From the NCBI GenBank assembly GCA_034189025.1, contig JAXHVS010000142.1, positions 147 to 64,146 of the forward strand: a stretch of DNA of 64,000 bases. Direction: 5' to 3'. The position numbers were made by a program, and so were the translations under genes. This document shows positions 1 to 64,000 of this stretch, in pieces. Every line of letters begins with the position of its first letter. The stretch's first letter is position 1. This DNA comes from Bacteroidota bacterium (GTDB lineage Bacteria > Bacteroidota > Bacteroidia > Bacteroidales > UBA12077). A model generated the notes under the pieces. That model was not told the DNA's origin. It saw only the letters and a program-made list of their open reading frames with translations, and did not search any database.

Positions 1-350
1 GTACTGAGCAATATATCAATGGCAAGCCTTTCAAACAAATAAGTGTGCCGTTCATATCCATCGGCCCACGGAACCTTTATTGTCTTTACTTTGCCCGATG
101 GTGCCTTAATCCTTGAGACACCACAATTTATGTATGTCTTATACTGCATAGTGTCTAAATGTCGCCAGCGACGATTGGGGGCATGATCATAAATGGGACA
201 TAATTCTAAAGTATCAGTATCTTCGGCTTCTTTACCTATGTATTTTAAAAATACATCTACTTCTTCTGTTTTATAGTTAGCATTTACACGTTCAACTTTC
301 CATTCTTCGCCAAAGTTCAATATCAGGTCAAATAATTGTTCTGAAAACAT
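1..350 (-). CDS. ISL3-family transposase, N-terminal part (gene continues beyond the window start)
   Basis: Absent from the ORF track because no stop lies in the window. Reverse-strand ATG at 350-348 gives MFSEQLFDLILNFGEEWKVERVNANYKTEEVDVFLKYIGKEAEDTDTLELCPIYDHAPNRRWRHLDTMQYKTYINCGVSRIKAPSGKVKTIKVPWADGYERHTYLFERLAIDILLS. The R-x-WRHLD ... VPWA ... T-x-x-FE pattern is typical of the N-terminal Zn-finger/HTH region of ISL3 transposases (recalled from memory, not searched). Confidence 0.7.
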   Translation of the reverse strand, partial: MFSEQLFDLILNFGEEWKVERVNANYKTEEVDVFLKYIGKEAEDTDTLELCPIYDHAPNRRWRHLDTMQYKTYINCGVSRIKAPSGKVKTIKVPWADGYERHTYLFERLAIDILLS

Positions 351-403
351 AGCTCTTTTTTTGTTGCTAATTTATAATTTTCCATTAAATTCGTGGTAGA
401 ACC
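1..403 (-). mobile_element. End of an ISL3-family insertion sequence (putative terminal inverted repeat near 366-403)
   Basis: Transposase 5' end at 350. On the reverse strand, 403-366 reads GGTTCTACCACGAATTTAATGGAAAATTATAAATTAGC, starting GG-TCT like ISL3-type IRs (GGCTCTT...). The other IS end is outside the window, so the boundary is inferred. Confidence 0.4.
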
Positions 404-439
404 TGAAATATTAATGGTTTTGTCAATAAAAAATACAAT

Positions 440-1240
440 ATGAGTTTAGTTCACCACATCATTCCCAAACAACAACCCGATATGAAACAACTTAACCAGT
501 GTGTGTTAGCCATGGAGGGTGCAAAATATGAAGGCCGCGGCGAGGGTACTTTGTATTATTGGATTGATGGAAAATCGACCCGGGGCATGGATATTACGAT
601 GCATGACGAATCGATTGAGATTAGAAATACCGTTTTATCCAACCACTCCGACTACCAACTTACAAACAACATTGTAGAAGAGCTGCTGGACCAGACGCAA
701 GGGGTACTCCTTAACGAGGATAGGGAAGAAGTTGAAAAACAGCCTCTTTTGGGTGATCAAGATATTACCGTTAAAACACTTGCCGATTGCGAGATGATCC
801 AAACCCTTTCACAGCAGCATGAGGATATTGCCATCTTGGGCCCGAAACGAAAAGTACATTTCGGGAAACGTACCCATGAAAGGTTTAAATCTTTTAAAGG
901 GGAAACCCTGAAAGAAAAAATATTTGCCCTGATGCTTAAAGTAAATTATGAAATTCCTGATTATGATTACGGGCAGGTGGTGCAGGCTGAAGATCCATCC
1001 GGAGAAAAGAAAATATTACAAATACTAACTAACAAAACCAACTGCATTGTTGATAAATATGATTATATTTTGCTTTACACAGGCACCGAAAATCCTATAA
1101 TGATAACTAATCAGCTGTTAAATACCATGTTGCCATCCAATTGGGAGCTGGTTGATGAATTTACAATTATTGCTCCGGTAACAAGTCGGGAAGAATGGAA
1201 TAAATTATTGCGAAAAACTGAACCCTATAATCTGTTCTGA
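440..1240 (+). CDS. Hypothetical protein, 266 aa, no motif recognised
   Basis: Long ATG-initiated ORF with no signal peptide or TM segment. It is visibly GC-richer than its neighbours (e.g. gccatggagggtgcaaaatatgaaggccgcggcgagggt). It starts 37 bp from the putative IS end. Confidence 0.6.
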   Translation: MSLVHHIIPKQQPDMKQLNQCVLAMEGAKYEGRGEGTLYYWIDGKSTRGMDITMHDESIEIRNTVLSNHSDYQLTNNIVEELLDQTQGVLLNEDREEVEKQPLLGDQDITVKTLADCEMIQTLSQQHEDIAILGPKRKVHFGKRTHERFKSFKGETLKEKIFALMLKVNYEIPDYDYGQVVQAEDPSGEKKILQILTNKTNCIVDKYDYILLYTGTENPIMITNQLLNTMLPSNWELVDEFTIIAPVTSREEWNKLLRKTEPYNLF

Positions 1241-1301
1241 AATTCATTCGGTCGATTCTCCTAATTTTGGTTTATAACGCATGCAATAAACGTAATGACA
1301 C

Positions 1302-1757
1302 CTATTTCTCTGTTTTTTGCTTATTATTCTTTGTATTAGTTTTAGTTCGAATCAGATTATTCACATCAATTAAAGGTATAATATATTTTCCATAAGGGAA
1401 ATAAGCGGTAACATTTAAAATATATGCTCTTATTGTATTAATTATTAATGGTAAACCGGACATTAATAAATAGTTATCTTTTGTAGTTTTTTCTGGCTCT
1501 GATTCAAAACTAAAAACTCCTTGTGCAATAACCTGGAAAACATATCCTGGTATTGGTTTGCTTTTATTATTTCCAATTAGAATAACTTTAATCAAAAATA
1601 ATTCTTTATTGTCTTTATTTGTTAATTTAATATCAAAATCAATATCTAATTCCAGATTCCTATTAAGTTTTTTAGATTCCTTAATAGGAATTGTGTTAAA
1701 ATTACTTTCGGTAATAAATATATTCTCTACTTTAAAATTAGATTCTTGTGCTTTCAT
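1302..1757 (-). CDS. SecB-like chaperone (third gene of a toxin-antitoxin-chaperone module)
   Basis: 151 aa. FKVENIFITESNFN ... FQVIAQGVFSFES ... LMSGLPLIINTIRAYILNVTAYFPYGKYIIPLIDVNNLI lines up by eye with E. coli SecB blocks FQIQRIYTKDISFE / EVQQGGIFSI / [40 protein letters not shown] (from memory). Its ATG overlaps the upstream stop as ATGA (1754-1757). Confidence 0.65.
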   Translation of the reverse strand: MKAQESNFKVENIFITESNFNTIPIKESKKLNRNLELDIDFDIKLTNKDNKELFLIKVILIGNNKSKPIPGYVFQVIAQGVFSFESEPEKTTKDNYLLMSGLPLIINTIRAYILNVTAYFPYGKYIIPLIDVNNLIRTKTNTKNNKQKTEK

Positions 1758-2194
1758 GCAATTTTTAGCTTTGATTGTTCCTCATTTTCAACTATAAAAT
1801 TATCAAAATTATATTTTTTAGGCCGTTTTTGTAAATTCAAATAATCGGGTTGGTCTTCTTCAAAATTTTCAATAAAATCAATATTTAATGTTTCTAAATT
1901 TACTTTTTCAGAGATTTCAAACTTAACTCCAAATATCCTTTGAAATAAGGCTATGTGCTTTAAATTTAGCTGTTTATCTCCACTAAACAACTGAGTTATA
2001 AAACTTGAAGATTTTTTCATCTTTTTAGCCAAATCTGTTTTTGACAAATTATTTAACTTCATAAGATTGTCAAGATAACTCATAAAATCCAATTGGATAA
2101 TTTCTGTTTCGAATTTCAGTTTTTCATTATCACTACTAAATTTTATAAGATCTTTTAACAAGTTTTCATCTATATAATTATTTTTCAAACTCAT
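1754..2194 (-). CDS. higA: XRE-family HTH antitoxin (HigA-like) with ~50-aa C-terminal extension
   Basis: 146 aa. HTH segment LSKTDLAKKMKKSSSFITQLFSGDKQLNLKHIALFQRIFG, then an acidic/aromatic tail EISEKVNLETLNIDFIENFEEDQPDYLNLQKRPKKYNFDNFIVENEEQSKLKIA. Overlaps the toxin gene by 17 nt and the chaperone gene by 4 nt. Confidence 0.65.
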   Translation of the reverse strand: MSLKNNYIDENLLKDLIKFSSDNEKLKFETEIIQLDFMSYLDNLMKLNNLSKTDLAKKMKKSSSFITQLFSGDKQLNLKHIALFQRIFGVKFEISEKVNLETLNIDFIENFEEDQPDYLNLQKRPKKYNFDNFIVENEEQSKLKIA

Positions 2195-2594
2195 CGTAGG
2201 TATATTTTTTTATTTGGTCTATTATATTAACAATTTTATGATCTTCTTTGTTTTTTTGAGTGGTTTTGTGTAAATAATTAATCATAATAATCTTTTTCCC
2301 ATCTTTAAAACATTCTTTGCAATAAATCCGTAAATTATTATTGAACTTACCTTTAAATTTCATTGCAGTAATGTTTTTTTCTTCCAGTGAATACAACTCT
2401 CTGTTATATTGGTTAGATAAAGCAACATATAAAATCCTTTTAAATTTCTTTTTTTTGCTTTTCAGTTCATTTATAATTCCTTTTGCAATTTTTTTATTAG
2501 TAACATCTAAAAACAATTCAACATTGTATTTTTTTAAATCTGGAAATTCATCATAAAATTCATCTAAAGGATATTTTTGTACTTTTTGGCTCAC
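2178..2594 (-). CDS. higB: HigB / Gp49-like (RelE-superfamily) toxin
   Basis: 138 aa with a GTG start (no upstream ATG). The C-terminal half ITAMKFKGKFNNNLRIYCKECFKDGKKIIMINYLHKTTQKNKEDHKIVNIIDQIKKY resembles the M. tuberculosis HigB1 core ILELRW..NNHFRVLFF...VALTAFYKNQQKTPKTKIETA (from memory). It is first in a toxin-antitoxin-chaperone order. Confidence 0.55.
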   Translation of the reverse strand: MSQKVQKYPLDEFYDEFPDLKKYNVELFLDVTNKKIAKGIINELKSKKKKFKRILYVALSNQYNRELYSLEEKNITAMKFKGKFNNNLRIYCKECFKDGKKIIMINYLHKTTQKNKEDHKIVNIIDQIKKYTYDEFEK

Positions 2595-2704
2595 AAAATT
2601 AACTTATAGGTTAAAAATAAAAAAATTTTTCATCATTTATTTTAAAAATAAGAAAAAAATATAGAATTGGAAAATATTTTAGATAATGTAAGAAAAATGT
2701 TCAC

Positions 2705-2960
2705 TACAAACACACGTCAGTTGAAACGTGCAATATAATAAAATTGAGGGTTTACCTTCCTCCGGCAGATAGGTTAAAATTACCGGCTGCAAGCCGGTGA
2801 TCCATACAAAATTTTTAGAGTTGCTGAAAAGGGCAGGTGTATAATTATTAACAACCGGCATTTTTTTACCGCCTGCTTTAGCTGGCGGTTTAAAAGTTAA
2901 ATAAATTAAAGGCTTTAGCCGGTTATAATAATTCATAGCTCGTTCGCGTCTACAATCCGA
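2705..2960 (+). repeat. GC-rich structured intergenic repeat, copy A
   Basis: Shares colinear blocks with 4560-4760. Blocks: hairpin cacgtCAGTTGAAacgtg (2713-2730); ccggcTGCAAgccgg + GTGATCCATAC (2783-2807); TTTACCGCCTGCTTTAGCTGGCGGT (2866-2889); TAAATAAATTAAAGGCTTTAGCCGG (2898-2922). Spacing GATCCATAC->GCTTTAGCTGG is 68 nt here and 67 nt in copy B. Confidence 0.7.
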
Positions 2961-3049
2961 CCGAAAAGACTGTTTTGGTTAACGGTATATTTTTTATATT
3001 TTTATCTTCGGAAAATAAAAAATAATCATTCGATTAACCGTGAATAATT

Positions 3050-3358
3050 ATGGAGAACAAAGATTTTACCCTTCCCGTTAAAACCGTTTGGCTTTTGGTT
3101 GCAAGTACTCTTTTGCTTTCGTTTATTGCCTTTTTTGCTCAGGTTTACCAATGGGAATATAAACAAATTATTACAACCCTGAGCCTGATGTTTTTCTTTG
3201 CCTCCTGGGTGATTATTTTTAATGATATGGTGCAACATAAAATCTATAATAAACCTTTTTGGATGCTAACCATGTTTACGTTACCGCACCTTTCCATTCT
3301 TTTTTATACGATTCAACGCAATAAATTACTCCGGCTTGGACAAAAACTGGCTTCGTAA
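3050..3358 (+). CDS. Small membrane protein, PLD-nuclease N-terminal (PLDc_N)-like
   Basis: 102 aa, 3 TM segments. C-terminal WVIIFNDMVQHKIYNKPFWMLTMFTLPHLSILFYTIQRNK resembles the PLDc_N signature (W..D......K..W.......P..G...Y). Confidence 0.5.
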   Translation: MENKDFTLPVKTVWLLVASTLLLSFIAFFAQVYQWEYKQIITTLSLMFFFASWVIIFNDMVQHKIYNKPFWMLTMFTLPHLSILFYTIQRNKLLRLGQKLAS

Positions 3359-3398
3359 CTTATTGATGAAATAATTACAGTTTATCAAATCCAAAAAG

Positions 3399-3857
3399 AT
3401 GGAAAAACATCGGAAAATATACTGGATTACCGCCGGATTTGTGGTGGTATTTTTTATTTTGAGTTGTTCCTTTCTTAATGAAACAGTACAAGAGAAGAAT
3501 ATTGTCGAAATAGAGGCAATTATGGAGCAGCAGGAGAGAGACTGGAGTGCCGGCGATATGGAAGGTTATATGCAGGGATACTGGCAGTCTGATAGTCTGC
3601 GTTTTATGGGAAAGCAGGGTATTACTTACGGATGGAAAAAACAACTGGATAACTACTTACAGGGTTACCCCGATAAAGAGGCCATGGGGAAGCTTACTTT
3701 TGAAAATATATCTTTTGACCCGATGGGAAATGAACATATGCTGGTAGTTGGAAAATGGACACTGAAACGGACAAAAGACACGCTAAGCGGTTATTATTCG
3801 CTGATATGGAAAAAGATAGACGGGCAGTGGAAAATTATTTTTGACCATACACCCTGA
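3399..3857 (+). CDS. SnoaL/NTF2-like (DUF4440-type) lipoprotein
   Basis: 152 aa. Lipoprotein signal VVVFFILSC. The body, EIEAIMEQQERDWSAGDMEGYMQGYW...GKWTL...GYYSLIWKKIDGQWKIIFDHT, is typical of DUF4440/NTF2-fold proteins. Confidence 0.6.
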   Translation: MEKHRKIYWITAGFVVVFFILSCSFLNETVQEKNIVEIEAIMEQQERDWSAGDMEGYMQGYWQSDSLRFMGKQGITYGWKKQLDNYLQGYPDKEAMGKLTFENISFDPMGNEHMLVVGKWTLKRTKDTLSGYYSLIWKKIDGQWKIIFDHTP

Positions 3858-3915
3858 TAATGTACAATTGTAATTAATGTAGCTTTACTAATAAACGATT
3901 AAATCAAAAACAAAT

Positions 3916-3951
3916 TTGTCCGACCGGGACAAGGTTTGCCTGCCTTAGGCA
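3916..3951. terminator. Two short hairpins between convergent genes (possible bidirectional terminator)
   Basis: ttgtccGACCGggacaa (3916-3932) and tgcctGCCTTaggca (3937-3951) lie between the + gene ending 3857 and the - gene ending 3964. U-tracts are weak. Confidence 0.35.
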
Positions 3952-3963
3952 TGGTTAATAAAA

Positions 3964-4446
3964 TTACTCCTGTTGTTTATACTCGGCTACTTCAATTGGA
4001 ATCCTTTTCTCAGCACAAAAAGAATGGACATTGTTTTTTATTATCTTTAGTTTCTCATAAGGTACCCAGCCAATTTTGAGCACTTTTTTGCGGCCCGATT
4101 TTTTAAAAAAAGTAATCGATGTAAATCCTAGCTTTACCTTATCTACTGTTTCCCAAATAATTTTTTCCGGAATTTTTTTAAAAAAACCAAACTGGTATTC
4201 CAGGGCAAAATCATCGCAGCGGATAAACATTTTGGCATTATAGCCTATGTAGCCAAAATACAAAAAGAGTAAGAAATAAATACCCAGGCTAATAAAAATC
4301 CAGGTTTCCATATCGTGTTTTTGATAGAGTAACCAGGTAACTCCGATTGCAGAGGCTAAAAATACAAGGCTGAGGATAAGGATAAACCGCTTAAATCGGC
4401 GGCCTTTGTCTGCCGTTTGATTTAAATTGATGATACACGCTTCCAT
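3964..4446 (-). CDS. Hypothetical membrane protein (2 TM + soluble C-terminal domain)
   Basis: 160 aa, ATG start. Two hydrophobic helices (FILILSLVFLASAIGVTWLL, IFISLGIYFLLFLYFGYIGY) followed by ~85 soluble residues. Confidence 0.55.
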   Translation of the reverse strand: MEACIINLNQTADKGRRFKRFILILSLVFLASAIGVTWLLYQKHDMETWIFISLGIYFLLFLYFGYIGYNAKMFIRCDDFALEYQFGFFKKIPEKIIWETVDKVKLGFTSITFFKKSGRKKVLKIGWVPYEKLKIIKNNVHSFCAEKRIPIEVAEYKQQE

Positions 4447-4559
4447 AATAATCCAGTTGATGTTTATTCAAAGGTATTCATTTTCACGGATTTATTTGAA
4501 TATTGAACTTCGTTTTTTTTATTCGCATTTATTTGCCGAACAAATTAAGGATTGTATAA

Positions 4560-4760
4560 TTCAACGCACAGGAATGTGCGTTATGCATTAAACCGGTACC
4601 GGCTGAAAACGGATGATCCATACTCATCCACCTGAAAGGCAGAAATATCCTGGCGTGTAACTATTAACTGCCATTAGTTTTTACCGTATGCTTTAGCTGG
4701 CGGTACTGAAGCTAAATAAACAAAGGTTTTAGCCGGGTAACCATTTAAATGCTATTCTTT
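4560..4760 (+). repeat. GC-rich structured intergenic repeat, copy B
   Basis: cgcacaGGAAtgtgcg hairpin (4565-4580), GATGATCCATAC (4612-4623), TTTACCGTATGCTTTAGCTGGCGGT (4680-4704), TAAATAAACAAAGGTTTTAGCCGG (4714-4737). Same order and orientation as copy A. Confidence 0.7.
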
Positions 4761-4814
4761 CGTCAGCATATATGACTCTTACAAAAAAATTACTTGTGTA
4801 TGCTGCATCTTTTA

Positions 4815-4945
4815 ATTTCAGCGCACAGGAATGTGCGTTGTACAGTTTTGGATTGAAAACCAGGGTAAATATTTTTAAATCCACTGTAAGGATATTGAAC
4901 CACTGTCAGGGAATTGTTTGGCTTAAGAACCGGCGATCCAAACCA
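4815..4945 (+). repeat. Partial or divergent copy C of the same repeat family
   Basis: gcgcacaGGAAtgtgcgt (4821-4838) is nearly identical to the copy B hairpin, and CCGGCGATCCAAAC (4930-4943) resembles the GATCCATAC block. The GCTTTAGCTGGCGG block is absent. Confidence 0.5.
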
Positions 4946-4959
4946 GTTCACTTTTAATA

Positions 4960-6861
4960 CTAATATTTACTCACAATATTCATATTTTGATGATTGGTAA
5001 TTTCTTTGGCCTCGGGAGTAAATAAAAAGTTAATGCGTTCTTTGTAATATTCCACAATTTTTCCTCTTACCATTTTCAGCGTACTGTTTATCAGTTTATT
5101 TTCTTCGGAAAAAGGTTCACCTAAAACAGCAACAGCTGCAGGCAGCCAGCGTTCAGGAAAAAAATCTTCGTATTTTCCGCCTTTTTTATACGCATCAATT
5201 TCTTCCTGTATTTTTTGCAATGCCATTTTTTGTCCTTCTTTTCTGTCGAAAGACAAATTGTGTTCTTTCAGGTATCTTCGTAGCGCTTCTTTATTAGGCA
5301 TAATTAAACCTACCGTATAAGGGCTTTGATCATTATACAACATACATTGATCAATGTATTTCGAATGCTGAATGAGTGTTTCTTCAATCGATTCGGGGCT
5401 GTATTTTTCGCCATCGTTGGCAATGAGCAGGCTTTTAAATCGTCCCAGAACGTAAAGAAAACCGTCTTTATCCATATAACCCATATCGCCGGTGTAGAGC
5501 CAGCCATCTTTTATGGTTTCGTTGGTTGCTTTTTCGTTTCTCCAGTAACCAATCATAATATTTTCGCCTCGCACCACAATTTCTCCTTTCTCACCCACAG
5601 GCAACTCATTTCCATGATCGTCACAAATTTTAAGGTCGATATTTTTTACCAGAAAACCAGAGGAACCAAGTTTGTGATTTTGTGGAGCATTGGATGAAAT
5701 AATCGGCGCAGATTCAGATAATCCATAACCTTGAAACATTGGTATTCCAATGGCATAAAAAAATCGTTGCAGTTCAATATCAAGTAGTGCACCACCACCG
5801 ATAAAGAAGTCAAGCTCACCACCAAAATTTTCGCGTATTTTACTAAATAATATTTTATCGAACAGGTTTAATAAAGGTTTTTTCCAGGCATGAAAGATTC
5901 CGCCTTTATTGTACCCCTCTTTGTTATAGCTATAGGCTAGTTTCATGGCATAATTAAAAAGTTTCTCTGCTTTGGGCCCTTTATCCTGTATTCCTTTTTC
6001 GATATTTTTCTTAAAATTTTTGGCTAACGAAGGCACACTTAAAAGTAAATTGGGTTTTACCTCTTTAATATTGGTAGGGATATTTTTTAAAGTTTCCATT
6101 GTTGACCGGCCCGCTTGTACAAAAGCCATGCTGGCTCCATTAGCGATAAAACTATAAATGCCGGCAGTATGTGCAAAAGAATGATCCAAAGGAAGAATAA
6201 GCAGTGTTTTATAAGTGTCAGGAATATCCATTAAACTGCATGCTTGTTCTACATTGGCTGTATAATTTCTGTGGGTAAGCATAATCCCTTTTGGATCGGC
6301 TGTAGTACCCGAGGTATAACTTATATTGGCCAAATCATTAGCCTGAACCGAATTTTTGGTTTCTATAAATTTATCTTTATTGGTTTTTAAGAAATTTTCA
6401 CCCAGCTCAAGAACATCTTCGATAAAAATTTCATTAGAATCATATTCTTCCTGAGCATCGAGATAGATAATCTTTTCAAGATCGGGAAGATTATTTTTAA
6501 TCTGTTTGATTTTAGATGCTTGATTTCCAGAAACAATAATCATTCGGGTTTCCGAATGTTCGAGCCTGAATTTTAATTCATTGGAAGCATCTAACTTTAC
6601 CGATAAAGGGACATTTACCGCACCAGTATATAAAATAGCCAGCTCACCAATTACCCAATAATTTCTGCCTTCGGACAGCAAAGCAATTCTGTCGCCTTTG
6701 TTAACCCGGAGAGCTAACAATCCCGAGGCCATTATTTCAACTTGTTTTAATGTTTCTTGATAGGTGGTTGAATTATATTTTTCTGTTTCCTTTTCCCATA
6801 GTAATGGGTTGTTCGCATACTTTTCTACATTTTGTTCAAAAAGATCAATAATTGTTTTCAT
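4960..6861 (-). CDS. Long-chain-fatty-acid--CoA ligase (AMP-binding family)
   Basis: AMP-binding motifs YTSGTTADPKG, GYGLSE, YTGDMGYMDKDGFLYVLGR. The track start at 6891 is a TTG. The ATG at 6861 (MKTIIDLFEQNVEKY) is the more likely start. Confidence 0.85.
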   Translation of the reverse strand: MKTIIDLFEQNVEKYANNPLLWEKETEKYNSTTYQETLKQVEIMASGLLALRVNKGDRIALLSEGRNYWVIGELAILYTGAVNVPLSVKLDASNELKFRLEHSETRMIIVSGNQASKIKQIKNNLPDLEKIIYLDAQEEYDSNEIFIEDVLELGENFLKTNKDKFIETKNSVQANDLANISYTSGTTADPKGIMLTHRNYTANVEQACSLMDIPDTYKTLLILPLDHSFAHTAGIYSFIANGASMAFVQAGRSTMETLKNIPTNIKEVKPNLLLSVPSLAKNFKKNIEKGIQDKGPKAEKLFNYAMKLAYSYNKEGYNKGGIFHAWKKPLLNLFDKILFSKIRENFGGELDFFIGGGALLDIELQRFFYAIGIPMFQGYGLSESAPIISSNAPQNHKLGSSGFLVKNIDLKICDDHGNELPVGEKGEIVVRGENIMIGYWRNEKATNETIKDGWLYTGDMGYMDKDGFLYVLGRFKSLLIANDGEKYSPESIEETLIQHSKYIDQCMLYNDQSPYTVGLIMPNKEALRRYLKEHNLSFDRKEGQKMALQKIQEEIDAYKKGGKYEDFFPERWLPAAVAVLGEPFSEENKLINSTLKMVRGKIVEYYKERINFLFTPEAKEITNHQNMNIVSKY

Positions 6862-7032
6862 GTTCTTTGGCCTTTTGTTTAAGGAGGGCAATTTAAAAAA
6901 AATCTGTCTATATCGTAGAACTTTTTTAGGGTTTATTTTTTCTTCACATGGCTCAAAATAAGGGGTTTATCTGTTTAGATAAATATCTGTATAATTACTA
7001 AAATGTTTACATACAGTTTTTTATAAAAATAT

Positions 7033-7065
7033 TTTGATAATCTGATGTAATTTTCTTTATCTTTG
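7033..7065 (+). promoter_or_regulatory. Bacteroidota-type promoter (-33 TTTG / -7 TAnnTTTG)
   Basis: TTTG at 7033-7036 and TATCTTTG at 7058-7065, with a 21-nt spacer, 18 nt upstream of the ATG at 7083. Motif match only; chance matches are frequent in AT-rich DNA. Confidence 0.4.
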
Positions 7066-7082
7066 TTTTAAATATAAAAATC

Positions 7083-7559
7083 ATGATTAATCCCAATTCT
7101 ATGAGAAAATTAATTTTTACACTAGCAGCAATTGTATTATTAACTTCAGGATGCGAATTTTTCGAAAAGAAAAAGATGTTTTCTAAAGAAGATACATTAG
7201 TTGCCTATCAACGTAAAGTTGACAGTTTGCGAAAAGTTGACTCGATTAAAAAGGCAAAAGCAATTGCACAACAAAAGGCAGAACAAGCCCGGAAAGATTC
7301 TATCCGAAAAGCTGAACAAGAGCGAAAAAGATTGTATAAATTTCATGTTATTGTAGGTAGTTTTAAAACACCAAAATATGCCGAAGCATATGATAATTTT
7401 ATTATGCAGAAAGGATACAAGACAGAAGTGCTTCGTAACGAATATCAATTTCAGATGATTAGTATTGGTGCATATAAATCGTGGCGCGAAGCCGTAAAAG
7501 ATTTAGAAAAAGCACGCGAAACGATTGAACCTACATCCTGGATTTATATTGATAACTAG
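7083..7559 (+). CDS. SPOR domain-containing lipoprotein
   Basis: Lipobox LLTSGC. Lys/Glu-rich coiled linker with near-repeat VDSLRK/VDSIKK. C-terminal FHVIVGSFKTPKYAEAYDNFIMQKGYKTEVLRNEYQFQMISIGAYKSWREA is typical of a SPOR domain. Confidence 0.75.
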   Translation: MINPNSMRKLIFTLAAIVLLTSGCEFFEKKKMFSKEDTLVAYQRKVDSLRKVDSIKKAKAIAQQKAEQARKDSIRKAEQERKRLYKFHVIVGSFKTPKYAEAYDNFIMQKGYKTEVLRNEYQFQMISIGAYKSWREAVKDLEKARETIEPTSWIYIDN

Positions 7560-7582
7560 TGTTTTATAAATGATATTAGATA

Positions 7583-7615
7583 AAAACGGCTACTATTTGT
7601 AGTCGTTTTTTATTT
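7583..7615 (+). terminator. Rho-independent terminator
   Basis: aaaacggctac TATTT gtagtcgtttt (11-bp stem, one G.U) followed by a T-run. Confidence 0.7.
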
Positions 7616-7704
7616 TTAACAATTTATCAAATGTGAGAAAAAATATTTTTTTTTTGATAATTAAATAATAGATTTGGTGATTCTTAAAAAAAAATGAAAA
7701 AATA

Positions 7705-9081
7705 ATGGGAAAAGGTAAAACAATCAAAGACTCTTTTATAGCACGATGGGCTGTATTGTTGTTAGCCAGTGCCGTAATGTTTTTTAATTATTATTTTTAT
7801 GATGCATTGTCTCCATTAAAAGATTTAATGCAAACCAACCTTGGATTTTCATCTACTGATTATGGGCTTTTTATTTCAGCATACTCTGTGCCGAATGTAT
7901 TTTTGTTGATGGCTGTTTTGGGAGGAATCATTTTAGATAAAATCGGTATTCGAATAACCGGTTTTTCTTTTGTCTTATTAATGGGTTTGGGTTCGCTGAT
8001 TACTGCATACGGCGCATCAGAGATGTTTCTTTCCGGAGGGATAGGATATAATTTTATGGATTCTTTTCTACCTAAATACAATCCGGCATTAAAAATGATG
8101 TACCTCGGATTCTTTATTTTTGGATTAGGTGCTGAAACGAGTATTGTGGTTTTATCTAAAATTGTGGTAAAATGGTTTAAAGGGAAAGAGCTGGCATTGG
8201 CTTTAGGATTAAATGTAGCGATTGGACGTTTAGGAACAGCCCTTGCCCTTAATCTATCGCCAAAACTGGCCGAAACACAATGGACAAATGCTATTTGGGT
8301 GGGTGTAATGTTTTTATGGATTGGCCTGTTAACTTATATTATATATATGTTGATGGATATTAAATTCGACAGGGAAGTTAAAGAAGACATTTCGCTAAAA
8401 GATCCTGAAGACGAGTTTAGATGGCGTGATTTACTTGATTTGATAACAAATCCAACATTTATCTATATTACCTTATTATGTGTTACCTTTTATTCTGCCG
8501 TATTCCCTTTTATTAAATATGCTCCTGATATGTTGATGAATAAATTTGGATTGGGCAGGCAGGTAAGCGGAAACATTACCTCTTATCTGATGTATGGTAC
8601 CATTTTTCTTACTCCATTATTTGGGTGGATTGCTGATAATAAGGGGAAAAGTGCTACTTTAATGTATTTGGGTTCAGCATTATTAATCATTGCCCATTTG
8701 CTTTTTGCCAAAACAATGATAACGCCCTATATTCCAGTAATATTGCTAGGAATAGCTTTTTCATTAGTTCCGGCAGCAATGTGGCCTGCTGTTGCAAAAA
8801 TTGTAGGCGAAAATAAAATTGGTACTGCTTATGGTGCGATGTTCTCAGTCCAAAATTTAGGCCTATGGGCTTTCCCGATTTTAATTGGGAGTGTATTGGA
8901 AAAATCTAATCCCGGCGTTGCTGAAGCTAAGGCTGCCGGAGAGCATGCCGTTTATAATTATACAAATCCCTTATTAATGCTTGCCGGGCTAGGAGTATTG
9001 GGTTTGTTTTTTGCTTTTATGCTTAAAAGAGCGGATAAAAAACAGGGTTATGGCCTTGAATTACCAAATATTGAGAAATAA
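7705..9081 (+). CDS. MFS transporter (paralog 1)
   Basis: 458 aa, ~12 TM segments. Colinear with the next gene. Both end in ...MLKRADKKQGYGLELP / MLKKADVKQGYGLELP. Confidence 0.8.
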   Translation: MGKGKTIKDSFIARWAVLLLASAVMFFNYYFYDALSPLKDLMQTNLGFSSTDYGLFISAYSVPNVFLLMAVLGGIILDKIGIRITGFSFVLLMGLGSLITAYGASEMFLSGGIGYNFMDSFLPKYNPALKMMYLGFFIFGLGAETSIVVLSKIVVKWFKGKELALALGLNVAIGRLGTALALNLSPKLAETQWTNAIWVGVMFLWIGLLTYIIYMLMDIKFDREVKEDISLKDPEDEFRWRDLLDLITNPTFIYITLLCVTFYSAVFPFIKYAPDMLMNKFGLGRQVSGNITSYLMYGTIFLTPLFGWIADNKGKSATLMYLGSALLIIAHLLFAKTMITPYIPVILLGIAFSLVPAAMWPAVAKIVGENKIGTAYGAMFSVQNLGLWAFPILIGSVLEKSNPGVAEAKAAGEHAVYNYTNPLLMLAGLGVLGLFFAFMLKRADKKQGYGLELPNIEK

Positions 9082-9116
9082 TAATCATTAATCATTAAAA
9101 GTTAATTTAGAATATT

Positions 9117-10772
9117 ATGACAGAAACAATTAAAAAAACTTTAAAAGATTCTGCAGCCATACGTTGGCTGGTTTTAATCCTTATTAGTGGTTTAACATTT
9201 GGCACCTATTGGTTCCAGGATTTCTTTTCGGGTATTAAACCACTGATGATTACCGAAATGGGGATTACCAGTAGTCAGTTTGGTACCCTTATACAATGGA
9301 CAACCTGGGCTAATGTGTTTGGGATGATCATTGTTGGAGGTATTATTCTTGATAACTGGGGAATAAAACGTACCGGTGTTGTATTTGGTTTGCTTGCCAC
9401 TGTTGGAGCTGCACTTACAGCAGTTGGAGCTGCTGGTACTTTTACAAATACTACAGAAGGACAGATGTGGGTAATGATGATTGGCCGTTTATTATTCGGT
9501 TCAGGACTCGAAGTAGTTTGTGTTATTGCCATGCGTACTATTGTAAAATGGTTTAAAGGCTACGAACTGGCATTAGCCATGGCCATTAATATGGGATTTG
9601 GCCGATTAGGTTCTACCCTGGGACAAGCATTATCCATCGATATTGGACAAGGTGTTGTTTCTCCGGCAGTTAACTTCGCAGCTACCCTAATTGGTATTGG
9701 TTTGTTAATGTTCTTAATATATATCATTTTTGATGTTAAGCTTGATAAACAGCTTAAAGAAGATGTTGTTGAGGGTGAAGAAGAAAAATTTCGTTTCTCG
9801 GATCTTGTAAAACTAGTAACCAACCGTTCGTTTATTTTTATTGCGTTACTGTGCGTTACTTTTTATTCAGCCGTATTTCCATTTATGCAATACGCACCCG
9901 ATTTGTTAATTAATAAATTTAACTTTACTTACGATTTGCCTGAAAGTGCAACAATAGCTATTTTAGGAAGTAAAGCATTGGGTAACCTGGCCATTTATCT
10001 TGGACTTTTTATTTTTGCGTTGGCCATTACCTTAGTCCCTTCAAATATTGAAAAGAGAAAAAATAAAATCTTTTCTGTTGTTGCTATTTTAGGTGTTTTT
10101 GTATTATTTATTTATGCATTTTCTGATACTTTTGGGATGTGGCTTAAAAACGGGCCCAAAACCGCAAGCTTAATCCCGTTAGGTTCGATCTTGTTTACAC
10201 CCATTTTTGGGAAAATAGTAGATAATAAAGGAAAAGCAGCTTCATTAATGATCCTTGGTTCGTTATTACTTATTTTCGCCCATATTTCATTGTCAGTTTT
10301 AGACAGTACGGTACTAGGTTATTTCGGATTGTTGGCATTAGGAATTGCTTTCTCACTGGTTCCGGCAGCCATGTGGCCATCAGTTGCCAAAATTGTTGCA
10401 GAAAATCGATTAGGAACAGCTTACGCGGTGATGTTTACCGTTCAGAATTGGGGATTAAATGCCTTTTTCAAAGGCATCGGATGGGTGCTTGACAAAGCAA
10501 ATCCTGATGTTATTGCACAAATTGAATCTGCAAGGCAATCCCTCGAAGCGCAAGGTTTGAGTAAGATTGAGATAAGTGAAGCTTTACAGGAAATGCAGAT
10601 CGTTTCCGGTGAAATTCCTCCGTTTAACTATACCATTCCTATTTTAATGTTAGTAGGATTAGGTGTTATTGCATTATTCATTGCCTTTATGCTTAAAAAA
10701 GCTGATGTTAAACAAGGTTATGGTTTAGAATTACCTTCAGATGCCGTAGCACCTAATGGAGAAAATAATTAA
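9117..10772 (+). CDS. MFS transporter (paralog 2, with extra hydrophobic insertion)
   Basis: 551 aa. Colinear with 7705..9081 but carries ~70 extra residues with two hydrophobic segments (LGNLAIYLGLFIFALAITLV, IFSVVAILGVFVLFIYAF) and a longer loop before the last TM. Confidence 0.8.
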   Translation: MTETIKKTLKDSAAIRWLVLILISGLTFGTYWFQDFFSGIKPLMITEMGITSSQFGTLIQWTTWANVFGMIIVGGIILDNWGIKRTGVVFGLLATVGAALTAVGAAGTFTNTTEGQMWVMMIGRLLFGSGLEVVCVIAMRTIVKWFKGYELALAMAINMGFGRLGSTLGQALSIDIGQGVVSPAVNFAATLIGIGLLMFLIYIIFDVKLDKQLKEDVVEGEEEKFRFSDLVKLVTNRSFIFIALLCVTFYSAVFPFMQYAPDLLINKFNFTYDLPESATIAILGSKALGNLAIYLGLFIFALAITLVPSNIEKRKNKIFSVVAILGVFVLFIYAFSDTFGMWLKNGPKTASLIPLGSILFTPIFGKIVDNKGKAASLMILGSLLLIFAHISLSVLDSTVLGYFGLLALGIAFSLVPAAMWPSVAKIVAENRLGTAYAVMFTVQNWGLNAFFKGIGWVLDKANPDVIAQIESARQSLEAQGLSKIEISEALQEMQIVSGEIPPFNYTIPILMLVGLGVIALFIAFMLKKADVKQGYGLELPSDAVAPNGENN

Positions 10773-10798
10773 AAGATACTTTCGTATTTTATATTTTG

Positions 10799-10828
10799 AA
10801 AAGCTGTCTGCAAAGGCAGCTTTTTTAT
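10799..10828 (+). terminator. Rho-independent terminator
   Basis: aaagctgtc TGCAAA ggcagcttt followed by tttatttttt. Confidence 0.7.
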
Positions 10829-10885
10829 TTTTTGCTTTGCTAAAACATATCATGGGTACCGATAATCATTACAAGAAACTATTTC

Positions 10886-10918
10886 AGGAAAAAAGGGATG
10901 CATTAGAAACATCCCTTT
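10886..10918 (-). terminator. Rho-independent terminator of purA
   Basis: Reverse strand reads aaagggatg TTTCTAATG catcccttt then tttcct, directly after the purA stop. Confidence 0.65.
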
Positions 10919-10928
10919 TATTTTTAAT

Positions 10929-12191
10929 TTATTTTTGAATAGTTTCATTCCTGTTAGGGCCTAAAGAAATAATTTTTATGGGTACTTTTATTTCATCTTC
11001 GATAAATTGCAAGTAGGATTTAAACGTTTCGGGTAAGTCAGTATATGATTTTATCTTTGTAATGTCCTCTTTCCATCCTTTAAATTCTTTATAAACAGGT
11101 TGCAATGGTTCATTAACTTCGTAAGGCAAGAAATCAACTTTTTTATTATTTAATATATAATGGGTACAAACTTTAATGGTGTCAAATCCAGAGAGGACAT
11201 CAGCTTTGGTAACTACCAGTTCGGTAACACCATTCAGCATAACGGCAAATTTTAGTGCTGGCAGGTCGAGCCACCCGCATCTTCTTGGACGGCCTGTGGT
11301 GGCACCAAATTCATGGCCTTGTTTTCTGAGTCTTTCTCCTTCACTATTTTCCAGTTCGGTGGGGAAAGGCCCACTCCCTACTCGTGTACAATAGGCTTTA
11401 AAAATACCAATTACATTACCAATTTTATTCGGAGCTATGCCAAGTCCGGTACATGCGCCGGCACAAATAGTATTCGACGAAGTAACAAAAGGGTAAGAAC
11501 CAAAATCAATATCCAATAAAGTACCCTGAGCACCTTCGGCTAAGACCGATTGATTATCTTCTAAATATTGATTGATTAAATGCGCACTTTCAACCAGCTT
11601 AAATTGTTTTATTAATTCAATTCCTTTGAACCATTTTTCTTCGTACTCAGTAAGGTTGTAATCAAAATCGTATTGTTTTAAAATTTCGCGGTGTTTGTTT
11701 TTCAAAAACTCATATTTATCATTAAAGCCAGGATTAATGATATCTCCAATCCGCAATCCATTTCGCCCGGTTTTATCCATATAAGTGGGGCCAATACCTT
11801 TAAGGGTTGATCCGATTTTTGTTTTTCCTTTGGCAGCTTCCGAGGCTGCATCTAAAATTCTGTGTGTAGGCAGAATGAGGTGGGCTCTTTTGGAAATAAA
11901 AAGATTTTTTTGAATATCTACATTAAGGGCTTTTAACTCATTAATCTCTTCCATAAAAATTACAGGGTCGATAACTACCCCGTTGCCAATAATATTTATG
12001 GTATTTGGGTTAAATACACCTGAGGGGATTGTGTGTAATACATGCTTAATTTGATTAAATTCTAAAGAATGGCCGGCATTAGGTCCACCCTGAAAACGTG
12101 CTATTACATTATAGTTTGGTGCTAAAACATCAACGATTTTTCCTTTTCCTTCATCGCCCCATTGTAGGCCTAATAAAACATCTAATTTCAT
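10929..12191 (-). CDS. purA: Adenylosuccinate synthase
   Basis: N-terminal GLQWGDEGKGKIVD P-loop, GKGIGPTYMDK, GATTGRPRRCGWLD. Confidence 0.95.
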   Translation of the reverse strand: MKLDVLLGLQWGDEGKGKIVDVLAPNYNVIARFQGGPNAGHSLEFNQIKHVLHTIPSGVFNPNTINIIGNGVVIDPVIFMEEINELKALNVDIQKNLFISKRAHLILPTHRILDAASEAAKGKTKIGSTLKGIGPTYMDKTGRNGLRIGDIINPGFNDKYEFLKNKHREILKQYDFDYNLTEYEEKWFKGIELIKQFKLVESAHLINQYLEDNQSVLAEGAQGTLLDIDFGSYPFVTSSNTICAGACTGLGIAPNKIGNVIGIFKAYCTRVGSGPFPTELENSEGERLRKQGHEFGATTGRPRRCGWLDLPALKFAVMLNGVTELVVTKADVLSGFDTIKVCTHYILNNKKVDFLPYEVNEPLQPVYKEFKGWKEDITKIKSYTDLPETFKSYLQFIEDEIKVPIKIISLGPNRNETIQK

Positions 12192-12264
12192 TCGAATATT
12201 TTTTATATTATACTCCTGTTATTCAAGTAAATACAATTACTAATTTTTACTTCTGTATTTCAAA

Positions 12265-12475
12265 TACCATGGAACCCTCAAAATTTATTACTCCCTTTGG
12301 TCGTGATTCCGATGGTTATCGGAACGCTATCGCTAAGTTCATATCCTTGTTGTGTACTTTATTGCATGAGGGTTTCACAAGAATATATTTTTAGTTAATT
12401 AATTGGCCTTGTGGAACATCCATGTTATATATATTCCATTTTGGTGCACTTCAGTGCATGGATGTTTCATTCGGT
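12265..12475. repeat. GC-rich structured intergenic element (mosaic repeat family)
   Basis: Long-range 8-bp stem aaccctca (12273-12280) / tgagggtt (12367-12374). 10-bp stem aacatccatg (12415-12424) / catggatgtt (12457-12466) with a competing inner hairpin tgcacTTCAgtgca. The GAGGGTTTCAC word recurs in copy A (gagggtttacc, 2746-2756). Confidence 0.45.
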
Positions 12476-12525
12476 AATTATTAAATTTTCAAATCATTTT
12501 ATCAATACAAATGTAGGTATTAAAA

Positions 12526-12558
12526 ATAATAAAATCTCCAGCAAAAGCATGGAGATTT
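12526..12558 (-). terminator. Rho-independent terminator of the fur-family gene
   Basis: Reverse strand reads aaatctcca TGCTTTTGC tggagattt followed by tattattttt. Confidence 0.65.
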
Positions 12559-12592
12559 AAACAAGTTTTGTTTTTTATAATATAAATAGAGT

Positions 12593-13057
12593 TTACTCCT
12601 TTTCTTTTTCTCTACAATCTTTGCAAATGCCATAGAAATATAAGGAATGATAGCTTACATGAAAATCAGCCACTTTTTCAGCAGTATTTTGAATATCCTG
12701 AATTCTGGGATCACAAAATTCAAAAACTTTTCCACATTTTTGGCAAATTAAATGATCATGTTGTTTACAATTATGAGCTTTTTCAAATTGAGCCATATTT
12801 CTCCCAAATTGATGTTTAATAACCAGATTGCTTTCTAAAAGCAGTTCTATTGTATTATACAATGTGGCGCGGCTTACTCTGTAATTTTTATTTTTCATCG
12901 ATATATATAGTGATTCAATATCGAAATGATTGTCACGCGAATATATTTCATCCAGAATGGCAAATCGCTCGGGGGTTTTTCTATGTCCTTTCTTTTCTAA
13001 AAATTCCGTAAAAATTTTTTTAATGGTATCTTTAGTATCTGTACAAATCATAAACAA
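12593..13057 (-). CDS. fur: Fur-family transcriptional regulator
   Basis: 154 aa. Winged-helix part ([14 protein letters not shown]...[14 protein letters not shown]) and metal sites [12 protein letters not shown]...CKDC (two CxxC pairs). Confidence 0.85.
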
Positions 13058-13123
13058 TCATTTAAATAATGAATGTTAAAAGTATAATTTTTTTTTGTTA
13101 TTTAGAATTAATTTAAAGAAAAA

Positions 13124-15406
13124 TTAGTTTTGAATCTCTTCTTTTCGTTTAACCGATTCAACCCCCTTAATTTTGCTAATATTCATAATTAAGTTATTCA
13201 AGTCTTTAACACTATGTACATACAGCTCTATATCGCCTTCGAAAATCCCGTCGTGTGTTTCAATAAAAAATTTACGAATATTTACATCTAATTCCTCTGT
13301 AATAACGGTTGTAATATCTGAAGCAATCCCTATACGGTCAATTCCATTAACGGTTAATTTGGCAAGTGATGATAAGAATTTCTGTGAAGTCCATTTTACT
13401 TTTACAATATAATTCCCCTGGCTTGACATTAACTTAATTGCATTAGGACATTTTGCTTTGTGAATAATTATATAATCTTCTTTTGGATTTTTATATCCAA
13501 TTACATCATCGCCAGGTATAGGATTACAACATTTTGCTATTTTATATTTATTTTCTTCTAAATCGGTATCTTCGCGGATAACGACAGGATCTTTATAATT
13601 AAATTTTTTATTTTGTTTAGGCGCCTTAGTTACCGGGGTTGATTTTTTTGATGATGAAGTAGTTTTTGCAATTTGGAGGCCCCAATAACGAACAAATTTA
13701 TTTTTAGTATTTTTTTTCAGATTTTTTTTCAGATCATCTAATTTCAGAATGCCACTTCCAATTTTACTATATAGCTCATCTTTATTCTTAACATTATATT
13801 CTGGTAAAATTTTTCTAAAAACCCTTGAGCTGGGGTGGATATTGAGTTCTTTTAATTTTGTTTCAAGGATTTTTTTCCCAATATCAATTCGGTTTTTTGT
13901 TTCAGCTTTAAGGCTATTGGTAATGCTCGATTTAGCTTTGGCTGTTTTTACATGCGAGAGCCATTCTTTTTGTATCCGTTGTTTGTTTGATGTTATTATT
14001 TCTACTTGATCGCCGCTGGATAAGATATAATTTAGCGGTACCAGTTTGTGATTAATTTTAGCCCCAATGGCTTTATTTCCTATTTCGGTGTGGATTTCGT
14101 AAGCAAAATCAAGGGCTGTAGAATATTTTGGCAAGGTTACCAGGTCGCCTTTAGGTGTAAAAACCATAATTTCCGAAGCAAACAGATTCATTTTAAATTC
14201 ATCTAAAAATTCAAGAGCATCGGATTTGGGGTTTTCGAGCATTGATCGTATTCGCTTAACCCATTTATCTAATTCACTTTCGCCAGAATTTTCTCCTTTG
14301 TATTTCCAGTGGGCAGCAAATCCGCGTTCAGCAATTTCGTCCATTCTATCCGAACGTATCTGTACTTCAATCCAATTACCTCCGGGCCCCATTACTGTTA
14401 TATGTAATGCTTCGTAACCATTCGCTTTGGGTGAGCTTATCCAATCACGTATTCGATCGGGTTTAGGGGTGTAAATGTCGGTTATTAAAGAATAAATTTG
14501 CCAGCATTGAGCTTTTTCTGTTTCCCGATTTAAGGATTTAAATACAATTCGTATAGCCATTAAATCATACACCTCTTCAAAGGGAATGTTTTTCGATTGC
14601 ATCTTATTCCAAATGGAGAAAATAGATTTTGGCCTTCCGCTAATATCAAACTCGATATTATGTTTTTCAAGTTTTTCTATTATAGGTAATGCAAACCGGT
14701 TAATTTCCTGCTGGCGTTTCTTTTCATTATCTTTTAATTTAGAAACAATTTCAGCGAAAACTTTCGGGTGTCTGTATTTTAAGCTTAAATCTTCAAGCTC
14801 TGTTTTTATGGCATAAAGTCCGAGCCTGTGGGCAAGTGGAGCATAAAGGTAAACGGTTTCGCCGGCAATTTTAAGTTGTTTATTGGGTGGCATCGAATCA
14901 AGCGTACGCATATTGTGTAACCTGTCGGCTAGTTTAATGAGAATTACTCTTACATCATCCGACATTGTTAATAGCATTTTGCGGAAATTTTCAGCTTGTA
15001 ATGATGATCGATTGTCAAAAACTCCGGCAATTTTTGTTAACCCGTTAATGATAGAAGCAATTTTGTTTCCAAATAAATGCTGTATATCTTCGAGGGTATA
15101 ATCGGTATCTTCAACAACATCGTGAAGCAAAGCACAAGCAATGGATTTGGCACCCAAACCAATTTCAGAGGCAACTATTTTGGCTACAGCCAATGGATGT
15201 ACTATATATGGTTCTCCCGATTTGCGTTTAACTCCTTTATGCGATTCTTTGGCTAAATCAAAAGCTTTCCGTATCAACTCTATATCGTTGGCCTTTATAT
15301 GTTTTGAACAACTTGCAATAAGGTCGTTATAGAGCGACTCGGCATAAGAATCCTCATCAATCATATGAGTATGTAAAGGAGAATTTTTTTCTGTCATATC
15401 ATTCAC
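13124..15406 (-). CDS. relA: Bifunctional (p)ppGpp synthetase/hydrolase, RelA/SpoT family
   Basis: HD hydrolase motifs (HPLAVA, LHDVVEDT), synthetase core (GRPKSIFSIWNKM, DLMAIRIV, YEALHITV), TGS (VFTPKGDLVTLPKYSTALDFAY) and a C-terminal ACT-like domain. Confidence 0.9.
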   Translation of the reverse strand: MNDMTEKNSPLHTHMIDEDSYAESLYNDLIASCSKHIKANDIELIRKAFDLAKESHKGVKRKSGEPYIVHPLAVAKIVASEIGLGAKSIACALLHDVVEDTDYTLEDIQHLFGNKIASIINGLTKIAGVFDNRSSLQAENFRKMLLTMSDDVRVILIKLADRLHNMRTLDSMPPNKQLKIAGETVYLYAPLAHRLGLYAIKTELEDLSLKYRHPKVFAEIVSKLKDNEKKRQQEINRFALPIIEKLEKHNIEFDISGRPKSIFSIWNKMQSKNIPFEEVYDLMAIRIVFKSLNRETEKAQCWQIYSLITDIYTPKPDRIRDWISSPKANGYEALHITVMGPGGNWIEVQIRSDRMDEIAERGFAAHWKYKGENSGESELDKWVKRIRSMLENPKSDALEFLDEFKMNLFASEIMVFTPKGDLVTLPKYSTALDFAYEIHTEIGNKAIGAKINHKLVPLNYILSSGDQVEIITSNKQRIQKEWLSHVKTAKAKSSITNSLKAETKNRIDIGKKILETKLKELNIHPSSRVFRKILPEYNVKNKDELYSKIGSGILKLDDLKKNLKKNTKNKFVRYWGLQIAKTTSSSKKSTPVTKAPKQNKKFNYKDPVVIREDTDLEENKYKIAKCCNPIPGDDVIGYKNPKEDYIIIHKAKCPNAIKLMSSQGNYIVKVKWTSQKFLSSLAKLTVNGIDRIGIASDITTVITEELDVNIRKFFIETHDGIFEGDIELYVHSVKDLNNLIMNISKIKGVESVKRKEEIQN

Positions 15407-15469
15407 CCAAAATTTTAAACTACAAATTTAAGAAAAAATCATGGAATAGAATTGGTTGTATATTTATTA

Positions 15470-16939
15470 TTACGGATAGAAAACGGTTATGTGCCCTCTT
15501 TTTTCAATAATTTGACCATCGGGCAATTTAATTTTTAGATAGTAAATATAGGCTCCGGTAGGTACTGCTTTTCCATTTGTATCTGTTCCATTCCAGTTTT
15601 TACCTGGGTTTTTGGTTTGAAAAATTACATTTGACCAACGATTATAAATGGTTAATTGATAATCGCCAGGAAATAACGATAAATCGGGTTGAATTTTTAG
15701 TTCATCATTGTTGCCATCTCCGTTAGGGGTTATGGCTTCGGGAATAAAAATATCCGGCTCTATATAAATACAAACAGTGTTGGATTGGCTATATTCTGTT
15801 GAACCCATTTCAGTGGCTTGAATAAAATAGCAATAAAGCCCGGTTTCAATATCCTGGCCGACTGTAGTAATCTCATCATCAAAAAAATTATGATTTGAAA
15901 AACTTCTTATGAGCTGTGGCCCCGAATTATCTTTTGATCTATACAGTTCATAATTAGCATTTGGTAAATCAAATTCTTTAAAATAATTCCAGCTTAACGA
16001 ATGGATATTTTCTTCCCTTTCTATGGTAAGCAGAATATTATTTATAATATCCGATTGGGTGGTGATGTTGCCACAATTATTAATAGCAACCAGTTTATAA
16101 TAGGTTATTTCCGTATCGGGGTTTGAATTTTCGTGGGTAGTTATAATCTCAAAATCAGTTGTAGTTATGGTTTTCAATGTGTCGTAACTGCCTGTGGCTG
16201 ATGATGAATACAGTAGTTTATAGGTGGATAATTCTGAGTTGGGTGCTATTTCGAATTTTAAATGGGTATTCTCTCCTTCAACTGTTGCATAAATTGCATC
16301 TATATAATCAGGGCTTTGTGGCATCTCGGTAAATTTACCTACCGGGTTGGAAAATCCTGTGGAATCGGACTCTTCCCATTCTACGCCGATTTTGAAAGTA
16401 TAATTTGTGTTTTCTTCTATATTATCTATAGTATAGGAGCTTTGAGAGTTGTTAATGTTTGTCTGTTGTAGTATACCATCTTTGTATTGATAAATGATAA
16501 ATCCTGAAGGATTCCATTGGTTTGAAGGCAAATCATTATGCTGCTGCTCTGTCCAGTGTAAATTAATTACAGCTTCACATGAATCATAATCATAGGTTAA
16601 TTTATAGGTAGATATTATTTGGGTATAGGTTTCATTTGGAGTAGTAGCACTTTGTATTTTATATAACCTGGGGAATATATTTGCTTGTGCTGATTTATCA
16701 ATATAGCTTGTAATAGAAGGATCATAAATGGTATCGATAGGCGATAAGCTTGAAATGGCAAGACTATCTCTGAAAATTACAAGATCTTCTGTTCCGGCAT
16801 ATTTCCAGCTTAACCTTACATGGCCCTGTTCATTTATAACCGAAACATTTTGCATGGATAAATTTGTTTGGGCATGGCTGGCCGATACTGCAAAGGCAGT
16901 AATGAATAATACAGATAATATGTGTTTAAAGCGATTCAC
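15470..16939 (-). CDS. T9SS type-B sorting domain (gliding motility-associated C-terminal domain) surface protein
   Basis: Signal peptide ...ASHAQ, Ig/FN3-like repeats. C-terminus IPEAITPNGDGNNDELKI...YNRWSNVIFQ...WNGTDTNGKAVPTGAYIYYLKI matches the CHU_C / type-B T9SS sorting domain. Confidence 0.8.
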   Translation of the reverse strand: MNRFKHILSVLFITAFAVSASHAQTNLSMQNVSVINEQGHVRLSWKYAGTEDLVIFRDSLAISSLSPIDTIYDPSITSYIDKSAQANIFPRLYKIQSATTPNETYTQIISTYKLTYDYDSCEAVINLHWTEQQHNDLPSNQWNPSGFIIYQYKDGILQQTNINNSQSSYTIDNIEENTNYTFKIGVEWEESDSTGFSNPVGKFTEMPQSPDYIDAIYATVEGENTHLKFEIAPNSELSTYKLLYSSSATGSYDTLKTITTTDFEIITTHENSNPDTEITYYKLVAINNCGNITTQSDIINNILLTIEREENIHSLSWNYFKEFDLPNANYELYRSKDNSGPQLIRSFSNHNFFDDEITTVGQDIETGLYCYFIQATEMGSTEYSQSNTVCIYIEPDIFIPEAITPNGDGNNDELKIQPDLSLFPGDYQLTIYNRWSNVIFQTKNPGKNWNGTDTNGKAVPTGAYIYYLKIKLPDGQIIEKRGHITVFYP

Positions 16940-16970
16940 TATTTTTTTATCCTACGAAATTTAAACATAT

Positions 16971-18257
16971 TTATTCATATTTCCCGGCAATGGTTGTTAC
17001 AAATTTTTCTTCTGGCAAATATTTGTTAGCCAGTTGCAAAATTTCTTCCGGAGTTATGGTTTTAATTGCTTCAATGGCCTGGTTGAAATAATCGGGCGTG
17101 AGGTCGAAATCTATAATAGATCGGTAGCTTTCTGATAGTGCAAAAGGCCCGTCGAAAGATCGTAAAAAATCTCCCATCATATTATTTTTTACCAGGGTTA
17201 ATTCTTCGTCACTTATTTTTTCTTCTTTTAAACGGTTTATTTCTTTAAATATTTCAACCAGGGTTTTTTTGGTATAACCGGCACCTACCTCAGATACAAT
17301 AATCAGTAATCCTGCATTTTGTAATGAAATTAATGCCGAGCCAATGCCATAGGTATATCCTTTTTCTTCACGGATGTTTTTCATTAACCGCGAACCAAAA
17401 TAACCACCAAGGATGGTGTTTACAATATTTAATTTTATAAAATCGGGATGGGTTTGTATGGGCATTTCTATTCCTACCCGAATGGCCGATTGTTTGGCGG
17501 TTTTTTTCTGTATGATTTTTTCTTTGATCAATGGATGTCGTGAAATGTTTTGTGAATTTTCTATTTTCTGATTTGTTCCCCAGTTTTTGTTCCCAAAATG
17601 TTGATCAATCATTTCGATAACAGAATCATCTATTTTCCCGATAACAATTATTTTTGCATTCTGAGGGATGTAATGTTTTTTATGAAAATCTAACAATGAT
17701 TTCTGGGTTAGTGAGTCGTAATCTTCCAGTTGTACATTTTTCCCATAAGGGTGATCTGTTCCAAAAAGTTGCTCATTAAAAGCCCTTCGGGCTAGATTGG
17801 AAACTTTTTCCATTTCAATACTAAAAAGTTGTTTCTTTTTATGGATGAAATTGGTTAGCTCGTGTTGTGGAAATGTTGGATATTTAACAATCTCCTCAAG
17901 TATCTTAATTGTTTCGGGTAAATATTTTTTTAGTGTAAAAAGCGAAAGACTGGCAAAATCTTTGGTAGGCTGTGGTTTTATAAAAGCTCCGTAATAATCT
18001 AACTTTTCGGCAATTTGGTGTGAGGAAAAATTTTTAGAGCCTTCCATTAGCATTTCGTTAGTAGCACTGGCAATAGGTGGTTTGGGTTGGTGCCAGCTTC
18101 CGGCTTCGAATATAACATCGATTTTTACTATTTCCTGTGTTCCTACATCAATAAAATGTGTAACAATGTTATTTTCCAATGTAATTTTAGTTGGATGAAT
18201 AATATTGATTTTTTTTATATCTTGATAAGAAGGTTTAATTTTTCGGTTTAATGTCAT
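16971..18257 (-). CDS. M16-family peptidase, non-catalytic partner (no HxxEH)
   Basis: Pitrilysin-like architecture without the zinc motif. The track start at 18395 would overlap the upstream gene by 134 nt. The ATG at 18257 (MTLNRKIKPSYQD) lies 5 nt after the upstream stop and is preferred. Confidence 0.75.
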   Translation of the reverse strand: MTLNRKIKPSYQDIKKINIIHPTKITLENNIVTHFIDVGTQEIVKIDVIFEAGSWHQPKPPIASATNEMLMEGSKNFSSHQIAEKLDYYGAFIKPQPTKDFASLSLFTLKKYLPETIKILEEIVKYPTFPQHELTNFIHKKKQLFSIEMEKVSNLARRAFNEQLFGTDHPYGKNVQLEDYDSLTQKSLLDFHKKHYIPQNAKIIVIGKIDDSVIEMIDQHFGNKNWGTNQKIENSQNISRHPLIKEKIIQKKTAKQSAIRVGIEMPIQTHPDFIKLNIVNTILGGYFGSRLMKNIREEKGYTYGIGSALISLQNAGLLIIVSEVGAGYTKKTLVEIFKEINRLKEEKISDEELTLVKNNMMGDFLRSFDGPFALSESYRSIIDFDLTPDYFNQAIEAIKTITPEEILQLANKYLPEEKFVTTIAGKYE

Positions 18258-18261
18258 GGCT

Positions 18262-19506
18262 CTATAAATTTCTTTTGGATACGTAATGTAATGTAGATGA
18301 ATTGTTTTGATGAAAAAGTATTTTTGCAACCCTTTGAATATCTTGTTTGGTAACAGCTCTGAATTTTTTAACGTCATGGTTAATTCTTTCTGCATCGCCT
18401 AAAATTTCCTGGTAGGCCAGATCCATTGCTTTATTGAGCGCACTGATGTGGGCAAAGTTAAAAACGGACTCATACTTATTTTTTACTTTCTCAATTTCTG
18501 AATCATCAATATGGTAATTTATTAACTCGTTTAATTCATGCTCAATAGCTTTTTCGCCTTTTTCTATGCTAACACCTTTCATTAGTTTTCCGGTAATCAT
18601 AAATAGCCCTTCGTCGATATCGCCTGTGATATAAGCGTTGATATCGCTAAAAAGTTGTTTTTCTTTTATTAGCTTTTGATATAACCTTGCTGATTTACCA
18701 TTGGAAAGAATATCCGAAATTAAATCGGCAACATAATAATCCGGATGTTTTTTAGCGCTCATATGATAGGCCTTATAAATAGCATCGAAAGGAACATCGC
18801 GTTCAACCTGCATAAAACGTGGTTCTTTTTGTTGAGGTTCTTTCTGGATTTTGGGTTTAAAAATTTCACGCTTTTCAATAGGGCCAAACCATTTTTTAGC
18901 CAGCGATTTTATTTCATCAATTGTTACATTTCCGGCAACAGAGAGGATAGCATTATTAGGCGCATAGTGATGCATAAAAAAATCTTTAACATCCTGTAAT
19001 GTTGCATTTTCAATATGTGAAATATTTTTGCCAATGGTAGGCCACTGATAGGGATGTACTTTATAAGCCAAAGGTTTTAATAATAAAAAAGCATCACCGT
19101 AAGGTTGATTTAAGTACCGCTGATTATACTCTTCAATCACTACGTTTTTTTGTATTCTTAATTTTTTCTCCGAAAAGTCAAGGCTATACATCCGGTCTGA
19201 TTCCAGCCAAAATGCCGTTTCGATATTTTCTTTTGGGAGAGTTATATAATAATTGGTGATATCATTATTGGTAAATGCATTATTTTCACCACCAGCCATT
19301 TGCAATGCAGTATCAAAAGAGGGAATATTTATACTTCCTTCAAACATTAAATGCTCAAACAAATGGGCGAAACCGGTTTTGTTGGGGTCCTCATTCCGCG
19401 AACCGACATTGTACAGAAGATTGAAAGCTACGATAGGAGTAGATTTATCTTGATGAACAATTACTTTTAATCCGTTTTCGAGGGTAAATTTTTCAAATGT
19501 TATCAT
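18262..19506 (-). CDS. M16-family zinc peptidase (pitrilysin/insulinase-like), catalytic subunit
   Basis: GFAHLFEHLMFEGS contains the inverted zinc motif HxxEH, with a downstream E in NAFTNNDITNYY. Confidence 0.85.
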   Translation of the reverse strand: MITFEKFTLENGLKVIVHQDKSTPIVAFNLLYNVGSRNEDPNKTGFAHLFEHLMFEGSINIPSFDTALQMAGGENNAFTNNDITNYYITLPKENIETAFWLESDRMYSLDFSEKKLRIQKNVVIEEYNQRYLNQPYGDAFLLLKPLAYKVHPYQWPTIGKNISHIENATLQDVKDFFMHHYAPNNAILSVAGNVTIDEIKSLAKKWFGPIEKREIFKPKIQKEPQQKEPRFMQVERDVPFDAIYKAYHMSAKKHPDYYVADLISDILSNGKSARLYQKLIKEKQLFSDINAYITGDIDEGLFMITGKLMKGVSIEKGEKAIEHELNELINYHIDDSEIEKVKNKYESVFNFAHISALNKAMDLAYQEILGDAERINHDVKKFRAVTKQDIQRVAKILFHQNNSSTLHYVSKRNL

Positions 19507-19551
19507 ATGATATTCTTTTTAACATTGCAAACTTAGGAAATTAACACGTAT

Positions 19552-19585
19552 TTATTTAGATGCTTTAATTATTTAGATGCTTTAA
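19552..19585. repeat. Perfect 17-bp tandem duplication TTATTTAGATGCTTTAA x2
   Basis: 19552-19568 and 19569-19585 are identical and adjacent. They lie in the divergent intergenic region between the M16 operon (start 19506) and the ClC gene (start 19686). Confidence 0.9.
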
Positions 19586-19685
19586 AGAAAGTTAGTTTTT
19601 TTAAGGGATATTGAAAAAAAATCGTTTTTTTTACATCTTTATCTTTATGTCAATAACAGAATAATTAATGGATTAAAATACTAAA

Positions 19686-21464
19686 ATGGCTTTACAATCA
19701 TCTTTTATTAGACGATTTTTAATTTGGAGGGCAAAAAAGGTTAACGACAGGAAATTTATGATTTTCCTGAGTATTTTTGTCGGTGTTGTAGCTGGTTTTT
19801 CTGCTGTTATCATTAAAAATTCGGTACTTTTTATTCAGGAGCTATTAACCAAAAGTTTTGTTACTCAATACCAAAACTACCTGTATTTTATTTATCCTGC
19901 TATTGGTATTTTGTTGGTTGTTATTTTTACCCGATATATTTTAAAGCGCAAAGTAGGGCATGGTATACCGACTACTTTATACGCTATTGCTAAAGATAAT
20001 GGGAGAATAAAACCTCATAATATGTTTTCTTCTATTATTACAAGTGCTGTAACCGTAGGTTTTGGCGGTTCGGTAGGATTAGAAGGGCCAACGGTAGCAA
20101 CAGGAGCCGCTTGGGGTTCTAATATTGGCCGTTTTTTTAGATTGAACTACCGACAAATTCTATTGTTGATTGCTTCTGCAAGTGCTGCCTCTATGTCGGC
20201 CATCTTTAAAGCACCCATTACGGGCATCGTTTTTGTGTTAGAGGTAATTATGCTCGATTTAACTTTATCATCATTATTACCATTGTTGTTTGCTTCGGTG
20301 TCAGCTGCCATTACTTCGTACTTATTTCTGGGAATGGATGTTCTATATCCCATAACCGTAGTACATAAATTTACTATTGATAACTTATTATATTATATTT
20401 TGTTAGGTATTTTAACTGGTATGGTTTCAGTATATTTTACCCGTGTTTACAAGTTTATTCAGAGTCGTTTTGATGCAATAAATAAAAGCTTTACAAAATG
20501 GATTGTTGGAGCCGTAGGCTTAGGAATTATTATTTTCTTTTTTCCTTCACTTTACGGCGAAGGTTACGATTCTATAAATGCTTGTTTGCATGGTGATAAC
20601 AGCTATTTATTCAATAACAGTATTTTTTATGGGCTAAAAGATAATATGTTGTTTGTATTTATCTTTTTTTTATTGGTCATCTTTTTTAAAGTTATTGCTA
20701 CTTCTATAACTTTCGGAGCAGGCGGGGTGGGAGGTATTTTTGCACCTACTCTTTTTATAGGAGCCAATACAGGCCTTATGTTTGCAGAGTTTTTAAACTA
20801 CTATGAAATCAGAGAGTTACCTCCGAGTAATTTTGCCCTAATAGGGATGGGAGGGCTAATTGCAGGGGTGCTGCATGCTCCACTTACAGGAATATTTCTT
20901 ATAGCTGAAATTACCGGAGGATATGCGCTTTTTTTACCTTTAATGATAGCTGCAAGTACTTCTTTTGCAACCACTCGTATTTTTGAAAAGTATTCGGTAT
21001 ATACTTATCAATTAGCCCGAAGAGGTGAATTGTTTACTCATGATAAAGATAAGGTTGTACTTTCACTGCTTAAAGTAAATCAATTAATTGAAAAAGATTT
21101 TTTAACTATAAACGAAGAAGCAACACTCGGCGATTTGGTTAAAGTGATTGCTAAATCGAAACGTAATATTGTTCCGGTAATTGATGAAGAAAATAAATTA
21201 CATGGTATTATTTTTATAAATGATATCAGAGAAATCATGTTTCAACGAGAATTATACGATAAGGTTTTTGTAAAAGAGTTGATGTTTATGCCTACGCCAA
21301 CTGTATCGCCAGATGAATCGATGGAAGATGTAGCCCGTAAATTCCAGACTACCAATCATTATAATTTACCTGTTATTAAAGATGGCAAATATGTAGGCTT
21401 CGTAAGCCGCGCAAATGTTTTTTCTGCCTATCGTGATTTGTTAAGTAAATTTTCTGAGGATTAA
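19686..21464 (+). CDS. ClC-family voltage-gated chloride channel with C-terminal CBS pair (paralog 1)
   Basis: GGSVGLEGPTV (GxEGP), GGVGGIFAPTLFIG (GxFxP), LHAPLTGIFLIAEITG. Two CBS modules at the C-terminus. Confidence 0.85.
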   Translation: MALQSSFIRRFLIWRAKKVNDRKFMIFLSIFVGVVAGFSAVIIKNSVLFIQELLTKSFVTQYQNYLYFIYPAIGILLVVIFTRYILKRKVGHGIPTTLYAIAKDNGRIKPHNMFSSIITSAVTVGFGGSVGLEGPTVATGAAWGSNIGRFFRLNYRQILLLIASASAASMSAIFKAPITGIVFVLEVIMLDLTLSSLLPLLFASVSAAITSYLFLGMDVLYPITVVHKFTIDNLLYYILLGILTGMVSVYFTRVYKFIQSRFDAINKSFTKWIVGAVGLGIIIFFFPSLYGEGYDSINACLHGDNSYLFNNSIFYGLKDNMLFVFIFFLLVIFFKVIATSITFGAGGVGGIFAPTLFIGANTGLMFAEFLNYYEIRELPPSNFALIGMGGLIAGVLHAPLTGIFLIAEITGGYALFLPLMIAASTSFATTRIFEKYSVYTYQLARRGELFTHDKDKVVLSLLKVNQLIEKDFLTINEEATLGDLVKVIAKSKRNIVPVIDEENKLHGIIFINDIREIMFQRELYDKVFVKELMFMPTPTVSPDESMEDVARKFQTTNHYNLPVIKDGKYVGFVSRANVFSAYRDLLSKFSED

Positions 21465-21498
21465 AATTATCTGATTTTAAATATTTAGATCAGAACAA

Positions 21499-23328
21499 TT
21501 GATTATTTTTGTATCAGTTTTAAAAATCCATTTGGCTGTGTTATTCAGATTTAATAGAGGACAACGGTTTTCAAGACGAATACTTATATGGCGGAATAAA
21601 CATATTAGTGAACGTAAACTAGTATTAATTCTGAGCTTTGTTATTGGTATTTTAAGCGGTTTAGCCGCAGTATTGTTAAAATCTACGGTACATTATACCC
21701 ATCAATTTTTATCTACACGGTTTTTACATGGTGATTTTAATTATTTGTATCTTTTTTTACCATTGGCAGGAATTACATTAACCGTATTGTATATAAAATT
21801 TTTTGTTAAGGATGATATAAGCCATGGAGTATCAAAAATTTTATATGCTCTTTCAAAAAATAACGGACGGATAAGACCACATAATAACTACTCTTCGATT
21901 GTTGCCAGTACGCTTACAATTGGCTTTGGTGGTTCGGTAGGAGCTGAGGCCCCTGTGGTATTAACAGGTGCATCTATTGGCTCCAATCTTGGCCATTATT
22001 TTCGGTTAAATTTTAAATCGGTTGCTCTTTTGTTAGCCTGTGGTACAGCAGGAGCAATTGGAGGTATTTTTAAAGCACCTATAGCAGGGTTAGTATTTGC
22101 TATAGAGGTATTGATGCTTGATTTAACGTTGAGTTCAATAGTTCCATTATTAATCTCATCTGTAACCGGAGCAACAGTTGCTTATCTTTTAATGGGGAAA
22201 GGAGTGGTTTTGTCAGTACTTAATACGCAACCATTTGCCTTAAATAATATTCCTTTTTATATTTTATTAGGTTTGTTGTGTGGATTAATATCCTTCTATT
22301 TTACTAAATCAGCCATGAATATTGAATCCTATTTGGGGAAAATTAAATCCAATACGCGTAGGATTATTACCGGAGGGTTAACACTTGCCGTAATGATATT
22401 CTTATTCCCTTCATTGTATGGTGAAGGAACGTCAACCCTTCAATCATTACTTAATGGGAGTGTCGAAGGGATTCCCAAAAATCGAATATTCTTATTATTC
22501 TCCAAAACAGAAGGGTTAATCCTTATTTATTTTGGTTTACTTTTATTGTTGAAAGTTATTGCCATGTCCATAACAAATGGAAGTGGCGGGATAGGAGGTA
22601 TTTTTGGGCCAACGCTTTTTGTGGGAGGAGTAACCGGATATTGGTTATCAAGATTAATTAACTCCTTTGGTTTTATTGAATTGCCTCAGGGTAATTTTGC
22701 TTTAGTAGGAATGGCCGGGCTTATGGCTGGTGTAATGCATGCCCCGCTAACGTCTATCTTTCTTATTGCCGAAATTACTGGTGGGTATAGTTTATTTATT
22801 CCGCTGATGATTACTGCTACAATTGCTTATATTACTATTTTATCATTTACAAAACATTCGATGTACACCCAACGGCTTGCCGAGCGTGGAGAATTGTTAA
22901 CTCATCATAAAGATGAAGTGGTTTTAACTTTAATGAAATTAGATAGTGTTATCGAGAAAGATTTTGTTACGGTAAATGTTGATCAATCGTTAGGTGAGCT
23001 TGTAAAGGCTGTTTCACAATCCAAACGAAATATTTTTCCTGTATTAAACGAAAAACAAGAGTTGGTAGGAATTGTATTACTGGATAATATCCGTCAGGTG
23101 ATGTTCGACAGAGAACGATACGATGATACCTTTGTTTCGGACGTGATGATTTCTCCCCCCGAAATTGTTGATGTTACTGATAATATGGAGGTAGTAATGA
23201 AAAAGTTTAACACCAGTGGAGCATGGAACCTCCCGGTGATGAAAGACGGCAAATATGTAGGATTTGTATCAAAATCCAAAATTTTTAATACCTACCGAGA
23301 CCTGTTGGTTCAGGTTTCTGAATACTGA
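21499..23328 (+). CDS. ClC-family chloride channel with CBS pair (paralog 2; start codon uncertain)
   Basis: Same motifs (GGSVGAEAPVV, GGIGGIFGPTLFVG, MHAPLTSIFLIAEITG). There is no in-frame ATG near the 5' end. Candidates are TTG 21499, TTG 21532 (gives MAVLFRF..RRILIWR, matching paralog 1 MALQSSFIRRFLIWR) or GTG 21538. Confidence 0.8.
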   Translation: MIIFVSVLKIHLAVLFRFNRGQRFSRRILIWRNKHISERKLVLILSFVIGILSGLAAVLLKSTVHYTHQFLSTRFLHGDFNYLYLFLPLAGITLTVLYIKFFVKDDISHGVSKILYALSKNNGRIRPHNNYSSIVASTLTIGFGGSVGAEAPVVLTGASIGSNLGHYFRLNFKSVALLLACGTAGAIGGIFKAPIAGLVFAIEVLMLDLTLSSIVPLLISSVTGATVAYLLMGKGVVLSVLNTQPFALNNIPFYILLGLLCGLISFYFTKSAMNIESYLGKIKSNTRRIITGGLTLAVMIFLFPSLYGEGTSTLQSLLNGSVEGIPKNRIFLLFSKTEGLILIYFGLLLLLKVIAMSITNGSGGIGGIFGPTLFVGGVTGYWLSRLINSFGFIELPQGNFALVGMAGLMAGVMHAPLTSIFLIAEITGGYSLFIPLMITATIAYITILSFTKHSMYTQRLAERGELLTHHKDEVVLTLMKLDSVIEKDFVTVNVDQSLGELVKAVSQSKRNIFPVLNEKQELVGIVLLDNIRQVMFDRERYDDTFVSDVMISPPEIVDVTDNMEVVMKKFNTSGAWNLPVMKDGKYVGFVSKSKIFNTYRDLLVQVSEY

Positions 23329-23339
23329 ACTAACGATCA

Positions 23340-23777
23340 CTGTTTCTTTCCTAAAAAAAATTATAGAACAAAATCAGGTTATTGCAAGGCAAAAAGATAT
23401 AACTATCCATTTTAAGCAGGGATCGAATGATTTTATTGCACAAATAGATATACAGAAAATTGAACAGGTGCAATAATTTGCTAAGTAATTCAATTAAATA
23501 CTCAGAGCCCGGAACAGATATTTTAATTAAGCTAAGTGAAAGTAACAACTTTTTTAAAACCGAAGTGATTGACCAGGGACAGGGTATCCCGGAAGAAGAT
23601 ATACCCAAATTATTTAATCCGTTTCAAACAACGGGTGTAAAATCAACAGCCGGAGAAAAAAGTACTGGCCTTGGCCTTGCAATTACTAAAAAAATTATTG
23701 CCGAACATGGAGGAGAAATAAATATTGAAAGTGAACCGGGTAAAGGTTCAAATTTTTATTTTTTACTACCATTGTAA
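23340..23777 (+). pseudogene. Histidine kinase remnant: catalytic (HATPase_c) domain only, with internal frameshift
   Basis: Frame 1 reads ...DITIHFKQGSNDFIAQIDIQKIEQV and stops. Frame 2 continues NNLLSNSIKYSEPGTDILIKL...DQGQGIPEEDIPKLFNPF...GLGLAITKKIIAEHGGEINIESEPGKGSNFYF (N, G1, G2 boxes). The frames join at 23470-23472, where a Leu codon is reduced to a single c. No HisKA or sensor part lies upstream, because the ClC stop is at 23328. Confidence 0.75.
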
Positions 23778-23797
23778 GCAAGAAAAAAAAATTGATT

Positions 23798-25566
23798 TTA
23801 TTTATTGGAGACGTATAGGTTAGGTTTAGAAAATTCCTTAACCTGTTTCTGAAATTCATTTTTAAAGATAACGCTAAAAACCGAACCCTCACCTTTTTCA
23901 CTTTGTACCTTTATTTCGGCACCATTTAATTCCAGCAGTTTCTTTGTAATCGATAATCCCAGTCCAATACCCTCATATTGCCTTGTATAGCCTGCATCTT
24001 CCTGCGAATAGGGAGTAAAAATGTTGTTGAGGTAATCGCTGCTCATCCCAATACCGGTATCTTCTATGGCAATAATTAAATCATTTTTTTCATTGTGAGA
24101 ACAGCTTATTTTAACAAGTCCATTCTCGGTACGGTATATTTAATTGCATTTTGAATAATATTAGAAAAAGCATTTTCTACAGCATATTGATCAATAATAA
24201 GTTGTGTGTTTTCCGTGTTTTGTTCAATGATAATTTCGAGATTTTTCTTTTTTATCTCCACCTGATGTTCTTCGAGGATGTTTTCAATAATTTGTATGAA
24301 ATCAACTTTTAAAGGTTTAATTTCCATATCGTCTGCATTAAGCTTTGCGTAATCAAGCATCATATCTACCGTTCGTTCTAACCTGCTGGATGCATTAAAG
24401 ATTATCTGGAAAAATTCATTACTCCGGTCATCGATATGTTTTTCAAATTTGCTTTTCAAAATATTTGTAAAACCATTGATAGCATTCAACGGGGTTCTGA
24501 TTTCATGCGATATATTGCCAATAAATACATCTTTAATTTTACTTGCTTTTTCAGCTTCCTCTTTAGCCACTAAAAGTTGTTTCTCATATTCTTTTAAATG
24601 GGTGATATCTATTATCATTCCCGAAATTTCATCTCCGTTTAAAGATGCATTTATTGTTATATTTTTCGCCTCTCCAAGTTTGGTTAATAATAATATTTCA
24701 TAATTAGATATCCGCTTATTTTGCTTAATTGTATTAATCAGTTTTTCTCTTTGTTCTTTGGCAGGATATAAATCATTTATATTAATTTCATCCGAATTTG
24801 TATACCCCAAAATATTACAAAATGCCTTGTTGGCATAAATTAATTCTCCGTTAATATTTGAAGTATATATACCTACTAATGAATTTTCAACCAGGTTTTT
24901 ATATTTTTGTTCTGATTTTTGTAAAGCTATTTCAGTTAATTTTTGTTCGGTAATATCAGTAATATATCCTTCAATCCATCTTAATTCCCCATTCTCGTTA
25001 TAATTACCAACACCCTGTTCCCATACCCACTTTGTTGCATTTTTTTTTGTTTTTATGCGGTATGTTATCCTAAATTGTTTATTTATTTCAAGCGCTTGTT
25101 GTATTTTGTTTTGTACTTTTTGGCGGTCTGCGGGTACAATCAAATGTGCATAAGCTATTTTTTTATTGTTAATGAGTTCTTCGGGTTTATATCCGGTAAT
25201 TTCTTCAATTCCGTTGCTTAAATAGCTCATAGTCCAGTTAGTGTCGTTTTGGCAGCGATAAACGATACCCTTTAAATTGCCAATTAAAATGGATAGTTGT
25301 TTTTCCTTTTCTTTTAATTGTTTGAGATATTTAATATGCCTGGTCTTTCGTTGATCAATGTCTATAAACTTTTTGATTGATTTTGAGGTTAATATATAAA
25401 TTAAAACGGTTGAGAGTAAAACAAAAATCCAACCTTTATAGGTTTGTATTTTGGATAGGATTACCGGGTCATATCCAAAAGATAACAGGATTTTATCCGA
25501 AAGGGTAATCCATAAAAAACTAAGCGTAAAATAAATTAAAGTAATTAACCAGGCAGATTTATTCAT
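23798..25566 (-). pseudogene. PAS-domain sensor histidine kinase interrupted by a 5-bp tandem duplication
   Basis: ORF 24106..25566 (2 TM, two PAS, HisKA ISHEIRTPLNAINGF) ends ...NAIKYTVPRMDLLK*. ORF 23798..24046 carries the rest of HATPase_c (GIGLGLSITKKLLELNGAEIKVQSEKGEGSVFS). CGGTACGGTA at 24127-24136 is a CGGTA duplication. Removing one copy restores NAIKYT-ENGLVKISCSHNEKNDLIIAIEDTGIGMSSDY. Confidence 0.8.
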
Positions 25567-25799
25567 ATTAAGAAGAGTAGTTTAGTCTAATACAAGATAA
25601 GAAAATTAAATCTTTTTATATGTTTGAAACAATAATTTTAAAATAAAGTTTAATTCTTATTAGTTGATTACTATAAGTTAATAAATAACAAAAACTTTAA
25701 TAAGTTTAATATTTTATACGGAAATTTGAAACAACAGTTGCATGTTTTTCGGTTAAAAAATAGTAAATTTATTGAAATTCTAAACGTTAATATTTTAAA

Positions 25800-28202
25800 A
25801 TGGGAAAAACAGTTCTTGAAAAATGTACATTACTTTATGTTGATGATAGTGATGCCAATCTATATCTTTTTGAAGAAAATTTTAGTGAAGAATATAATGT
25901 ATTGACTGCATTATCGGGAGCTGAAGCCTTAGAAATTGTAAAAGAAAAACACCTCGATGTTATTATTTCAGATCAGGCAATGCCCAAAATGACAGGAGTT
26001 GAGTTTTTTGAGAATGTTATGAGAATTAATCCAGGGCCCAATCGGATTCTTTTAACAGCATATAGTGATATTAAGGCATTGGCAGATGCGGTAAATAAAA
26101 CTAAAATTTATCAGTATGTTAATAAACCGTGGGATTACGAAAAGCTTAAAACCATTATTGATCATGCGATAAATGAATATAAACTTAGGGAGAGTAATGT
26201 TGAACTTACCCAAAAGTTAAAAAAGCAAACTGAAGAGTTACAGGAACTGCTAAAATCGAAGACCGAATTATTAAATCAGCTGGAAAAGTCAAACGAAGCC
26301 CTTGAGAAAAGTGAAATCCGCTTAAAGCGGATTATTGATTTATCTCCAATCCCTATTTTTGTTGAAGATTTTGACGGGAATTTAAATATATTGAATGATC
26401 AGTTTAAAGCAGTTTTTGGGTACACATTGAAAGACATTCCTAATGCTGACAAATGGTATGAGTTAGCCTATCCCGATACTGAATATCGCAAAAGACATAA
26501 ACAAATCTGGGATAACCAAATAAAACTAGCCATTGAAAACAATACCGTAATGGAACCTATTGAAGCCATTGTACGGTGTAAAAGCGGTGAGAATAAAGTG
26601 ATTCAAATACAATCCTCGCCTATTGATAATAATATTGTAACCATGATTAATGATCTAACAAAGGTTAAAACCCTGGAAAAAGATATATCCTTTCGGATAA
26701 AAATGGAAGAAGAACTTCGAAGTGCAAAACAAAAAGCTGATGCTGCCAGTAAATCGAAAAGTGAATTTATTGCCAGCATGAGCCATGAAATTCGTACACC
26801 CATGAATTCAATATTGGGCTTTGCTGATTTATTAGAACAGGAACTCGATAATTCCGTGATGGTGGATTATGTAAAATCAATACAATCAAGTGGCAAAACA
26901 TTGCTCAGCTTAATAAATGATATTCTTGATTTTTCGAAAATTGAAGCCGGGAAAACAGAGATTAAATATGAATCGGTACATATTCGAGGATTAATCCAGG
27001 ATATTGCTGAAATTTTTAAATTTAGTGCGAAAGAAAAAAATTTAGACCTAGTTACAGAGTTAGATGATCATTTGCCTGATTACCTAATGCTTGATGAGTT
27101 ACGCATAAAGCAAATATTACTAAATTTGGTTAGTAATGCCGTAAAATTTACCGAAAATGGGTTTGTAAAAATCAGTGCAAATGTAAATAAGATTTCAGAA
27201 GAGAACGTTGAATTGTCCATAAAGGTTAAGGACACCGGTATTGGTATCGACTCCAAACAACAAGAAAAGGTTTTTAAAGTTTTTGAACAAATGGAAGGGC
27301 AGGATAACAAAAGATACGGAGGTACTGGTTTGGGACTAGCCATTTCGAATAAATTGGCCAGTTTAATGGACGGTAAAATATTGCTTGAAAGCAAAAAAAA
27401 TAAAGGTAGTACATTTACTTTAACATTAAATAATGTAGAAATTGCTGGAGACACAGATGAACAAAAGACTGTATTAGATTCTGGAAATGAAAAAATTAAT
27501 TTTAAACCGGCTAAAGTTTTAATTGTTGACGATAATGAAAGTAACCGTAAAGTATTACAATTAAAATTAATGAAATATAATTTTGAAATTTTTGAAGTAA
27601 CGAATGGTATCCAAGCATTATCAATACTTAAAAATACTATCCCTGATATTATGTTTATCGATTTAAACATGCCCGAAATGAATGGTTATGAGTTGTATGA
27701 AAAAATTTGTGAGAATTACACATTAAAAAATATTCCTGCCATTGCTGTTACAGCCTTTACCTTGGATCATGATGAAGAAAAAGTGCTTAATGCTGGCTTT
27801 GCTGGCTATGTGAGTAAACCTGTAGATTTTAAAATAATTTTTAGTATACTTAAAAAGTATATTGAATACGAAGAATTAACTGAAACGGAGGATCAAAGTA
27901 TTTCGTATAGCCAATTAGAATTGAAGGAAGAAGCATTAAAAAATTTGCCTTTTTTATTGAGAGAGTTAGAAGAACAGAGTGCTCCTTATCTTGAAAAAAT
28001 GCAACATATCCTGCCCAAAAAGGTTGTGGCTGGGTTTGCCCAAATGTTAATTAGCATGGGCGAAAAATATAATAATAAAGCGGTAACTAATTATGGACAT
28101 GAAATAATGAATGCTTCCAAAGCTTTTAATGTGGAAAAAGAAAAAGAATTAATCAAACGGTTTAAGCCGTTTGTCGAAAAATTTAAAAATCTATTGCCAT
28201 AA
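25800..28202 (+). CDS. Hybrid sensor histidine kinase: REC - coiled coil - PAS - HisKA - HATPase_c - REC - HPt-like tail
   Basis: N-terminal REC (VIISDQAMPKMTG), PAS, MSHEIRTPMNSILGF, NLVSNAVKFT / DTGIGI / GTGLGLAI, second REC (IMFIDLNMPEMNGYE), ~110-aa helical C-terminal tail. Confidence 0.85.
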   Translation: MGKTVLEKCTLLYVDDSDANLYLFEENFSEEYNVLTALSGAEALEIVKEKHLDVIISDQAMPKMTGVEFFENVMRINPGPNRILLTAYSDIKALADAVNKTKIYQYVNKPWDYEKLKTIIDHAINEYKLRESNVELTQKLKKQTEELQELLKSKTELLNQLEKSNEALEKSEIRLKRIIDLSPIPIFVEDFDGNLNILNDQFKAVFGYTLKDIPNADKWYELAYPDTEYRKRHKQIWDNQIKLAIENNTVMEPIEAIVRCKSGENKVIQIQSSPIDNNIVTMINDLTKVKTLEKDISFRIKMEEELRSAKQKADAASKSKSEFIASMSHEIRTPMNSILGFADLLEQELDNSVMVDYVKSIQSSGKTLLSLINDILDFSKIEAGKTEIKYESVHIRGLIQDIAEIFKFSAKEKNLDLVTELDDHLPDYLMLDELRIKQILLNLVSNAVKFTENGFVKISANVNKISEENVELSIKVKDTGIGIDSKQQEKVFKVFEQMEGQDNKRYGGTGLGLAISNKLASLMDGKILLESKKNKGSTFTLTLNNVEIAGDTDEQKTVLDSGNEKINFKPAKVLIVDDNESNRKVLQLKLMKYNFEIFEVTNGIQALSILKNTIPDIMFIDLNMPEMNGYELYEKICENYTLKNIPAIAVTAFTLDHDEEKVLNAGFAGYVSKPVDFKIIFSILKKYIEYEELTETEDQSISYSQLELKEEALKNLPFLLRELEEQSAPYLEKMQHILPKKVVAGFAQMLISMGEKYNNKAVTNYGHEIMNASKAFNVEKEKELIKRFKPFVEKFKNLLP

Positions 28203-28231
28203 ATGAATTTATTTTAAAAAAGAGAACCTGA

Positions 28232-29392
28232 ATGGATACGCAAAAATTTAAAATTTTAATTATTGATGACAATCCAAAAAACCTACAGGTATTAGGAAAT
28301 TTGCTGGAAAAAAATCAATACAATGTTGAATATGCATTAAGTGGAAACGAGGCTTTGGAATGGATAAAATCAGAACAATTTGATTTAATACTTCTAGATA
28401 TTATGATGCCCGGGATGGATGGATATGAAGTGTGTGAAAACATTAGAAAAGATGAGAAGTACAGCGATATTCCAATTATTTTTTTAACGGCAAAAACCGA
28501 CAAAGAAAGTATTGTGAAAAGTTTTGAGCTTAATGCACAAGATTATGTAAGTAAACCTTTTGATACTGCAGAATTATTAGCTCGTATCAATACTCATCTT
28601 GAATTAAAAGACAGCCGCGATAAACTAAAGAATGTCAATCAGTGGTTAGAACAAAAAGTAGATGAAAAAACCAAGGCGTTGCAGGAAACCAATAAAAAAC
28701 TGGAAGAAGCACTAACCGAGTTGCAAAACCTCGATAAAATGAAATCTTATTTTTTAAATATGACCAGTACCGAAATCAAAACTCCTTTAACAGGGATTAT
28801 TGGTACTTTGCATGTGCTAAAAAATCAGGAAGCTTCGTTTGCCCTTAAAAACCTGATTAATTTACTGGAGAAATCGGTTTCCCGCCTCGAAAATTTTGCC
28901 AATAAAGCAATTTTAACCACTGAGCTAAGTTCGAAAACGTATGAGTTTAAACCTGAAGAAATTGATGTAGCTGAACTTGTAAGTTTTTGTATCTTAGAGT
29001 TAAACGAGGTATTAGGACAACGCAATATTGATATTGAGGAGCATTTGGATGATATAAAAATTTCCGGCGACAAAGATCTTTTATTTAAAGCGTTGCTTTT
29101 TTTAATTCGCAATGCAGCCGAACATACCAATGATGAATCTAAAATTGAAATTTCATTAAAAAACGAAGAGAAAGGAATTGTGCTTTCCATTCTCGATTTT
29201 GGGAAGGGCTTTAGTAAAGAAACAATTGAGGAAATATACTCTCCCTACCGGTTTAAAGAGGAAGCGTTTAATGAGAATAACGAACTGAGTATGTATATCG
29301 TAAAGTTAATTATGGATTATCATCATGGAGCGTTAAAGGTTTTTAATAAGGAGAATGCCGGCGCTTGCGTGGAATTGATTTTTACTAAATAA
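28232..29392 (+). CDS. Response-regulator receiver fused to a degenerate histidine-kinase-like module (phospho-acceptor His replaced)
   Basis: REC (LILLDIMMPGMDGYE ... SKPF). The HisKA-like helix reads MTSTEIKTPLTGIIG, with Thr (acc, 28769-28771) where the H-box His normally sits (S-H-E-I/L-R-T-P-L). The CA domain keeps N (LIRNAAEHT) and G1 (DFGKGF), but G2 (GxGL) is not evident. Confidence 0.75.
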   Translation: MDTQKFKILIIDDNPKNLQVLGNLLEKNQYNVEYALSGNEALEWIKSEQFDLILLDIMMPGMDGYEVCENIRKDEKYSDIPIIFLTAKTDKESIVKSFELNAQDYVSKPFDTAELLARINTHLELKDSRDKLKNVNQWLEQKVDEKTKALQETNKKLEEALTELQNLDKMKSYFLNMTSTEIKTPLTGIIGTLHVLKNQEASFALKNLINLLEKSVSRLENFANKAILTTELSSKTYEFKPEEIDVAELVSFCILELNEVLGQRNIDIEEHLDDIKISGDKDLLFKALLFLIRNAAEHTNDESKIEISLKNEEKGIVLSILDFGKGFSKETIEEIYSPYRFKEEAFNENNELSMYIVKLIMDYHHGALKVFNKENAGACVELIFTK

Positions 29393-29402
29393 TGTTGTTA
29401 GA

Positions 29403-32400
29403 ATGAATAAATTACTGCTTGAAAGTTTAATCCGATTGTTTGCGTTTATTGCAGCGCTTCATCCATTCCTATATATTGATAATGTAAAATTATTTATTCA
29501 ATCATTTTTGCGTAAAGAGTTTTCGGCCGATATTTTGAACGATTATCTGATATTCTTCAATAACTATTATGATGAATATACATCGAATCGTAAATATGCC
29601 GGGGAAAATGATTTATCGAAATTTATTCAGCAACATATTTCGGAGCTAGTAAACGAATTATATATTTCCGACCGCTTTCTGTTATTAATTCGGTTATTGT
29701 TCTTCCATAAATTTTTACTTAAATATCAAAAATTAGCTAAAGAATCAGAAACTTTGAGTATTAATTCGATTACCCTGGAAATTTCCCGTGCATTAAATAT
29801 ACATGAGGCCGATTATCGTAATTGTAAATCTTTTATTTTCGAGAAATTATACGATATAAAACAAAAGGACAATCTTTTGGTTGTAGGTAGTAAGAATCTG
29901 GCAAAAACGGGTATTCATTTTATCGAGCGCGAAAAATTAAAGGGTAATATTTATTTTCTGAAAATTACGGGAGCTAATATTTTACTTTTTTATTATAAAG
30001 GATCGGATAAGATTACGATTGATGATTTTAATATTTTTCCCGAAAATATTTATATTTTTCACCTGGGCTCAAAAATTGATGGAGAAACCATTGATCCGCT
30101 ATATTATAACGAAGTAGCCCGCGAATTTGAATCAGAAAGTAATATCACGGTTCAGTTAAAAGCTCAGGAAATAGAATTTACTTTTCCACATAGCAATAAT
30201 GGTATTCATCAATTGTCATTTGCTGCAGAATCAGGCCAGATGATTGGTGTTATAGGGAAAAGCGGAGTGGGAAAATCAACACTGATTAATCTTTTAACAG
30301 GTTCATTAAAACCGAAATCAGGGAAAATATTAATCAATAACTATGATATTTTTAAAGAGCAAAAATATATTGAGGGGCTAATTGGATATATCCCACAGGA
30401 TGACCTGCTTATAGAAGAATTAACGGTTTTTGAAAATTTGTATTTAAGCTCTAAACTTTGTTTAGGAAATTTAAATAAAGCAGAAATTGTACAACAAGTA
30501 GAGATATTATTAAAAAATCTTAATTTATTTGAGGTTAAAGACTTAAAAGTAGGAACACCGTTAAATAAGTTTATCAGTGGGGGACAGCGTAAGCGTTTAA
30601 ACATAGCCCTAGAGTTAATTCGTGAACCCTGGATTTTATTTGCCGACGAGCCCACCTCTGGCCTGGCTATTTCCGATGCCGATGAAATTATGGAGTTGTT
30701 AACCCATCAGGCAGCAAAAGGGAAAATTGTTTTTGCCAATATTCATCAGCCTTCATCGGAGCATTTTAAAATATTCGATAAAATCCTGGTGCTTGATAAA
30801 GAAGGATATCCTGTATATTATGGGAATCCTGTAGATTCTATTCATTATTTTAACGAAGCAGCCAACAAATTTGTTAAACTTTCAGACAAATGCCAGTTAT
30901 GCGGAAATGTAAACCACGAAACGGTTTTTAATATATTATCTGAAAAAAAAGTCGACAGCAAGGGGTTATTACTTAATGAGCGGAAAATACCTGTAAAGCA
31001 ATGGCATCAATATTATTTAAAGAGTATACCCGAAGAGATAAAATCAGAAAACAGTGAGAAAGGGAACCTGCCTAATATACAGTTCAGAAAACCATCTGCA
31101 ATTAAACAGTTTATCGTTTTTTTACAACGTAATGTTTTAAGAAAAGTCACAAATCATCAATATGTTGCTTTTTCACTGTTAATTACCCCGTTACTTGCTG
31201 TTATTCTAGCATTAATAACCCGTTCCGGCATTGATAAGATAACTGGTAAATATTCTTTTATCTTAAACGATAATATTCCGGCCTACCTTTTTATGTGTGT
31301 TATTGTTTCATTGTTTGTTGGGTTGGTTATTAGTGCCGAAGAAATTTTTCGTGACCGCAAAATGTTAAAACGCGAGCAATTTCTTAACCTGGATAAAACC
31401 GCGTATTTGTTTTCTAAATTATCTTTACTTTTTTTTGTCAGCATGGTACAAACGGTTTTATATGTTGTTATTGGGAATGCCATACTGGCCATTGACGGAA
31501 TGTTCTGGCAATATACGCTGGTTTTATTTACAACTTCTTGCTTTGCCAATACATTGGGATTACTAATTTCTTCATTGTTTAACTCTGTTGTTGTTATTTA
31601 TATCCTTGTTCCTTTGTTAATTGTCCCTCAAATATTGTTAAGCGGTACTATTGTTCAATATGATAAATTGAATGAGAAAATAAAATCGGAAAAATATGTT
31701 CCTGTAATTGGCGATATGATGGTATCAAGATGGGCTTACGAAGCGCTTGTTGTTACCCAGTTTAAGGATAACAGGTTTCAAAAACACTATTTCCCTGTCG
31801 AACAAAAAATAAGTAACCTAAAATATGATTTGTTATTTGTGATTTCCGAGGCCGAAGGGGCATTAGAGGAGATAAAATATGGAATAGATAAAGAGTTAAA
31901 TCAGCAGATAGATTTTATTTGGTCGTTAATTACTCAACTGGATAACAAATATAATATTAATATCTCGGAAAAAGTGTTTAATCGTTTGCCTGATGATGAA
32001 GCCCGAATGGCAATAGCGCAGGAGTTGAGACAATTAAAAAAGGAGTTAAATGAAAATATTAACCATTTTATGTATACCAAAGATAGTATTACAAATGTTT
32101 TGGTAAAATATCTTGGTGGGATTGATGAATATAATCAGCTGAAGAATAAGTATTACAATAATAACCTGGCCGAAATGGTTTTAAATCGTAGTACTTTTAA
32201 TCCTGCCGAAAAAAGCATGCATTCCAACGAATTAATCCGAAAAATTGAACCCATTTATCATAAACCCTTGTCCAATTATGGAAGGGCACACTTTTTGTCA
32301 TCTGTAAAAATTATTGGTAAGCGCGAGTTTAATACTTTATATTTTAATATTTTTGTTATCTGGATGATTTCAATCGTATTATTTATTATTTTAGATATTA

Positions 32401-32432
32401 CTTTTAAAAATAAAAATTTAATTATAAAATAA
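29403..32432 (+). CDS. ABCG-type (ABC-2) fused ATPase-permease with ~270-aa N-terminal and ~240-aa C-terminal extensions
   Basis: Walker A GVIGKSGVGKSTL, signature ISGGQRKRLNIALEL, Walker B ILFADEPTSGLA, H-loop NIHQPS, then 5-6 TM of ABC-2 type. No motif recognised in residues 1-270. A long soluble stretch follows the membrane domain and ends in one more TM (IFVIWMISIVLFIILDI). Confidence 0.85.
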   Translation: MNKLLLESLIRLFAFIAALHPFLYIDNVKLFIQSFLRKEFSADILNDYLIFFNNYYDEYTSNRKYAGENDLSKFIQQHISELVNELYISDRFLLLIRLLFFHKFLLKYQKLAKESETLSINSITLEISRALNIHEADYRNCKSFIFEKLYDIKQKDNLLVVGSKNLAKTGIHFIEREKLKGNIYFLKITGANILLFYYKGSDKITIDDFNIFPENIYIFHLGSKIDGETIDPLYYNEVAREFESESNITVQLKAQEIEFTFPHSNNGIHQLSFAAESGQMIGVIGKSGVGKSTLINLLTGSLKPKSGKILINNYDIFKEQKYIEGLIGYIPQDDLLIEELTVFENLYLSSKLCLGNLNKAEIVQQVEILLKNLNLFEVKDLKVGTPLNKFISGGQRKRLNIALELIREPWILFADEPTSGLAISDADEIMELLTHQAAKGKIVFANIHQPSSEHFKIFDKILVLDKEGYPVYYGNPVDSIHYFNEAANKFVKLSDKCQLCGNVNHETVFNILSEKKVDSKGLLLNERKIPVKQWHQYYLKSIPEEIKSENSEKGNLPNIQFRKPSAIKQFIVFLQRNVLRKVTNHQYVAFSLLITPLLAVILALITRSGIDKITGKYSFILNDNIPAYLFMCVIVSLFVGLVISAEEIFRDRKMLKREQFLNLDKTAYLFSKLSLLFFVSMVQTVLYVVIGNAILAIDGMFWQYTLVLFTTSCFANTLGLLISSLFNSVVVIYILVPLLIVPQILLSGTIVQYDKLNEKIKSEKYVPVIGDMMVSRWAYEALVVTQFKDNRFQKHYFPVEQKISNLKYDLLFVISEAEGALEEIKYGIDKELNQQIDFIWSLITQLDNKYNINISEKVFNRLPDDEARMAIAQELRQLKKELNENINHFMYTKDSITNVLVKYLGGIDEYNQLKNKYYNNNLAEMVLNRSTFNPAEKSMHSNELIRKIEPIYHKPLSNYGRAHFLSSVKIIGKREFNTLYFNIFVIWMISIVLFIILDITFKNKNLIIK

Positions 32433-32438
32433 AAATTT

Positions 32439-33332
32439 ATGAAATACAGCTATATCTTATTACCTGTTCTTGTCTTTATTTTAATTTTTAGCGGATGTAA
32501 TTCATGCAAGAAAGAAAAAAAGGAAACTTCAGAAAAAACTGAAGTCACAGAAGCTATTCGTATACAAGATACTTTAAACGAAGTAATTTATGTGTTGCCA
32601 TCGCCCAATGAAATTTTAGCTGAAATTTTTATGGATGAGGTGAAAATTAACCTATCATTTGTTAATCCTTATACAAATGCTAAAAATTATTTGGATACAC
32701 GAAGCCAGGCTGTTAATTTGGGTGTATATATTGCTGATTTTGCATACCTGAGTTACTCTTTCGAAAATACAACCGAGTTAGAATATTTGAAAGTTATCAA
32801 GAAATTATCGGAGGATGTAAATATCTATGGTTTAATGGAGAATAAAACCATGGAGCGTATTCAAAATAATCTTACAGAAAAGGATTCATTAAATAAAATC
32901 TCTCAGGAGCTATATTATAAAATCTCTAATAACCTGGAGAATTCAAACAGGGAAAATATTTTTACTTTAATTTCTACCGGAGCTATTGTAGAATCATTGT
33001 ACTTATCTGTAATGCTTGTCGATGATTTTGATGATTATAAAGAGATTATTGAAAAGATGTATGAGCAGAAGTTTGTTTTTGATAATTTTTACGAATATGC
33101 TCAGGTATATGCTGATGATCCTTACGTAAAATTGATTATTGACCAACTTGAAGTTTTAAAACAAACATTTGATCAGCTAAATAAAGAAGAGAAGGAGCAA
33201 AAGGTTGTTGATGAAGAGGGGAAAATGAGATTTGCCGGAGGATCGAAATTTGTTGTAGATAATAAGAATTTTGATCAATTTAAAACCAATATTATTTCTA
33301 TTCGAAACGAAATTATAAAACCTAATAATTAA
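32439..33332 (+). CDS. Uncharacterised helical lipoprotein (paralog of 34865..35755)
   Basis: Lipobox LIFSGC. 297 aa. Colinear by eye with 34865..35755 (e.g. NLGVYIADFAYLSY / NLGIYLADLAYAAF; ISTGAIVESLYLSVMLVDDF / ISAGTYIESIYLSLCLVDKF; FKTNIISIRNEI / FLNTIRKIRNEI). Confidence 0.7.
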   Translation: MKYSYILLPVLVFILIFSGCNSCKKEKKETSEKTEVTEAIRIQDTLNEVIYVLPSPNEILAEIFMDEVKINLSFVNPYTNAKNYLDTRSQAVNLGVYIADFAYLSYSFENTTELEYLKVIKKLSEDVNIYGLMENKTMERIQNNLTEKDSLNKISQELYYKISNNLENSNRENIFTLISTGAIVESLYLSVMLVDDFDDYKEIIEKMYEQKFVFDNFYEYAQVYADDPYVKLIIDQLEVLKQTFDQLNKEEKEQKVVDEEGKMRFAGGSKFVVDNKNFDQFKTNIISIRNEIIKPNN

Positions 33333-33377
33333 TTATGGCATTTTATATGCATTGAAATATATTAAAAGAGTAACAAA

Positions 33378-33860
33378 ATGAAAAATTACAATATATTTTT
33401 AGTTTTTACACTTTTCGTTTTTATCGCTTTAATACCGGTTAAGCATGTTAATGCTCAATATTGCGACCGGTTTCACGAGACTTCTTCATGCAGGTTATCC
33501 AATGATGGCAGCTTTAAGCCTTACGGACAATCGAAAAGTGCTATGGTAGAGATAAAAAAAACATTTGAGTATAAGCTGGTTTTGTATGGTGAAAAAGATT
33601 TTAAGATTGGTATTTGTACCGAAGACGGTTTTGGGCCGGTACACTTCAAAATAATAAATGCCCGTAACAAAAAAGTTTTATACGATAATATGACCGATGA
33701 TTATATTGAATCAATAGGTTTTACTAATGATTTTACTCAAAGTGTTATCATTGAAATAACAGTATTAGCTGAAGATATTGAACCCGAAGATGCTTATGAT
33801 ACCCGGGCGTGTGTAGGTGTTAATATTTTATGGCGTAAAGCACCTAAAATTGGATTCTAG
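33378..33860 (+). CDS. Small secreted protein, uncharacterised
   Basis: 160 aa, signal peptide ending VNAQ, 4 Cys. Its stop abuts the next ATG. Confidence 0.6.
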   Translation: MKNYNIFLVFTLFVFIALIPVKHVNAQYCDRFHETSSCRLSNDGSFKPYGQSKSAMVEIKKTFEYKLVLYGEKDFKIGICTEDGFGPVHFKIINARNKKVLYDNMTDDYIESIGFTNDFTQSVIIEITVLAEDIEPEDAYDTRACVGVNILWRKAPKIGF

Positions 33861-34646
33861 ATGAGAATATTGTTTATTTTACTAGCTGTTGTATCGTTTT
33901 CGGTTAATTTATTTGCACAGAATCTTGTCCCTAATCCTAGTTTTGAAGTGTATGATGAGTGCCCTTACGATATGACAATATACCCTCAAAAAAAATTAAT
34001 TCCTCACTGGTATATGCCTAATCGGGGAACAAGCGATTATTTTAATAGTTGTACAAATTTGCAGGTTAGTGTTCCTACTAATTTTATTGGGAACCTATGG
34101 GCGTATGATGGACATGCATATGCAGGAATTGTATTACTCGAAATGCATGTAGAGGATACGGCCGGGAAAAAAGACCAGAACTATCGTGAATATTTGCAGA
34201 CAGAAATAAAAAGGCCATTGCTTAAAAACCATTATTACCTGGTTAAGTTGCATTATGCTGTGGCAACTTATTCAACTTATGCTGTTAACCGCCTGGGAAT
34301 CTATTTTTCCAAAGAGCAGATTAAAAACAGACGAACTTATCAAACACTTGAGTACGATCCACAGGTTGTTATTCCTGAAGACACTATTCTTACCGAAACC
34401 AATATTTGGTATACTTTATATGATACAATTAAAGCAAGTGGAGGGGAGAAGTATATTACGATTGGGAATTTTTATCTTGATAAAAAAACCGATTTTGCAA
34501 AACTAGATATCTCACAATTTAATTTACCATTACAAGATCATATTAACAATAACGGACTTGCCTATTACTACATTGATATGGTTTCTGTTGAGGAGCTGGT
34601 TCGTAAAGATACTGAAAAATGTACACCACACATTCCTGTGCGTTGA
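33861..34646 (+). CDS. Secreted protein, uncharacterised
   Basis: 261 aa, signal peptide ...NLFAQ. The N-terminal NLVPNPSFEVYDECPYD...HWYMPNRGTSDYFNSC motif is, to my recollection, seen at the N-termini of Bacteroidota outer-membrane-associated proteins. ATG immediately follows the previous TAG. Confidence 0.6.
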   Translation: MRILFILLAVVSFSVNLFAQNLVPNPSFEVYDECPYDMTIYPQKKLIPHWYMPNRGTSDYFNSCTNLQVSVPTNFIGNLWAYDGHAYAGIVLLEMHVEDTAGKKDQNYREYLQTEIKRPLLKNHYYLVKLHYAVATYSTYAVNRLGIYFSKEQIKNRRTYQTLEYDPQVVIPEDTILTETNIWYTLYDTIKASGGEKYITIGNFYLDKKTDFAKLDISQFNLPLQDHINNNGLAYYYIDMVSVEELVRKDTEKCTPHIPVR

Positions 34647-34649
34647 AAT

Positions 34650-34850
34650 TATAGTGAAGGTTTCCCCCTGAACGAGGGCTCACTTTATTTATGGATGGAT
34701 CACCGGCTTCCAACCGGTTAATTTCAATATCCAGTCCCGGTGTTTTAAAAAAATGCCAAGACTTTTAAGTTTAAATCACTATCAGCAGTTTACATAATAT
34801 TATTGAGTGCTTCGCTTTGAACGAACCCCTCACTTTAACCCAAGCCTCTA
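34650..34850 (-). repeat. GC-rich structured intergenic repeat, copy D (inverted relative to A/B)
   Basis: The reverse complement of 34693-34720 is TAACCGGTTGGAAGCCGGTGATCCATCC, against copy A TACCGGCTGCAAGCCGGTGATCCATAC. The element is bounded by direct motifs TGAACGA-gggc-TCACTTTA (34669-34687) and TGAACGA-acccc-TCACTTTA (34818-34837). Confidence 0.6.
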
Positions 34851-34864
34851 TTTCCTAAAAATTA

Positions 34865-35755
34865 TTAATTTAAGGTAATTTCATTCCTTATTTTTCGGAT
34901 AGTATTGAGGAATGAATTAAACTGTTCCTCATTCATAACTACTTTTTCAGCACTTTTAAAACGAACTGTACCATTGGGGTTTTTTATAAAAATCAATTTT
35001 CCTTTATCTTCAACCTTGAATTGGTTGTACAAACTTATAATCTTTTCTAAATAAGGAATAACTTCTTTTACATTGTAATCTTTATCATATAACTTACTTG
35101 TATTTAATAAGCTGACAAAAGCATTTTTTTGGCCGGCAATTTGTTTAATCAATTCATTTTCATCAGAAAACTTATCTACCAAACAAAGTGATAAATAAAT
35201 ACTCTCAATATAGGTTCCTGCACTAATAATAACCATTAAACTATTGCTATTATTATACTCAAGTTCCTGCATTATTTCATAGTAATATACATTGGTTAGA
35301 TGGTAAATAGAATCCAGGTTTTCCATGTTCTGAATAAGATCTTCTTTCATTTTTGCTTTGGTCTCAGCTGAAATAAGTAGATCATTACTCGTTTGACTAA
35401 TTACATCAACATATTTTGTAATTTGATTTCTTTTTGAAAAGAATGCTGCATAAGCTAAATCGGCAAGATAAATACCCAGGTTTAAGTTTTTAGTTTTGGT
35501 ATTTAGGTATTGATTCACATTACCTGCCGGATTAAGGTATTGATTATTAAAGTTTAAATGCTCTTTTTCAATTACATCTAATAATTCATCTGGAGTTGGA
35601 TATGTATATAGTATTTCTTGTGATATTAATGTGTCTGATTGGTTGAAGGGTTGATGATGTTGCGATCTTAAGGTAAATGAATAAAGACTGATTAAAATTA
35701 CAAGTAAAATTTGTAATAAGTGATAAGCTTTGATTTTTAATCTTAGTTGGTTCAT
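34865..35755 (-). CDS. Uncharacterised exported helical protein (paralog of 32439..33332)
   Basis: The track ORF starts at 35842. The ATG at 35755 (MNQLRLKIKAYHLLQILLVILISLYSF) gives a signal/anchor sequence and 296 aa, matching the 297-aa paralog. Confidence 0.65.
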   Translation of the reverse strand: MNQLRLKIKAYHLLQILLVILISLYSFTLRSQHHQPFNQSDTLISQEILYTYPTPDELLDVIEKEHLNFNNQYLNPAGNVNQYLNTKTKNLNLGIYLADLAYAAFFSKRNQITKYVDVISQTSNDLLISAETKAKMKEDLIQNMENLDSIYHLTNVYYYEIMQELEYNNSNSLMVIISAGTYIESIYLSLCLVDKFSDENELIKQIAGQKNAFVSLLNTSKLYDKDYNVKEVIPYLEKIISLYNQFKVEDKGKLIFIKNPNGTVRFKSAEKVVMNEEQFNSFLNTIRKIRNEITLN

Positions 35756-36137
35756 ATAGATACTGTTCTTATTATATATAATACAATTTTTTTTATTTAA
35801 CGTAAATCTTAAAATTACGTTACTCCAGTAATTTTTTATCATTAATAAAAAACGATTAATTAGATTCCGTGTATAAAATTATAATAAGAGTGTAAAAATC
35901 ACTAATAAAGCGTTTTAAAGAAATGCACGAAATCTTTAAATTGTTTTAAATTAATAAATAATTAGCTATATGCTACAATTATTTTTTGTGAAATAAAGAT
36001 AATTTGCCTGTTTTATCAACAATTTTTTGTCATTTGTTGATACTTTTAAAGTTTTTGTCAAAAAAAAGTTTTTTAATTTGTTGGATGTTAAGGATTAATT
36101 AATTAAAATTGATGCTGTTTTAATATCTGGTAAAGAT

Positions 36138-36563
36138 ATGGAAGTTGATAAATCCGTTAAAAAAATAGAACAATCTGAAAACATCTTTGAAGGTAAAAAA
36201 ATACTTATTGTAGAAGATGATGATATTGGATACTCTTTGTTGAGGGAGATATTTGCTTATTATGAATTTACTATCGAACGAGCAAAAGATGGGTTAGAGG
36301 CCATTGAGTATTTTAAACATCATAAATATGCTTTTGATTTAGTGTTAATGGATCTTCGATTACCCAATATGAATGGTTTTGAAGCTACTTCTAGTATAAA
36401 AGATATTAATCCTTCGATTCCAGTTATTGCTGTTACTGCTTATGTTAACTCACAGAGTATTTACGATAGCCAGAATTGTGGCTGTGATGAGTTTATTGCC
36501 AAACCCTTTGAAATAAAATATCTTATATATATTGTTCAACAATATCTATCCGTTAAGAATTAA
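36138..36563 (+). CDS. Stand-alone response-regulator receiver (CheY-like)
   Basis: 141 aa. ILIVEDDD, LVLMDLRLPNMNGFE, AVTAY, AKPF. Confidence 0.85.
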   Translation: MEVDKSVKKIEQSENIFEGKKILIVEDDDIGYSLLREIFAYYEFTIERAKDGLEAIEYFKHHKYAFDLVLMDLRLPNMNGFEATSSIKDINPSIPVIAVTAYVNSQSIYDSQNCGCDEFIAKPFEIKYLIYIVQQYLSVKN

Positions 36564-36697
36564 TTTTATTATACCTCTATAACATTTAATTATTTCATTG
36601 TATTTCTATTGATTCCTGTAAATTAATTTTTTATTCATTTTATAATTCTATAATTTTGGACAGATTATTTTTTTGATATTATTTAAATAATAACATT

Positions 36698-37978
36698 ATG
36701 AACAGAGATACAAGAATATTTGACCTGATCAATCAGGAAAAGGAGAGACAAATTAATGGAATTGAGCTTATTGCCTCGGAAAATTTTGTGAGCGACCAGG
36801 TTTTAGAAGCAATGGGGTCGGTAATGACGAATAAATATGCAGAAGGATATCCCGGAAAACGATATTATGGTGGTTGTGAGGTTGTTGACCAATCAGAAGA
36901 TCTGGCTCGTGAACGATTAAAGGAATTGTTTAATGCAGAGTGGGTTAATGTTCAACCACACTCGGGTGCACAGGCAAATGCTGCTGTATTTATGACCGTT
37001 CTTGAGGCTGGTGATACGTTTATGGGGTTGGACCTTGCACATGGAGGCCACTTATCGCATGGATCTCCTGTAAATTTATCCGGAATATTATATCGCCCAG
37101 TATCCTATGGTGTAAAAGAAGATACCGGATTAGTGGATTACGATATGATGGAAGAAGTTGCTTTGAAAGAAAAACCAAAAATGATTGTAGGAGGAGCTTC
37201 AGCATATTCTCGTGAGTGGGATTACAAGCGTATGCGCGAAATTGCCGATAAAATCGACGCTATTTTAATGATCGATATGGCTCACCCTGCCGGATTAATT
37301 GCTGCCGGATTATTGAATAACCCGCTGGAGTTTGCTCATATTGTAACTTCTACTACACACAAAACTTTACGTGGGCCCAGAGGTGGTATTATATTAATGG
37401 GAAAAGATTTTGAAAATCCATGGGGAAAAACAACCAAAAAAGGAGTGGTACGAAAAATGTCTTCTTTACTAGATTCCGGAGTATTTCCCGGAACACAGGG
37501 GGGGCCTCTTGAACACATTATTGCTGCTAAAGCGGTTGCTTTTAATGAAGCATTAACGCCTGAGTTTAAAGAATATCAAAAACAGGTAAAAAAGAATGCC
37601 GCTGTTATGGCCGATGAATTTATAAAGAACGGTTATAAAGTAATTTCAGGTGGTACCGATAATCACTCCATGTTGATTGACCTAAGAACAAAATTCCCTG
37701 AAATTACCGGTAAGCAGGTAGAAAATACATTGGTAAAAGCACACATAACCATTAATAAAAATATGGTACCTTTTGATTCACGTTCACCATTCCAAACTTC
37801 AGGGATCAGGGTTGGAACGGCAGCTATTACAACACGCGGGATCAAAGAGGATAAAATACCTGCTATTGTTGATTATATCGACCAGGTAATATCTAATATC
37901 GAAGATGAAAATAAAATCAATGAGGTTGGAGTTCAGGTAAAAGAGATGATGAGCAAATACCCCTTGTTTGCGTATTAA
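36698..37978 (+). CDS. glyA: Serine hydroxymethyltransferase
   Basis: [25 protein letters not shown]-lysine motif [14 protein letters not shown]. Confidence 0.95.
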
Positions 37979-38000
37979 AAAAAGTTAATGAATAAAAATT

Positions 38001-38026
38001 AAGCTGCTATTTGGCAGCTTTTTTTG
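38001..38026 (+). terminator. Rho-independent terminator of glyA
   Basis: aagctgc TATTTG gcagctt followed by tttttgtttg. Confidence 0.75.
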
Positions 38027-38069
38027 TTTGGTTATTTGCTTATATTTATATTTTCTAAAACAGAAGAAA

Positions 38070-38834
38070 ATGGAATGGTATATTATTTTAGTGGTTATAG
38101 GCGTTGGTTTTGTAGCTGGATTTATTAATACATTAGCCGGAAGTGGCTCATTGCTAACCTTACCGATGTTAATGTTTTTAGGATTGCCTGCCAATGTAGC
38201 CAACGGGACAAACCGGATAGGTATTTTGTTTCAAAGTATTGTGGCTTCGGGAAGTTTTAAGAAGCAGGAAGTATTGGATGTTAAAACTGGCTTGTGGCTT
38301 GCCATCCCGAGTGTTATTGGAGCCATTGCCGGGTCAATCTGGGCGGTAAACCTTACCGATGAAATCATGCGGATTTTTATCGGGATTTTGCTGGTGGCTA
38401 TGTTTTTTATCATTTTGTATAAACCCGATGTGTGGATTAAAGAACAGGCAGGAAATATTAAGGGAAAACCTTCCCTGTTACAAATGGTTATTTTTTTTGT
38501 GATAGGCCTTTATGGTGGTTTTATCCAGGCTGGTGTAGGTTTCTTTTTGTTGGGAGGGCTTGTTTTAGGTGCAGGGTATGATTTGGTTAAAGCCAATGCG
38601 ATAAAAGTATTTTTAACCCTTTTGTTTACCATCCCGGCGTTAACCGTTTTCATTATTAATAATCAGGTAAATTTTTTATTGGGAATTATATTAGCTGCAG
38701 GAAGTATGATGGGTGCTTATGTAGCTGCAAAAGTAGCCGTTAGCTGGGGTGCCAAATTTGTACGTTATGTTTTGTTGGTTGCGATTATGGGCTCGGCATT
38801 AAAATTATTTGGTGTTTTTGAGTTGATTTTTTAA
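38070..38834 (+). CDS. TauE/SafE-family anion exporter (paralog 1)
   Basis: Multi-TM. LAGSGSLLTLPMLMFLGLPANVANGTNRIG, with a second-half repeat GGFIQAGVGFFLL. The track start at 38028 is a TTG just past the glyA terminator T-run; the ATG at 38070 is preferred. Confidence 0.8.
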   Translation: MEWYIILVVIGVGFVAGFINTLAGSGSLLTLPMLMFLGLPANVANGTNRIGILFQSIVASGSFKKQEVLDVKTGLWLAIPSVIGAIAGSIWAVNLTDEIMRIFIGILLVAMFFIILYKPDVWIKEQAGNIKGKPSLLQMVIFFVIGLYGGFIQAGVGFFLLGGLVLGAGYDLVKANAIKVFLTLLFTIPALTVFIINNQVNFLLGIILAAGSMMGAYVAAKVAVSWGAKFVRYVLLVAIMGSALKLFGVFELIF

Positions 38835-38836
38835 TA

Positions 38837-39592
38837 ATGGTTGAAGAATTATTACCATACATTTCCATTTTGGTTGGTTTTCTGGCAGGTTTCATTAATG
38901 TATTTGCTGGTGGAGGATCATTGTTAACATTACCGTTACTAATTTTTATGGGATTACCTGCCAATGTAGCCAACGGAACGAACAGGATTGCTCTGCTGAT
39001 GCAAAATGTTGTAGCTACCGGTAGTTTTAAACAGCAAAAAGTTTTAAAATTTAAACAAGCAATATTCCTTGTTATTCCAGCAAGTATTGGCTCAATTATA
39101 GGGGCTGTTATCGCGGTTAATGTGGCCAGTGATGTTTTAGAGAAGATTATTGGCATCATGCTGATACTCATGTTTTTCTTTATCCTCTTTAAACCGGAAA
39201 AATGGTTAAAAACACCAGATGAGCAAATGATGGTGAAACCAACATTTATGCAATTCGTGATATTTTTTGCCATAGGATTGTATGGCGGATTTATACAGGC
39301 AGGTATCGGTTTTTTCTTAATTGCTGCTTTGGTGCTTACGGTAGGAGTTGATTTGGTAAAAGCTAATGCTTTAAAATTGTTTATTGTTTTAATTTACAAT
39401 ACCCTTGCCTTTGTTGTTTTTGTATTAAATCACCAGGTAGACTATAAAATCGGGCTAATATTGGGAATTGGCAATATGTTAGGAGCATTTGTAGCTACGC
39501 GTGTTGCGGTAAAAAAAGGGCCGCAATTTGCCCGCTATGTTTTGTTGATAGCGTTGGTTATCTCTTCGTTGAAATTATTGGGAGCTTTCTAA
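38837..39592 (+). CDS. TauE/SafE-family anion exporter (paralog 2)
   Basis: FAGGGSLLTLPLLIFMGLPANVANGTNRIA. Colinear with paralog 1. Starts 2 nt after its stop. Confidence 0.8.
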   Translation: MVEELLPYISILVGFLAGFINVFAGGGSLLTLPLLIFMGLPANVANGTNRIALLMQNVVATGSFKQQKVLKFKQAIFLVIPASIGSIIGAVIAVNVASDVLEKIIGIMLILMFFFILFKPEKWLKTPDEQMMVKPTFMQFVIFFAIGLYGGFIQAGIGFFLIAALVLTVGVDLVKANALKLFIVLIYNTLAFVVFVLNHQVDYKIGLILGIGNMLGAFVATRVAVKKGPQFARYVLLIALVISSLKLLGAF

Positions 39593-39596
39593 TGGT

Positions 39597-40406
39597 TTAT
39601 TGTAACCTGAAATAATAAGTAATTGTCCCTCTTTGGTATGCCGGTGCATCTGGCTTGCGGTCAAACTTGGCTTTAAGCGCTGCTTTTTTAGCTGCAGCAA
39701 GTAAAGTTGCTTCTAAGGTAGTACTTCCCTTAACTCCGGGGTTAGCATCGGCAACATTTCCATACTTATCAACAGTAATTTCTACTACCACCTTTCCTTC
39801 AATCTGATAGTTGTATTCCGGCTTAGGTAGCGATTCCGGGTTTCGGCCTTCGAGACTGTAGTTTATGCCATTATTCCCTGAACTGTTCAGGTCTGAATAA
39901 TTGTCTGATTCTGTAGAACCGGTTTTAGCTCCCTGGTTGCCTTCTCCTTCGGTTATTCCCTCGCTGGTATTGTCATTATCTTTTTTACTGCCAGTGAATA
40001 ATGCTTGTTGATTAACTTCCCGTTCTTCTTCTTCTTTCTCTTCTTGCGTATTTTGTTCTGTTTCCTTTTTAGTTTCTTCAGTTTTTTCTTTTTCGCCTTG
40101 CTCTTTTACAGCAGGAGCCTCTTCAAAATACTGTGTTATTGAACCATCTTCGGTTGGAGTGGGAGATGTTTCCCTGCTAGTTTCTTCGGTTTGTTTGGCC
40201 GTTTGTTGCTTTTCGGGTTCTGCTATTTGAGGCTCCATAGCTCCAGCTGCAAATTCATCCTCGCCAAAATTTATTAAAATACCCTCTTCTCCTGGTAAAG
40301 GCAAAGGGGTAGAATAACCAAAAAGCATAAAAATCACAACAACAATTGCATGGAAAATAATTGTCCCGATAATTCCTGTTTTATGCTTTTTAATAAATTC
40401 AGACAT
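39597..40406 (-). CDS. tonB: TonB-family energy transducer
   Basis: N-terminal anchor IGTIIFHAIVVVIFMLF, long acidic E/K/T/Q-rich linker, C-terminal TonB_C (KPEYNYQIEGKVVVEITVDKYGNV...AAAKKAALKAKF). Downstream of exbB-exbD. Confidence 0.75.
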   Translation of the reverse strand: MSEFIKKHKTGIIGTIIFHAIVVVIFMLFGYSTPLPLPGEEGILINFGEDEFAAGAMEPQIAEPEKQQTAKQTEETSRETSPTPTEDGSITQYFEEAPAVKEQGEKEKTEETKKETEQNTQEEKEEEEREVNQQALFTGSKKDNDNTSEGITEGEGNQGAKTGSTESDNYSDLNSSGNNGINYSLEGRNPESLPKPEYNYQIEGKVVVEITVDKYGNVADANPGVKGSTTLEATLLAAAKKAALKAKFDRKPDAPAYQRGTITYYFRLQ

Positions 40407-40418
40407 ATTTAAGGTCCT

Positions 40419-40817
40419 TTATTTTGCTGTTGTAGCTAGGATTAATTTCCACCTGTTATCTTTTGCAATATTCATTATTTTTACAACTTCCTGCATAGGT
40501 ACTGTCCGGTGTACATGCAAAGAAATGGTTGGTTCTTCAATATTTTCCTGGCTGAACCGATGTTGTAATATTCCTTCTATATCTTCAAAAGGAACCTGAT
40601 TTGTTCCTATATAAAAATTTAAGTCCTGTGATATAGAAACGCTTGCAATGGGTGATGCCGATGTTTGATGAGAACTTTGAGGTAACAATAATTTTAACGC
40701 ATTAGGGGCAATCAATGTTGATGTTACCATAAAAAATATCAACAACAGAAATACAATGTCTGTCATAGATGACATACTGAAACTTGAATCTACTTTACTT
40801 CTTCTTTTTAATGCCAT
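40419..40817 (-). CDS. exbD: ExbD/TolR biopolymer transport protein
   Basis: 132 aa. MTDIVFLLLIFFMVTSTL anchor and ExbD periplasmic domain. Confidence 0.85.
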   Translation of the reverse strand: MALKRRSKVDSSFSMSSMTDIVFLLLIFFMVTSTLIAPNALKLLLPQSSHQTSASPIASVSISQDLNFYIGTNQVPFEDIEGILQHRFSQENIEEPTISLHVHRTVPMQEVVKIMNIAKDNRWKLILATTAK

Positions 40818-40833
40818 AATCGGTTTGTTTTAA

Positions 40834-41532
40834 TTATTCAACCGGTTCGTATAATAAATCCATGAATTCAGAAGTATTTGCTTCTAACTGAAAAATCACT
40901 TTTTCAATTTTAGCCACTAAAATATTATAAGCCAGATAAGCTACAATACCCACCATCAATCCGGCAACAGTAGTAACCATTGCGGTATATATTCCATTGG
41001 ATAATAGTGCCACATCAATATTATTTCCAGCATTAGCCATATCGTAAAAAGCTCTAATCATTCCCATAACCGTCCCTAAAAAACCAAGCATAGGAGCTGC
41101 TCCGGCAGCAGTTGCTAGTGTTGGTAAACTTTTTTCTAATTTAGAAATTTCCAGGTTTCCAACATTTTCAATGGCTGCATTAATATCATTCAACGGACGC
41201 CCTATGCGCTGCAATCCTTTTTCAATCATCCTTGCCACAGGGCTATCGGTTGATTGACAAAGAGCCATTGCCGAATCTAATTTATCATCATGAATATAAT
41301 CTTTTATTTTATTCATAAAATTAACATCGGTTTGGGATGCTTTTTTTATAGCAAAATATCTTTCAATAAAAATATAAACAGCCAAAATGGAAAGAATTAG
41401 GATAGGAATCATTATCCATCCGCCTTTAAGCGAAAGTTCCCAATATGATAAGGTTAACTCTCCTGCTTCTTCGTTGGCTGTTGCAATGCTGTCGGTAACA
41501 TTTATTTGCAGTAATAATAATAGCTTTTCCAT
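40834..41532 (-). CDS. exbB: MotA/TolQ/ExbB proton channel
   Basis: 3 TM. LATAAGAAPMLGFLGTVMGMIRAF. Confidence 0.85.
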   Translation of the reverse strand: MEKLLLLLQINVTDSIATANEEAGELTLSYWELSLKGGWIMIPILILSILAVYIFIERYFAIKKASQTDVNFMNKIKDYIHDDKLDSAMALCQSTDSPVARMIEKGLQRIGRPLNDINAAIENVGNLEISKLEKSLPTLATAAGAAPMLGFLGTVMGMIRAFYDMANAGNNIDVALLSNGIYTAMVTTVAGLMVGIVAYLAYNILVAKIEKVIFQLEANTSEFMDLLYEPVE

Positions 41533-41617
41533 ACAATATTTTAATTAATCCAGTTTATAAACGTTAAACATTTTATTAAAAATATTTTCAAAGGTAAAAA
41601 TACTTTAAATTTCTTAT

Positions 41618-44600
41618 TTAATTTTCTTTATCTTTTTTCTTGCTACTGAAATTGTTCCAAAAACGGCTCATTAATTCTGAAAAAGAGTTAAACTCTTCTC
41701 TGTAAAATATACCTACACCCTGGGTATAAGGGGCATTTTCGTATAAAATACGATCGTTTGACTCGTTAAATGCTTTTAATCGGAGTTTTCCGTTTTTTGT
41801 TAATTTCACATCCACCCTGAAATCACCTACCAGGTTGGTTGTTTGTCCTCCGTAACCAACATTCCCATTGATGCTAACCCGATCGTTTAAAAGCTGTGTA
41901 GAAAGGGCAACCTCTACCTGATCTCGGCTGATTTCATCTCCTGGCCTATAGTTAATACCGATATCCCATTCTTCGCTAATTTGAGAAAGCCAGTGACTAA
42001 GTTGGTTGGATAAAAGCTCGCTAGTGGTAACAGAACCCAGCCCGGATGTTCCGCTTTCGGCCAGATAGTTTTCTGTACCCTGCTGTTGTTCTGGCATAAA
42101 AGAATTAAGAACCAATAAAGATAAAAATTGCTTGTTTAGTTTTTCCTGCGTATTAATGGTAGATTTAACCCGTGTATTGATTTCGTCATCGGCAGTAGGT
42201 AAATTGATATCGAAGCGGATATTGGGGTTCATTAAATTATCCGATAAATAAATTTGACATTCTACAGGAATTCTTCTACGATAGAAATCTGATGAATCTT
42301 CAGGAAATAAATTAGTTAACTGGGTACGCAAATTATATATTGCTTCAATATCAATATTTGCATTATATGGAGCACCGCTCCATAATATGGTTCCTCCACG
42401 TTCAATTTCAAATTTTTTATTAATCACATTTTGTAGGGTAAACAGATAATCTCCTTCTTCTATAGAGTAATCACCATACATATTAAAAATATTGTTTGCA
42501 TCAATTTTCATTTTAAGGTTTCCTTCACCACGTGCTCGTATGATATCGCCAATTTTAGAATCGAATATTAAAAGGGCTTCAGCTTCGGGAGTAACTTCAA
42601 GATCGAAATTCAAACGAAATCCGGAAAGATCAATATTATAATCATCTTGTAATTCTTCTGAGGTTTTTTGAGTGTTAATAAATCTAACAAAACCTGATTC
42701 TTTAGCTGAGCCTGATTTTGATAATGGAATATTTATTTTAGTATTACGTTCTGTCCGGCCAGAAATATTAACTAATACATTGCCCAAATTACTCCCGGAA
42801 ATATTAATTACGCCCGACATAAATGCTTTTCCATAAAAATTTTCGTTATCAATACCCGTAGTGTTTAAGGCCAGAATGTTATCCGTATTAATATCGAAAT
42901 TAAAAAGGATGTTTTTTTGTGCTTCAAATTTAACATATCCATTAGTAAATGCTTGATTTCCCAAATGGTCTAAAATTTTAAAACGATTGAAAAGTAAAGT
43001 ATTATTTTCAATTTTTGTTTCGGTTGTAAAATAATATTTTGTTTTAATATAATCGATGGCCATTGTAGCATTATTTAGCTCCAAATTCCCGTTAAACAAA
43101 GGTTTTTTCAATGTTCCGTTTATTTTAACATTCCCTGAGGATTTCCCTGATATATCGTAGGCAAAACTGCTGAGAAATGGATTAAGGATTGAAAGATTAA
43201 GCTGATTTGGCTGGATGTCAAAATCGAGTGTTTGATCAACCGGAAAATAATGGCCTGAAATTGTTAAATTTTTTCTATCGTCCTGTTGTGTATATGCATC
43301 AAGTTTTATAGCTTTTTTGTCTTCTATCCAGGTTGTAAAAATTTGCGTATAGCCTAGTTTTTGGTTGTTTAATTTTAATTGATTTACCGAAATTTCTGAA
43401 TGAAATAACGGATTTTGGTAAAGGCTTGAAAAGCTTGCATTACCGTTAATTCTCCCATCAAATTCAAGTTTTTTATTTTGTGTTAAAATATTAATATGTG
43501 AAAGCTTGATATCGTGGAAACTTAAAAATAAGGAATCATTTATATTTTCTGATATTTTTCCATTTACCTTAAGGAATTGATTTTTATGGTTAATGGTAAA
43601 ATTATCAATGGTAAAAGCGGTGGAATCAATTTTTAAGGATGATTTATTTATATTCCAAATTGAATCTTGTACAATTATTTTTGAGGGTAAAACGGTGATA
43701 TCAAAAGAAGGATCATCATATGCCTTTTTTTGTTTTATTAGCGTAGAAGCTAGAATCTTTCCGTTGTATTCATCTTTTTCATCTTTATTATCCCAATCGA
43801 TTTTTAGGTGAATATCGTTTTGGTTTGTTATGGATGTAGTTTTAAAATTTTCAAGATATATTTGATTGTTTAAAAGAATACTTTTTGTTTTTGTTGATGT
43901 GGTAAAAATACTGTCGTTTGAAATAGTTTTTATTAATAATTGATTGAAAGTATGTTTATTAAAGGATGCTTTTTTAGCAAGTGCATTTAAAATAAGTTGT
44001 TTCTGAGGTTCAAGGTATTGTAGATTTACTTTTGCGCTATCACTTATTTTAATTGATGGAAGGAAAAAATAGGTTAAAAGCTTTGTATCTTTTAAATCGA
44101 CATTTAAGTGAAAATTATTTGAAGAATTAGTTGTTAATGTATCTGTTGGACTTTTTATTAAAGCAGGCATATAGGTAAAAAACAAGTTTTTCATCGACTG
44201 AAAAAGGGTTGACGGCTGGTAATCTCCAACTAATATTGCATCGATATAATCAGATTTTAAGGTGATTTTATGTGTGTCTGGGAATTGTTCTGCAATAATT
44301 TTTAAAGTATCGAAACGCATAGTTTCGTTGAGTTTAGTTAATTCCATTTCTGAAAAATTAATTTCACCTACCGCATTGTCTAAGTTTATACCTGTAAAAT
44401 TGGCATTAACATTAAATGATAAAAAAGCAGAGGTATCTTTTGGGTCAATATTTAGTCCGTATAATTTAGCTTTAGGTACATTGGCTGTAAAATTAAAATC
44501 GGGAACTTCGGTTGAAAAATCAATATCTCCAATAAAATCGAACGCGATATTGGGGTCGCTAATACTTAAAATTCCGTCATAGGTTTTTTCCGTTAAATAA

Positions 44601-46015
44601 CCATCCAAAATAATATTTTGATAATTATAGTTGTTAACTAAAATATTTTGAATAACACCTTCTGTGTTGGCTTTTAGGGTCTTATCTCTTCCAAACACTC
44701 CTTCTATTTGAGCATTCATCGTAATTTTACCAACGGTTTCACTATTAGTTATTAATTCTCCAACCCTAAAGTCTGTAGTTTCTAGCTTTCCATCAAAAGC
44801 AAGTGTTCTTGAAGTATCTGGTTTTAAAGATAAGTCAGTAGATATATTACCTAAATCTGTAGAGAAGTTTCCATAAGTAACAAAATCATCTATAAATCCG
44901 GTAAAGTTACCTTCATAATTAATAACACCAAGATTATTAAGGTTTTGAGGAATAGTAAATTTTTGACTTCCGTTGGTAAATTTATTGATAATCTCAAAAT
45001 CTTTAATAACAGATTTAAATTTTTTAAAGTTTGCATATATAAATGTTTCATTAAAGTTTGGCAATCCGATAAAGTCAAAGTCTGTTATTAGTTCGGTTTG
45101 TTCGCCAACATGAAATTTAACTTCTTTTCCTTTTAGAGAGTTAATTCTACCATGTATTCGCCCAGAAACAACAAGATTTAAATCAATATTGCTTAATTTA
45201 GGGGAGAAGTATTGAATATCATTAAAACTAATATTGGATTCGCGGAATGCAAAATCAAGATTAACCAATTCGGTAAAATTTTTGTAATCTTCAAAGTCAT
45301 TATGCCTAAACGATAAAGAGTCGGAGTAGATAAAAGAATTAGGTGTTCTGATTTTTATATTCTTAAACAACATGTGTTGTTTTCCAATACTCATATTTGT
45401 TTTTAAGTTGTAAACTTTAAAACCTGATTGTTCAGTAAATTTTAGGTTTTTAATATTGAAATCTACCACGTTATTTTTTATTGTCAGGTTTCGAATATCC
45501 AGATCATCAATAAAACAAATTAATTCACTAAAATTAATGCTATTGCTTTTATTAACCTCTTTGTAATTTCTAAAACCGAAAACCGTTTGATGCATTTCGA
45601 TATTGCGGATATTAATTGCCCAACGAGGTTTAGTATTCGTACTGTCTCGTTTAATATGGTCAATAATGAATTTTAGGTTTATTGGAGCAAGGGAGTCGGG
45701 TTTGTGTAAATAAAGTCGGGCATGTAAAAGGCTAATATTGTTAATGTCAATTTCTCTTTTCTCGGTCTCTACTCTTCTTAAATTGGCAATAATCTCCTTT
45801 GCAAATAATAATGAATCTTTTTGTTGATCCTCAATAAAAACATTTTTTAAAACGATTTTATTGAAAAAACGATAGTTAACCGATTCGACTTGAAATTTTG
45901 CATTTAAATTTTCTGATATTGTTTTAGCAACTTTCTGGATAATATATGTTTGTACGTTGTTGTTTTGTAAAACAAAGTAAGCCGTTGCTGGAATAACAAT
46001 AAAAATAACCAGCAA
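41618..46015 (-). CDS. tamB: TamB-like translocation and assembly module protein (AsmA-like, DUF490 C-terminus)
   Basis: 1465 aa. N-terminal membrane anchor, long beta-rich repetitive body, C-terminal ...LSTQLLNDRVSINGNVGY...FRVDVKLTKNGKLRLKAFNE typical of TamB. Divergent from tsaD, as in many Bacteroidota. The track start is TTG 46015 and there is no in-frame ATG nearby. Confidence 0.75.
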   Translation of the reverse strand: MLVIFIVIPATAYFVLQNNNVQTYIIQKVAKTISENLNAKFQVESVNYRFFNKIVLKNVFIEDQQKDSLLFAKEIIANLRRVETEKREIDINNISLLHARLYLHKPDSLAPINLKFIIDHIKRDSTNTKPRWAINIRNIEMHQTVFGFRNYKEVNKSNSINFSELICFIDDLDIRNLTIKNNVVDFNIKNLKFTEQSGFKVYNLKTNMSIGKQHMLFKNIKIRTPNSFIYSDSLSFRHNDFEDYKNFTELVNLDFAFRESNISFNDIQYFSPKLSNIDLNLVVSGRIHGRINSLKGKEVKFHVGEQTELITDFDFIGLPNFNETFIYANFKKFKSVIKDFEIINKFTNGSQKFTIPQNLNNLGVINYEGNFTGFIDDFVTYGNFSTDLGNISTDLSLKPDTSRTLAFDGKLETTDFRVGELITNSETVGKITMNAQIEGVFGRDKTLKANTEGVIQNILVNNYNYQNIILDGYLTEKTYDGILSISDPNIAFDFIGDIDFSTEVPDFNFTANVPKAKLYGLNIDPKDTSAFLSFNVNANFTGINLDNAVGEINFSEMELTKLNETMRFDTLKIIAEQFPDTHKITLKSDYIDAILVGDYQPSTLFQSMKNLFFTYMPALIKSPTDTLTTNSSNNFHLNVDLKDTKLLTYFFLPSIKISDSAKVNLQYLEPQKQLILNALAKKASFNKHTFNQLLIKTISNDSIFTTSTKTKSILLNNQIYLENFKTTSITNQNDIHLKIDWDNKDEKDEYNGKILASTLIKQKKAYDDPSFDITVLPSKIIVQDSIWNINKSSLKIDSTAFTIDNFTINHKNQFLKVNGKISENINDSLFLSFHDIKLSHINILTQNKKLEFDGRINGNASFSSLYQNPLFHSEISVNQLKLNNQKLGYTQIFTTWIEDKKAIKLDAYTQQDDRKNLTISGHYFPVDQTLDFDIQPNQLNLSILNPFLSSFAYDISGKSSGNVKINGTLKKPLFNGNLELNNATMAIDYIKTKYYFTTETKIENNTLLFNRFKILDHLGNQAFTNGYVKFEAQKNILFNFDINTDNILALNTTGIDNENFYGKAFMSGVINISGSNLGNVLVNISGRTERNTKINIPLSKSGSAKESGFVRFINTQKTSEELQDDYNIDLSGFRLNFDLEVTPEAEALLIFDSKIGDIIRARGEGNLKMKIDANNIFNMYGDYSIEEGDYLFTLQNVINKKFEIERGGTILWSGAPYNANIDIEAIYNLRTQLTNLFPEDSSDFYRRRIPVECQIYLSDNLMNPNIRFDINLPTADDEINTRVKSTINTQEKLNKQFLSLLVLNSFMPEQQQGTENYLAESGTSGLGSVTTSELLSNQLSHWLSQISEEWDIGINYRPGDEISRDQVEVALSTQLLNDRVSINGNVGYGGQTTNLVGDFRVDVKLTKNGKLRLKAFNESNDRILYENAPYTQGVGIFYREEFNSFSELMSRFWNNFSSKKKDKEN

Positions 46016-46120
46016 AACAATGATTAATATTTTATATAATTTTTTAATACTTTTGCCCTTTAATTACCTAACGCAAAAGAACTAAAAAAAATTATAAAAA
46101 TTATAAAATCCGTAGAATAA

Positions 46121-47140
46121 ATGAGCACTACAATATTAGGAATTGAATCATCGTGTGACGACACCTCGGCAGCTGTGATTAAAGACGGGTATGTTTTATC
46201 GAATTATATTGCAAATCAGGATGTTCATAAGTCTTATGGAGGAGTAGTGCCCGAATTGGCTTCCAGAGCTCATCAACAAAACATCATCCCTGTAGTTGAC
46301 CAAGCTTTAAAAACAGCGGGTGTTAGCAAAGAGGAGGTTAGTGCTGTAGCTTTTACCCGTGGCCCTGGATTGTTAGGTTCTTTGCTGGTAGGCACATCGT
46401 TTTCAAAATCTTTTGCTTTAGCTATGGATATTCCTTTAGTTGAGGTTAATCACTTACAAGCACATATATTAGTTCATTTTATTAAACAATTTGAAAAAGA
46501 AAATAAACAACCGGATTTCCCTTTTTTATGTTTATTGGTTTCGGGGGGGCATACGCAAATTGTTGTGGTTAAAGACTATTTGGATATGCAAATTATTGGG
46601 CAAACTATAGACGATGCTGCTGGTGAAGCCTTTGATAAATGTGCAAAAGTAATTGGCTTGCCTTATCCGGGAGGCCCTGTAATTGATAAAAATGCTAAAC
46701 TGGGAAATAAAGAAGCTTTTACCTTTAACAAACCTAAAATTAAAGATTTAGATTATAGCTTTAGCGGGTTAAAAACTTCGTTTTTATATTTTATTCGAGA
46801 TGAGATGAAAAAAGATACTGACTTTATAAAAAAAAATATAAATGATCTTTGCGCCAGCATACAGTATACTATTATCGATATTTTAATGGAAAAGCTAGTA
46901 ATAGCATCCAAACAAACTGGAATTAAACAAATTGCTGTTGCCGGGGGTGTTTCTGCTAATTCTGGATTAAGAAATGCATTAATTGATACAGCTAAAAAGA
47001 ATGGTTGGCAAACATATATTCCAGAATTTAAGTTTACAACCGATAATGCTGCAATGATTGCTATAACAGGTTATTATAAGTATCTAAAAAAAGATTTTGC
47101 AAACCAGGATATTGCTCCGGTAGCCCGGTTTGTATATTAA
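46121..47140 (+). CDS. tsaD: tRNA N6-adenosine threonylcarbamoyltransferase
   Basis: ILGIESSCDDTSAAV, HQQNI, GGHTQ, AVAGGVSANSGLR. Confidence 0.95.
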   Translation: MSTTILGIESSCDDTSAAVIKDGYVLSNYIANQDVHKSYGGVVPELASRAHQQNIIPVVDQALKTAGVSKEEVSAVAFTRGPGLLGSLLVGTSFSKSFALAMDIPLVEVNHLQAHILVHFIKQFEKENKQPDFPFLCLLVSGGHTQIVVVKDYLDMQIIGQTIDDAAGEAFDKCAKVIGLPYPGGPVIDKNAKLGNKEAFTFNKPKIKDLDYSFSGLKTSFLYFIRDEMKKDTDFIKKNINDLCASIQYTIIDILMEKLVIASKQTGIKQIAVAGGVSANSGLRNALIDTAKKNGWQTYIPEFKFTTDNAAMIAITGYYKYLKKDFANQDIAPVARFVY

Positions 47141-47276
47141 ATGAATTATTTATTTTTGCCTGCTTTATTTAATTTTACATTTACCTGATCAATTGTTACC
47201 ATGCAGCCTTTATACATTTCTTTGAGCATAGGCTCTATTTGAAAATAAAATTTTTCTATTTTGTCTGTTTCATCAA

Positions 47277-47435
47277 CTATTTTAATAATCCCAATAAAAA
47301 ACTATCTGCAATATTAACCAATAATGTTCTTAAAGAAATGGCTGATTAAGCTGGTATTAAATTTATTTTTGATATATAATAGCGGGCAATACTGCCTGCA
47401 AATCCTCCCAGTCCAATAAAAAGTGCTGTTTTCAT
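47277..47435 (-). pseudogene. crcB: crcB (fluoride channel FluC) remnant with in-frame stops, truncated
   Basis: The reverse strand from ATG 47435 reads MKTALFIGLGGFAGSIARYYISKINLIPA-TAA(47348-47346)-SAISLRTLLVNIADSFLLGLLK-TAG(47279-47277). The G-x-GG-x-x-GS-x-x-RY and GTLLVN-x-x-G/D-SF-x-x-G blocks are CrcB hallmarks. Only about the first half of a CrcB is present. Confidence 0.6.
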
Positions 47436-47469
47436 TATTACTAAAATTTACCAAATATAAAAAGTTTAA

Positions 47470-47645
47470 TTTTAACCTAAGTTGAGCGATATAAGTAAAA
47501 CGAAATAGCGCTTTACTTAGGCTTAACCCCAACATAGAAATTGTATGTTTTCACTGAATGAGTGAAGTGAAAACTTTACTATTTCTTCGTCGTGAGCGAA
47601 AACCTTTAGCTCATGGCCAAAGGGAATAATCGCTTAATTTGGGTT
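47470..47645. repeat. GC-rich structured intergenic element (mosaic repeat family)
   Basis: Hairpin gttttcac-12 nt-gtgaaaac (47547-47574). GTGAGCGAAAACC and cctttAGCTCATGGCCaaagg hairpins. Word content (GTGA.., ..AACCCC, CTTTAGC) is shared with the elements at 2705, 4560, 12265 and 34650. Confidence 0.4.
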
Positions 47646-47656
47646 TAAATTAGTTG

Positions 47657-48916
47657 TTATTTTTTTTCTGATTTATTTTTGCTTGATGCAAGGTAGAATA
47701 CTGCCGTAAGAATCAATAACAATGCCACGAAAGTAAGTGCAATACCTACATTATATCTATCGGCAACAAAACCTATAATAGGAGCTATAATAGCTGCAAA
47801 TAAACTTTTTGCTTGTGAGTTAGCTGAAAGTGCTGTAGCCAGTATTTCTTTATTATATAATTCGCTTACATAAGCTACCCCTATTGGATTACGTAAATTT
47901 TCAATAATATAAATGGCAATATAAAATATTATGGAAAGGAAGAAAAGGCCAGAATGATAAAATATTCCGCTTAACATAGCTAATAGAAAACCGCTGTAAA
48001 GAGTAATATTTAGGGCACGCGGCATTGATTTTAATTTCTCGGTCAGTCGTCCCGATTTTTTAGAAGCGATGGATGTTAGAAGGTAAACAATAAAATATAC
48101 AATCCCTATAATTATTGCAGTACGTTGTTTGTCTTGAAATGCTAATAGTATAGGTAACGATAAAGCAAAGCTCTGAACAACAGGTTGTAAATAATCTTTA
48201 ATTGCTTTATGAAATCCACTATGAACTGATAAGTTGGCAATAGCTTTCAGAATTTGTGTTTTTTTAAACGAGAAAATAAAATCTTTGGTAACCGAAATAA
48301 ATTTTAATTTAATATCGCTTAGTTTAAGTTTACTGGTTTTTCCGTCAAGAACTTTAGGGTAAGATGAAATAAGTAATAAATCCAGGATGTAAGGAATGGT
48401 TGAATAAACAAAAATGGATTGATAGTTTCCCGAGTAAAAAACAATTGATGCTGCTAAAAGAGATGATATAGCCGAGCCCATTTGAGACCAGGAGCGGGTA
48501 TGTCCATAGTAATATATCCGTTGATTATTCCATCCTTTTATTTCAAGATATTCAAATATCATTGCTTTGTGAGTGCCTGTTCTAAAGGCATCGCCTAAAG
48601 CATAAAAAAGCATAGCTATGATGAAAAACAGGTATTCTTTTGATGAGAAGAAAATGAAAAACGAAACAATATAAAATAAAAATGAAAAAATCATCGTTCG
48701 TTTTCGTCCCAACGAATCAGCTAAAACACCCGATGGAATTTCCATAAAGTTAATCAATAATTCCCGAATAGTATACAGAGTTCCTATTTCTAAAAACGAC
48801 AAACCTTTTTCCAAAAAAAATAAAATAAGAAAAGGCTCAAAAAAACGTAAGTTTTTTAAAAAACCATACATACAAAATTTGTAGTACTGGGTATCTTTTT
48901 TAAATATTTGTGTCAT
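47657..48916 (-). CDS. MFS transporter
   Basis: 419 aa, ~12 TM. SGVLADSLGRKRTMIFS matches MFS motif A (G-x-x-x-D-R/K-x-G-R-R/K). Confidence 0.8.
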   Translation of the reverse strand: MTQIFKKDTQYYKFCMYGFLKNLRFFEPFLILFFLEKGLSFLEIGTLYTIRELLINFMEIPSGVLADSLGRKRTMIFSFLFYIVSFFIFFSSKEYLFFIIAMLFYALGDAFRTGTHKAMIFEYLEIKGWNNQRIYYYGHTRSWSQMGSAISSLLAASIVFYSGNYQSIFVYSTIPYILDLLLISSYPKVLDGKTSKLKLSDIKLKFISVTKDFIFSFKKTQILKAIANLSVHSGFHKAIKDYLQPVVQSFALSLPILLAFQDKQRTAIIIGIVYFIVYLLTSIASKKSGRLTEKLKSMPRALNITLYSGFLLAMLSGIFYHSGLFFLSIIFYIAIYIIENLRNPIGVAYVSELYNKEILATALSANSQAKSLFAAIIAPIIGFVADRYNVGIALTFVALLLILTAVFYLASSKNKSEKK

Positions 48917-49046
48917 TTTGAATTAAACTAAATCGTAAATCTGTTGTCAATTTAAAAAGGGTTTTTAGTAATTAGAACTTTGTTGTTTTTCGATAAATTA
49001 TATATTTGTAAGTAAAATTGAATGTAAATTAATAAAATTTAAATAA

Positions 49047-49721
49047 ATGAAAAAAGTATTCTTAAGTTTGATTTTTAGTTTTATAGGTTTAATTGGCTTT
49101 GCCCAGTATAATGTTAGTGGTTCATCGAATATTATTGAACGTTCAAGGGATATTCAACGTCAGGTTAAAGTGAATAATTTTTCTAATTCAAGTGTATCCA
49201 AAAGTAGGTTTAATATTTTTTTAGATGATAATTGGAAGGGTGGGGTTATGTTTTTAAACGACTCCATATCCATGAGTGGTTATACCTATAGATACAATAT
49301 ATATTCCGATCAAATTGAACTTAGATCAGTTGTAGATCCTTCTTCTGTTGAAGTTGTGAGTATAGGTTCGCAAAAATTTGTTTATTCTAAATTTTATGAT
49401 AATGCTAAAAGAATAAATGAGGGATATTTTGAGCAAATTGTTGGTGGGGATTGTAAATTACTATTACGCAGAGAAGTTGATTATAAAACAGGAACTAGAA
49501 ATATTGAAGGTTATGGATCTAATTCCTCTACTTCAGTTAAACAAGAACTATATATCAAAAAAGAGAATGAACCTGCTATTAAAATTGATAAATCGAAAGA
49601 TTTTTTCAAGCAAGTCATGTCAGATAAAGAAGAGGTTGTAGATTATATTGATAATCAAATTATCATTTTCTTAACCGAGAAAAAAATTGTTGAATTTGTA
49701 AAATTTTACAATGAAATTTAG
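49047..49721 (+). CDS. Hypothetical secreted protein
   Basis: 224 aa, signal peptide ...LIGFAQ. No motif recognised. Confidence 0.55.
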   Translation: MKKVFLSLIFSFIGLIGFAQYNVSGSSNIIERSRDIQRQVKVNNFSNSSVSKSRFNIFLDDNWKGGVMFLNDSISMSGYTYRYNIYSDQIELRSVVDPSSVEVVSIGSQKFVYSKFYDNAKRINEGYFEQIVGGDCKLLLRREVDYKTGTRNIEGYGSNSSTSVKQELYIKKENEPAIKIDKSKDFFKQVMSDKEEVVDYIDNQIIIFLTEKKIVEFVKFYNEI

Positions 49722-49881
49722 TTTTAAATTAATTTTATTTAAAACACTGTCAAAAGATAGCAGTATTACTTCATAAAAAATCATTTATAATTGAAATAGA
49801 AAATATATAATTTTTTCGTTTTTGTAATTTATTTTCGGTTCAATAATAAGACCTTTTTTTAAATTAGATTTATAATAGACC

Positions 49882-50742
49882 ATGGATGATTTTAAAAAAC
49901 ACAGCCTGTATAAGCCAATGGAAACAGAGGCCATTTTTTCTCATGTATTTACTATTTATAAAAAGAAATTCATACCTCTTTTCCTATCAGGTTTTATTGC
50001 TTTTTTCTTCATTCAATTTATTATATACAACCTCGGCATTAGCCAAATATATACTATAGCTGACCCAGAGGAAATGATGAGAGAATTATCTGGTTTTATG
50101 AGTGTATTGGGGATTGTTATAAGCGGAACAGTTATAATATATGGCCTGTTAAATGCATTTTTTATAAATCTTATTTTAAAAAATGATGGTGAAAAGAAAT
50201 TAACTTCCGGTGAATTGTTTGTGGAATCTCTTAAAAAGCATTCCATACATATGATCTTCTTTTTGTTATTATCAGGGCTTATAGTAACCTTAGGTACCGT
50301 TGCTGGTATTTTTATTTTTATTATTGGATTTTTAATAGCCTTTGTTTATTTAGGAACAGTTCTTTTTCCTGGTGCAGCCATAGTTGTTGCTGAAGAAAAA
50401 AATGCATTAGAAGCTATTAGCAGAACTTTTTCGTTAGTACACAAAGATTTTTGGTCAACTTTAGGTGCAATGGTTTTGTTTGTAATAATGATGATTTTAA
50501 TTTCAATTGTTGTTTCAGCCTTAATGTCTATCCCTTTTGTTATTATATTTTTTGATAATTGGAGCGAAACGGGAAATATTATGGAGTCCTTTAAGATGCA
50601 AAATTATGATGTTGGAATGTGGATAGTTTTATTAAACGCTTTGGTATCTGCGTTAACTTACCCTTTCTATGCCATTTTTTCTGTTGTTTTATATTTTAAA
50701 TTAAGATATAAAGAAGATCAGGAATCTGTTGTTATTCAGTAA
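49882..50742 (+). CDS. Hypothetical polytopic membrane protein
   Basis: 286 aa, ~6 TM. No motif recognised. Confidence 0.55.
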   Translation: MDDFKKHSLYKPMETEAIFSHVFTIYKKKFIPLFLSGFIAFFFIQFIIYNLGISQIYTIADPEEMMRELSGFMSVLGIVISGTVIIYGLLNAFFINLILKNDGEKKLTSGELFVESLKKHSIHMIFFLLLSGLIVTLGTVAGIFIFIIGFLIAFVYLGTVLFPGAAIVVAEEKNALEAISRTFSLVHKDFWSTLGAMVLFVIMMILISIVVSALMSIPFVIIFFDNWSETGNIMESFKMQNYDVGMWIVLLNALVSALTYPFYAIFSVVLYFKLRYKEDQESVVIQ

Positions 50743-50911
50743 CTTCCCATTCATAAATCTTTTATGCATGAGATTTTTTCAATAAATTTTCATTGGACGC
50801 AACCTTTTTTTTAATTATTACATCTAAAAAACGTGATTGCATGAATTTAAATGCGGAATACCCTAACCTAAATATCGATACTGTAAAAGATACAGTACTT
50901 TTCAAAGACTG

Positions 50912-50936
50912 GCGGTGCTAGAGCACCGCTTTTTTT
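50912..50936 (+). terminator. Rho-independent terminator
   Basis: gcggtgc TAGA gcaccgc followed by T7 (50930-50936). Confidence 0.8.
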
Positions 50937-51013
50937 ATAAAACAAACCTCCACTTTTTGTTGTTAACAGTTAAAATGATTATTTTATTAATAATACGAAA
51001 ATACACTTAATTT

Positions 51014-51778
51014 ATGATTACAATAATTTCTCCTGCAAAAACACTGAATTTTGATAATAATATCAAAACAAAAGAATATACTCAACCAGAATTTTTGGCT
51101 GATTCAGAAACTTTAGTTAAAGCGTTAAAAAAAAAATCTAAAAAAGAATTAGCAACACTAATGAATACTAATCAGGAATTAGCCTCGTTGAATTATGAAC
51201 GATACCAGCGATGGAAAAAACCATTTACTCCAGAAAATGCAAAACAGGCCCTTGCCGTTTTTAAAGGACAGGCATTTTTAGGGTTAGATGCAAAATCTTT
51301 AACGACCGATGATTTGTTATTTGCTCAAAATCATTTGAGGATTTTATCCGGACTATATGGTGTATTGCGGCCACTCGACTTAATGCAACCTTATCGTTTA
51401 GAAATGGGCACAGCACTAAAAAACAAACGTGGGGAAAATTTATATAAATTTTGGGGGACCAAAATTACCGGTTTTATAAATAACGAGCTTTCAAAACAAA
51501 ATAATAAAGTATTAGTCAATCTGGCTTCAAACGAATATTTTAAGTCCATAAAACCTAAAAAGATTAATGGAGAAATTATTGCACCAGTTTTTAAAGAAAC
51601 GAAAGGGAATGATTTTAAAGTAATAGCTGTTTATGCTAAAACAGCACGAGGATTAATGAGCCGTTTTATAATAAAAAATAGAATTGAAGAACCTGAGCAA
51701 CTTAAAGCTTTTGATAGCGAAGGCTATTTATTTAACCATGAATTGTCGACAAAAAAAGAGTGGGTGTTTACAAGATAA
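51014..51778 (+). CDS. yaaA: Peroxide stress protein YaaA (UPF0246/DUF328)
   Basis: MITIISPAKTLNFD N-terminus, ILSGLYGVLRPLDLMQPYRLEM, NLASNEYF. Confidence 0.85.
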   Translation: MITIISPAKTLNFDNNIKTKEYTQPEFLADSETLVKALKKKSKKELATLMNTNQELASLNYERYQRWKKPFTPENAKQALAVFKGQAFLGLDAKSLTTDDLLFAQNHLRILSGLYGVLRPLDLMQPYRLEMGTALKNKRGENLYKFWGTKITGFINNELSKQNNKVLVNLASNEYFKSIKPKKINGEIIAPVFKETKGNDFKVIAVYAKTARGLMSRFIIKNRIEEPEQLKAFDSEGYLFNHELSTKKEWVFTR

Positions 51779-51832
51779 ATCTATTCTTGGCGATGCTCTA
51801 TTCAAATCATAAGGTAAATAAAATTTCTTTTT

Positions 51833-51840
51833 TACCTTTG
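51833..51840 (+). promoter_or_regulatory. Possible Bacteroidota -7 box (TACCTTTG)
   Basis: Matches TAnnTTTG, 24 nt upstream of the ATG at 51864. No convincing -33 TTTG. Confidence 0.25.
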
Positions 51841-51863
51841 CACAAAAATTTTATGCTTTGAAT

Positions 51864-52493
51864 ATGGAAAAAGGATTTGATAGTAGTATTGTTTATACTA
51901 AAGATGTTACGGAATTTGTTACCGTTGCTGCTGAATATTGCAAATTTGTTGAAAACACCTATCGGTTCAGTAAGCGCGATTTTTTAAATAAAGCACATAA
52001 AATATTACCTTTACTCTATTTAAAAGCTTCACTGCTTCCTAAATTTCAATCTATTTTCGACGATAATAATGAAAAGTTCGTATCCGAAGAAGAATGGGAT
52101 TTTATTCACGATTCCGTAAAAAACAAACTTGGCTTTCATGATGAGTATCTTGAAGTTTTTGACCCGTTAACGCACGAACAGGTTGAACAAAGTTCGGCTT
52201 CAATAGCCGATAACCTGGCAGATATTTACCAGGATATAAAAAATTTTATTTCGCTATATTATATTGGTAGCGAAGAAATTATGAATGATGCATTGTGGGA
52301 ATGTCAGGTGAATTTTGAGGAGTTTTGGGGCCAAAAACTGGTAAATGCATTAAAAGCGGCCCACACCGTTTTTTATAGTGGGGATAATCTCGACGATATT
52401 GATCCTTCAGAAGAGAATAAAAATGCTGACGATATAAATACTGATGACTGGATTATTTCTAAACGGCAACAAGATTACAATACCGAAGATTAG
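51864..52493 (+). CDS. DUF5063-like protein
   Basis: ~209 aa acidic helical protein directly upstream of a 3'-5' exonuclease gene, an arrangement I recall for DUF5063 in Bacteroidota. The track start at 51858 is TTG; the ATG at 51864 is preferred. Confidence 0.5.
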   Translation: MEKGFDSSIVYTKDVTEFVTVAAEYCKFVENTYRFSKRDFLNKAHKILPLLYLKASLLPKFQSIFDDNNEKFVSEEEWDFIHDSVKNKLGFHDEYLEVFDPLTHEQVEQSSASIADNLADIYQDIKNFISLYYIGSEEIMNDALWECQVNFEEFWGQKLVNALKAAHTVFYSGDNLDDIDPSEENKNADDINTDDWIISKRQQDYNTED

Positions 52494-52494
52494 C

Positions 52495-53070
52495 ATGTTT
52501 AAAAATCATATTACCAATAGTGAAATTAATGAATTGCCTCTTTTTCAGTTTGATGGAGGAGTTTTTGTTATTGATACATTTGAAAAACTTGATTATTATT
52601 TACCTTTAATACAGGAACAAAAAATTTTGGGTTTCGATACCGAAACTAAACCCTCTTTTAAAAAAGGAGTAATTAATCAGGTTTCTTTATTGCAACTATC
52701 CACTTTACATGAAGCTTTCTTAATAAGAATAAATAAAATAGGATTGCCAAACGAAATTATCGATATTTTATCTAATAAAGAGGTTAAAAAAATTGGCCTG
52801 GCTATAAGGGATGATATAAAAGCCTTACGAGAAATACAGGATTTTGAATTTCAAAGTTTTATCGATTTACAAGATTTTGTTAAGTATTTTAATATTGAAA
52901 GTCAGAGTTTAAAAAAGATTGCAGGTATTGTATTAAATAAACGTATTTCTAAATCAAAGCAAGTATCCAATTGGGAAAAAGAAGAGCTTTCCGAAGGTCA
53001 ATTGCTTTATGCTGCCACCGATGCATGGGCTTGTTTACAAATATATAAAACGTTAAATCAGGTAATTTAA
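52495..53070 (+). CDS. 3'-5' exonuclease (DEDD, RNase D-like domain)
   Basis: ExoI LGFDTETKP, ExoII GLAIRDDIKAL, ExoIII YAATDAWACLQIY. The ATG at 52495 lies 1 nt after the upstream TAG; the track start at 52444 overlaps the upstream gene. Confidence 0.8.
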   Translation: MFKNHITNSEINELPLFQFDGGVFVIDTFEKLDYYLPLIQEQKILGFDTETKPSFKKGVINQVSLLQLSTLHEAFLIRINKIGLPNEIIDILSNKEVKKIGLAIRDDIKALREIQDFEFQSFIDLQDFVKYFNIESQSLKKIAGIVLNKRISKSKQVSNWEKEELSEGQLLYAATDAWACLQIYKTLNQVI

Positions 53071-53077
53071 ATTTCCC

Positions 53078-54262
53078 ATGGACTATCCAAAAGTTATTTT
53101 AAAATCAGGAAAAGATCAATCGCCACGCAGGTATCATCCGTGGATTTTTTCAGGAGCAATAAAGAAAATTATTGGTAATGTTACTGAAGGCGACCTGGTT
53201 AAGGTAACCGATAATAAAGATGAGTTTTTAGCTATCGGACACTATCAGATTGGCTCTATTGCTGTACGAATTATTTCTTTTGAACCAACAGATATCAATT
53301 TTGATTTTTGGAAAACGAAAATTAAAAATGCTTATAGCCTAAGAAAAAACCTGAACATAATAAATAACGAACATAATAATGTATATCGATTAGTACATGC
53401 AGAAGGAGATGGTTTACCCGGATTAATCATTGATTTTTATAATGGTACAGCAGTTATGCAAATGCATTCAATTGGAATGTATCAGAATAAAGAAACCTTT
53501 GTTAAAATACTTCAGGAAATTTATGGCGATAAATTACATGCTGTGTATAATAAAAGTGAATCCACGATTCCTTATAAATCGGATGTTGAGGCTAAAAATG
53601 GATATCTTTTGGGAAAACCCGAAAATGAGATAGTTTTTGAATATGGGAATAAATTCAAAATTAATTGGGAGGAAGGGCAAAAAACAGGTTTCTTTATCGA
53701 TCAGCGTGAAAATAGAAAACTTGTTCAGGAATATTCAAAAGATCGAGCTGTTTTAAATGTATTTGGATACACCGGTGGTTTTTCAGTTTATGCCATGAAA
53801 GGTGGAGCAAAGCTAGTCCATTCAGTCGATAGCTCAGCTAAAGCCATTGATTTGACCAACGAAAATATTGCATTAAATTTTGAACAAACCAATAGGCACC
53901 AAGCTTTTGCTGTTGATGCATTTGAGTTTTTAGAAGATGCAGATCAAAAATATGATCTTATTATTCTTGATCCTCCTGCATTTGCCAAACATCATAATGT
54001 TTTACATAATGCACTACAAGGGTATAAAAGACTTAACGCTAAAGCTATAGAAAAAATCAAACCCGGAGGAATATTGTTTACCTTTTCATGCTCGCAAGTC
54101 GTTAGTAGAGAAAATTTCAGAAAATCTGTTTTTGCTGCTGCTGCCAATACAGGAAGAAATGTAAGAATATTACATCAGCTAACTCAACCATCCGATCACC
54201 CTGTAAACATCTATCATCCAGAAGGAGAGTATTTAAAAGGGATGGTTGTATATATTGAATAA
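53078..54262 (+). CDS. rlmI: Class I SAM-dependent rRNA (cytosine-C5) methyltransferase, RlmI-like
   Basis: PUA-like N-terminus, VLNVFGYTGGFSVYA (motif I), ILDPPAFAK (motif IV), TFSCS catalytic Cys. Confidence 0.8.
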   Translation: MDYPKVILKSGKDQSPRRYHPWIFSGAIKKIIGNVTEGDLVKVTDNKDEFLAIGHYQIGSIAVRIISFEPTDINFDFWKTKIKNAYSLRKNLNIINNEHNNVYRLVHAEGDGLPGLIIDFYNGTAVMQMHSIGMYQNKETFVKILQEIYGDKLHAVYNKSESTIPYKSDVEAKNGYLLGKPENEIVFEYGNKFKINWEEGQKTGFFIDQRENRKLVQEYSKDRAVLNVFGYTGGFSVYAMKGGAKLVHSVDSSAKAIDLTNENIALNFEQTNRHQAFAVDAFEFLEDADQKYDLIILDPPAFAKHHNVLHNALQGYKRLNAKAIEKIKPGGILFTFSCSQVVSRENFRKSVFAAAANTGRNVRILHQLTQPSDHPVNIYHPEGEYLKGMVVYIE

Positions 54263-54316
54263 ATAGTATAAATTTGATACTTTGAAAATTCTAACCATAT
54301 ATTATAAAACCCAAAT

Positions 54317-55318
54317 ATGAAAAAACGAACGATACTAATTTTTATCCTGCTTATCTTCGTAAAATTTAGTTTTGCTCAATATATTTTTCCTGTATCTGAA
54401 TATAGAGATAATCAACGACACTTTGAACTATCTAATTTTGCTATTAAAGATACTGTATTATTTCTTCCATTGGGAGAAGCAGGGTTGCATATTTATAATA
54501 TTTCTGATTTTGAAAATTTTGGCCTGTTGGCTACATATGAAGAGTTTGAAAGACGATCGAGAAAGAAAGTTTACGGAACTGCATATAATGTTGAAGTTAT
54601 TGATGATAAAGCTTTTCTTTCATACGGAGAACTGGGATTAAAAATATTAAATATTTCTGATCCCACCTTACCTTTTGTTTTAGGAACATATTATCGACAT
54701 CAGGATGTTTATTTTACCAAAATTTATAAGGATTTTGCTTTTTTGGGATATATTAATATGGGGCTTGAGATTGTTGATTTTAGCAACATGGATGATATAA
54801 AAATGATTTCCAGAAATAATGTTAAAGATTTTACCGTAAAAGATATTCAGATTCAACCACCATATGTAATTATTGTTGGAGGACGAAGGGGATTAAGAAT
54901 TTTTAAATTTAACGAACCCTTTACTTCATTTAAGCAAGCCGAATTCCCTAAAGATTTCTTAACCGAAGCCCAGGCAAATAAACTAATTGTACGGGATAAA
55001 ATTGGTTATTTGGCTAATGATTTTGGCGGGCTGATAGTTTTAAATATGGGATTGCCTTTATATCCTTTAAGTGTAAATGAGATTAAAACTATGGGTAGAG
55101 CAAAAGATTTATTAATTAAGGATAAATATTTATATGTTGCAACAGATAAAGGGATAGAAGTATTTGATATTAGAGAACCTGAAAAACCAGTGAAAATTTT
55201 TGAACATGCAACAAAAAGAAAAGAGTATAAGTTTTTACAAATGCAGGGCCATTATTTATTTGCTCTTTTCCAGGATGGTAGAAGAGATTTTGGGATTGAA
55301 ATTTTTCAGGTGGAATAG
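54317..55318 (+). CDS. LVIVD-repeat beta-propeller protein, secreted
   Basis: Signal ...FSFAQ. Repeats AGLHIYNISD, LGLKILNISDP, MGLEIVDFSNMDD, RGLRIFKFNEP, GGLIVLNMGLP, KGIEVFDIREPEKP. Confidence 0.7.
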   Translation: MKKRTILIFILLIFVKFSFAQYIFPVSEYRDNQRHFELSNFAIKDTVLFLPLGEAGLHIYNISDFENFGLLATYEEFERRSRKKVYGTAYNVEVIDDKAFLSYGELGLKILNISDPTLPFVLGTYYRHQDVYFTKIYKDFAFLGYINMGLEIVDFSNMDDIKMISRNNVKDFTVKDIQIQPPYVIIVGGRRGLRIFKFNEPFTSFKQAEFPKDFLTEAQANKLIVRDKIGYLANDFGGLIVLNMGLPLYPLSVNEIKTMGRAKDLLIKDKYLYVATDKGIEVFDIREPEKPVKIFEHATKRKEYKFLQMQGHYLFALFQDGRRDFGIEIFQVE

Positions 55319-55330
55319 CTAACGTTTAAT

Positions 55331-57238
55331 TTATTTATGCCATGTAATACGTTCTTCCGGGTCTTTTATTATTTTATGATTATCTAATAGCCATTGAATC
55401 ACTTTAAGACTTTTTTCTTTATTAAATTTTAACATCGAAACCAACTTATCAAGCGATATCGTTTGTCCACCTAGTTTTTCTTTTATACTCTCTAATATTA
55501 AGTCAAATTCATATTTACTAAGATCCAGCTCATTTCTCCGTGTACAAATATCACAAACGCCACATCTATCGGGATTACTTTCGCCAAAATAAGATAATAA
55601 AAGTTGGCTTCTACATTTATTATTGGATGAGGCATAATGTAAAACAGCATTTAACCGGTCAATAAACCTTTTTTTTCGGAAATCATAGTTTTCTTTTGAT
55701 AAATGAAGTGATTTGTCATCTAAGCGCTCTTCGGTAAAAACGATAAACGGGTTACTTTTCTTTGGGATATAATTTAAGATTCCTAAATTATTTAATTTAT
55801 TTAAATAGTTATATACTGTTTCTAAATTGGTATTTGCCTTTTTTGCTAACGAAATTTCATCAATATTCACATAATCAGAAAATAATCCTGTATAAGCACG
55901 GAGAATGAGTTTTATAAAACCATCAAACTTAGCATTGGCAATTTGGAATTTATAAAGATCATCTCTTCCTACTAGAAAATGTATTTTGGATGAGCTATAA
56001 AGTTCATCGGTAATTTCAATGTATCCTTCACGTTGTAAAAATTTTAATGCGCTGTGTATTTTAAGGATATTGAAATTATATTTTTGGGCAAATTCGGAAA
56101 TAATAAAATCATATGCCTGATTTTTACCGCTGCCATAAGCAATTTGGAAAAAATTACCCAGAGCCTGATAGATGGTTTTTACCTCTTTAAGTTCAGGGAA
56201 ATTGGTTTCAATTCTTTGTTCGGCTTTTACCTTATCCGAATTATTATATAATAGTACAGCATACGCTTTTTTTTCGTCTCGGCCAGCCCTGCCGGCTTCC
56301 TGGAAATAGGCTTCAATACTATCTGGTAAATCAATATGAATAACAAATCGTACATCTGGTTTATCAATGCCCATTCCAAAAGCATTGGTTGCAACCATTA
56401 CTCTGGTTTTGCCTACCTTCCAATGATTCTGTTTATTACTCCTGTCTTCGTGTTTTAACCCGGCATGATAATAATCGGCTGATATTTTAGCTTTTTGAAG
56501 CATTAAGGCTATTTCTCGTGTTTTTTTCCTATTTCGTGCATAAATAATCCCACTACCTTTCACATTATTTAGCGTTTCGATCAAATAATTCTGTTTATCT
56601 TCAACCTCACGTACAAGATAAACCAGATTTTTACGCTCAAAACTTTTACGAAAAACATTTTTCTCTTTAAATTTTAATTTCTCCTGAATATCTTCAACAA
56701 CTTTTGTTGTAGCAGTTGCTGTTAAGGCTAAAAAAGGAACATCGGGGACTAATTCACGTAAATCTGCTATCTTTAAATATGAAGGACGAAAATCATAGCC
56801 CCATTCAGAGATGCAGTGTGCTTCATCAATGGCAATTAAGTTTACCTGCATATATTTAACCCTGATTTTAAAAAGCTCGGTATTTATTCGCTCTGGCGAT
56901 ATATAAAGAAATTTCACACCTCCATAAATACAGTTATCCAGAGCTATGTCTATTTCATTTTTTGTCATCCCTGAATAGATGGCAATGGCTTTGATATCTT
57001 TTTTTTGCAAATTTTCTACCTGGTCTTTCATTAACGCAATAAGCGGAGTAATTACAATACAAATTCCATCCCGGGCCATTGAGGGAACCTGGAAAGTAAT
57101 AGATTTGCCACCTCCGGTTGGCATTAGGGCTAGCGTATCTTTACCATCCATCACCGAGCGGATAATATCCTCCTGTAAGGGCCTGAATTTGGAATACCCC
57201 CAGTATTTAATCAGTATTTGTTCATACTTGTTTATCAT
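55331..57238 (-). CDS. recQ: RecQ-family ATP-dependent DNA helicase
   Basis: MPTGGGKSITFQVP, DEAHCISEWGYDFRPSY, LTATA, QEAGRAGRD. Zn-binding CRSQLLLSYFGE...CGVCDIC. Confidence 0.9.
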   Translation of the reverse strand: MINKYEQILIKYWGYSKFRPLQEDIIRSVMDGKDTLALMPTGGGKSITFQVPSMARDGICIVITPLIALMKDQVENLQKKDIKAIAIYSGMTKNEIDIALDNCIYGGVKFLYISPERINTELFKIRVKYMQVNLIAIDEAHCISEWGYDFRPSYLKIADLRELVPDVPFLALTATATTKVVEDIQEKLKFKEKNVFRKSFERKNLVYLVREVEDKQNYLIETLNNVKGSGIIYARNRKKTREIALMLQKAKISADYYHAGLKHEDRSNKQNHWKVGKTRVMVATNAFGMGIDKPDVRFVIHIDLPDSIEAYFQEAGRAGRDEKKAYAVLLYNNSDKVKAEQRIETNFPELKEVKTIYQALGNFFQIAYGSGKNQAYDFIISEFAQKYNFNILKIHSALKFLQREGYIEITDELYSSSKIHFLVGRDDLYKFQIANAKFDGFIKLILRAYTGLFSDYVNIDEISLAKKANTNLETVYNYLNKLNNLGILNYIPKKSNPFIVFTEERLDDKSLHLSKENYDFRKKRFIDRLNAVLHYASSNNKCRSQLLLSYFGESNPDRCGVCDICTRRNELDLSKYEFDLILESIKEKLGGQTISLDKLVSMLKFNKEKSLKVIQWLLDNHKIIKDPEERITWHK

Positions 57239-57347
57239 GTAATAAAGATGATATTTATGCGCTAATGAATATCTTAAAAAAAGTTAAAAAAATCAAATCT
57301 ATGGATATTATCATATTTTCAACCGATATTTTGCTAATTTTTTGTAA

Positions 57348-58862
<1,515 letters not shown>

Positions 58863-58885
58863 TTTTTATCATAAAATTTTATCTA

Positions 58886-60823
58886 ATGAAAAAAATAGCT
58901 GGTTTATTAATTATTCTATTCTTTTTTTTCTTTGCCAACGCACAAAAACAGAATAGTGAAGTTTTAGTTGAAATTGATAACGAAACTATTACAAAAGATG
59001 AATTTTTAAGATTCTATGAAAAAAATAAGATTAACCTGACAACTGGTGAAACTATTCCCATTGATGAATATCTTGAGTTGTTTATTAATTTTAAACTTAA
59101 AGTGCTTGAAGCTAAAAACCATGGATTAGACACCTCTCGAAATTTTCAATCAGAGTTTGAAGGATATAAAAAACAATTGGCAAGGCCTTACTTACTTGAT
59201 TCTGCAACGATTGATAAATTAGTAAAAGAAGCTTATGATAGAATGCAATATGAAGTTAGAGCCAGCCACATTTTAATTAGGGTAAAAGATAATGCTTTAC
59301 CTGAGGATACGGCTTTTGCCTATAAAAAAGCGGTTAAAATAAAAGATAGAATTATTCGTGGAGAGCCATTCCCTGTTGTTGCTAGAGGAGCTTCGGATGA
59401 TCCATCGGTTAAAAATAATGCAGGTGATTTAGGATATTTTACTGTGTTTCAAATGGTATATCCTTTCGAGACGGCTGTTTATTCTATGAATGTTGGGGAT
59501 ATTAAAGGGCCTGTTCGTACGCGTTTTGGATATCATATTATTCAATTAACCGATAAGAAAGAAGCAAGAGGTGAAATTAAAGTAGCACACATTATGCTTG
59601 CGGATTCTAAAAACAGAAATACAGTAAATGCAAATCAGAAAAAAGAGTTAATACATAAATTATATCATAGATTAAAACAGGGAGAGGATTTTGCTAAACT
59701 TGCAAAAGAATATTCTGACGATAAAGGCTCTGCTGCAAACGGAGGAGAATTGCCCTGGTTTACTGTTGGGCAAATGGTTGAAGAGTTTGAACGTACAGCT
59801 TTTGCACTAAAAAACAATGGTGATATTTCAAAACCAGTTAAAACAAATTATGGCTGGCATATCATAAAGCGGATTGACAGGAATGAACCAAAATCATTGG
59901 AAGAGGTAAAGGATGATTTAAGAAGAAAAGTAATTAACAGCCACCGTTCGCTTAAAGCACAAAGAGCATTGATTAATAAATTAAAAGAAAATTATCAATT
60001 TACGGAGAAAAAATCTAATTTACCTGTATTTTATGATTCAACAAAAAATATCATGAAATTTAATGACTCCTATTTTGAGTCGAAAATGAATCAAAATAAA
60101 ACTCTTTTTATTTTAAACAATAAAAAAATAACCGTAAATGATTTTGAGAATTTTGTACATAACAATAAACCACAAAATTTAACTCCAAATCATTATTATG
60201 ATCTCTATAATAACTTTGTAGATAACTATATTCTTGAATATGAAGAATCAAGATTAGCCGATAAGTATCCTGAATATAAATATTTATTAAAGGAATATTA
60301 TGACGGGATGTTATTATTTGAATTAATGGATAAAGAGGTTTGGACCAAAGCATTATCTGATTCAATTGGGTTAAAAGAATATTATGATAATCATAAAGAT
60401 AATTATAGATGGGATGAAAGATGGAAAGGGAGTATCTATTTTTGTAAAAACGAAAATGTATATCGAAAGGTAAAAAAGGATATCAATAAACGTAGGCTTT
60501 TTAGAAAAAAACTTACCAATGAGGAATTATTAGAAAAGTATAATGACGAAAATGAAGTACTAAAAATTGAAGAAGGAATCTTTAAACAGGGTGAAAATAA
60601 AATTATTGACCAAATGGTATGGAATAACTCTTCCGAGGAGAATGACAATTTGTTAGTTCTAATTAAAGGAGAAAAATTAAAATCTACGATAAAACCATTT
60701 AACGAAGCAAAAGGAAATGTTATTTCCGATTATCAAGAATATTTGGAAGAAGAGTGGATTAAAAATTTAAGAGATAAATACAATATCCGCATTAATAATC
60801 AGGTTCTATCTACATTAAAATAA
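58886..60823 (+). CDS. Peptidyl-prolyl isomerase with two parvulin (PpiC) domains
   Basis: Signal ...FFANAQ. ASHILIRV...GDLGYF...GYHIIQL and VAHIML...GGELPWF...GWHIIKR. Confidence 0.85.
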   Translation: MKKIAGLLIILFFFFFANAQKQNSEVLVEIDNETITKDEFLRFYEKNKINLTTGETIPIDEYLELFINFKLKVLEAKNHGLDTSRNFQSEFEGYKKQLARPYLLDSATIDKLVKEAYDRMQYEVRASHILIRVKDNALPEDTAFAYKKAVKIKDRIIRGEPFPVVARGASDDPSVKNNAGDLGYFTVFQMVYPFETAVYSMNVGDIKGPVRTRFGYHIIQLTDKKEARGEIKVAHIMLADSKNRNTVNANQKKELIHKLYHRLKQGEDFAKLAKEYSDDKGSAANGGELPWFTVGQMVEEFERTAFALKNNGDISKPVKTNYGWHIIKRIDRNEPKSLEEVKDDLRRKVINSHRSLKAQRALINKLKENYQFTEKKSNLPVFYDSTKNIMKFNDSYFESKMNQNKTLFILNNKKITVNDFENFVHNNKPQNLTPNHYYDLYNNFVDNYILEYEESRLADKYPEYKYLLKEYYDGMLLFELMDKEVWTKALSDSIGLKEYYDNHKDNYRWDERWKGSIYFCKNENVYRKVKKDINKRRLFRKKLTNEELLEKYNDENEVLKIEEGIFKQGENKIIDQMVWNNSSEENDNLLVLIKGEKLKSTIKPFNEAKGNVISDYQEYLEEEWIKNLRDKYNIRINNQVLSTLK

Positions 60824-60847
60824 ACAATTATAAATACAGCGATTGAG

Positions 60848-61705
60848 ATGTATAAATTTAAATTATCTTTTATTATAAGTTTTATTTTATTTTCTTTATT
60901 TCTTGGATGTAAGCAGGAAAAAGAGCATGAAAATGATAAACCACTGGCTCGGGTACATGATAAATATTTGTACGAGTCGGATTTAAAGCAATTACTCCCA
61001 TCAAATATTTCACAAGAAGACAGTGTTACGCTGACTAAAAACTATATCAACGATTGGATAAAAAAACAGTTAATGCTGCAAAAAGCCGAAGAAAACCTCC
61101 CAACCGAAAGTAAAAATATTGAAAAACAAATAGAGGATTACCGTTCTTCTTTATTAATCTTTAAGTATAGACAAGAATTAATAAAACAGAAAATTGATAC
61201 TGTAATTACTCAACAAGAAATAGAATCATATTATAATGAATACTCAGCAAATTTTATTCTCAATCATAATATTGTTAAAGCCTTATATCTAAAAATTTCA
61301 AAAGAGTCTCCGGAAATAAATAATGTAAAAAAATGGTATAAGTCAGATAATGCCGAAGATTTAACTAAACTCGAAGATTATTGTTACCAGTATGCTACCA
61401 AATTCGATAATTTTAATAACGAGTGGATTTCATTCAGTAATTTATTAAGCGAACTACCCTTAAAAATTGACGATGAAGAACGTTATTTACGTTATAATAA
61501 ATATATCGAAACAGAAGACTCTTTGTTTAACTATTTCGTGAAAATTAATGACTTTGCCCTTAGAAGTTCTATTCAACCTATTGAATATGCAAAACCCAAA
61601 ATCAAAACCATTATACTTAATAAAAGAAAATTTTCATTTATTGAAGAATTGGAAAATAATATATACAATAATGCCTTAAACCGAAACGAATTTATAATCT
61701 ATTAA
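60848..61705 (+). CDS. Lipoprotein, SurA-N-like chaperone-associated (uncharacterised)
   Basis: Lipobox LFLGC. Helical, no parvulin signature. Sits between two PPIase genes. Confidence 0.5.
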   Translation: MYKFKLSFIISFILFSLFLGCKQEKEHENDKPLARVHDKYLYESDLKQLLPSNISQEDSVTLTKNYINDWIKKQLMLQKAEENLPTESKNIEKQIEDYRSSLLIFKYRQELIKQKIDTVITQQEIESYYNEYSANFILNHNIVKALYLKISKESPEINNVKKWYKSDNAEDLTKLEDYCYQYATKFDNFNNEWISFSNLLSELPLKIDDEERYLRYNKYIETEDSLFNYFVKINDFALRSSIQPIEYAKPKIKTIILNKRKFSFIEELENNIYNNALNRNEFIIY

Positions 61706-61712
61706 AATTAAT

Positions 61713-63086
61713 ATGAAGATTAATATGAAGATGACATTTTTTAATAAACTTTTTATATCCGCAACGTTAATTCTTTTAACATTTAATTTATCTGCCCAGG
61801 ATCAATTTATTGCTGACAGAGTAATTGCAAATGTAGGTGATAAGATTATTTTGCAATCAGATATTGAAAATCAAGTAATACAACTAAAAGCTCAGGGTTA
61901 TCAAGGCCGTGGCGATATTAAATGTGAGGTTTTCGAAGAATTGTTAGTCCAGAAATTATTATTAATTCAGGCCGAACTGGATAGTATTGAGGTTGGAATG
62001 AATCAAATTGAGGGGGAATTAGAAAGCAGGCTTAATTATTTTATTCGCCAAATTGGATCACAGGAGAAATTAGAAGAGTTTTATAATAAGTCGATGATTG
62101 AAATAAAAGAAGATTTCCGGCCTTTAATTCGCGAACAGCTTTTGACCCAAACGATGCAAAGAAATTTGGTTGCAGGTGTAAAAGTCTCACCCAAAGAGGT
62201 TGAAGCATTTTATAAAAAATTACCTAATGACAGTATCCCCATGGTAAATACCCAATACCAGATTAATCAAATAGCCGTTTATCCTCCAGAAGATGAGATA
62301 TCAAGAGCCGAAGCCCGCGAGAAATTATTAAATATACGTGAGCGAATTATAAATGGAGAACGGTTTTCTACTTTAGCTGTTCTTTATTCCGAAGATCCCG
62401 GATCAGCCCGCAGAGGTGGTGAGCTGGGTTTTAGAACACGAGATGAACTGGATCCTGAGTTTGCTAAAGCAGCTTTCAGGCTTACCGACGATGGTGGTGT
62501 ATCGCGTATTGTTGAATCTGAATATGGCTTTCATATTATTCAGTTAATTGCTAAACAAGGCAGTCAGGTTAATGTGCGGCATATATTGATTACTCCTAAA
62601 GTAGATATTCAGCAAAAAATTAAAGCAAAAAATAAACTCGACAGTATTGCTAACCTAATAAGAAATGATAGTATATCATTTACCAATGCTGCCCTTAGAT
62701 TTTCTGAGGATGAACAATCAAGGCTTAACGATGGCTTAATGGTTAATCCTATGAATTCCTCAACAAAATTTGACCTCGAGGAGTTACCTAAGGCTGAATA
62801 TAATATAGTTAAAGATTTAGAAAAGGGTGAAATTTCTGAGCCTTTTGAAACAGTTGACAATAAAGGAAAAACAATTTTTAAAATCATAAAAATTGCCAAA
62901 AAAATTGATGCACATAAAGCCAATTTAAAAGATGATTATGAGATGATTGAAGATATTGCCATGATGCAAAAACAACAACAAAAATTTGAGGAATGGCTAA
63001 AAGAGAGTAAAAAGAAAACCTATATCCATATCGACGATTCTTTTATAAACTGTAAGTTTTTAGAAAATGGATGGATAAAACAATAA
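61713..63086 (+). CDS. surA: SurA-like peptidyl-prolyl isomerase/chaperone
   Basis: Signal ...NLSAQ. SurA_N-like region (RVIANVGDKIILQSDIE), a parvulin-like domain (GGELGF...GFHIIQL), then VRHILI leading into a second, less clear C-terminal region. Confidence 0.75.
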   Translation: MKINMKMTFFNKLFISATLILLTFNLSAQDQFIADRVIANVGDKIILQSDIENQVIQLKAQGYQGRGDIKCEVFEELLVQKLLLIQAELDSIEVGMNQIEGELESRLNYFIRQIGSQEKLEEFYNKSMIEIKEDFRPLIREQLLTQTMQRNLVAGVKVSPKEVEAFYKKLPNDSIPMVNTQYQINQIAVYPPEDEISRAEAREKLLNIRERIINGERFSTLAVLYSEDPGSARRGGELGFRTRDELDPEFAKAAFRLTDDGGVSRIVESEYGFHIIQLIAKQGSQVNVRHILITPKVDIQQKIKAKNKLDSIANLIRNDSISFTNAALRFSEDEQSRLNDGLMVNPMNSSTKFDLEELPKAEYNIVKDLEKGEISEPFETVDNKGKTIFKIIKIAKKIDAHKANLKDDYEMIEDIAMMQKQQQKFEEWLKESKKKTYIHIDDSFINCKFLENGWIKQ

Positions 63087-63101
63087 ATCATCACTATTTT
63101 A

Positions 63102-64000
63102 ATGGGTAAACAATTTATTTTATTCCTGATTTTAGCTGCTTTGTGCCTTGTAATGCCATTGTCGACTGTAGCTCAAGAGAAAGAACAAGTCAAGATACTT
63201 AACTCTAATTCGTTTGAATCTAGTAAAACAGTAGGCGAGGGAGTACGTCGTTTTATTGGCGATGTTATATTTGAACACAATAATGCCACTATGTATTGTG
63301 ATAGTGCGTATTTGTACAGTAAACAAAATATGATACACGCCTATAGCAATGTTCATCTTAACAGGGGAGATACACTGCATTTATATGGTGATTTTATGAG
63401 ATATAACGGCAATAATAATGTTGGTGAGGTAAGGCGTAATGTTATATTAAAAGATAAAAATGCAACACTCACTACAGACTCTCTTGATTTTAATACCGAA
63501 ACTAGTGTCGCCAATTATTTTGAAGGCGCAAAAATTGTTAATAAAGATAAAAATACCTTAGAAAGTGTTATTGGTTATTACTATGCCAATAATAACTTAT
63601 TTGTATATAAAGATAGCGTTATTGTTAAAACACCAGATTATACAATTTATACCGATACATTAAAATACAATACAGAAACAGAGATTGCTTATTTTTTAGG
63701 GCCAACAGATATTTATAACGAAGATAACCACCTCTATGCCGAAAATGGGTGGTATAAAATCCCCGAAAAGAAATTTCAGTTTAATGAAAATGCAAGGTAT
63801 CAAAATAAAGAAAAAATATTAATGGGCGACAGCTTATTTTTTGATGATTCCGTTGGTGTTGGCATTGCTATCGATAATATTGAGATGATAGATACCACTG
63901 AAAACATGATAATAAAAGGACATTATGCCTACTATCTGCGCGAACCCGAGAAGTTTTTGGTAACCGATAGTGCATTGCTTATCCAGGTAACCGATGAAAC
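63102..64000 (+). CDS. OstA-like (LptD N-terminal/LptA-fold) protein, 5' part (continues beyond window)
   Basis: ATG at 63102, signal ...STVAQE. Repeated beta-jellyroll-like pattern (VRRFIGDVIFEHNNATMYCDSAYLY..., GEVRRNVILKDKNATLTTDSLDFN...). Located after surA, as in LPS-assembly clusters. Confidence 0.6.
   Translation, partial: MGKQFILFLILAALCLVMPLSTVAQEKEQVKILNSNSFESSKTVGEGVRRFIGDVIFEHNNATMYCDSAYLYSKQNMIHAYSNVHLNRGDTLHLYGDFMRYNGNNNVGEVRRNVILKDKNATLTTDSLDFNTETSVANYFEGAKIVNKDKNTLESVIGYYYANNNLFVYKDSVIVKTPDYTIYTDTLKYNTETEIAYFLGPTDIYNEDNHLYAENGWYKIPEKKFQFNENARYQNKEKILMGDSLFFDDSVGVGIAIDNIEMIDTTENMIIKGHYAYYLREPEKFLVTDSALLIQVTDE

Follow-up and report, generated by a model that had tools for sequence, protein, structure and literature searches.

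Toxin-antitoxin-chaperone (TAC) systems provide the best example of toxin-antitoxin (TA) modules under the control of a dedicated chaperone. In Mycobacterium tuberculosis the TAC comprises the toxin HigB1 (Rv1955), the antitoxin HigA1 (Rv1956) and the chaperone SecB(TA) (Rv1957). The toxin belongs to the Gp49 (PF05973) branch, the antitoxin joins an Xre-type helix-turn-helix (HTH) to a C-terminal extension, and Rv1957 has the SecB fold, as seen in its structure in complex with the chaperone-addiction (ChAD) peptide of HigA1 (5mtw). The same three-gene plan, with an antitoxin controlled through a variable ChAD by its own dedicated SecB-like chaperone, is found in Glov-TAC of Geobacter lovleyi (HigBA family), MqsRA-SecB of Vibrio and HicAB-SecB of Methylomonas, and thus recurs with different TA families and has spread horizontally. 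Published ChADs vary in both length and sequence. Overall, TACs are sparsely distributed over seven phyla by horizontal transfer, and recent work identified two E. coli TACs as sensors of phage. Two-gene Gp49-HTH pairs, among them gp49/gp48 of phage N15, share the toxin-first order and the HTH antitoxin, with toxins of about 100 aa and tail-less antitoxins of about 95 aa.

An operon of similar layout lies on a contig of a Bacteroidota MAG; the window referred to below is the whole stretch of that contig analysed here, 64,000 nucleotides in length. Three co-oriented genes in a single operon encode, in order, a putative toxin, a putative antitoxin and a SecB-like chaperone (Table 1). The locus is probably a chromosomal tripartite TAC operon of the HigBA-SecB type, likely acquired horizontally, whose function is assigned by analogy with the systems above. 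It is credibly a new member of this known class and not a new kind of system, and the TAC concept itself is unchanged by it. An earlier note on this DNA had described three minus-strand genes joined by a 17-nt and an ATGA overlap, and both overlaps are present at these coordinates. The same note had likened the order of toxin, tailed Xre antitoxin and SecB to that of HigBA1-SecB(TA), a likeness borne out by the predicted SecB fold of the third product, the HTH_3 domain of the second and about 20 syntenic loci elsewhere. The three are genuine genes rather than ORFs arisen by chance: each has homologues, with E-values from 1e-16 to 1e-89, and they occur in this order elsewhere too. Upstream of the operon, the interval 2595-2700 contains no defined promoter or operator element, and a scan for the sigma-70 consensus, which is unsuited to Bacteroidota promoters, scored no better than shuffled sequences.

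Table 1. Features of the three-gene module and its upstream region (window positions, unless residues are stated).
Feature	Position	Strand	Description
Gene 1, putative toxin	2178-2594	minus	138 aa, GTG start
Gene 2, putative antitoxin	1754-2194	minus	146 aa
Xre/HTH_3 DNA-binding domain	1916-2065	minus	Antitoxin residues 44-93; invariant QL..GDK.N motif in homologue alignment
Antitoxin C-terminal tail, candidate ChAD	1757-1915	minus	Residues 94-146
Gene 3, predicted SecB-fold protein	1302-1757	minus	151 aa
Predicted SecB-fold features of gene 3	Residues 8-23, 37-48, 51-62, 71-84 (beta strands); 90-117, 132-150 (helices)		Lysine-rich C-terminus; from AlphaFold2 model
Toxin stop/antitoxin start overlap	2178-2194	minus	17 nt, ATGAGTTTGAAAAATAA; predicted translational coupling
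Antitoxin stop/chaperone start overlap	1754-1757	minus	ATGA; from ORFs and sequence
AT-rich stretch upstream of operon	2595-2700	minus	12% GC; presumed promoter/operator, from composition

The product of gene 3 is, as judged from its structural model, a SecB-fold protein. An AlphaFold2 prediction built on an alignment of 136 relatives reached a pLDDT of 96.3 and a pTM of 0.88 (an alignment of three sequences gave a pLDDT of 40 and was unusable), and the model displays a four-stranded antiparallel sheet and after it two helices, one long and the other C-terminal. Foldseek searches of the PDB with this model returned SecB or M. tuberculosis Rv1957 as all of the top 19 matches, with probability 1.00; all 23 matches with E <= 1e-3 were SecB or SecB-like proteins. 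Solved structures matched at probability 1.00 include 1fx3, 1qyn, 1ozb and the Rv1957-peptide complex 5mtw. The family profile of gene 3 also places E. coli and Haemophilus influenzae SecB at the top of the PDB, with full-length, colinear alignments (1qyn, 5jtl and 1fx3; E = 0.002-0.003). Shallower PDB searches made for the module, with single sequences or with profiles of three or four sequences, gave only levansucrase, Rab-23 and an SDR enzyme, which were discarded as chance matches. The SecB-like character claimed for gene 3 in the earlier note is thus upheld by fold and by family profile, and the outcome of its proposed search against Pfam SecB (PF02556) is divided. Gene 3 itself scores 14.7 bits (E = 0.029), below the gathering threshold of 26 bits, in a colinear match of residues 3-135 to positions 3-133 of 141; but 34 of the 136 aligned relatives match PF02556, and no other Pfam family, at E <= 0.001. 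The threshold is passed by relatives such as that at locus L038 (29.9 bits), and the best family member reaches E = 3.5e-11. An exhaustive profile search brought the number of related clusters to 441. Structural alignment with Rv1957 gives an identity of 10-13%. The C-terminal tail of gene 3 is rich in lysine (RTKTNTKNNKQKTEK); that of E. coli SecB is acidic. A second SecB-like ORF is absent from the window.

Gene 2 consists of a conserved N-terminal segment, an Xre-type HTH and a variable C-terminal tail, a layout in agreement with the XRE domain and long tail reported for it before. It passes the Pfam HTH_3 model (PF01381) suggested as a check, with 25.8 bits (E = 1.1e-5) against a cut-off of 23 bits, and its family profile matches HTH structures of the Cro/cI type. 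HigA1 of M. tuberculosis is similar in size and has the same combination of Xre-HTH and C-terminal extension. When 14 homologues are aligned, the first 100 or so columns are conserved and the remainder is hypervariable to the point of being unalignable; the tail was assessed for its presence and variability, and compared with published descriptions of ChADs and of ClpX degrons. The 53-residue, aromatic-rich tail of gene 2 contains six aromatic residues (F107, F111, Y118, Y128, F130 and F133) and ends in LKIA, and in seven of ten homologues the antitoxin terminates in K[IVA]A, KAA or RTA. By analogy, the tail is a candidate ChAD and would serve as the region through which the antitoxin depends on its chaperone. 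The sequence of the tail is unrelated to that of the HigA1 tail.

The assignment of gene 1 as a Gp49/HigB-like toxin, made with moderate confidence from sequence comparisons, is the weakest part of the TAC interpretation. Gene 1 falls below the gathering threshold of PF05973, the model put forward for it previously, scoring 13.5 bits where 23.9 bits are required, with E = 0.079 and a match confined to residues 86-118. It has no match among NCBIfam, PADLOC or PDB sequences, and sequence searches do not detect a relationship between it and the M. tuberculosis toxin. Eleven of the 59 members of its family match PF05973 weakly (E <= 0.1), which makes it by far the most recurrent Pfam match, any other Pfam family being matched by three members at most. 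A profile comparison with hhalign of the 59-sequence family against ten bona fide Gp49 toxins, a set built around gp49 of phage N15, produced a moderate match (probability 53.7%, P = 1.3e-4) that is colinear over 71 columns, compared with P = 0.53 for a control alignment against the chaperone family. The Gp49/HigB core claimed by the earlier note is thus a putative one, suggested by sub-threshold Pfam matches and a moderate profile-level resemblance. This putative core of the RelE/ParE superfamily would span about residues 53-124, and includes R and KKTQK-like motifs colinear with those of the toxins of two-gene Gp49-HTH pairs. In the alignment register, which is of moderate confidence, K79, R89, K110, Q113 and K114 lie opposite signature positions of Gp49 (ELR, R and KKTQK). 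The catalytic pocket of M. tuberculosis HigB(TAC) is formed by E66, R68, N73, R77, K95, Q98 and K99, and the five gene 1 residues would correspond to R68, R77, K95, Q98 and K99, a mapping made indirectly through the Gp49 signature. The glutamate of the ELR motif (E66 in HigB(TAC)) is not conserved, being replaced by Ala77 in gene 1, with a nearly invariant N87 nearby. All invariant or nearly invariant residues of the toxin family are kept in gene 1 (Y68, E71, T76, K79, R89, C92, K93, E94, Y131 and Y133).

These observations also bear on a narrower alternative, in which the architecture is still that of a TAC, while gene 1 encodes a toxin of another fold or activity in place of an RNase of the RelE/HigB type and shares with Gp49 only a short lysine-rich motif. 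We regard this as unlikely, yet deserving of some weight. None of the 59 toxin-family members has a recorded Pfam domain, all of the Gp49 matches are below threshold (best E = 0.0062), and the hhalign probability, only slightly above one half against the ten toxins, drops to 1.4% when N15 gp49 is used as a single sequence. TAC toxins are also known to vary, an example being the ADP-ribosyltransferase of CmdTAC. The colinear 71-column alignment, the recurrence of Gp49 within the family, the apparent alignment of the basic signature residues with the HigB(TAC) pocket and the toxin-first order with an HTH antitoxin, typical of Gp49/HigB modules, all favor a distant Gp49/HigB-like toxin. Compared with the two-gene Gp49-HTH pairs, the module has a longer toxin, an antitoxin with an added tail and a chaperone gene attached. 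Matches of gene 1 to AAA, hemerythrin, YceD and WDR35 did not recur across the family and were set aside as noise. The family phrog_2523 is matched by 14 of the 59 toxins (best E = 1.8e-5) and carries no annotation, so that it adds nothing regarding toxin function.

About 20 further loci show the order toxin-antitoxin-chaperone. Most of them are in Bacteroidota, with others in Ignavibacteriota, Cloacimonadota, Spirochaetota and one Firmicute. It is found at L001, L003, L005/L006, L008-L010 and L011-L014, and in 10 of 14 informative loci from a genome scan that used a narrower toxin alignment. The third genes of these loci all match the chaperone HMM at 1e-32 to 1e-50, and an overlap of 11-14 nt at the junction of toxin and antitoxin is seen in L003 and L011-L014. 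In total, the family comprises about 59 toxin clusters, more than 400 chaperone-related clusters and 17 species-level genomes. This TAC family is unstudied, and its members come chiefly from Bacteroidota and related phyla. To our knowledge, all characterised TACs come from Actinobacteria and Proteobacteria. The statement in the earlier note that no TAC had been characterised in Bacteroidota agrees with the searchable literature, but because TACs are already known across seven phyla, their occurrence in this one is no surprise.

Gene 3 might instead be a general or export SecB that happens to lie beside an ordinary two-gene TA pair or regulator, with no chaperone addiction. Its fold is as close to housekeeping SecB as to SecB(TA), and one homologous locus (L030) has a toxin and an antitoxin without the third gene. 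Nevertheless, the three genes travel together across diverse phyla, with either the toxin or the chaperone as the starting point of the sampling, genes 2 and 3 are joined by the start/stop overlap, the antitoxin carries its additional hypervariable, ChAD-like tail, and the module forms a low-GC island. Furthermore, a 2015 survey counted only nine SecBs from Bacteroidetes among 3813, so few that SecB is unlikely to serve as a housekeeping protein in this phylum. Taken with these points, a general SecB is a very remote explanation for gene 3. It is improbable, to a slightly lesser degree, that the module no longer functions and persists as a decaying or inert remnant. Decay does occur among its relatives, as shown by a truncated antitoxin (L001), a split toxin (L005), a truncated toxin (L042) and a remnant (L043), so the family is not always maintained intact, and HigB2 and HigB3 of M. 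tuberculosis are examples of non-toxic homologues. Here, however, the three ORFs are intact, each being full-length by the standard of its family, the conserved toxin-family residues are retained, the overlaps are preserved, and copies with 99-100% identity are present on other contigs.

As an intact TAC operon, the module would be expected to operate along the lines of the M. tuberculosis TAC, HigBAC and CmdTAC, which serve as models for the following scheme. A tetramer of the SecB-like protein would hold the C-terminal tail of the antitoxin, shielding the antitoxin from aggregation or from proteolysis, possibly by ClpXP acting through the terminal LKIA. The shielded antitoxin would be able to neutralise the toxin and would probably also act as repressor of the operon. 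Titration of the chaperone by unfolded proteins or by a phage structural protein, or a halt in synthesis, would lead to loss of the antitoxin. The toxin, once free, would then shut down translation, resulting in growth arrest or abortive infection; it is most likely an mRNA endonuclease that depends on the ribosome and belongs to the Gp49/HigB branch of the RelE/ParE superfamily.

Comparison with the anti-phage systems of E. coli suggests how far this scheme may extend. HigBAC of strain NT1F31 has a similar layout, with an RNase toxin, an HTH antitoxin bearing an aromatic-patterned ChAD and a SecB-like chaperone, which in the HigBAC model doubles as a sensor of phage protein. HigBAC is prophage-borne, and its ChAD of about 97 residues has four aromatics spaced about 30 residues apart; the module has a shorter tail with six irregularly spaced aromatics, and no known prophage context or defence phenotype. 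The PADLOC model for the chaperone of CmdTAC (PD-T4-9_C, CmdC) is matched weakly by gene 3, over nearly its full length (E = 1e-4; residues 16-142 on 9-132 of 135), and the Ala-Ala ClpX signal of CmdA resembles the end of the module antitoxin, which combines a small hydrophobic residue with Ala. The module is not a CmdTAC, however. The toxin of that system, CmdT, is an mRNA ADP-ribosyltransferase, its antitoxin, CmdA, lies outside the Xre-HTH proteins, and neither gene 1 nor gene 2 matches the PD-T4-9 models for CmdT and CmdA. Glov-TAC, MqsRA-SecB and HicAB-SecB come from other phyla and belong to sequence families that the module does not match, its toxin family lying outside curated models. 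A bolder reading assigns the module to a TAC lineage as yet undescribed, with its centre in Bacteroidota and other phyla of the FCB group. The SecB-like protein would then be a sensor contested by phage structural proteins, giving an abortive-infection defence to phyla whose TACs have never been studied, and the toxin, unrecognised by curated models, would be a new branch of RelE/ParE or a different fold; this is possible, but we consider it doubtful. Domain-based annotation therefore misses the toxins altogether and the chaperones for the most part, as no Pfam domain is recorded for any of the toxin clusters and just a quarter of the aligned chaperone relatives match Pfam SecB at E <= 0.001. 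Recognising the family would improve the annotation of defence and TA content in Bacteroidota, and would provide a compact setting in which to ask whether chaperone addiction, and phage sensing by a chaperone, follow the same rules outside the model phyla.

The genomic surroundings of the module consist of an orphan ORF of 266 aa (440-1240), a small membrane-like ORF, a DUF4440 protein and an AMP-binding enzyme, and the immediate neighbors in the source genome are neither defence nor mobile genes. The insertion sequence that the earlier note had placed beside the module is not there: no transposase or IS adjoins it, either in the window or on L026, an independent contig that carries this locus. 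Searches around the module for transposases, tRNAs, flanking repeats and Rfam families found none, and tblastn of the toxin and the chaperone against phage and plasmid collections gave zero matches. The sole repeat nearby is an imperfect direct repeat of about 150 nt (2781-2928 and 4597-4742), the copies of which do not flank the module. The module was probably acquired horizontally by the Bacteroidota bacterium, a foreign origin being argued from its base composition, which is the lowest in GC of any 1.3 kb in the window. The greater AT-richness noted previously is confirmed, the module having 23.5% GC where the window averages 32.5% (sd 3.3, z = -2.8). A GC content as low as this occurs in 0.3% of 1.3-kb windows, every one of which overlaps the module. 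The GC3 of the module genes is likewise low, at 16-21% versus 22-32% in the large ORFs of the window.

The window carries an uncharacterised toxin-antitoxin-chaperone (TAC) module whose kind is already known, encoded by three short genes. The gene 2 ATG sits within the final codons of gene 1, giving a 17-nt overlap (2178-2194), and the gene 2 stop and gene 3 start share an ATGA (1754-1757); ORF calls and sequence reading agree here with the earlier note, which had described the same three genes and overlaps. The AT-richness it remarked upon is likewise found: GC is 23.5% in the module and averages 32.5% over the window (sd 3.3; z = -2.8), the module is the lowest of all 1.3-kb stretches of the 64 kb, and its GC3 is 16-21% where nine large ORFs have 22-32%. 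This low GC argues for horizontal acquisition, in line with published work that credits horizontal transfer for at least 75% of TACs.

Genes of the module, with positions counted on the window
Gene	Position	Strand	Product	Remarks
Gene 1	2594-2178	-	putative toxin	138 aa, GTG start
Gene 2	2194-1754	-	Xre antitoxin	146 aa
Gene 3	1757-1302	-	SecB-fold protein	151 aa

Gene 3, whose identical protein in a 'Bacteroidota bacterium' MAG is annotated hypothetical, is on its predicted structure a SecB-fold protein. Alone, it matches SecB models below threshold, full-length and colinear in each case: Pfam SecB (E = 0.029, 14.7 bits, cut-off 26), the NCBIfam SecB equivalogs (E = 0.004 and 0.008), and, in PADLOC, the model of CmdC, which is CmdTAC's SecB-like chaperone (E = 1e-4). 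A word-indexed homologue search returned just two relatives (61-63% identity), and AlphaFold2 on that shallow alignment reached a pLDDT of 40. Exhaustive profile search gave 441 clusters at E <= 1e-3, including 162 at E <= 1e-10, nearly all of about 150 aa. In an alignment of 136 of these relatives (A4), 34 match PF02556 at E <= 1e-3 (best 3.5e-11) and none matches any other Pfam family; in a Bacteroidales relative (L038) the chaperone scores 29.9 bits with Pfam SecB, which is above threshold. Against PDB sequences the A4 profile best matches E. coli SecB (1qyn, 5jtl; E = 0.002) and also H. influenzae SecB (1fx3; E = 0.0033), both full-length and colinear. With A4, AlphaFold2 predicts four strands followed by a long helix and a C-terminal helix (pLDDT 96.3, pTM 0.88). 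The top 19 Foldseek matches of this model in the PDB are SecB structures (1fx3, 1qyn, 1ozb, 5jtl) and 5mtw, M. tuberculosis Rv1957 SecB(TA) with the HigA1 chaperone-addiction (ChAD) peptide bound, all with probability 1.00, E of 4e-7 to 2e-5 and a TM-score of about 0.6. The other four significant matches are streptococcal proteins of unknown function, taken to be SecB-like, and the next matches have E > 0.03. The earlier note had called gene 3 SecB-like and staked that reading on SecB profiles and folds; the A4 profile and Foldseek searches match both.

Gene 2 is an Xre antitoxin whose tail resembles a ChAD. Residues 44-93 match Pfam HTH_3 at 25.8 bits (threshold 23) and the family profile matches Cro/cI-type HTH structures, in keeping with the HTH and long tail noticed previously. 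Across 14 homologues the N-terminal segment and HTH are conserved, with QL..GDK.N invariant, and beyond about residue 95 the sequences become unalignable and variable in length. The tail (residues 94-146) contains six aromatics (F107, F111, Y118, Y128, F130, F133) and has LKIA as its last residues; among ten homologues, seven terminate in K[IVA]A, KAA or RTA. HigC of HigBAC recognises the HigA ChAD via aromatic residues, and ClpX recognises the C-terminal Ala-Ala of CmdA in CmdTAC; the gene 2 aromatics and terminus recall these purely as resemblances, which may point to a similar function of the tail.

Of the three genes, gene 1 is assigned with the least certainty; it is probably a Gp49/HigB-like RNase of the RelE/ParE superfamily, judging from distant sequence similarity. 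A four-sequence profile search defined a toxin family of 59 clusters (105-150 aa), none with a precomputed Pfam domain and every named one 'hypothetical'. Its core is invariant at Y68, E71, T76, K79 and R89 and nearly so at C92, K93, E94, K111, Y131 and Y133, with the motif VTAMKFKGK..N.RIYCKE...KK.VMI...KK..K...GGYDYEF. The sole recurrent Pfam match is Gp49 (PF05973), which 11 of the 59 reach at E <= 0.1 (0.0062 at best) without any passing the 23.9-bit threshold; NCBIfam gives one weak match, to the HigB-type model TIGR02683, phrog_2523 (function unknown) matches 14 members, and PDB sequences give none. By hhalign, family positions 52-124 align with positions 27-98 of ten bona fide Gp49 toxins (seeded with phage N15 gp49; phage records of Shigella, Helicobacter, Zymomonas, Streptococcus, Listeria, Mycobacterium and gut phages) over 71 colinear columns (probability 53.7%, P = 1.3e-4), as against P = 0.53 for a control with the unrelated family of the gene 3 chaperone. 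For the Gp49 core proposed in the earlier note this similarity is moderate, and the Pfam matches are sub-threshold. In this register K79 faces the ELR-motif Arg, R89 a conserved Arg, and K110, Q113 and K114 the KKTQK motif of Gp49; the ELR-motif Glu is replaced by Ala in gene 1. M. tuberculosis HigB(TAC) is a PF05973 member and ribosome-dependent RNase whose reported catalytic pocket includes R68, R77, K95, Q98 and K99, residues tentatively comparable to the five of gene 1 via the Gp49 signature, HigB(TAC) itself lying outside the alignment.

The toxin, antitoxin and chaperone genes are a unit travelling together. Searches from chaperone relatives recovered a complete module at L003 (61-91% identity), three genes with a truncated antitoxin at L001, and, at L005/L006 and L008-L010, a chaperone relative directly preceded by an HTH_3 gene and before that a toxin-family member, frameshifted in L005. 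From toxin relatives (33-40% identity), L011-L014 showed a toxin of 131-145 aa overlapping by 11 nt an HTH_3 antitoxin of 142-156 aa, and a third gene of 144-163 aa that matches the chaperone HMM at 1e-38 to 1e-48 in each. With one genome sampled per species, 17 loci came to light. Bacteroidota account for nine (Chitinophaga, Flammeovirgaceae, Mariniphaga, Marinilabiliaceae, Prolixibacteraceae, Bacteroidales, Bacteroidia and others), Melioribacteraceae (Ignavibacteriota), spirochaetes and unclassified MAGs for two each, and Cloacimonadota and Syntrophomonadaceae for one each. Three run into a contig edge; a clear three-gene module is present in 10 of the remaining 14, the others being L029 and L034 (third gene with little or no SecB signal), L030 (no third gene) and L043 (a remnant).

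In L029 (3844-4296, Chitinophaga MAG) and L034 (3771-4271, Flammeovirgaceae MAG) a third gene of 150 and 166 aa, respectively, abuts or overlaps the pair. Neither matches SecB in Pfam, and to the chaperone HMM there is a match from L034 (E = 0.0024) but none from L029; either SecB has diverged very far in these loci or another protein fills the chaperone slot. L030 (JAGLDR010000139.1, 2923-3688), where a Mg-chelatase/ComM-like gene comes next, may represent a naturally occurring two-gene form, in which one could ask if the antitoxin tail has lost chaperone dependence. Decayed copies occur in other metagenomes, with the antitoxin cut at 78 aa (L001, 3635-3871), the toxin split over two ORFs (L005, 1960-2363), a 64-aa toxin fragment (L042, 475-669) or a lone toxin remnant (L043, 2977-3303), and some may be assembly errors.

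Among known systems the M. tuberculosis HigBA1-SecB(TA) TAC comes closest; its gene order recurs here, as the earlier note proposed, and also in related loci. The HigBA type also includes Glov-TAC of G. lovleyi and HigBAC of E. coli, and CmdTAC shares solely the chaperone class. In 2013, 49 TAC and 11 antitoxin-chaperone systems were counted, with TACs in seven phyla, and in a 2015 survey Bacteroidetes held just 9 of 3813 SecBs. A full-text literature search (SecB-like chaperones, Bacteroidetes, toxin-antitoxin) found no characterised Bacteroidota example, as had been supposed. The family is centred on Bacteroidota and related phyla and is mostly missed by domain-based annotation; the module is a sound, modest annotation finding that leaves the TAC concept unchanged.

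The data show gene anatomy, folds and homologies, and synteny; beyond them a mechanism may be proposed. The overlaps suggest coupled translation, whereby the three proteins would assemble while being made. A SecB-like tetramer would hold the aromatic tail of the antitoxin, shielding it from aggregation or proteolysis, and the N-terminal/HTH part would neutralise the toxin and probably also repress the AT-rich presumed promoter region (2595-2700). Were the chaperone lost or diverted, the antitoxin would be exposed, perhaps to ClpXP through LKIA, and the liberated toxin would cut mRNA on the ribosome.

By analogy with HigBAC and CmdTAC the window copy could conceivably act in phage defence, a role we hold somewhat doubtful, the alternatives being stress response and simple addiction. 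Some relatives are surrounded by defence genes: L012 (Melioribacteraceae), with type I HsdR on its upstream side and AbiEii on its downstream side; L013 (Cloacimonadota), where an MmeI-like restriction-modification (RM) gene and a Y1 transposase lie upstream; and L014 (GCA_947449695.1, CANFST010000050.1, 1-5396), where the TAC lies between a helicase and T5orf172/MUG113 pair and a Piwi-domain (prokaryotic Argonaute) gene, in what looks like a defence island. Pfam on 50 flanking ORFs from 19 loci found RM domains most recurrent, a majority of housekeeping functions and just one integrase. Phage and plasmid collections gave no match to gene 1 or gene 3.

In the window the neighbours are non-defence genes: an orphan 266-aa ORF, a small membrane-like ORF, a DUF4440 protein and an AMP-binding enzyme. 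The identical set recurs in an independent Logan contig covering this locus, and a search of the surroundings for a transposase, tRNA or flanking repeat found none; the insertion sequence placed beside the module in the earlier note is not there. The 266-aa ORF (440-1240, plus strand), convergent with the TAC operon, is compositionally distinct (GC 40% against 23.5%), matches nothing in Pfam, NCBIfam or PADLOC, and adjoins the module in the independent contig L026 too. An imperfect direct repeat of about 150 nt (2781-2928 and 4597-4742; about 75-85% identity) occupies two intergenic regions 1.8 kb apart, with a 16-nt core, TGCTTTAGCTGGCGGT, exact in both copies (0 matches expected by chance); its copies do not flank the module and match no Rfam family, and it could represent a small intergenic repeat element or structured RNA. 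The second lowest-GC 1.3-kb stretch (about 35,400-36,700; 24.5%) holds the 5' end of a 325-aa minus-strand ORF, a gap of about 300 nt and a 141-aa ORF resembling, by eye, a stand-alone response-regulator receiver domain.

Follow-up and report, generated by a model that had tools for sequence, protein, structure and literature searches.

Organization of the locus and its signalling proteins

The window, that is the whole stretch of 64,000 nucleotides that was analysed, contains six open reading frames (g1 to g6) which all lie on the + strand with intergenic gaps of 29, 10, 6, 45 and 0 nt; rechecking the ORF coordinates reproduced exactly the strands and spacings of the original prediction. They are preceded by an AT-rich leader (25567–25799, + strand), the presumed promoter region, whose GC content is indeed as low as had been noticed (22–24%, against 30–35% in the genes). 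The leader has a single match to the Bacteroidota-type -7 motif (TATGTTTG, 25619–25626), a motif that is not enriched in the window, and no Rfam family was matched between 25567 and 25799. The start–stop overlaps in the module suggest co-translation.

The first gene, g1 (25800–28202, + strand), encodes a soluble hybrid histidine kinase in which Pfam recognizes REC-PAS-HisKA-HATPase_c-REC, followed by a helical tail of about 100 residues. The phosphorylation residues His329, Asp58 and Asp621 are all in place, and a hydropathy scan found no transmembrane segment. This is the architecture originally proposed, except that the tail had been described as HPt-like: it gives no Hpt match in the domain search and has no conserved His, and these same two checks revealed no HPt that would link g1 to g2.

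The protein g2 (28232–29392, + strand) consists of a REC domain fused to a pseudo-histidine kinase made of HisKA-like and HATPase_c-like parts, with a His-less DHp and a degenerate ATP lid. As was anticipated, the acceptor His is missing: Thr180 occupies its position in the H-box (MTSTEIKTP). Asp56 of the REC domain is intact and the G2 box is absent. The H-box His is replaced by T, S, N or Q in 13 of the 14 g2 orthologues that adjoin an ABC gene, and is retained only in locus L082. Judging from these residues, g2 is incapable of autophosphorylation; we propose that it would work through protein–protein contact. No DNA-binding response regulator is conserved within the module in the locus comparison.

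Downstream of the six genes lies g7 (34865–35842, - strand), a convergent paralogue of g4 (33% identity, E 5e-41). The inverted paralogue had been correctly recognized, but it has a signal anchor and no lipobox, and its real start is probably Met30 (near 35755); the alignment with its orthologue in L002 begins at residue 30. The orphan REC that had been noted beyond it is g8 (36138–36563, + strand; Response_reg, E 1e-25), a stand-alone receiver domain and a lineage-specific neighbour, kept solely in L002 among the loci compared.

The ABC protein and the exported proteins

The gene g3 (29403–32432, + strand, like all the segments below) matches ABC_tran and ABC2_membrane and codes for the fused ATPase/permease that had been described. 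The two large domains left unassigned at the time can now be placed: one is a TerB-like/FHA-like N-terminal region, and the other, towards the C-terminus, is a loop between TM5 and TM6 rather than a tail.

Residues 1–146 (29403–29840) are predicted to form a cytoplasmic TerB-like bundle (8 helices in the AF2 model, pLDDT 86.5). The TerB profile (PF05099) matches 14 of 24 orthologous N-domains, with a best score of 24.9 bits for a cut-off of 24.4, and is not detected in the window's own g3. Residues 155–245 (29865–30137) would adopt a cytoplasmic FHA-like beta-sandwich: FHA domains account for about 48 among the 50 Foldseek PDB matches listed, with sub-significant E values (0.15–2), probabilities up to 0.95 and TM scores of 0.3–0.5. 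The orthologue in L048 gives a weak Pfam FHA match (E 0.1), and the canonical Gly-Arg is not conserved.

The nucleotide-binding domain (NBD; residues 250–480, 30150–30842; ABC_tran E 1e-30 over residues 269–419) has intact motifs that are invariant in the whole family, GKSGVGKST (Walker A), ISGGQRKR (signature), ILFADEPTSGL (Walker B) and IHQPS (H-loop), and is, by these motifs, catalytically intact. It is followed by an ABC-2/ABCG-type membrane domain (TMD; residues 565–787, 31095–31763; ABC2_membrane E 5e-19 over residues 569–787), with five transmembrane segments in the hydropathy scan (TM1–TM5) and a re-entrant helix. A hydrophilic extracytoplasmic domain of about 195 residues (788–982, 31764–32348), which has no relative in Pfam or the PDB, then occupies the position of the EL3 loop, between TM5/re-entrant helix and the final transmembrane helix TM6 (residues 983–1001, 32349–32405; hydropathy 2.73); the C-terminus is Lys-rich. 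The NBD and TMD jointly align to ABCG1, ABCG2, ABCG5 and ABCG8 with E values of about 1e-33 to 1e-35 (query 273–767 against residues 106–600 of ABCG1; residues 76–559 of ABCG2), and in NCBIfam the White family (TIGR00955) scores best, with 238 bits, far under its cut-off of 736. In its predicted organization, g3 is shown to be an ABCG-type half-transporter with a cytoplasmic N-terminal module, five transmembrane segments, a periplasmic domain at the EL3 position and a sixth transmembrane segment.

The EL3-position domain is 195–220 residues long in all 76 of the 76 full-length family members. It and the N-domain are constant in length and yet diverge fastest, with 25–27% identity against 54–57% for the NBD and TMD. 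The divergence of the EL3 domain follows that of the lipoprotein beyond that of the core (partial Mantel r 0.38, permutation p 0.001), a correlation which is inflated by shared phylogeny.

This lipoprotein, g4 (32439–33332, + strand; lipobox FSG-C20), is the conserved partner of the ABC protein and belongs to a large unnamed family (the representative library contains 3032 clusters of it at 50% identity). Structure prediction and Foldseek, which the original prediction had looked to for the proteins and domains it could not place, led to the FHA-like fold of g3 and, for g4, to a confident model (pLDDT 80.7, pTM 0.78) of a helical bundle with two beta-hairpins, for which Foldseek finds no analogue in the PDB (best E 0.87, TM at most 0.25). 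Many polar residues of g4 are invariant (D100, D149, E185, Q210, R289, Y84 and Y188). The small secreted protein g5 (33378–33860, + strand) has four invariant cysteines (C29, C38, C80 and C145) and is homologous to the 'c5' proteins of other lineages (hhalign probability 97.3%, E 2e-11), whose genes lie between the lipoprotein gene and the ABC gene. The last protein, g6 (33861–34646, + strand), which has a cleavable signal peptide like g5, matches the domain found at the N-terminus of OmpA-family proteins from Bacteroidota and lacks the OmpA domain itself; PF00691 is present in the longer of its 528 homologues, and g6 is 32% identical to an OmpA protein in L082 (E 5e-26). The earlier description of these three as a helical lipoprotein, a Cys-containing secreted protein and a secreted protein agrees with the lipobox, the signal peptides and the AF2 model. 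Searches of Pfam, NCBIfam, the PDB and PADLOC returned no assignment for g4, g5 or g6.

Conservation in Bacteroidota

In the species-genome collection, relatives occur at no fewer than 597 sites; the 80 best-scoring loci all come from Bacteroidota. We compared 85 related loci and counted neighbours in the 56 that have full flanks. In 37 of these 56, a gene of the g4 lipoprotein family is found no more than 2.5 kb from the ABC gene (the other 19 have no nearby lipoprotein); a gene of the g5 family is found at such a distance in 20. The core consists of the ABC protein of about 1000 residues and the g4-family lipoprotein, often with the four-Cys secreted protein of the g5 family. In the four-gene form, g2-g3-g4-g5, found in 9 loci beyond the six-gene ones, the REC-pseudo-histidine kinase is encoded directly upstream of the core. 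The six-gene form, which adds the hybrid kinase(s) and g6, is that of L001–L003, L081 and L084, the only loci in which g6 is retained in the operon; kinases with the architecture of g1 are found upstream in L001, L002, L081, L082 and L084. The start of the ABC gene is abutted or overlapped by a g2-like gene in L004, L005, L006, L008, L010, L014, L016, L081, L084 and L085.

The six-gene layout persists in independent MAGs down to 49–50% identity of the ABC protein, and the core pair is kept in dozens of species, so chance does not account for the arrangement; the neighbours are co-conserved in two alternative gene orders. Rather than an indivisible unit, the six genes form a nested module, whose regulators are exchanged between lineages. 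No homologue that maps to a characterised pathway was found in Pfam, NCBIfam, the PDB, PADLOC or the literature, in line with the initial impression that the operon matched none known: homologues are all named 'hypothetical' or as generic ABC proteins in the databases, and our literature search found no experimentally studied member of the family. The module is real, conserved and so far uncharacterised in Bacteroidota.

Other neighbours recur in sister loci. The ABC gene is flanked by SiaC, DUF6272 and HAMP-SpoIIE genes in L022, L077 and L078, and adjoins a fused DUF6272-SiaC gene in L066 and L073; in L019 and L052 its neighbour codes for a REC protein of 381–388 residues that clusters with a PP2C-motif protein. 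The presence of these SiaB/SiaC/PP2C partner-switch genes beside sister ABC genes repeatedly links the family to phospho-signalling. SiaC-family proteins have been proposed to modulate adjacent proteins (PMC8457831). The gene directly downstream, on the same strand, codes for a patatin-like phospholipase in L060, L062 and L063 and for an acyltransferase in L056 and L070; no substrate or cargo-biosynthesis gene cluster was found at the compared loci.

Proposed function and comparison with known systems

The gene g3 is genetically coupled to g4 and g5 across many species and, in the clade of the window, also to g2, the g1 kinase(s) and g6. The module probably controls the export or remodelling of an envelope component. 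A sensor-controlled export or envelope-remodelling system, as first suggested, is still the most economical reading of its function, provided it is seen as nested. We tentatively propose that the locus codes for an ABCG-type (type V) ABC machine, specific to Bacteroidota and gated by phospho-signalling, which exports or extracts a lipophilic envelope component. We infer lipid export from the transporter class and a few neighbour genes: lipids or molecules linked to lipids are the usual substrates of type V exporters (ABCG, ABCA, Wzm, TarG). In the proposed mechanism, the soluble kinase g1 would integrate a cytoplasmic signal via its PAS and REC domains and set the phosphorylation state of the g2 receiver; g2 would then act by contact, for which the TerB/FHA-like module of g3 is the most plausible target, and would switch the ATPase activity of g3. 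The g3 dimer would extract or flip the lipophilic molecule out of the inner membrane and hand it, via its periplasmic domain, to g4 and g5, while g6 would work further out, at the wall or the outer membrane.

It may be, which we consider unlikely but worth weighing, that nothing is translocated and that g3 is a mechanotransmission machine like FtsEX or MacB-type proteins, in which ATP hydrolysis reshapes the 195-residue periplasmic domain so that the phosphorelay signals inside-out to g4, g5 or g6 (for example an enzyme, or a tether to the wall or outer membrane). In favour of this, cytoplasmic regulators are unusually numerous in the family, which also has a cytoplasmic module dedicated to regulation; the divergence of the large periplasmic domain goes along with that of a periplasmic partner; the invariant polar residues of g4 could form an active or binding site; and cargo biosynthetic genes are absent from the loci. 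However, the membrane domain of g3 is of the ABC-2/ABCG type and not of the FtsX/MacB type, to which (type VII) the known mechanotransmitters belong to our knowledge; ABCG relatives are genuine lipid and drug translocators, and g4, g5 and g6 have no recognisable enzymatic domain.

The opposite direction of signalling, from pump to phosphorelay, appears improbable: g3 would detect or remove an external toxic compound via its periplasmic domain, as in BceAB–BceS pairs, which work by flux sensing, and report to the sensor-less g2 and the kinase g1, while g4–g6 protect the envelope. This would explain why g1 and g2 both lack a sensor domain in the membrane or periplasm, and why an ABC protein with a large extracytoplasmic domain always has a kinase-like gene alongside. 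On the other hand, the module has no conserved DNA-binding response regulator, g2 is not expected to autophosphorylate, the fold class differs from that of BceAB (FtsX type), and the sister loci have as partner a switch of the SiaABC type, which is known to control an adjacent effector. That g3 is no more than a multidrug or antimicrobial efflux pump, unrelated to the exported proteins and two-component genes beside it, is very improbable and already disfavoured. Its homologues are annotated 'ABC-type multidrug transport system ATPase subunit' and generic ABC families score well, but such a pump accounts neither for neighbours co-conserved over dozens of species in two gene orders, nor for N-terminal and EL3 domains that are family-specific and invariant in length, nor for the suggested co-translation.

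Among the known systems nearest to the module, the half-transporters ABCG1, ABCG2 and ABCG5/G8 of the White family (TIGR00955) are, like g3, NBD-first proteins with an ABC-2 membrane fold, a re-entrant helix after TM5 and an EL3 loop before TM6. Unlike these eukaryotic proteins, g3 is bacterial, it has a TerB-like/FHA-like N-terminus of 245 residues, its EL3 is enlarged to about 195 residues, and it has dedicated periplasmic partner proteins. In LolCDE–LolA, MacAB, FtsEX–EnvC and BceAB, too, a cytoplasmic ATPase is coupled by way of a periplasmic domain to partners that are periplasmic or lipoproteins. These systems are type VII (FtsX/MacB_PCD) permeases whose periplasmic domain lies between TM1 and TM2, whereas that of the ABC-2/ABCG-type g3 lies between TM5 and TM6; nor does g4 have the fold of LolA, or another known fold.

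Regarding the regulators, Caulobacter DivL is a pseudo-histidine kinase, and g2 likewise has a DHp-CA kinase-like module conserved without its phospho-acceptor His and may be expected to contact phosphorylated receivers; in contrast to DivL, it has its own N-terminal receiver, a degenerate ATP lid and a link to a transporter gene instead of a cell-cycle kinase. In L022, L077, L078, L066 and L073, the ABC gene takes the position of SiaD in the SiaABCD system of Pseudomonas aeruginosa (PMC7647112, PMC8457831), among a SiaC-family phosphoprotein, a DUF6272 protein and a HAMP-PP2C phosphatase. The window differs in that it has no Sia genes, and the presumed output of the sister loci is an ABC transporter and not a diguanylate cyclase.

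Last, Rv1747 of Mycobacterium tuberculosis is an exporter of FHA-FHA-NBD-TMD organization, which PknF regulates by phosphorylation and which has been linked to the export of glycolipid (PIM) (PMC3138270, PMC5549992). Like g3, it is a bacterial ABC exporter in which the NBD is preceded by regulatory domain(s) of the FHA type; its gene lies beside that of its signalling kinase, and its regulation relies on phosphorylation-dependent protein contacts. The single FHA-like domain of g3, on the contrary, is degenerate, follows a TerB-like bundle and lacks the canonical phosphothreonine-binding Arg; the neighbours of g3 are two-component proteins (SiaABC in sister loci) and not a Hanks kinase, and g3 has in addition a large periplasmic domain and periplasmic partners.

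Layout of the operon and its surroundings

The six genes of the operon lie on the + strand at 25800-28202 (g1, a hybrid kinase), 28232-29392 (g2, a receiver fused to a kinase-like module), 29403-32432 (g3, a 1009-aa ABC protein), 32439-33332 (g4, a lipoprotein), 33378-33860 (g5, a small secreted protein) and 33861-34646 (g6, another secreted protein); these positions and the gaps of 29, 10, 6, 45 and 0 nt are exactly those of the original prediction. Its domain assignments are upheld by Pfam and NCBIfam, which match g1, g2 and g3 and give no match for g4, g5, g6 or g7, the last being the inverted paralogue of g4 that had been placed downstream of the operon (33% identical to g4, E 5e-41). The probable start of g7 is Met30, and the protein has a signal anchor and no lipobox. 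The orphan receiver downstream, g8, is indeed a receiver domain alone. The homologous proteins P0121 and P0209 are 100% identical to g4 (SVU94_12765) and g6 (SVU94_12775), respectively.

The leader is AT-rich as described: the 233-nt stretch upstream has 22-24% GC, versus 30-35% within the genes. An Rfam scan of the whole window matched no family, so that no riboswitch is evident in this long leader; scans for sigma-70 promoter-like, terminator-like and Bacteroidota -7 motifs gave counts that are not above chance, and nothing notable was found among repeats within the intergenic regions. The idea of an anti-phage defence system was rejected, since the PADLOC matches are only weak and generic (REC and ATPase).

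Divergently upstream (23798-25566, - strand) is a PAS-PAS-HisKA kinase gene that a frameshift splits at about 24133-24145: the alignment with its 598-aa orthologue from the related locus L001 runs in frame -2 as far as 24133 and resumes in frame -1 between 24145 and 23801. The split reflects either a pseudogene or a mistake in the assembly. Between this gene and two tandem CLC chloride-channel genes (19686-21464 and 21499-23328, + strand, with CBS pairs in each), a lone 105-aa ORF (23460-23777, + strand) amounts to an entire HATPase_c domain (E 9e-27), lacks a HisKA part and looks like a kinase remnant. On the other side of the operon are tandem TauE/SafE exporter genes (38028-38834 and 38837-39592) and, 6-11 kb downstream of the module, genes for a 1465-aa TamB-family protein and a MotA/ExbB-family protein (40834-46015, - strand); these envelope-biogenesis genes are not kept beside the module in other loci.

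Conservation of the module in Bacteroidota

Scanning one genome per species with g3 gave relatives in at least 597 places; the best 80 of these belong without exception to Bacteroidota, with Bacteroidales, Marinilabiliales-type genera and Flavobacteriales represented. The loci were compared by tblastn, ORF clustering and HMM searches. Among the 56 that have at least 2 kb on both sides of the ABC gene, 37 encode a g4-family lipoprotein within 2.5 kb of it, on the same strand and directly up- or downstream, and a small four-cysteine protein is encoded near the ABC gene in 20.

Around this core pair, larger forms are found. The order g2-g3-g4-g5, in which g2 often abuts or overlaps the start of the ABC gene, occurs in L004, L005, L006, L008, L010, L014, L016, L050 and L085, with variants in L013, L019 and L052. 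The six-gene form is present in L001-L003, where the ABC proteins are 72-90% identical to g3, and also in L084 (ABC identity 50%), whose kinase (793 aa), pseudokinase (391 aa) and ABC protein (1009 aa) are followed by proteins of 292, 158 and 251 aa, and in L081 (49%), which has three hybrid kinases. L082 (47%) is a variant with two hybrid kinases, a His-containing REC-kinase, the ABC protein, the lipoprotein and g5; its sixth gene (13705-14142) encodes a second g5-like four-cysteine paralogue in place of g6. Since the core pair and the four- and six-gene forms recur across Bacteroidota loci, random adjacency, which would have undone the original prediction, does not account for the neighbourhood. 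The six-gene layout proposed as a self-contained unit does recur, but the unit is nested rather than monolithic.

Two paralogous ABC modules per genome are seen on the LJUP01 contigs (L008 and L018) and on the JAUWMO01 contigs (L038 and L071), with the layouts pseudokinase-ABC-lipoprotein-g5 versus lipoprotein-ABC, which suggests several parallel systems per cell. L050 contains a second pair of lipoprotein and small-protein genes (1573-2827, - strand), 3-4 kb off the main module and with no ABC gene of its own; this pair and g7 in the window are both cases in which periplasmic partners were duplicated and the transporter was not. In L085 a 63-aa PspC-domain gene (13587-13778) overlaps the end of the g5 homologue, a possible link to envelope stress.

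The ABC protein and its exported partners

The engine of g3 is a single polypeptide in which the NBD (ABC_tran, 269-419) precedes the TMD (ABC2_membrane, 569-787); Pfam detects ABC2_membrane only, and no FtsX or MacB_PCD permease domain. Residues 273-767 align to 106-600 of ABCG1 and residues 281-754 to 76-559 of ABCG2 (E ~1e-33 to 1e-35), and the NBD and TMD are jointly aligned with the chains of ABCG1, ABCG2, ABCG5 and ABCG8. The top NCBIfam match is the White family TIGR00955, with 237.6 bits, far below the cut-off of 736.35; g3 is a distant, bacterial branch. The Walker A, Q-loop, signature, Walker B and H-loop motifs are intact, and they are invariant family-wide.

The hydropathy of g3 indicates five TM segments (588-746), followed by the conserved re-entrant segment 'GDxMxSRWAYEAL' and some 195 hydrophilic residues; the protein closes with one more TM (983-1001) and a Lys-rich end. 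Because the hydrophilic stretch (788-982) stands between TM5 and the last TM, we read it as an extracytoplasmic domain inserted where ABCG proteins have the loop EL3, the name we use for it. Both extra domains that had been listed as unassigned are thus real, but the C-terminal one is an insertion before the last TM and not a tail. EL3 has no relative in Pfam or in the PDB, and sequence and profile searches against the PDB also gave nothing significant for g4, g5, g6 and the N-domain of g3 (residues 1-245).

The AF2 model of the N-terminal 250 residues (pLDDT 86.5, pTM 0.84) consists of an eight-helix bundle (3-145) and a beta-sandwich (158-227). When the beta-sandwich was compared with the PDB by Foldseek, about 48 of 50 among the matches listed were FHA domains (E 0.15-2, TM 0.3-0.5, top probability up to 0.95); the Pfam FHA profile matches one orthologue, weakly (E 0.1). 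Regarding the canonical FHA residues (Gly-Arg and Ser-x-x-His), no Arg is conserved, and a Ser-x-Asn is partly conserved. TerB (PF05099) matches 14 of 24 orthologue N-domains at E < 1, the window protein not being one of them; the best match reaches 24.9 bits, versus a gathering threshold of 24.4, and covers profile positions 3-116. TerB does not appear among the Foldseek matches listed for the N-domain model. We call this modelled module TerB-like and FHA-like only, and make no claim of phosphothreonine binding, because the canonical Gly-Arg is not conserved.

The N-domain and EL3 have a constant length in 76 of 76 full-length relatives and are the fastest-evolving parts of g3 (25-27% identity to the window protein, versus 54-57% for the NBD and TMD). 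When the distances of the NBD and TMD are controlled for, the partial Mantel r with the divergence of g4 is 0.38 for EL3, 0.22 for the N-domain and 0.04 for the linker. This mirror-tree signal, which shared phylogeny inflates and which makes for a weak test, is the sole pointer to a possible contact between EL3 and g4.

g4 has the lipobox FSG|C20, and g5 and g6 have cleavable signal peptides. The g4 family comprises 88 homologues found with a word index and 3032 clusters at 50% identity in an exhaustive search, of ~290-310 aa throughout; its members are unnamed or, where the source gives a name, 'hypothetical protein', including after look-up of the cluster members. Structure prediction, which had been suggested as a check, gave a confident AF2 model of g4 (pLDDT 80.7, pTM 0.78) with a disordered tether, two beta-hairpins and a nine-helix bundle, for which Foldseek found no analogue in the PDB (best E 0.87, TM <= 0.25). 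The modelled g4 would therefore be a new fold, relative to the PDB only.

Four cysteines are invariant in g5, which is homologous to a family of ~142 aa whose genes stand, in other lineages, between those of the lipoprotein and the ABC protein (hhalign probability 97.3%, E 2e-11). The g6 family has 528 members, the longer of which carry a C-terminal OmpA domain (P0316-P0328, with PF00691); this peptidoglycan-binding domain is absent from g6 according to Pfam. The OmpA protein of L082 is 32% identical to g6 (E 5e-26) and shares homology over the NLVPNPSFE N-domain. This fusion of a g6-like N-domain to OmpA forms a trio with PorP_SprF and a PKD/CHU_C gene (14235-17790, - strand); CHU_C being a type-B T9SS C-terminal domain, the trio hints that the g6 family is tied to the outer-membrane complexes of type IX secretion.

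Kinase-like proteins, interchangeable regulators and possible function

According to Pfam, g1 is a REC-PAS-HisKA-HATPase_c-REC protein; it has no TM segment and its catalytic residues are complete (His329, the N, G1 and G2 boxes, Asp58 and Asp621). Its tail of ~100 aa, described as HPt-like in the original prediction, is helical, and has Gln or Ser where the HPt His is expected, orthologues included; the HPt reading is not supported and was rejected, there being neither a Pfam Hpt match nor a conserved His.

In g2, a REC domain is followed by weak HisKA and HATPase_c matches (Pfam). In its H-box, MTSTEIKTP, the place of the His is taken by Thr180; the controls g1 and L015 have SHEIRTP. If g2 orthologues are counted as the g2-like genes directly upstream of the ABC gene (13 other loci and the window), the His is replaced by T, S, N or Q in 13 of 14 (12 of the 13 other loci), the only exception being the REC-kinase adjoining the ABC gene in L082 (7832-8980), which keeps SHE in the H-box LISHEVKSP. 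The G2 box (GxGLG) is missing, NNELSM standing in its place, and G1 is degenerate in most orthologues. The receiver of g2, on the contrary, is intact, with the phospho-acceptor Asp56, Thr and Lys; Asp, the conserved Thr and Lys are also present in both RECs of g1 and in g8. Since the loss of the His recurs across orthologues and is not a one-off mutation, g2 is, as judged from its sequence, a conserved receiver-pseudokinase. That Thr180 could be a phosphothreonine ligand of the FHA-like domain was rejected, as the position varies between T, S, N and Q among orthologues. The retention of an ExxT motif, partly conserved (its last position is T, N, S, K or P), led us to consider that g2 might be a dedicated phosphatase.

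Other regulators are encoded around sister ABC genes that lack the pseudokinase. In L022, L077 and L078 a full SiaABC-like set brackets the ABC gene: SiaC (PF09345) and DUF6272 on its upstream side and, directly downstream, a HAMP-SpoIIE (PP2C) phosphatase; in L022 (8854-14969) SiaC and DUF6272 are divergent and the phosphatase is 50 nt 3' of the ABC gene. A fused DUF6272-SiaC adjoins the ABC gene in L066 and L073, and the L066 gene (8978-9895, - strand) encodes a single 305-aa protein, DUF6272 (SiaB-like kinase) plus SiaC. SiaC, alone or with DUF6272, is found nearby in L026, L045, L046, L051, L056, L064 and L070, and DUF6272 alone in L049. In L019 and L052 the neighbour of the ABC gene encodes a REC protein, which falls into one cluster with a PP2C-motif protein. 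SiaC, DUF6272 kinase and PP2C genes are absent from the window itself (Pfam). SiaC of Pseudomonas has its phosphorylation state controlled by SiaA and SiaB, and in turn binds its neighbour SiaD and switches it on; modulation of neighbouring proteins has been proposed as a general role of the DUF1987/SiaC family (PMC8457831). Compared to SiaABCD, the transporter gene holds the place of the diguanylate cyclase SiaD in L022, L077 and L078. The interchangeability of the regulators, together with a dedicated, fast-evolving cytoplasmic module on the ABC protein, argues for a transporter under post-translational control.

Beyond the architecture, topology, conservation and regulator swapping, which are observed, we propose that g1 would set the phosphorylation state of the g2 receiver, and that g2, which would not autophosphorylate, would contact the TerB/FHA-like module and gate the ATPase activity. 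The g3 dimer would then extract or flip a lipophilic envelope molecule, which the periplasmic EL3 would hand to g4 and g5, while g6 may work at the wall or outer membrane. The cargo of type V exporters is typically a lipid or lipid-linked molecule. In five loci the next gene downstream of the ABC gene, in the same orientation, encodes a lipid-related enzyme: a 741-aa membrane patatin-like phospholipase in L060, L062 and L063 (about 13135-15360) and a PlsC-type acyltransferase in L056 and L070 (about 11011-12210). These neighbours are the only metabolic hint to a lipid cargo. A lipid-type cargo finds support in the class of the transporter, these neighbours, and the precedent of Rv1747 (PMC3138270, PMC5549992).

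A further-reaching reading, which we consider rather unlikely, is that the ABC family is the motor of an undescribed envelope-lipid traffic or inside-out signalling in Bacteroidota, in which a docked phosphorylated partner (REC-pseudokinase or SiaC-type) gates the ABCG-type engine via the TerB/FHA-like module, and the 200-aa periplasmic domain passes cargo or a conformational signal to the new-fold lipoprotein and the disulfide-bonded small protein. It may be that g3 is a mechanotransmission device with no cargo, which is somewhat unlikely. The regulator swapping would also fit a transporter that is an obligatory signalling partner. A Bce-like transporter acting as a sensor is improbable in our opinion. 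That g3 is a plain efflux pump is very improbable.

We rate the locus as a widespread, uncharacterised, signal-coupled ABC module, which holds two protein families with no PDB relatives and a conserved pseudo-histidine kinase. The ABCG-type fold class is best known from eukaryotic sterol and lipid export. To our knowledge, envelope biogenesis in Bacteroidota is poorly mapped compared to Proteobacteria, regarding both intermembrane lipid and lipoprotein traffic and the signalling-driven reshaping of the envelope. The module combines an ABCG-type engine, a unique periplasmic insertion, the two relative-less families and swappable phospho-signalling partners (pseudokinase-receiver, PP2C-type phosphatase or SiaB/SiaC); it offers an entry point into the post-translational regulation of bacterial ABC exporters and into the roles of pseudo-histidine kinases and SiaC-type phosphoproteins outside model systems. 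Culturable carriers exist, among them Breznakibacter xylanolyticus DSM 6779 (L048), a Marinifilum sp. (L024) and Perlabentimonas gracilis (L053), so that the predictions are directly testable. If the further-reaching reading is true, two-component or partner-switch signalling would be tied directly, at the post-translational level, to envelope composition, and SiaC-family proteins would gain a second class of targets besides diguanylate cyclases.

In the literature on ABCG, SiaC and TerB/FHA ABC proteins, lipoproteins and Bacteroidetes, we found no published description of this ABC family. Its engine is of the ABCG type but scores below the curated White-family cut-off, and g3 departs from ABCG proteins in having the N-terminal module and, at EL3, an insertion of 195 aa. 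A parallel is drawn with Rv1747, an FHA-bearing exporter regulated by phosphorylation, to which the g3 module is likened as FHA-like only; a Hanks kinase adjoins Rv1747, whereas the window has two-component proteins instead, and g3 does not have the canonical FHA residues. With LolCDE, MacB, FtsEX and Bce, the module shares a logic but not a fold.
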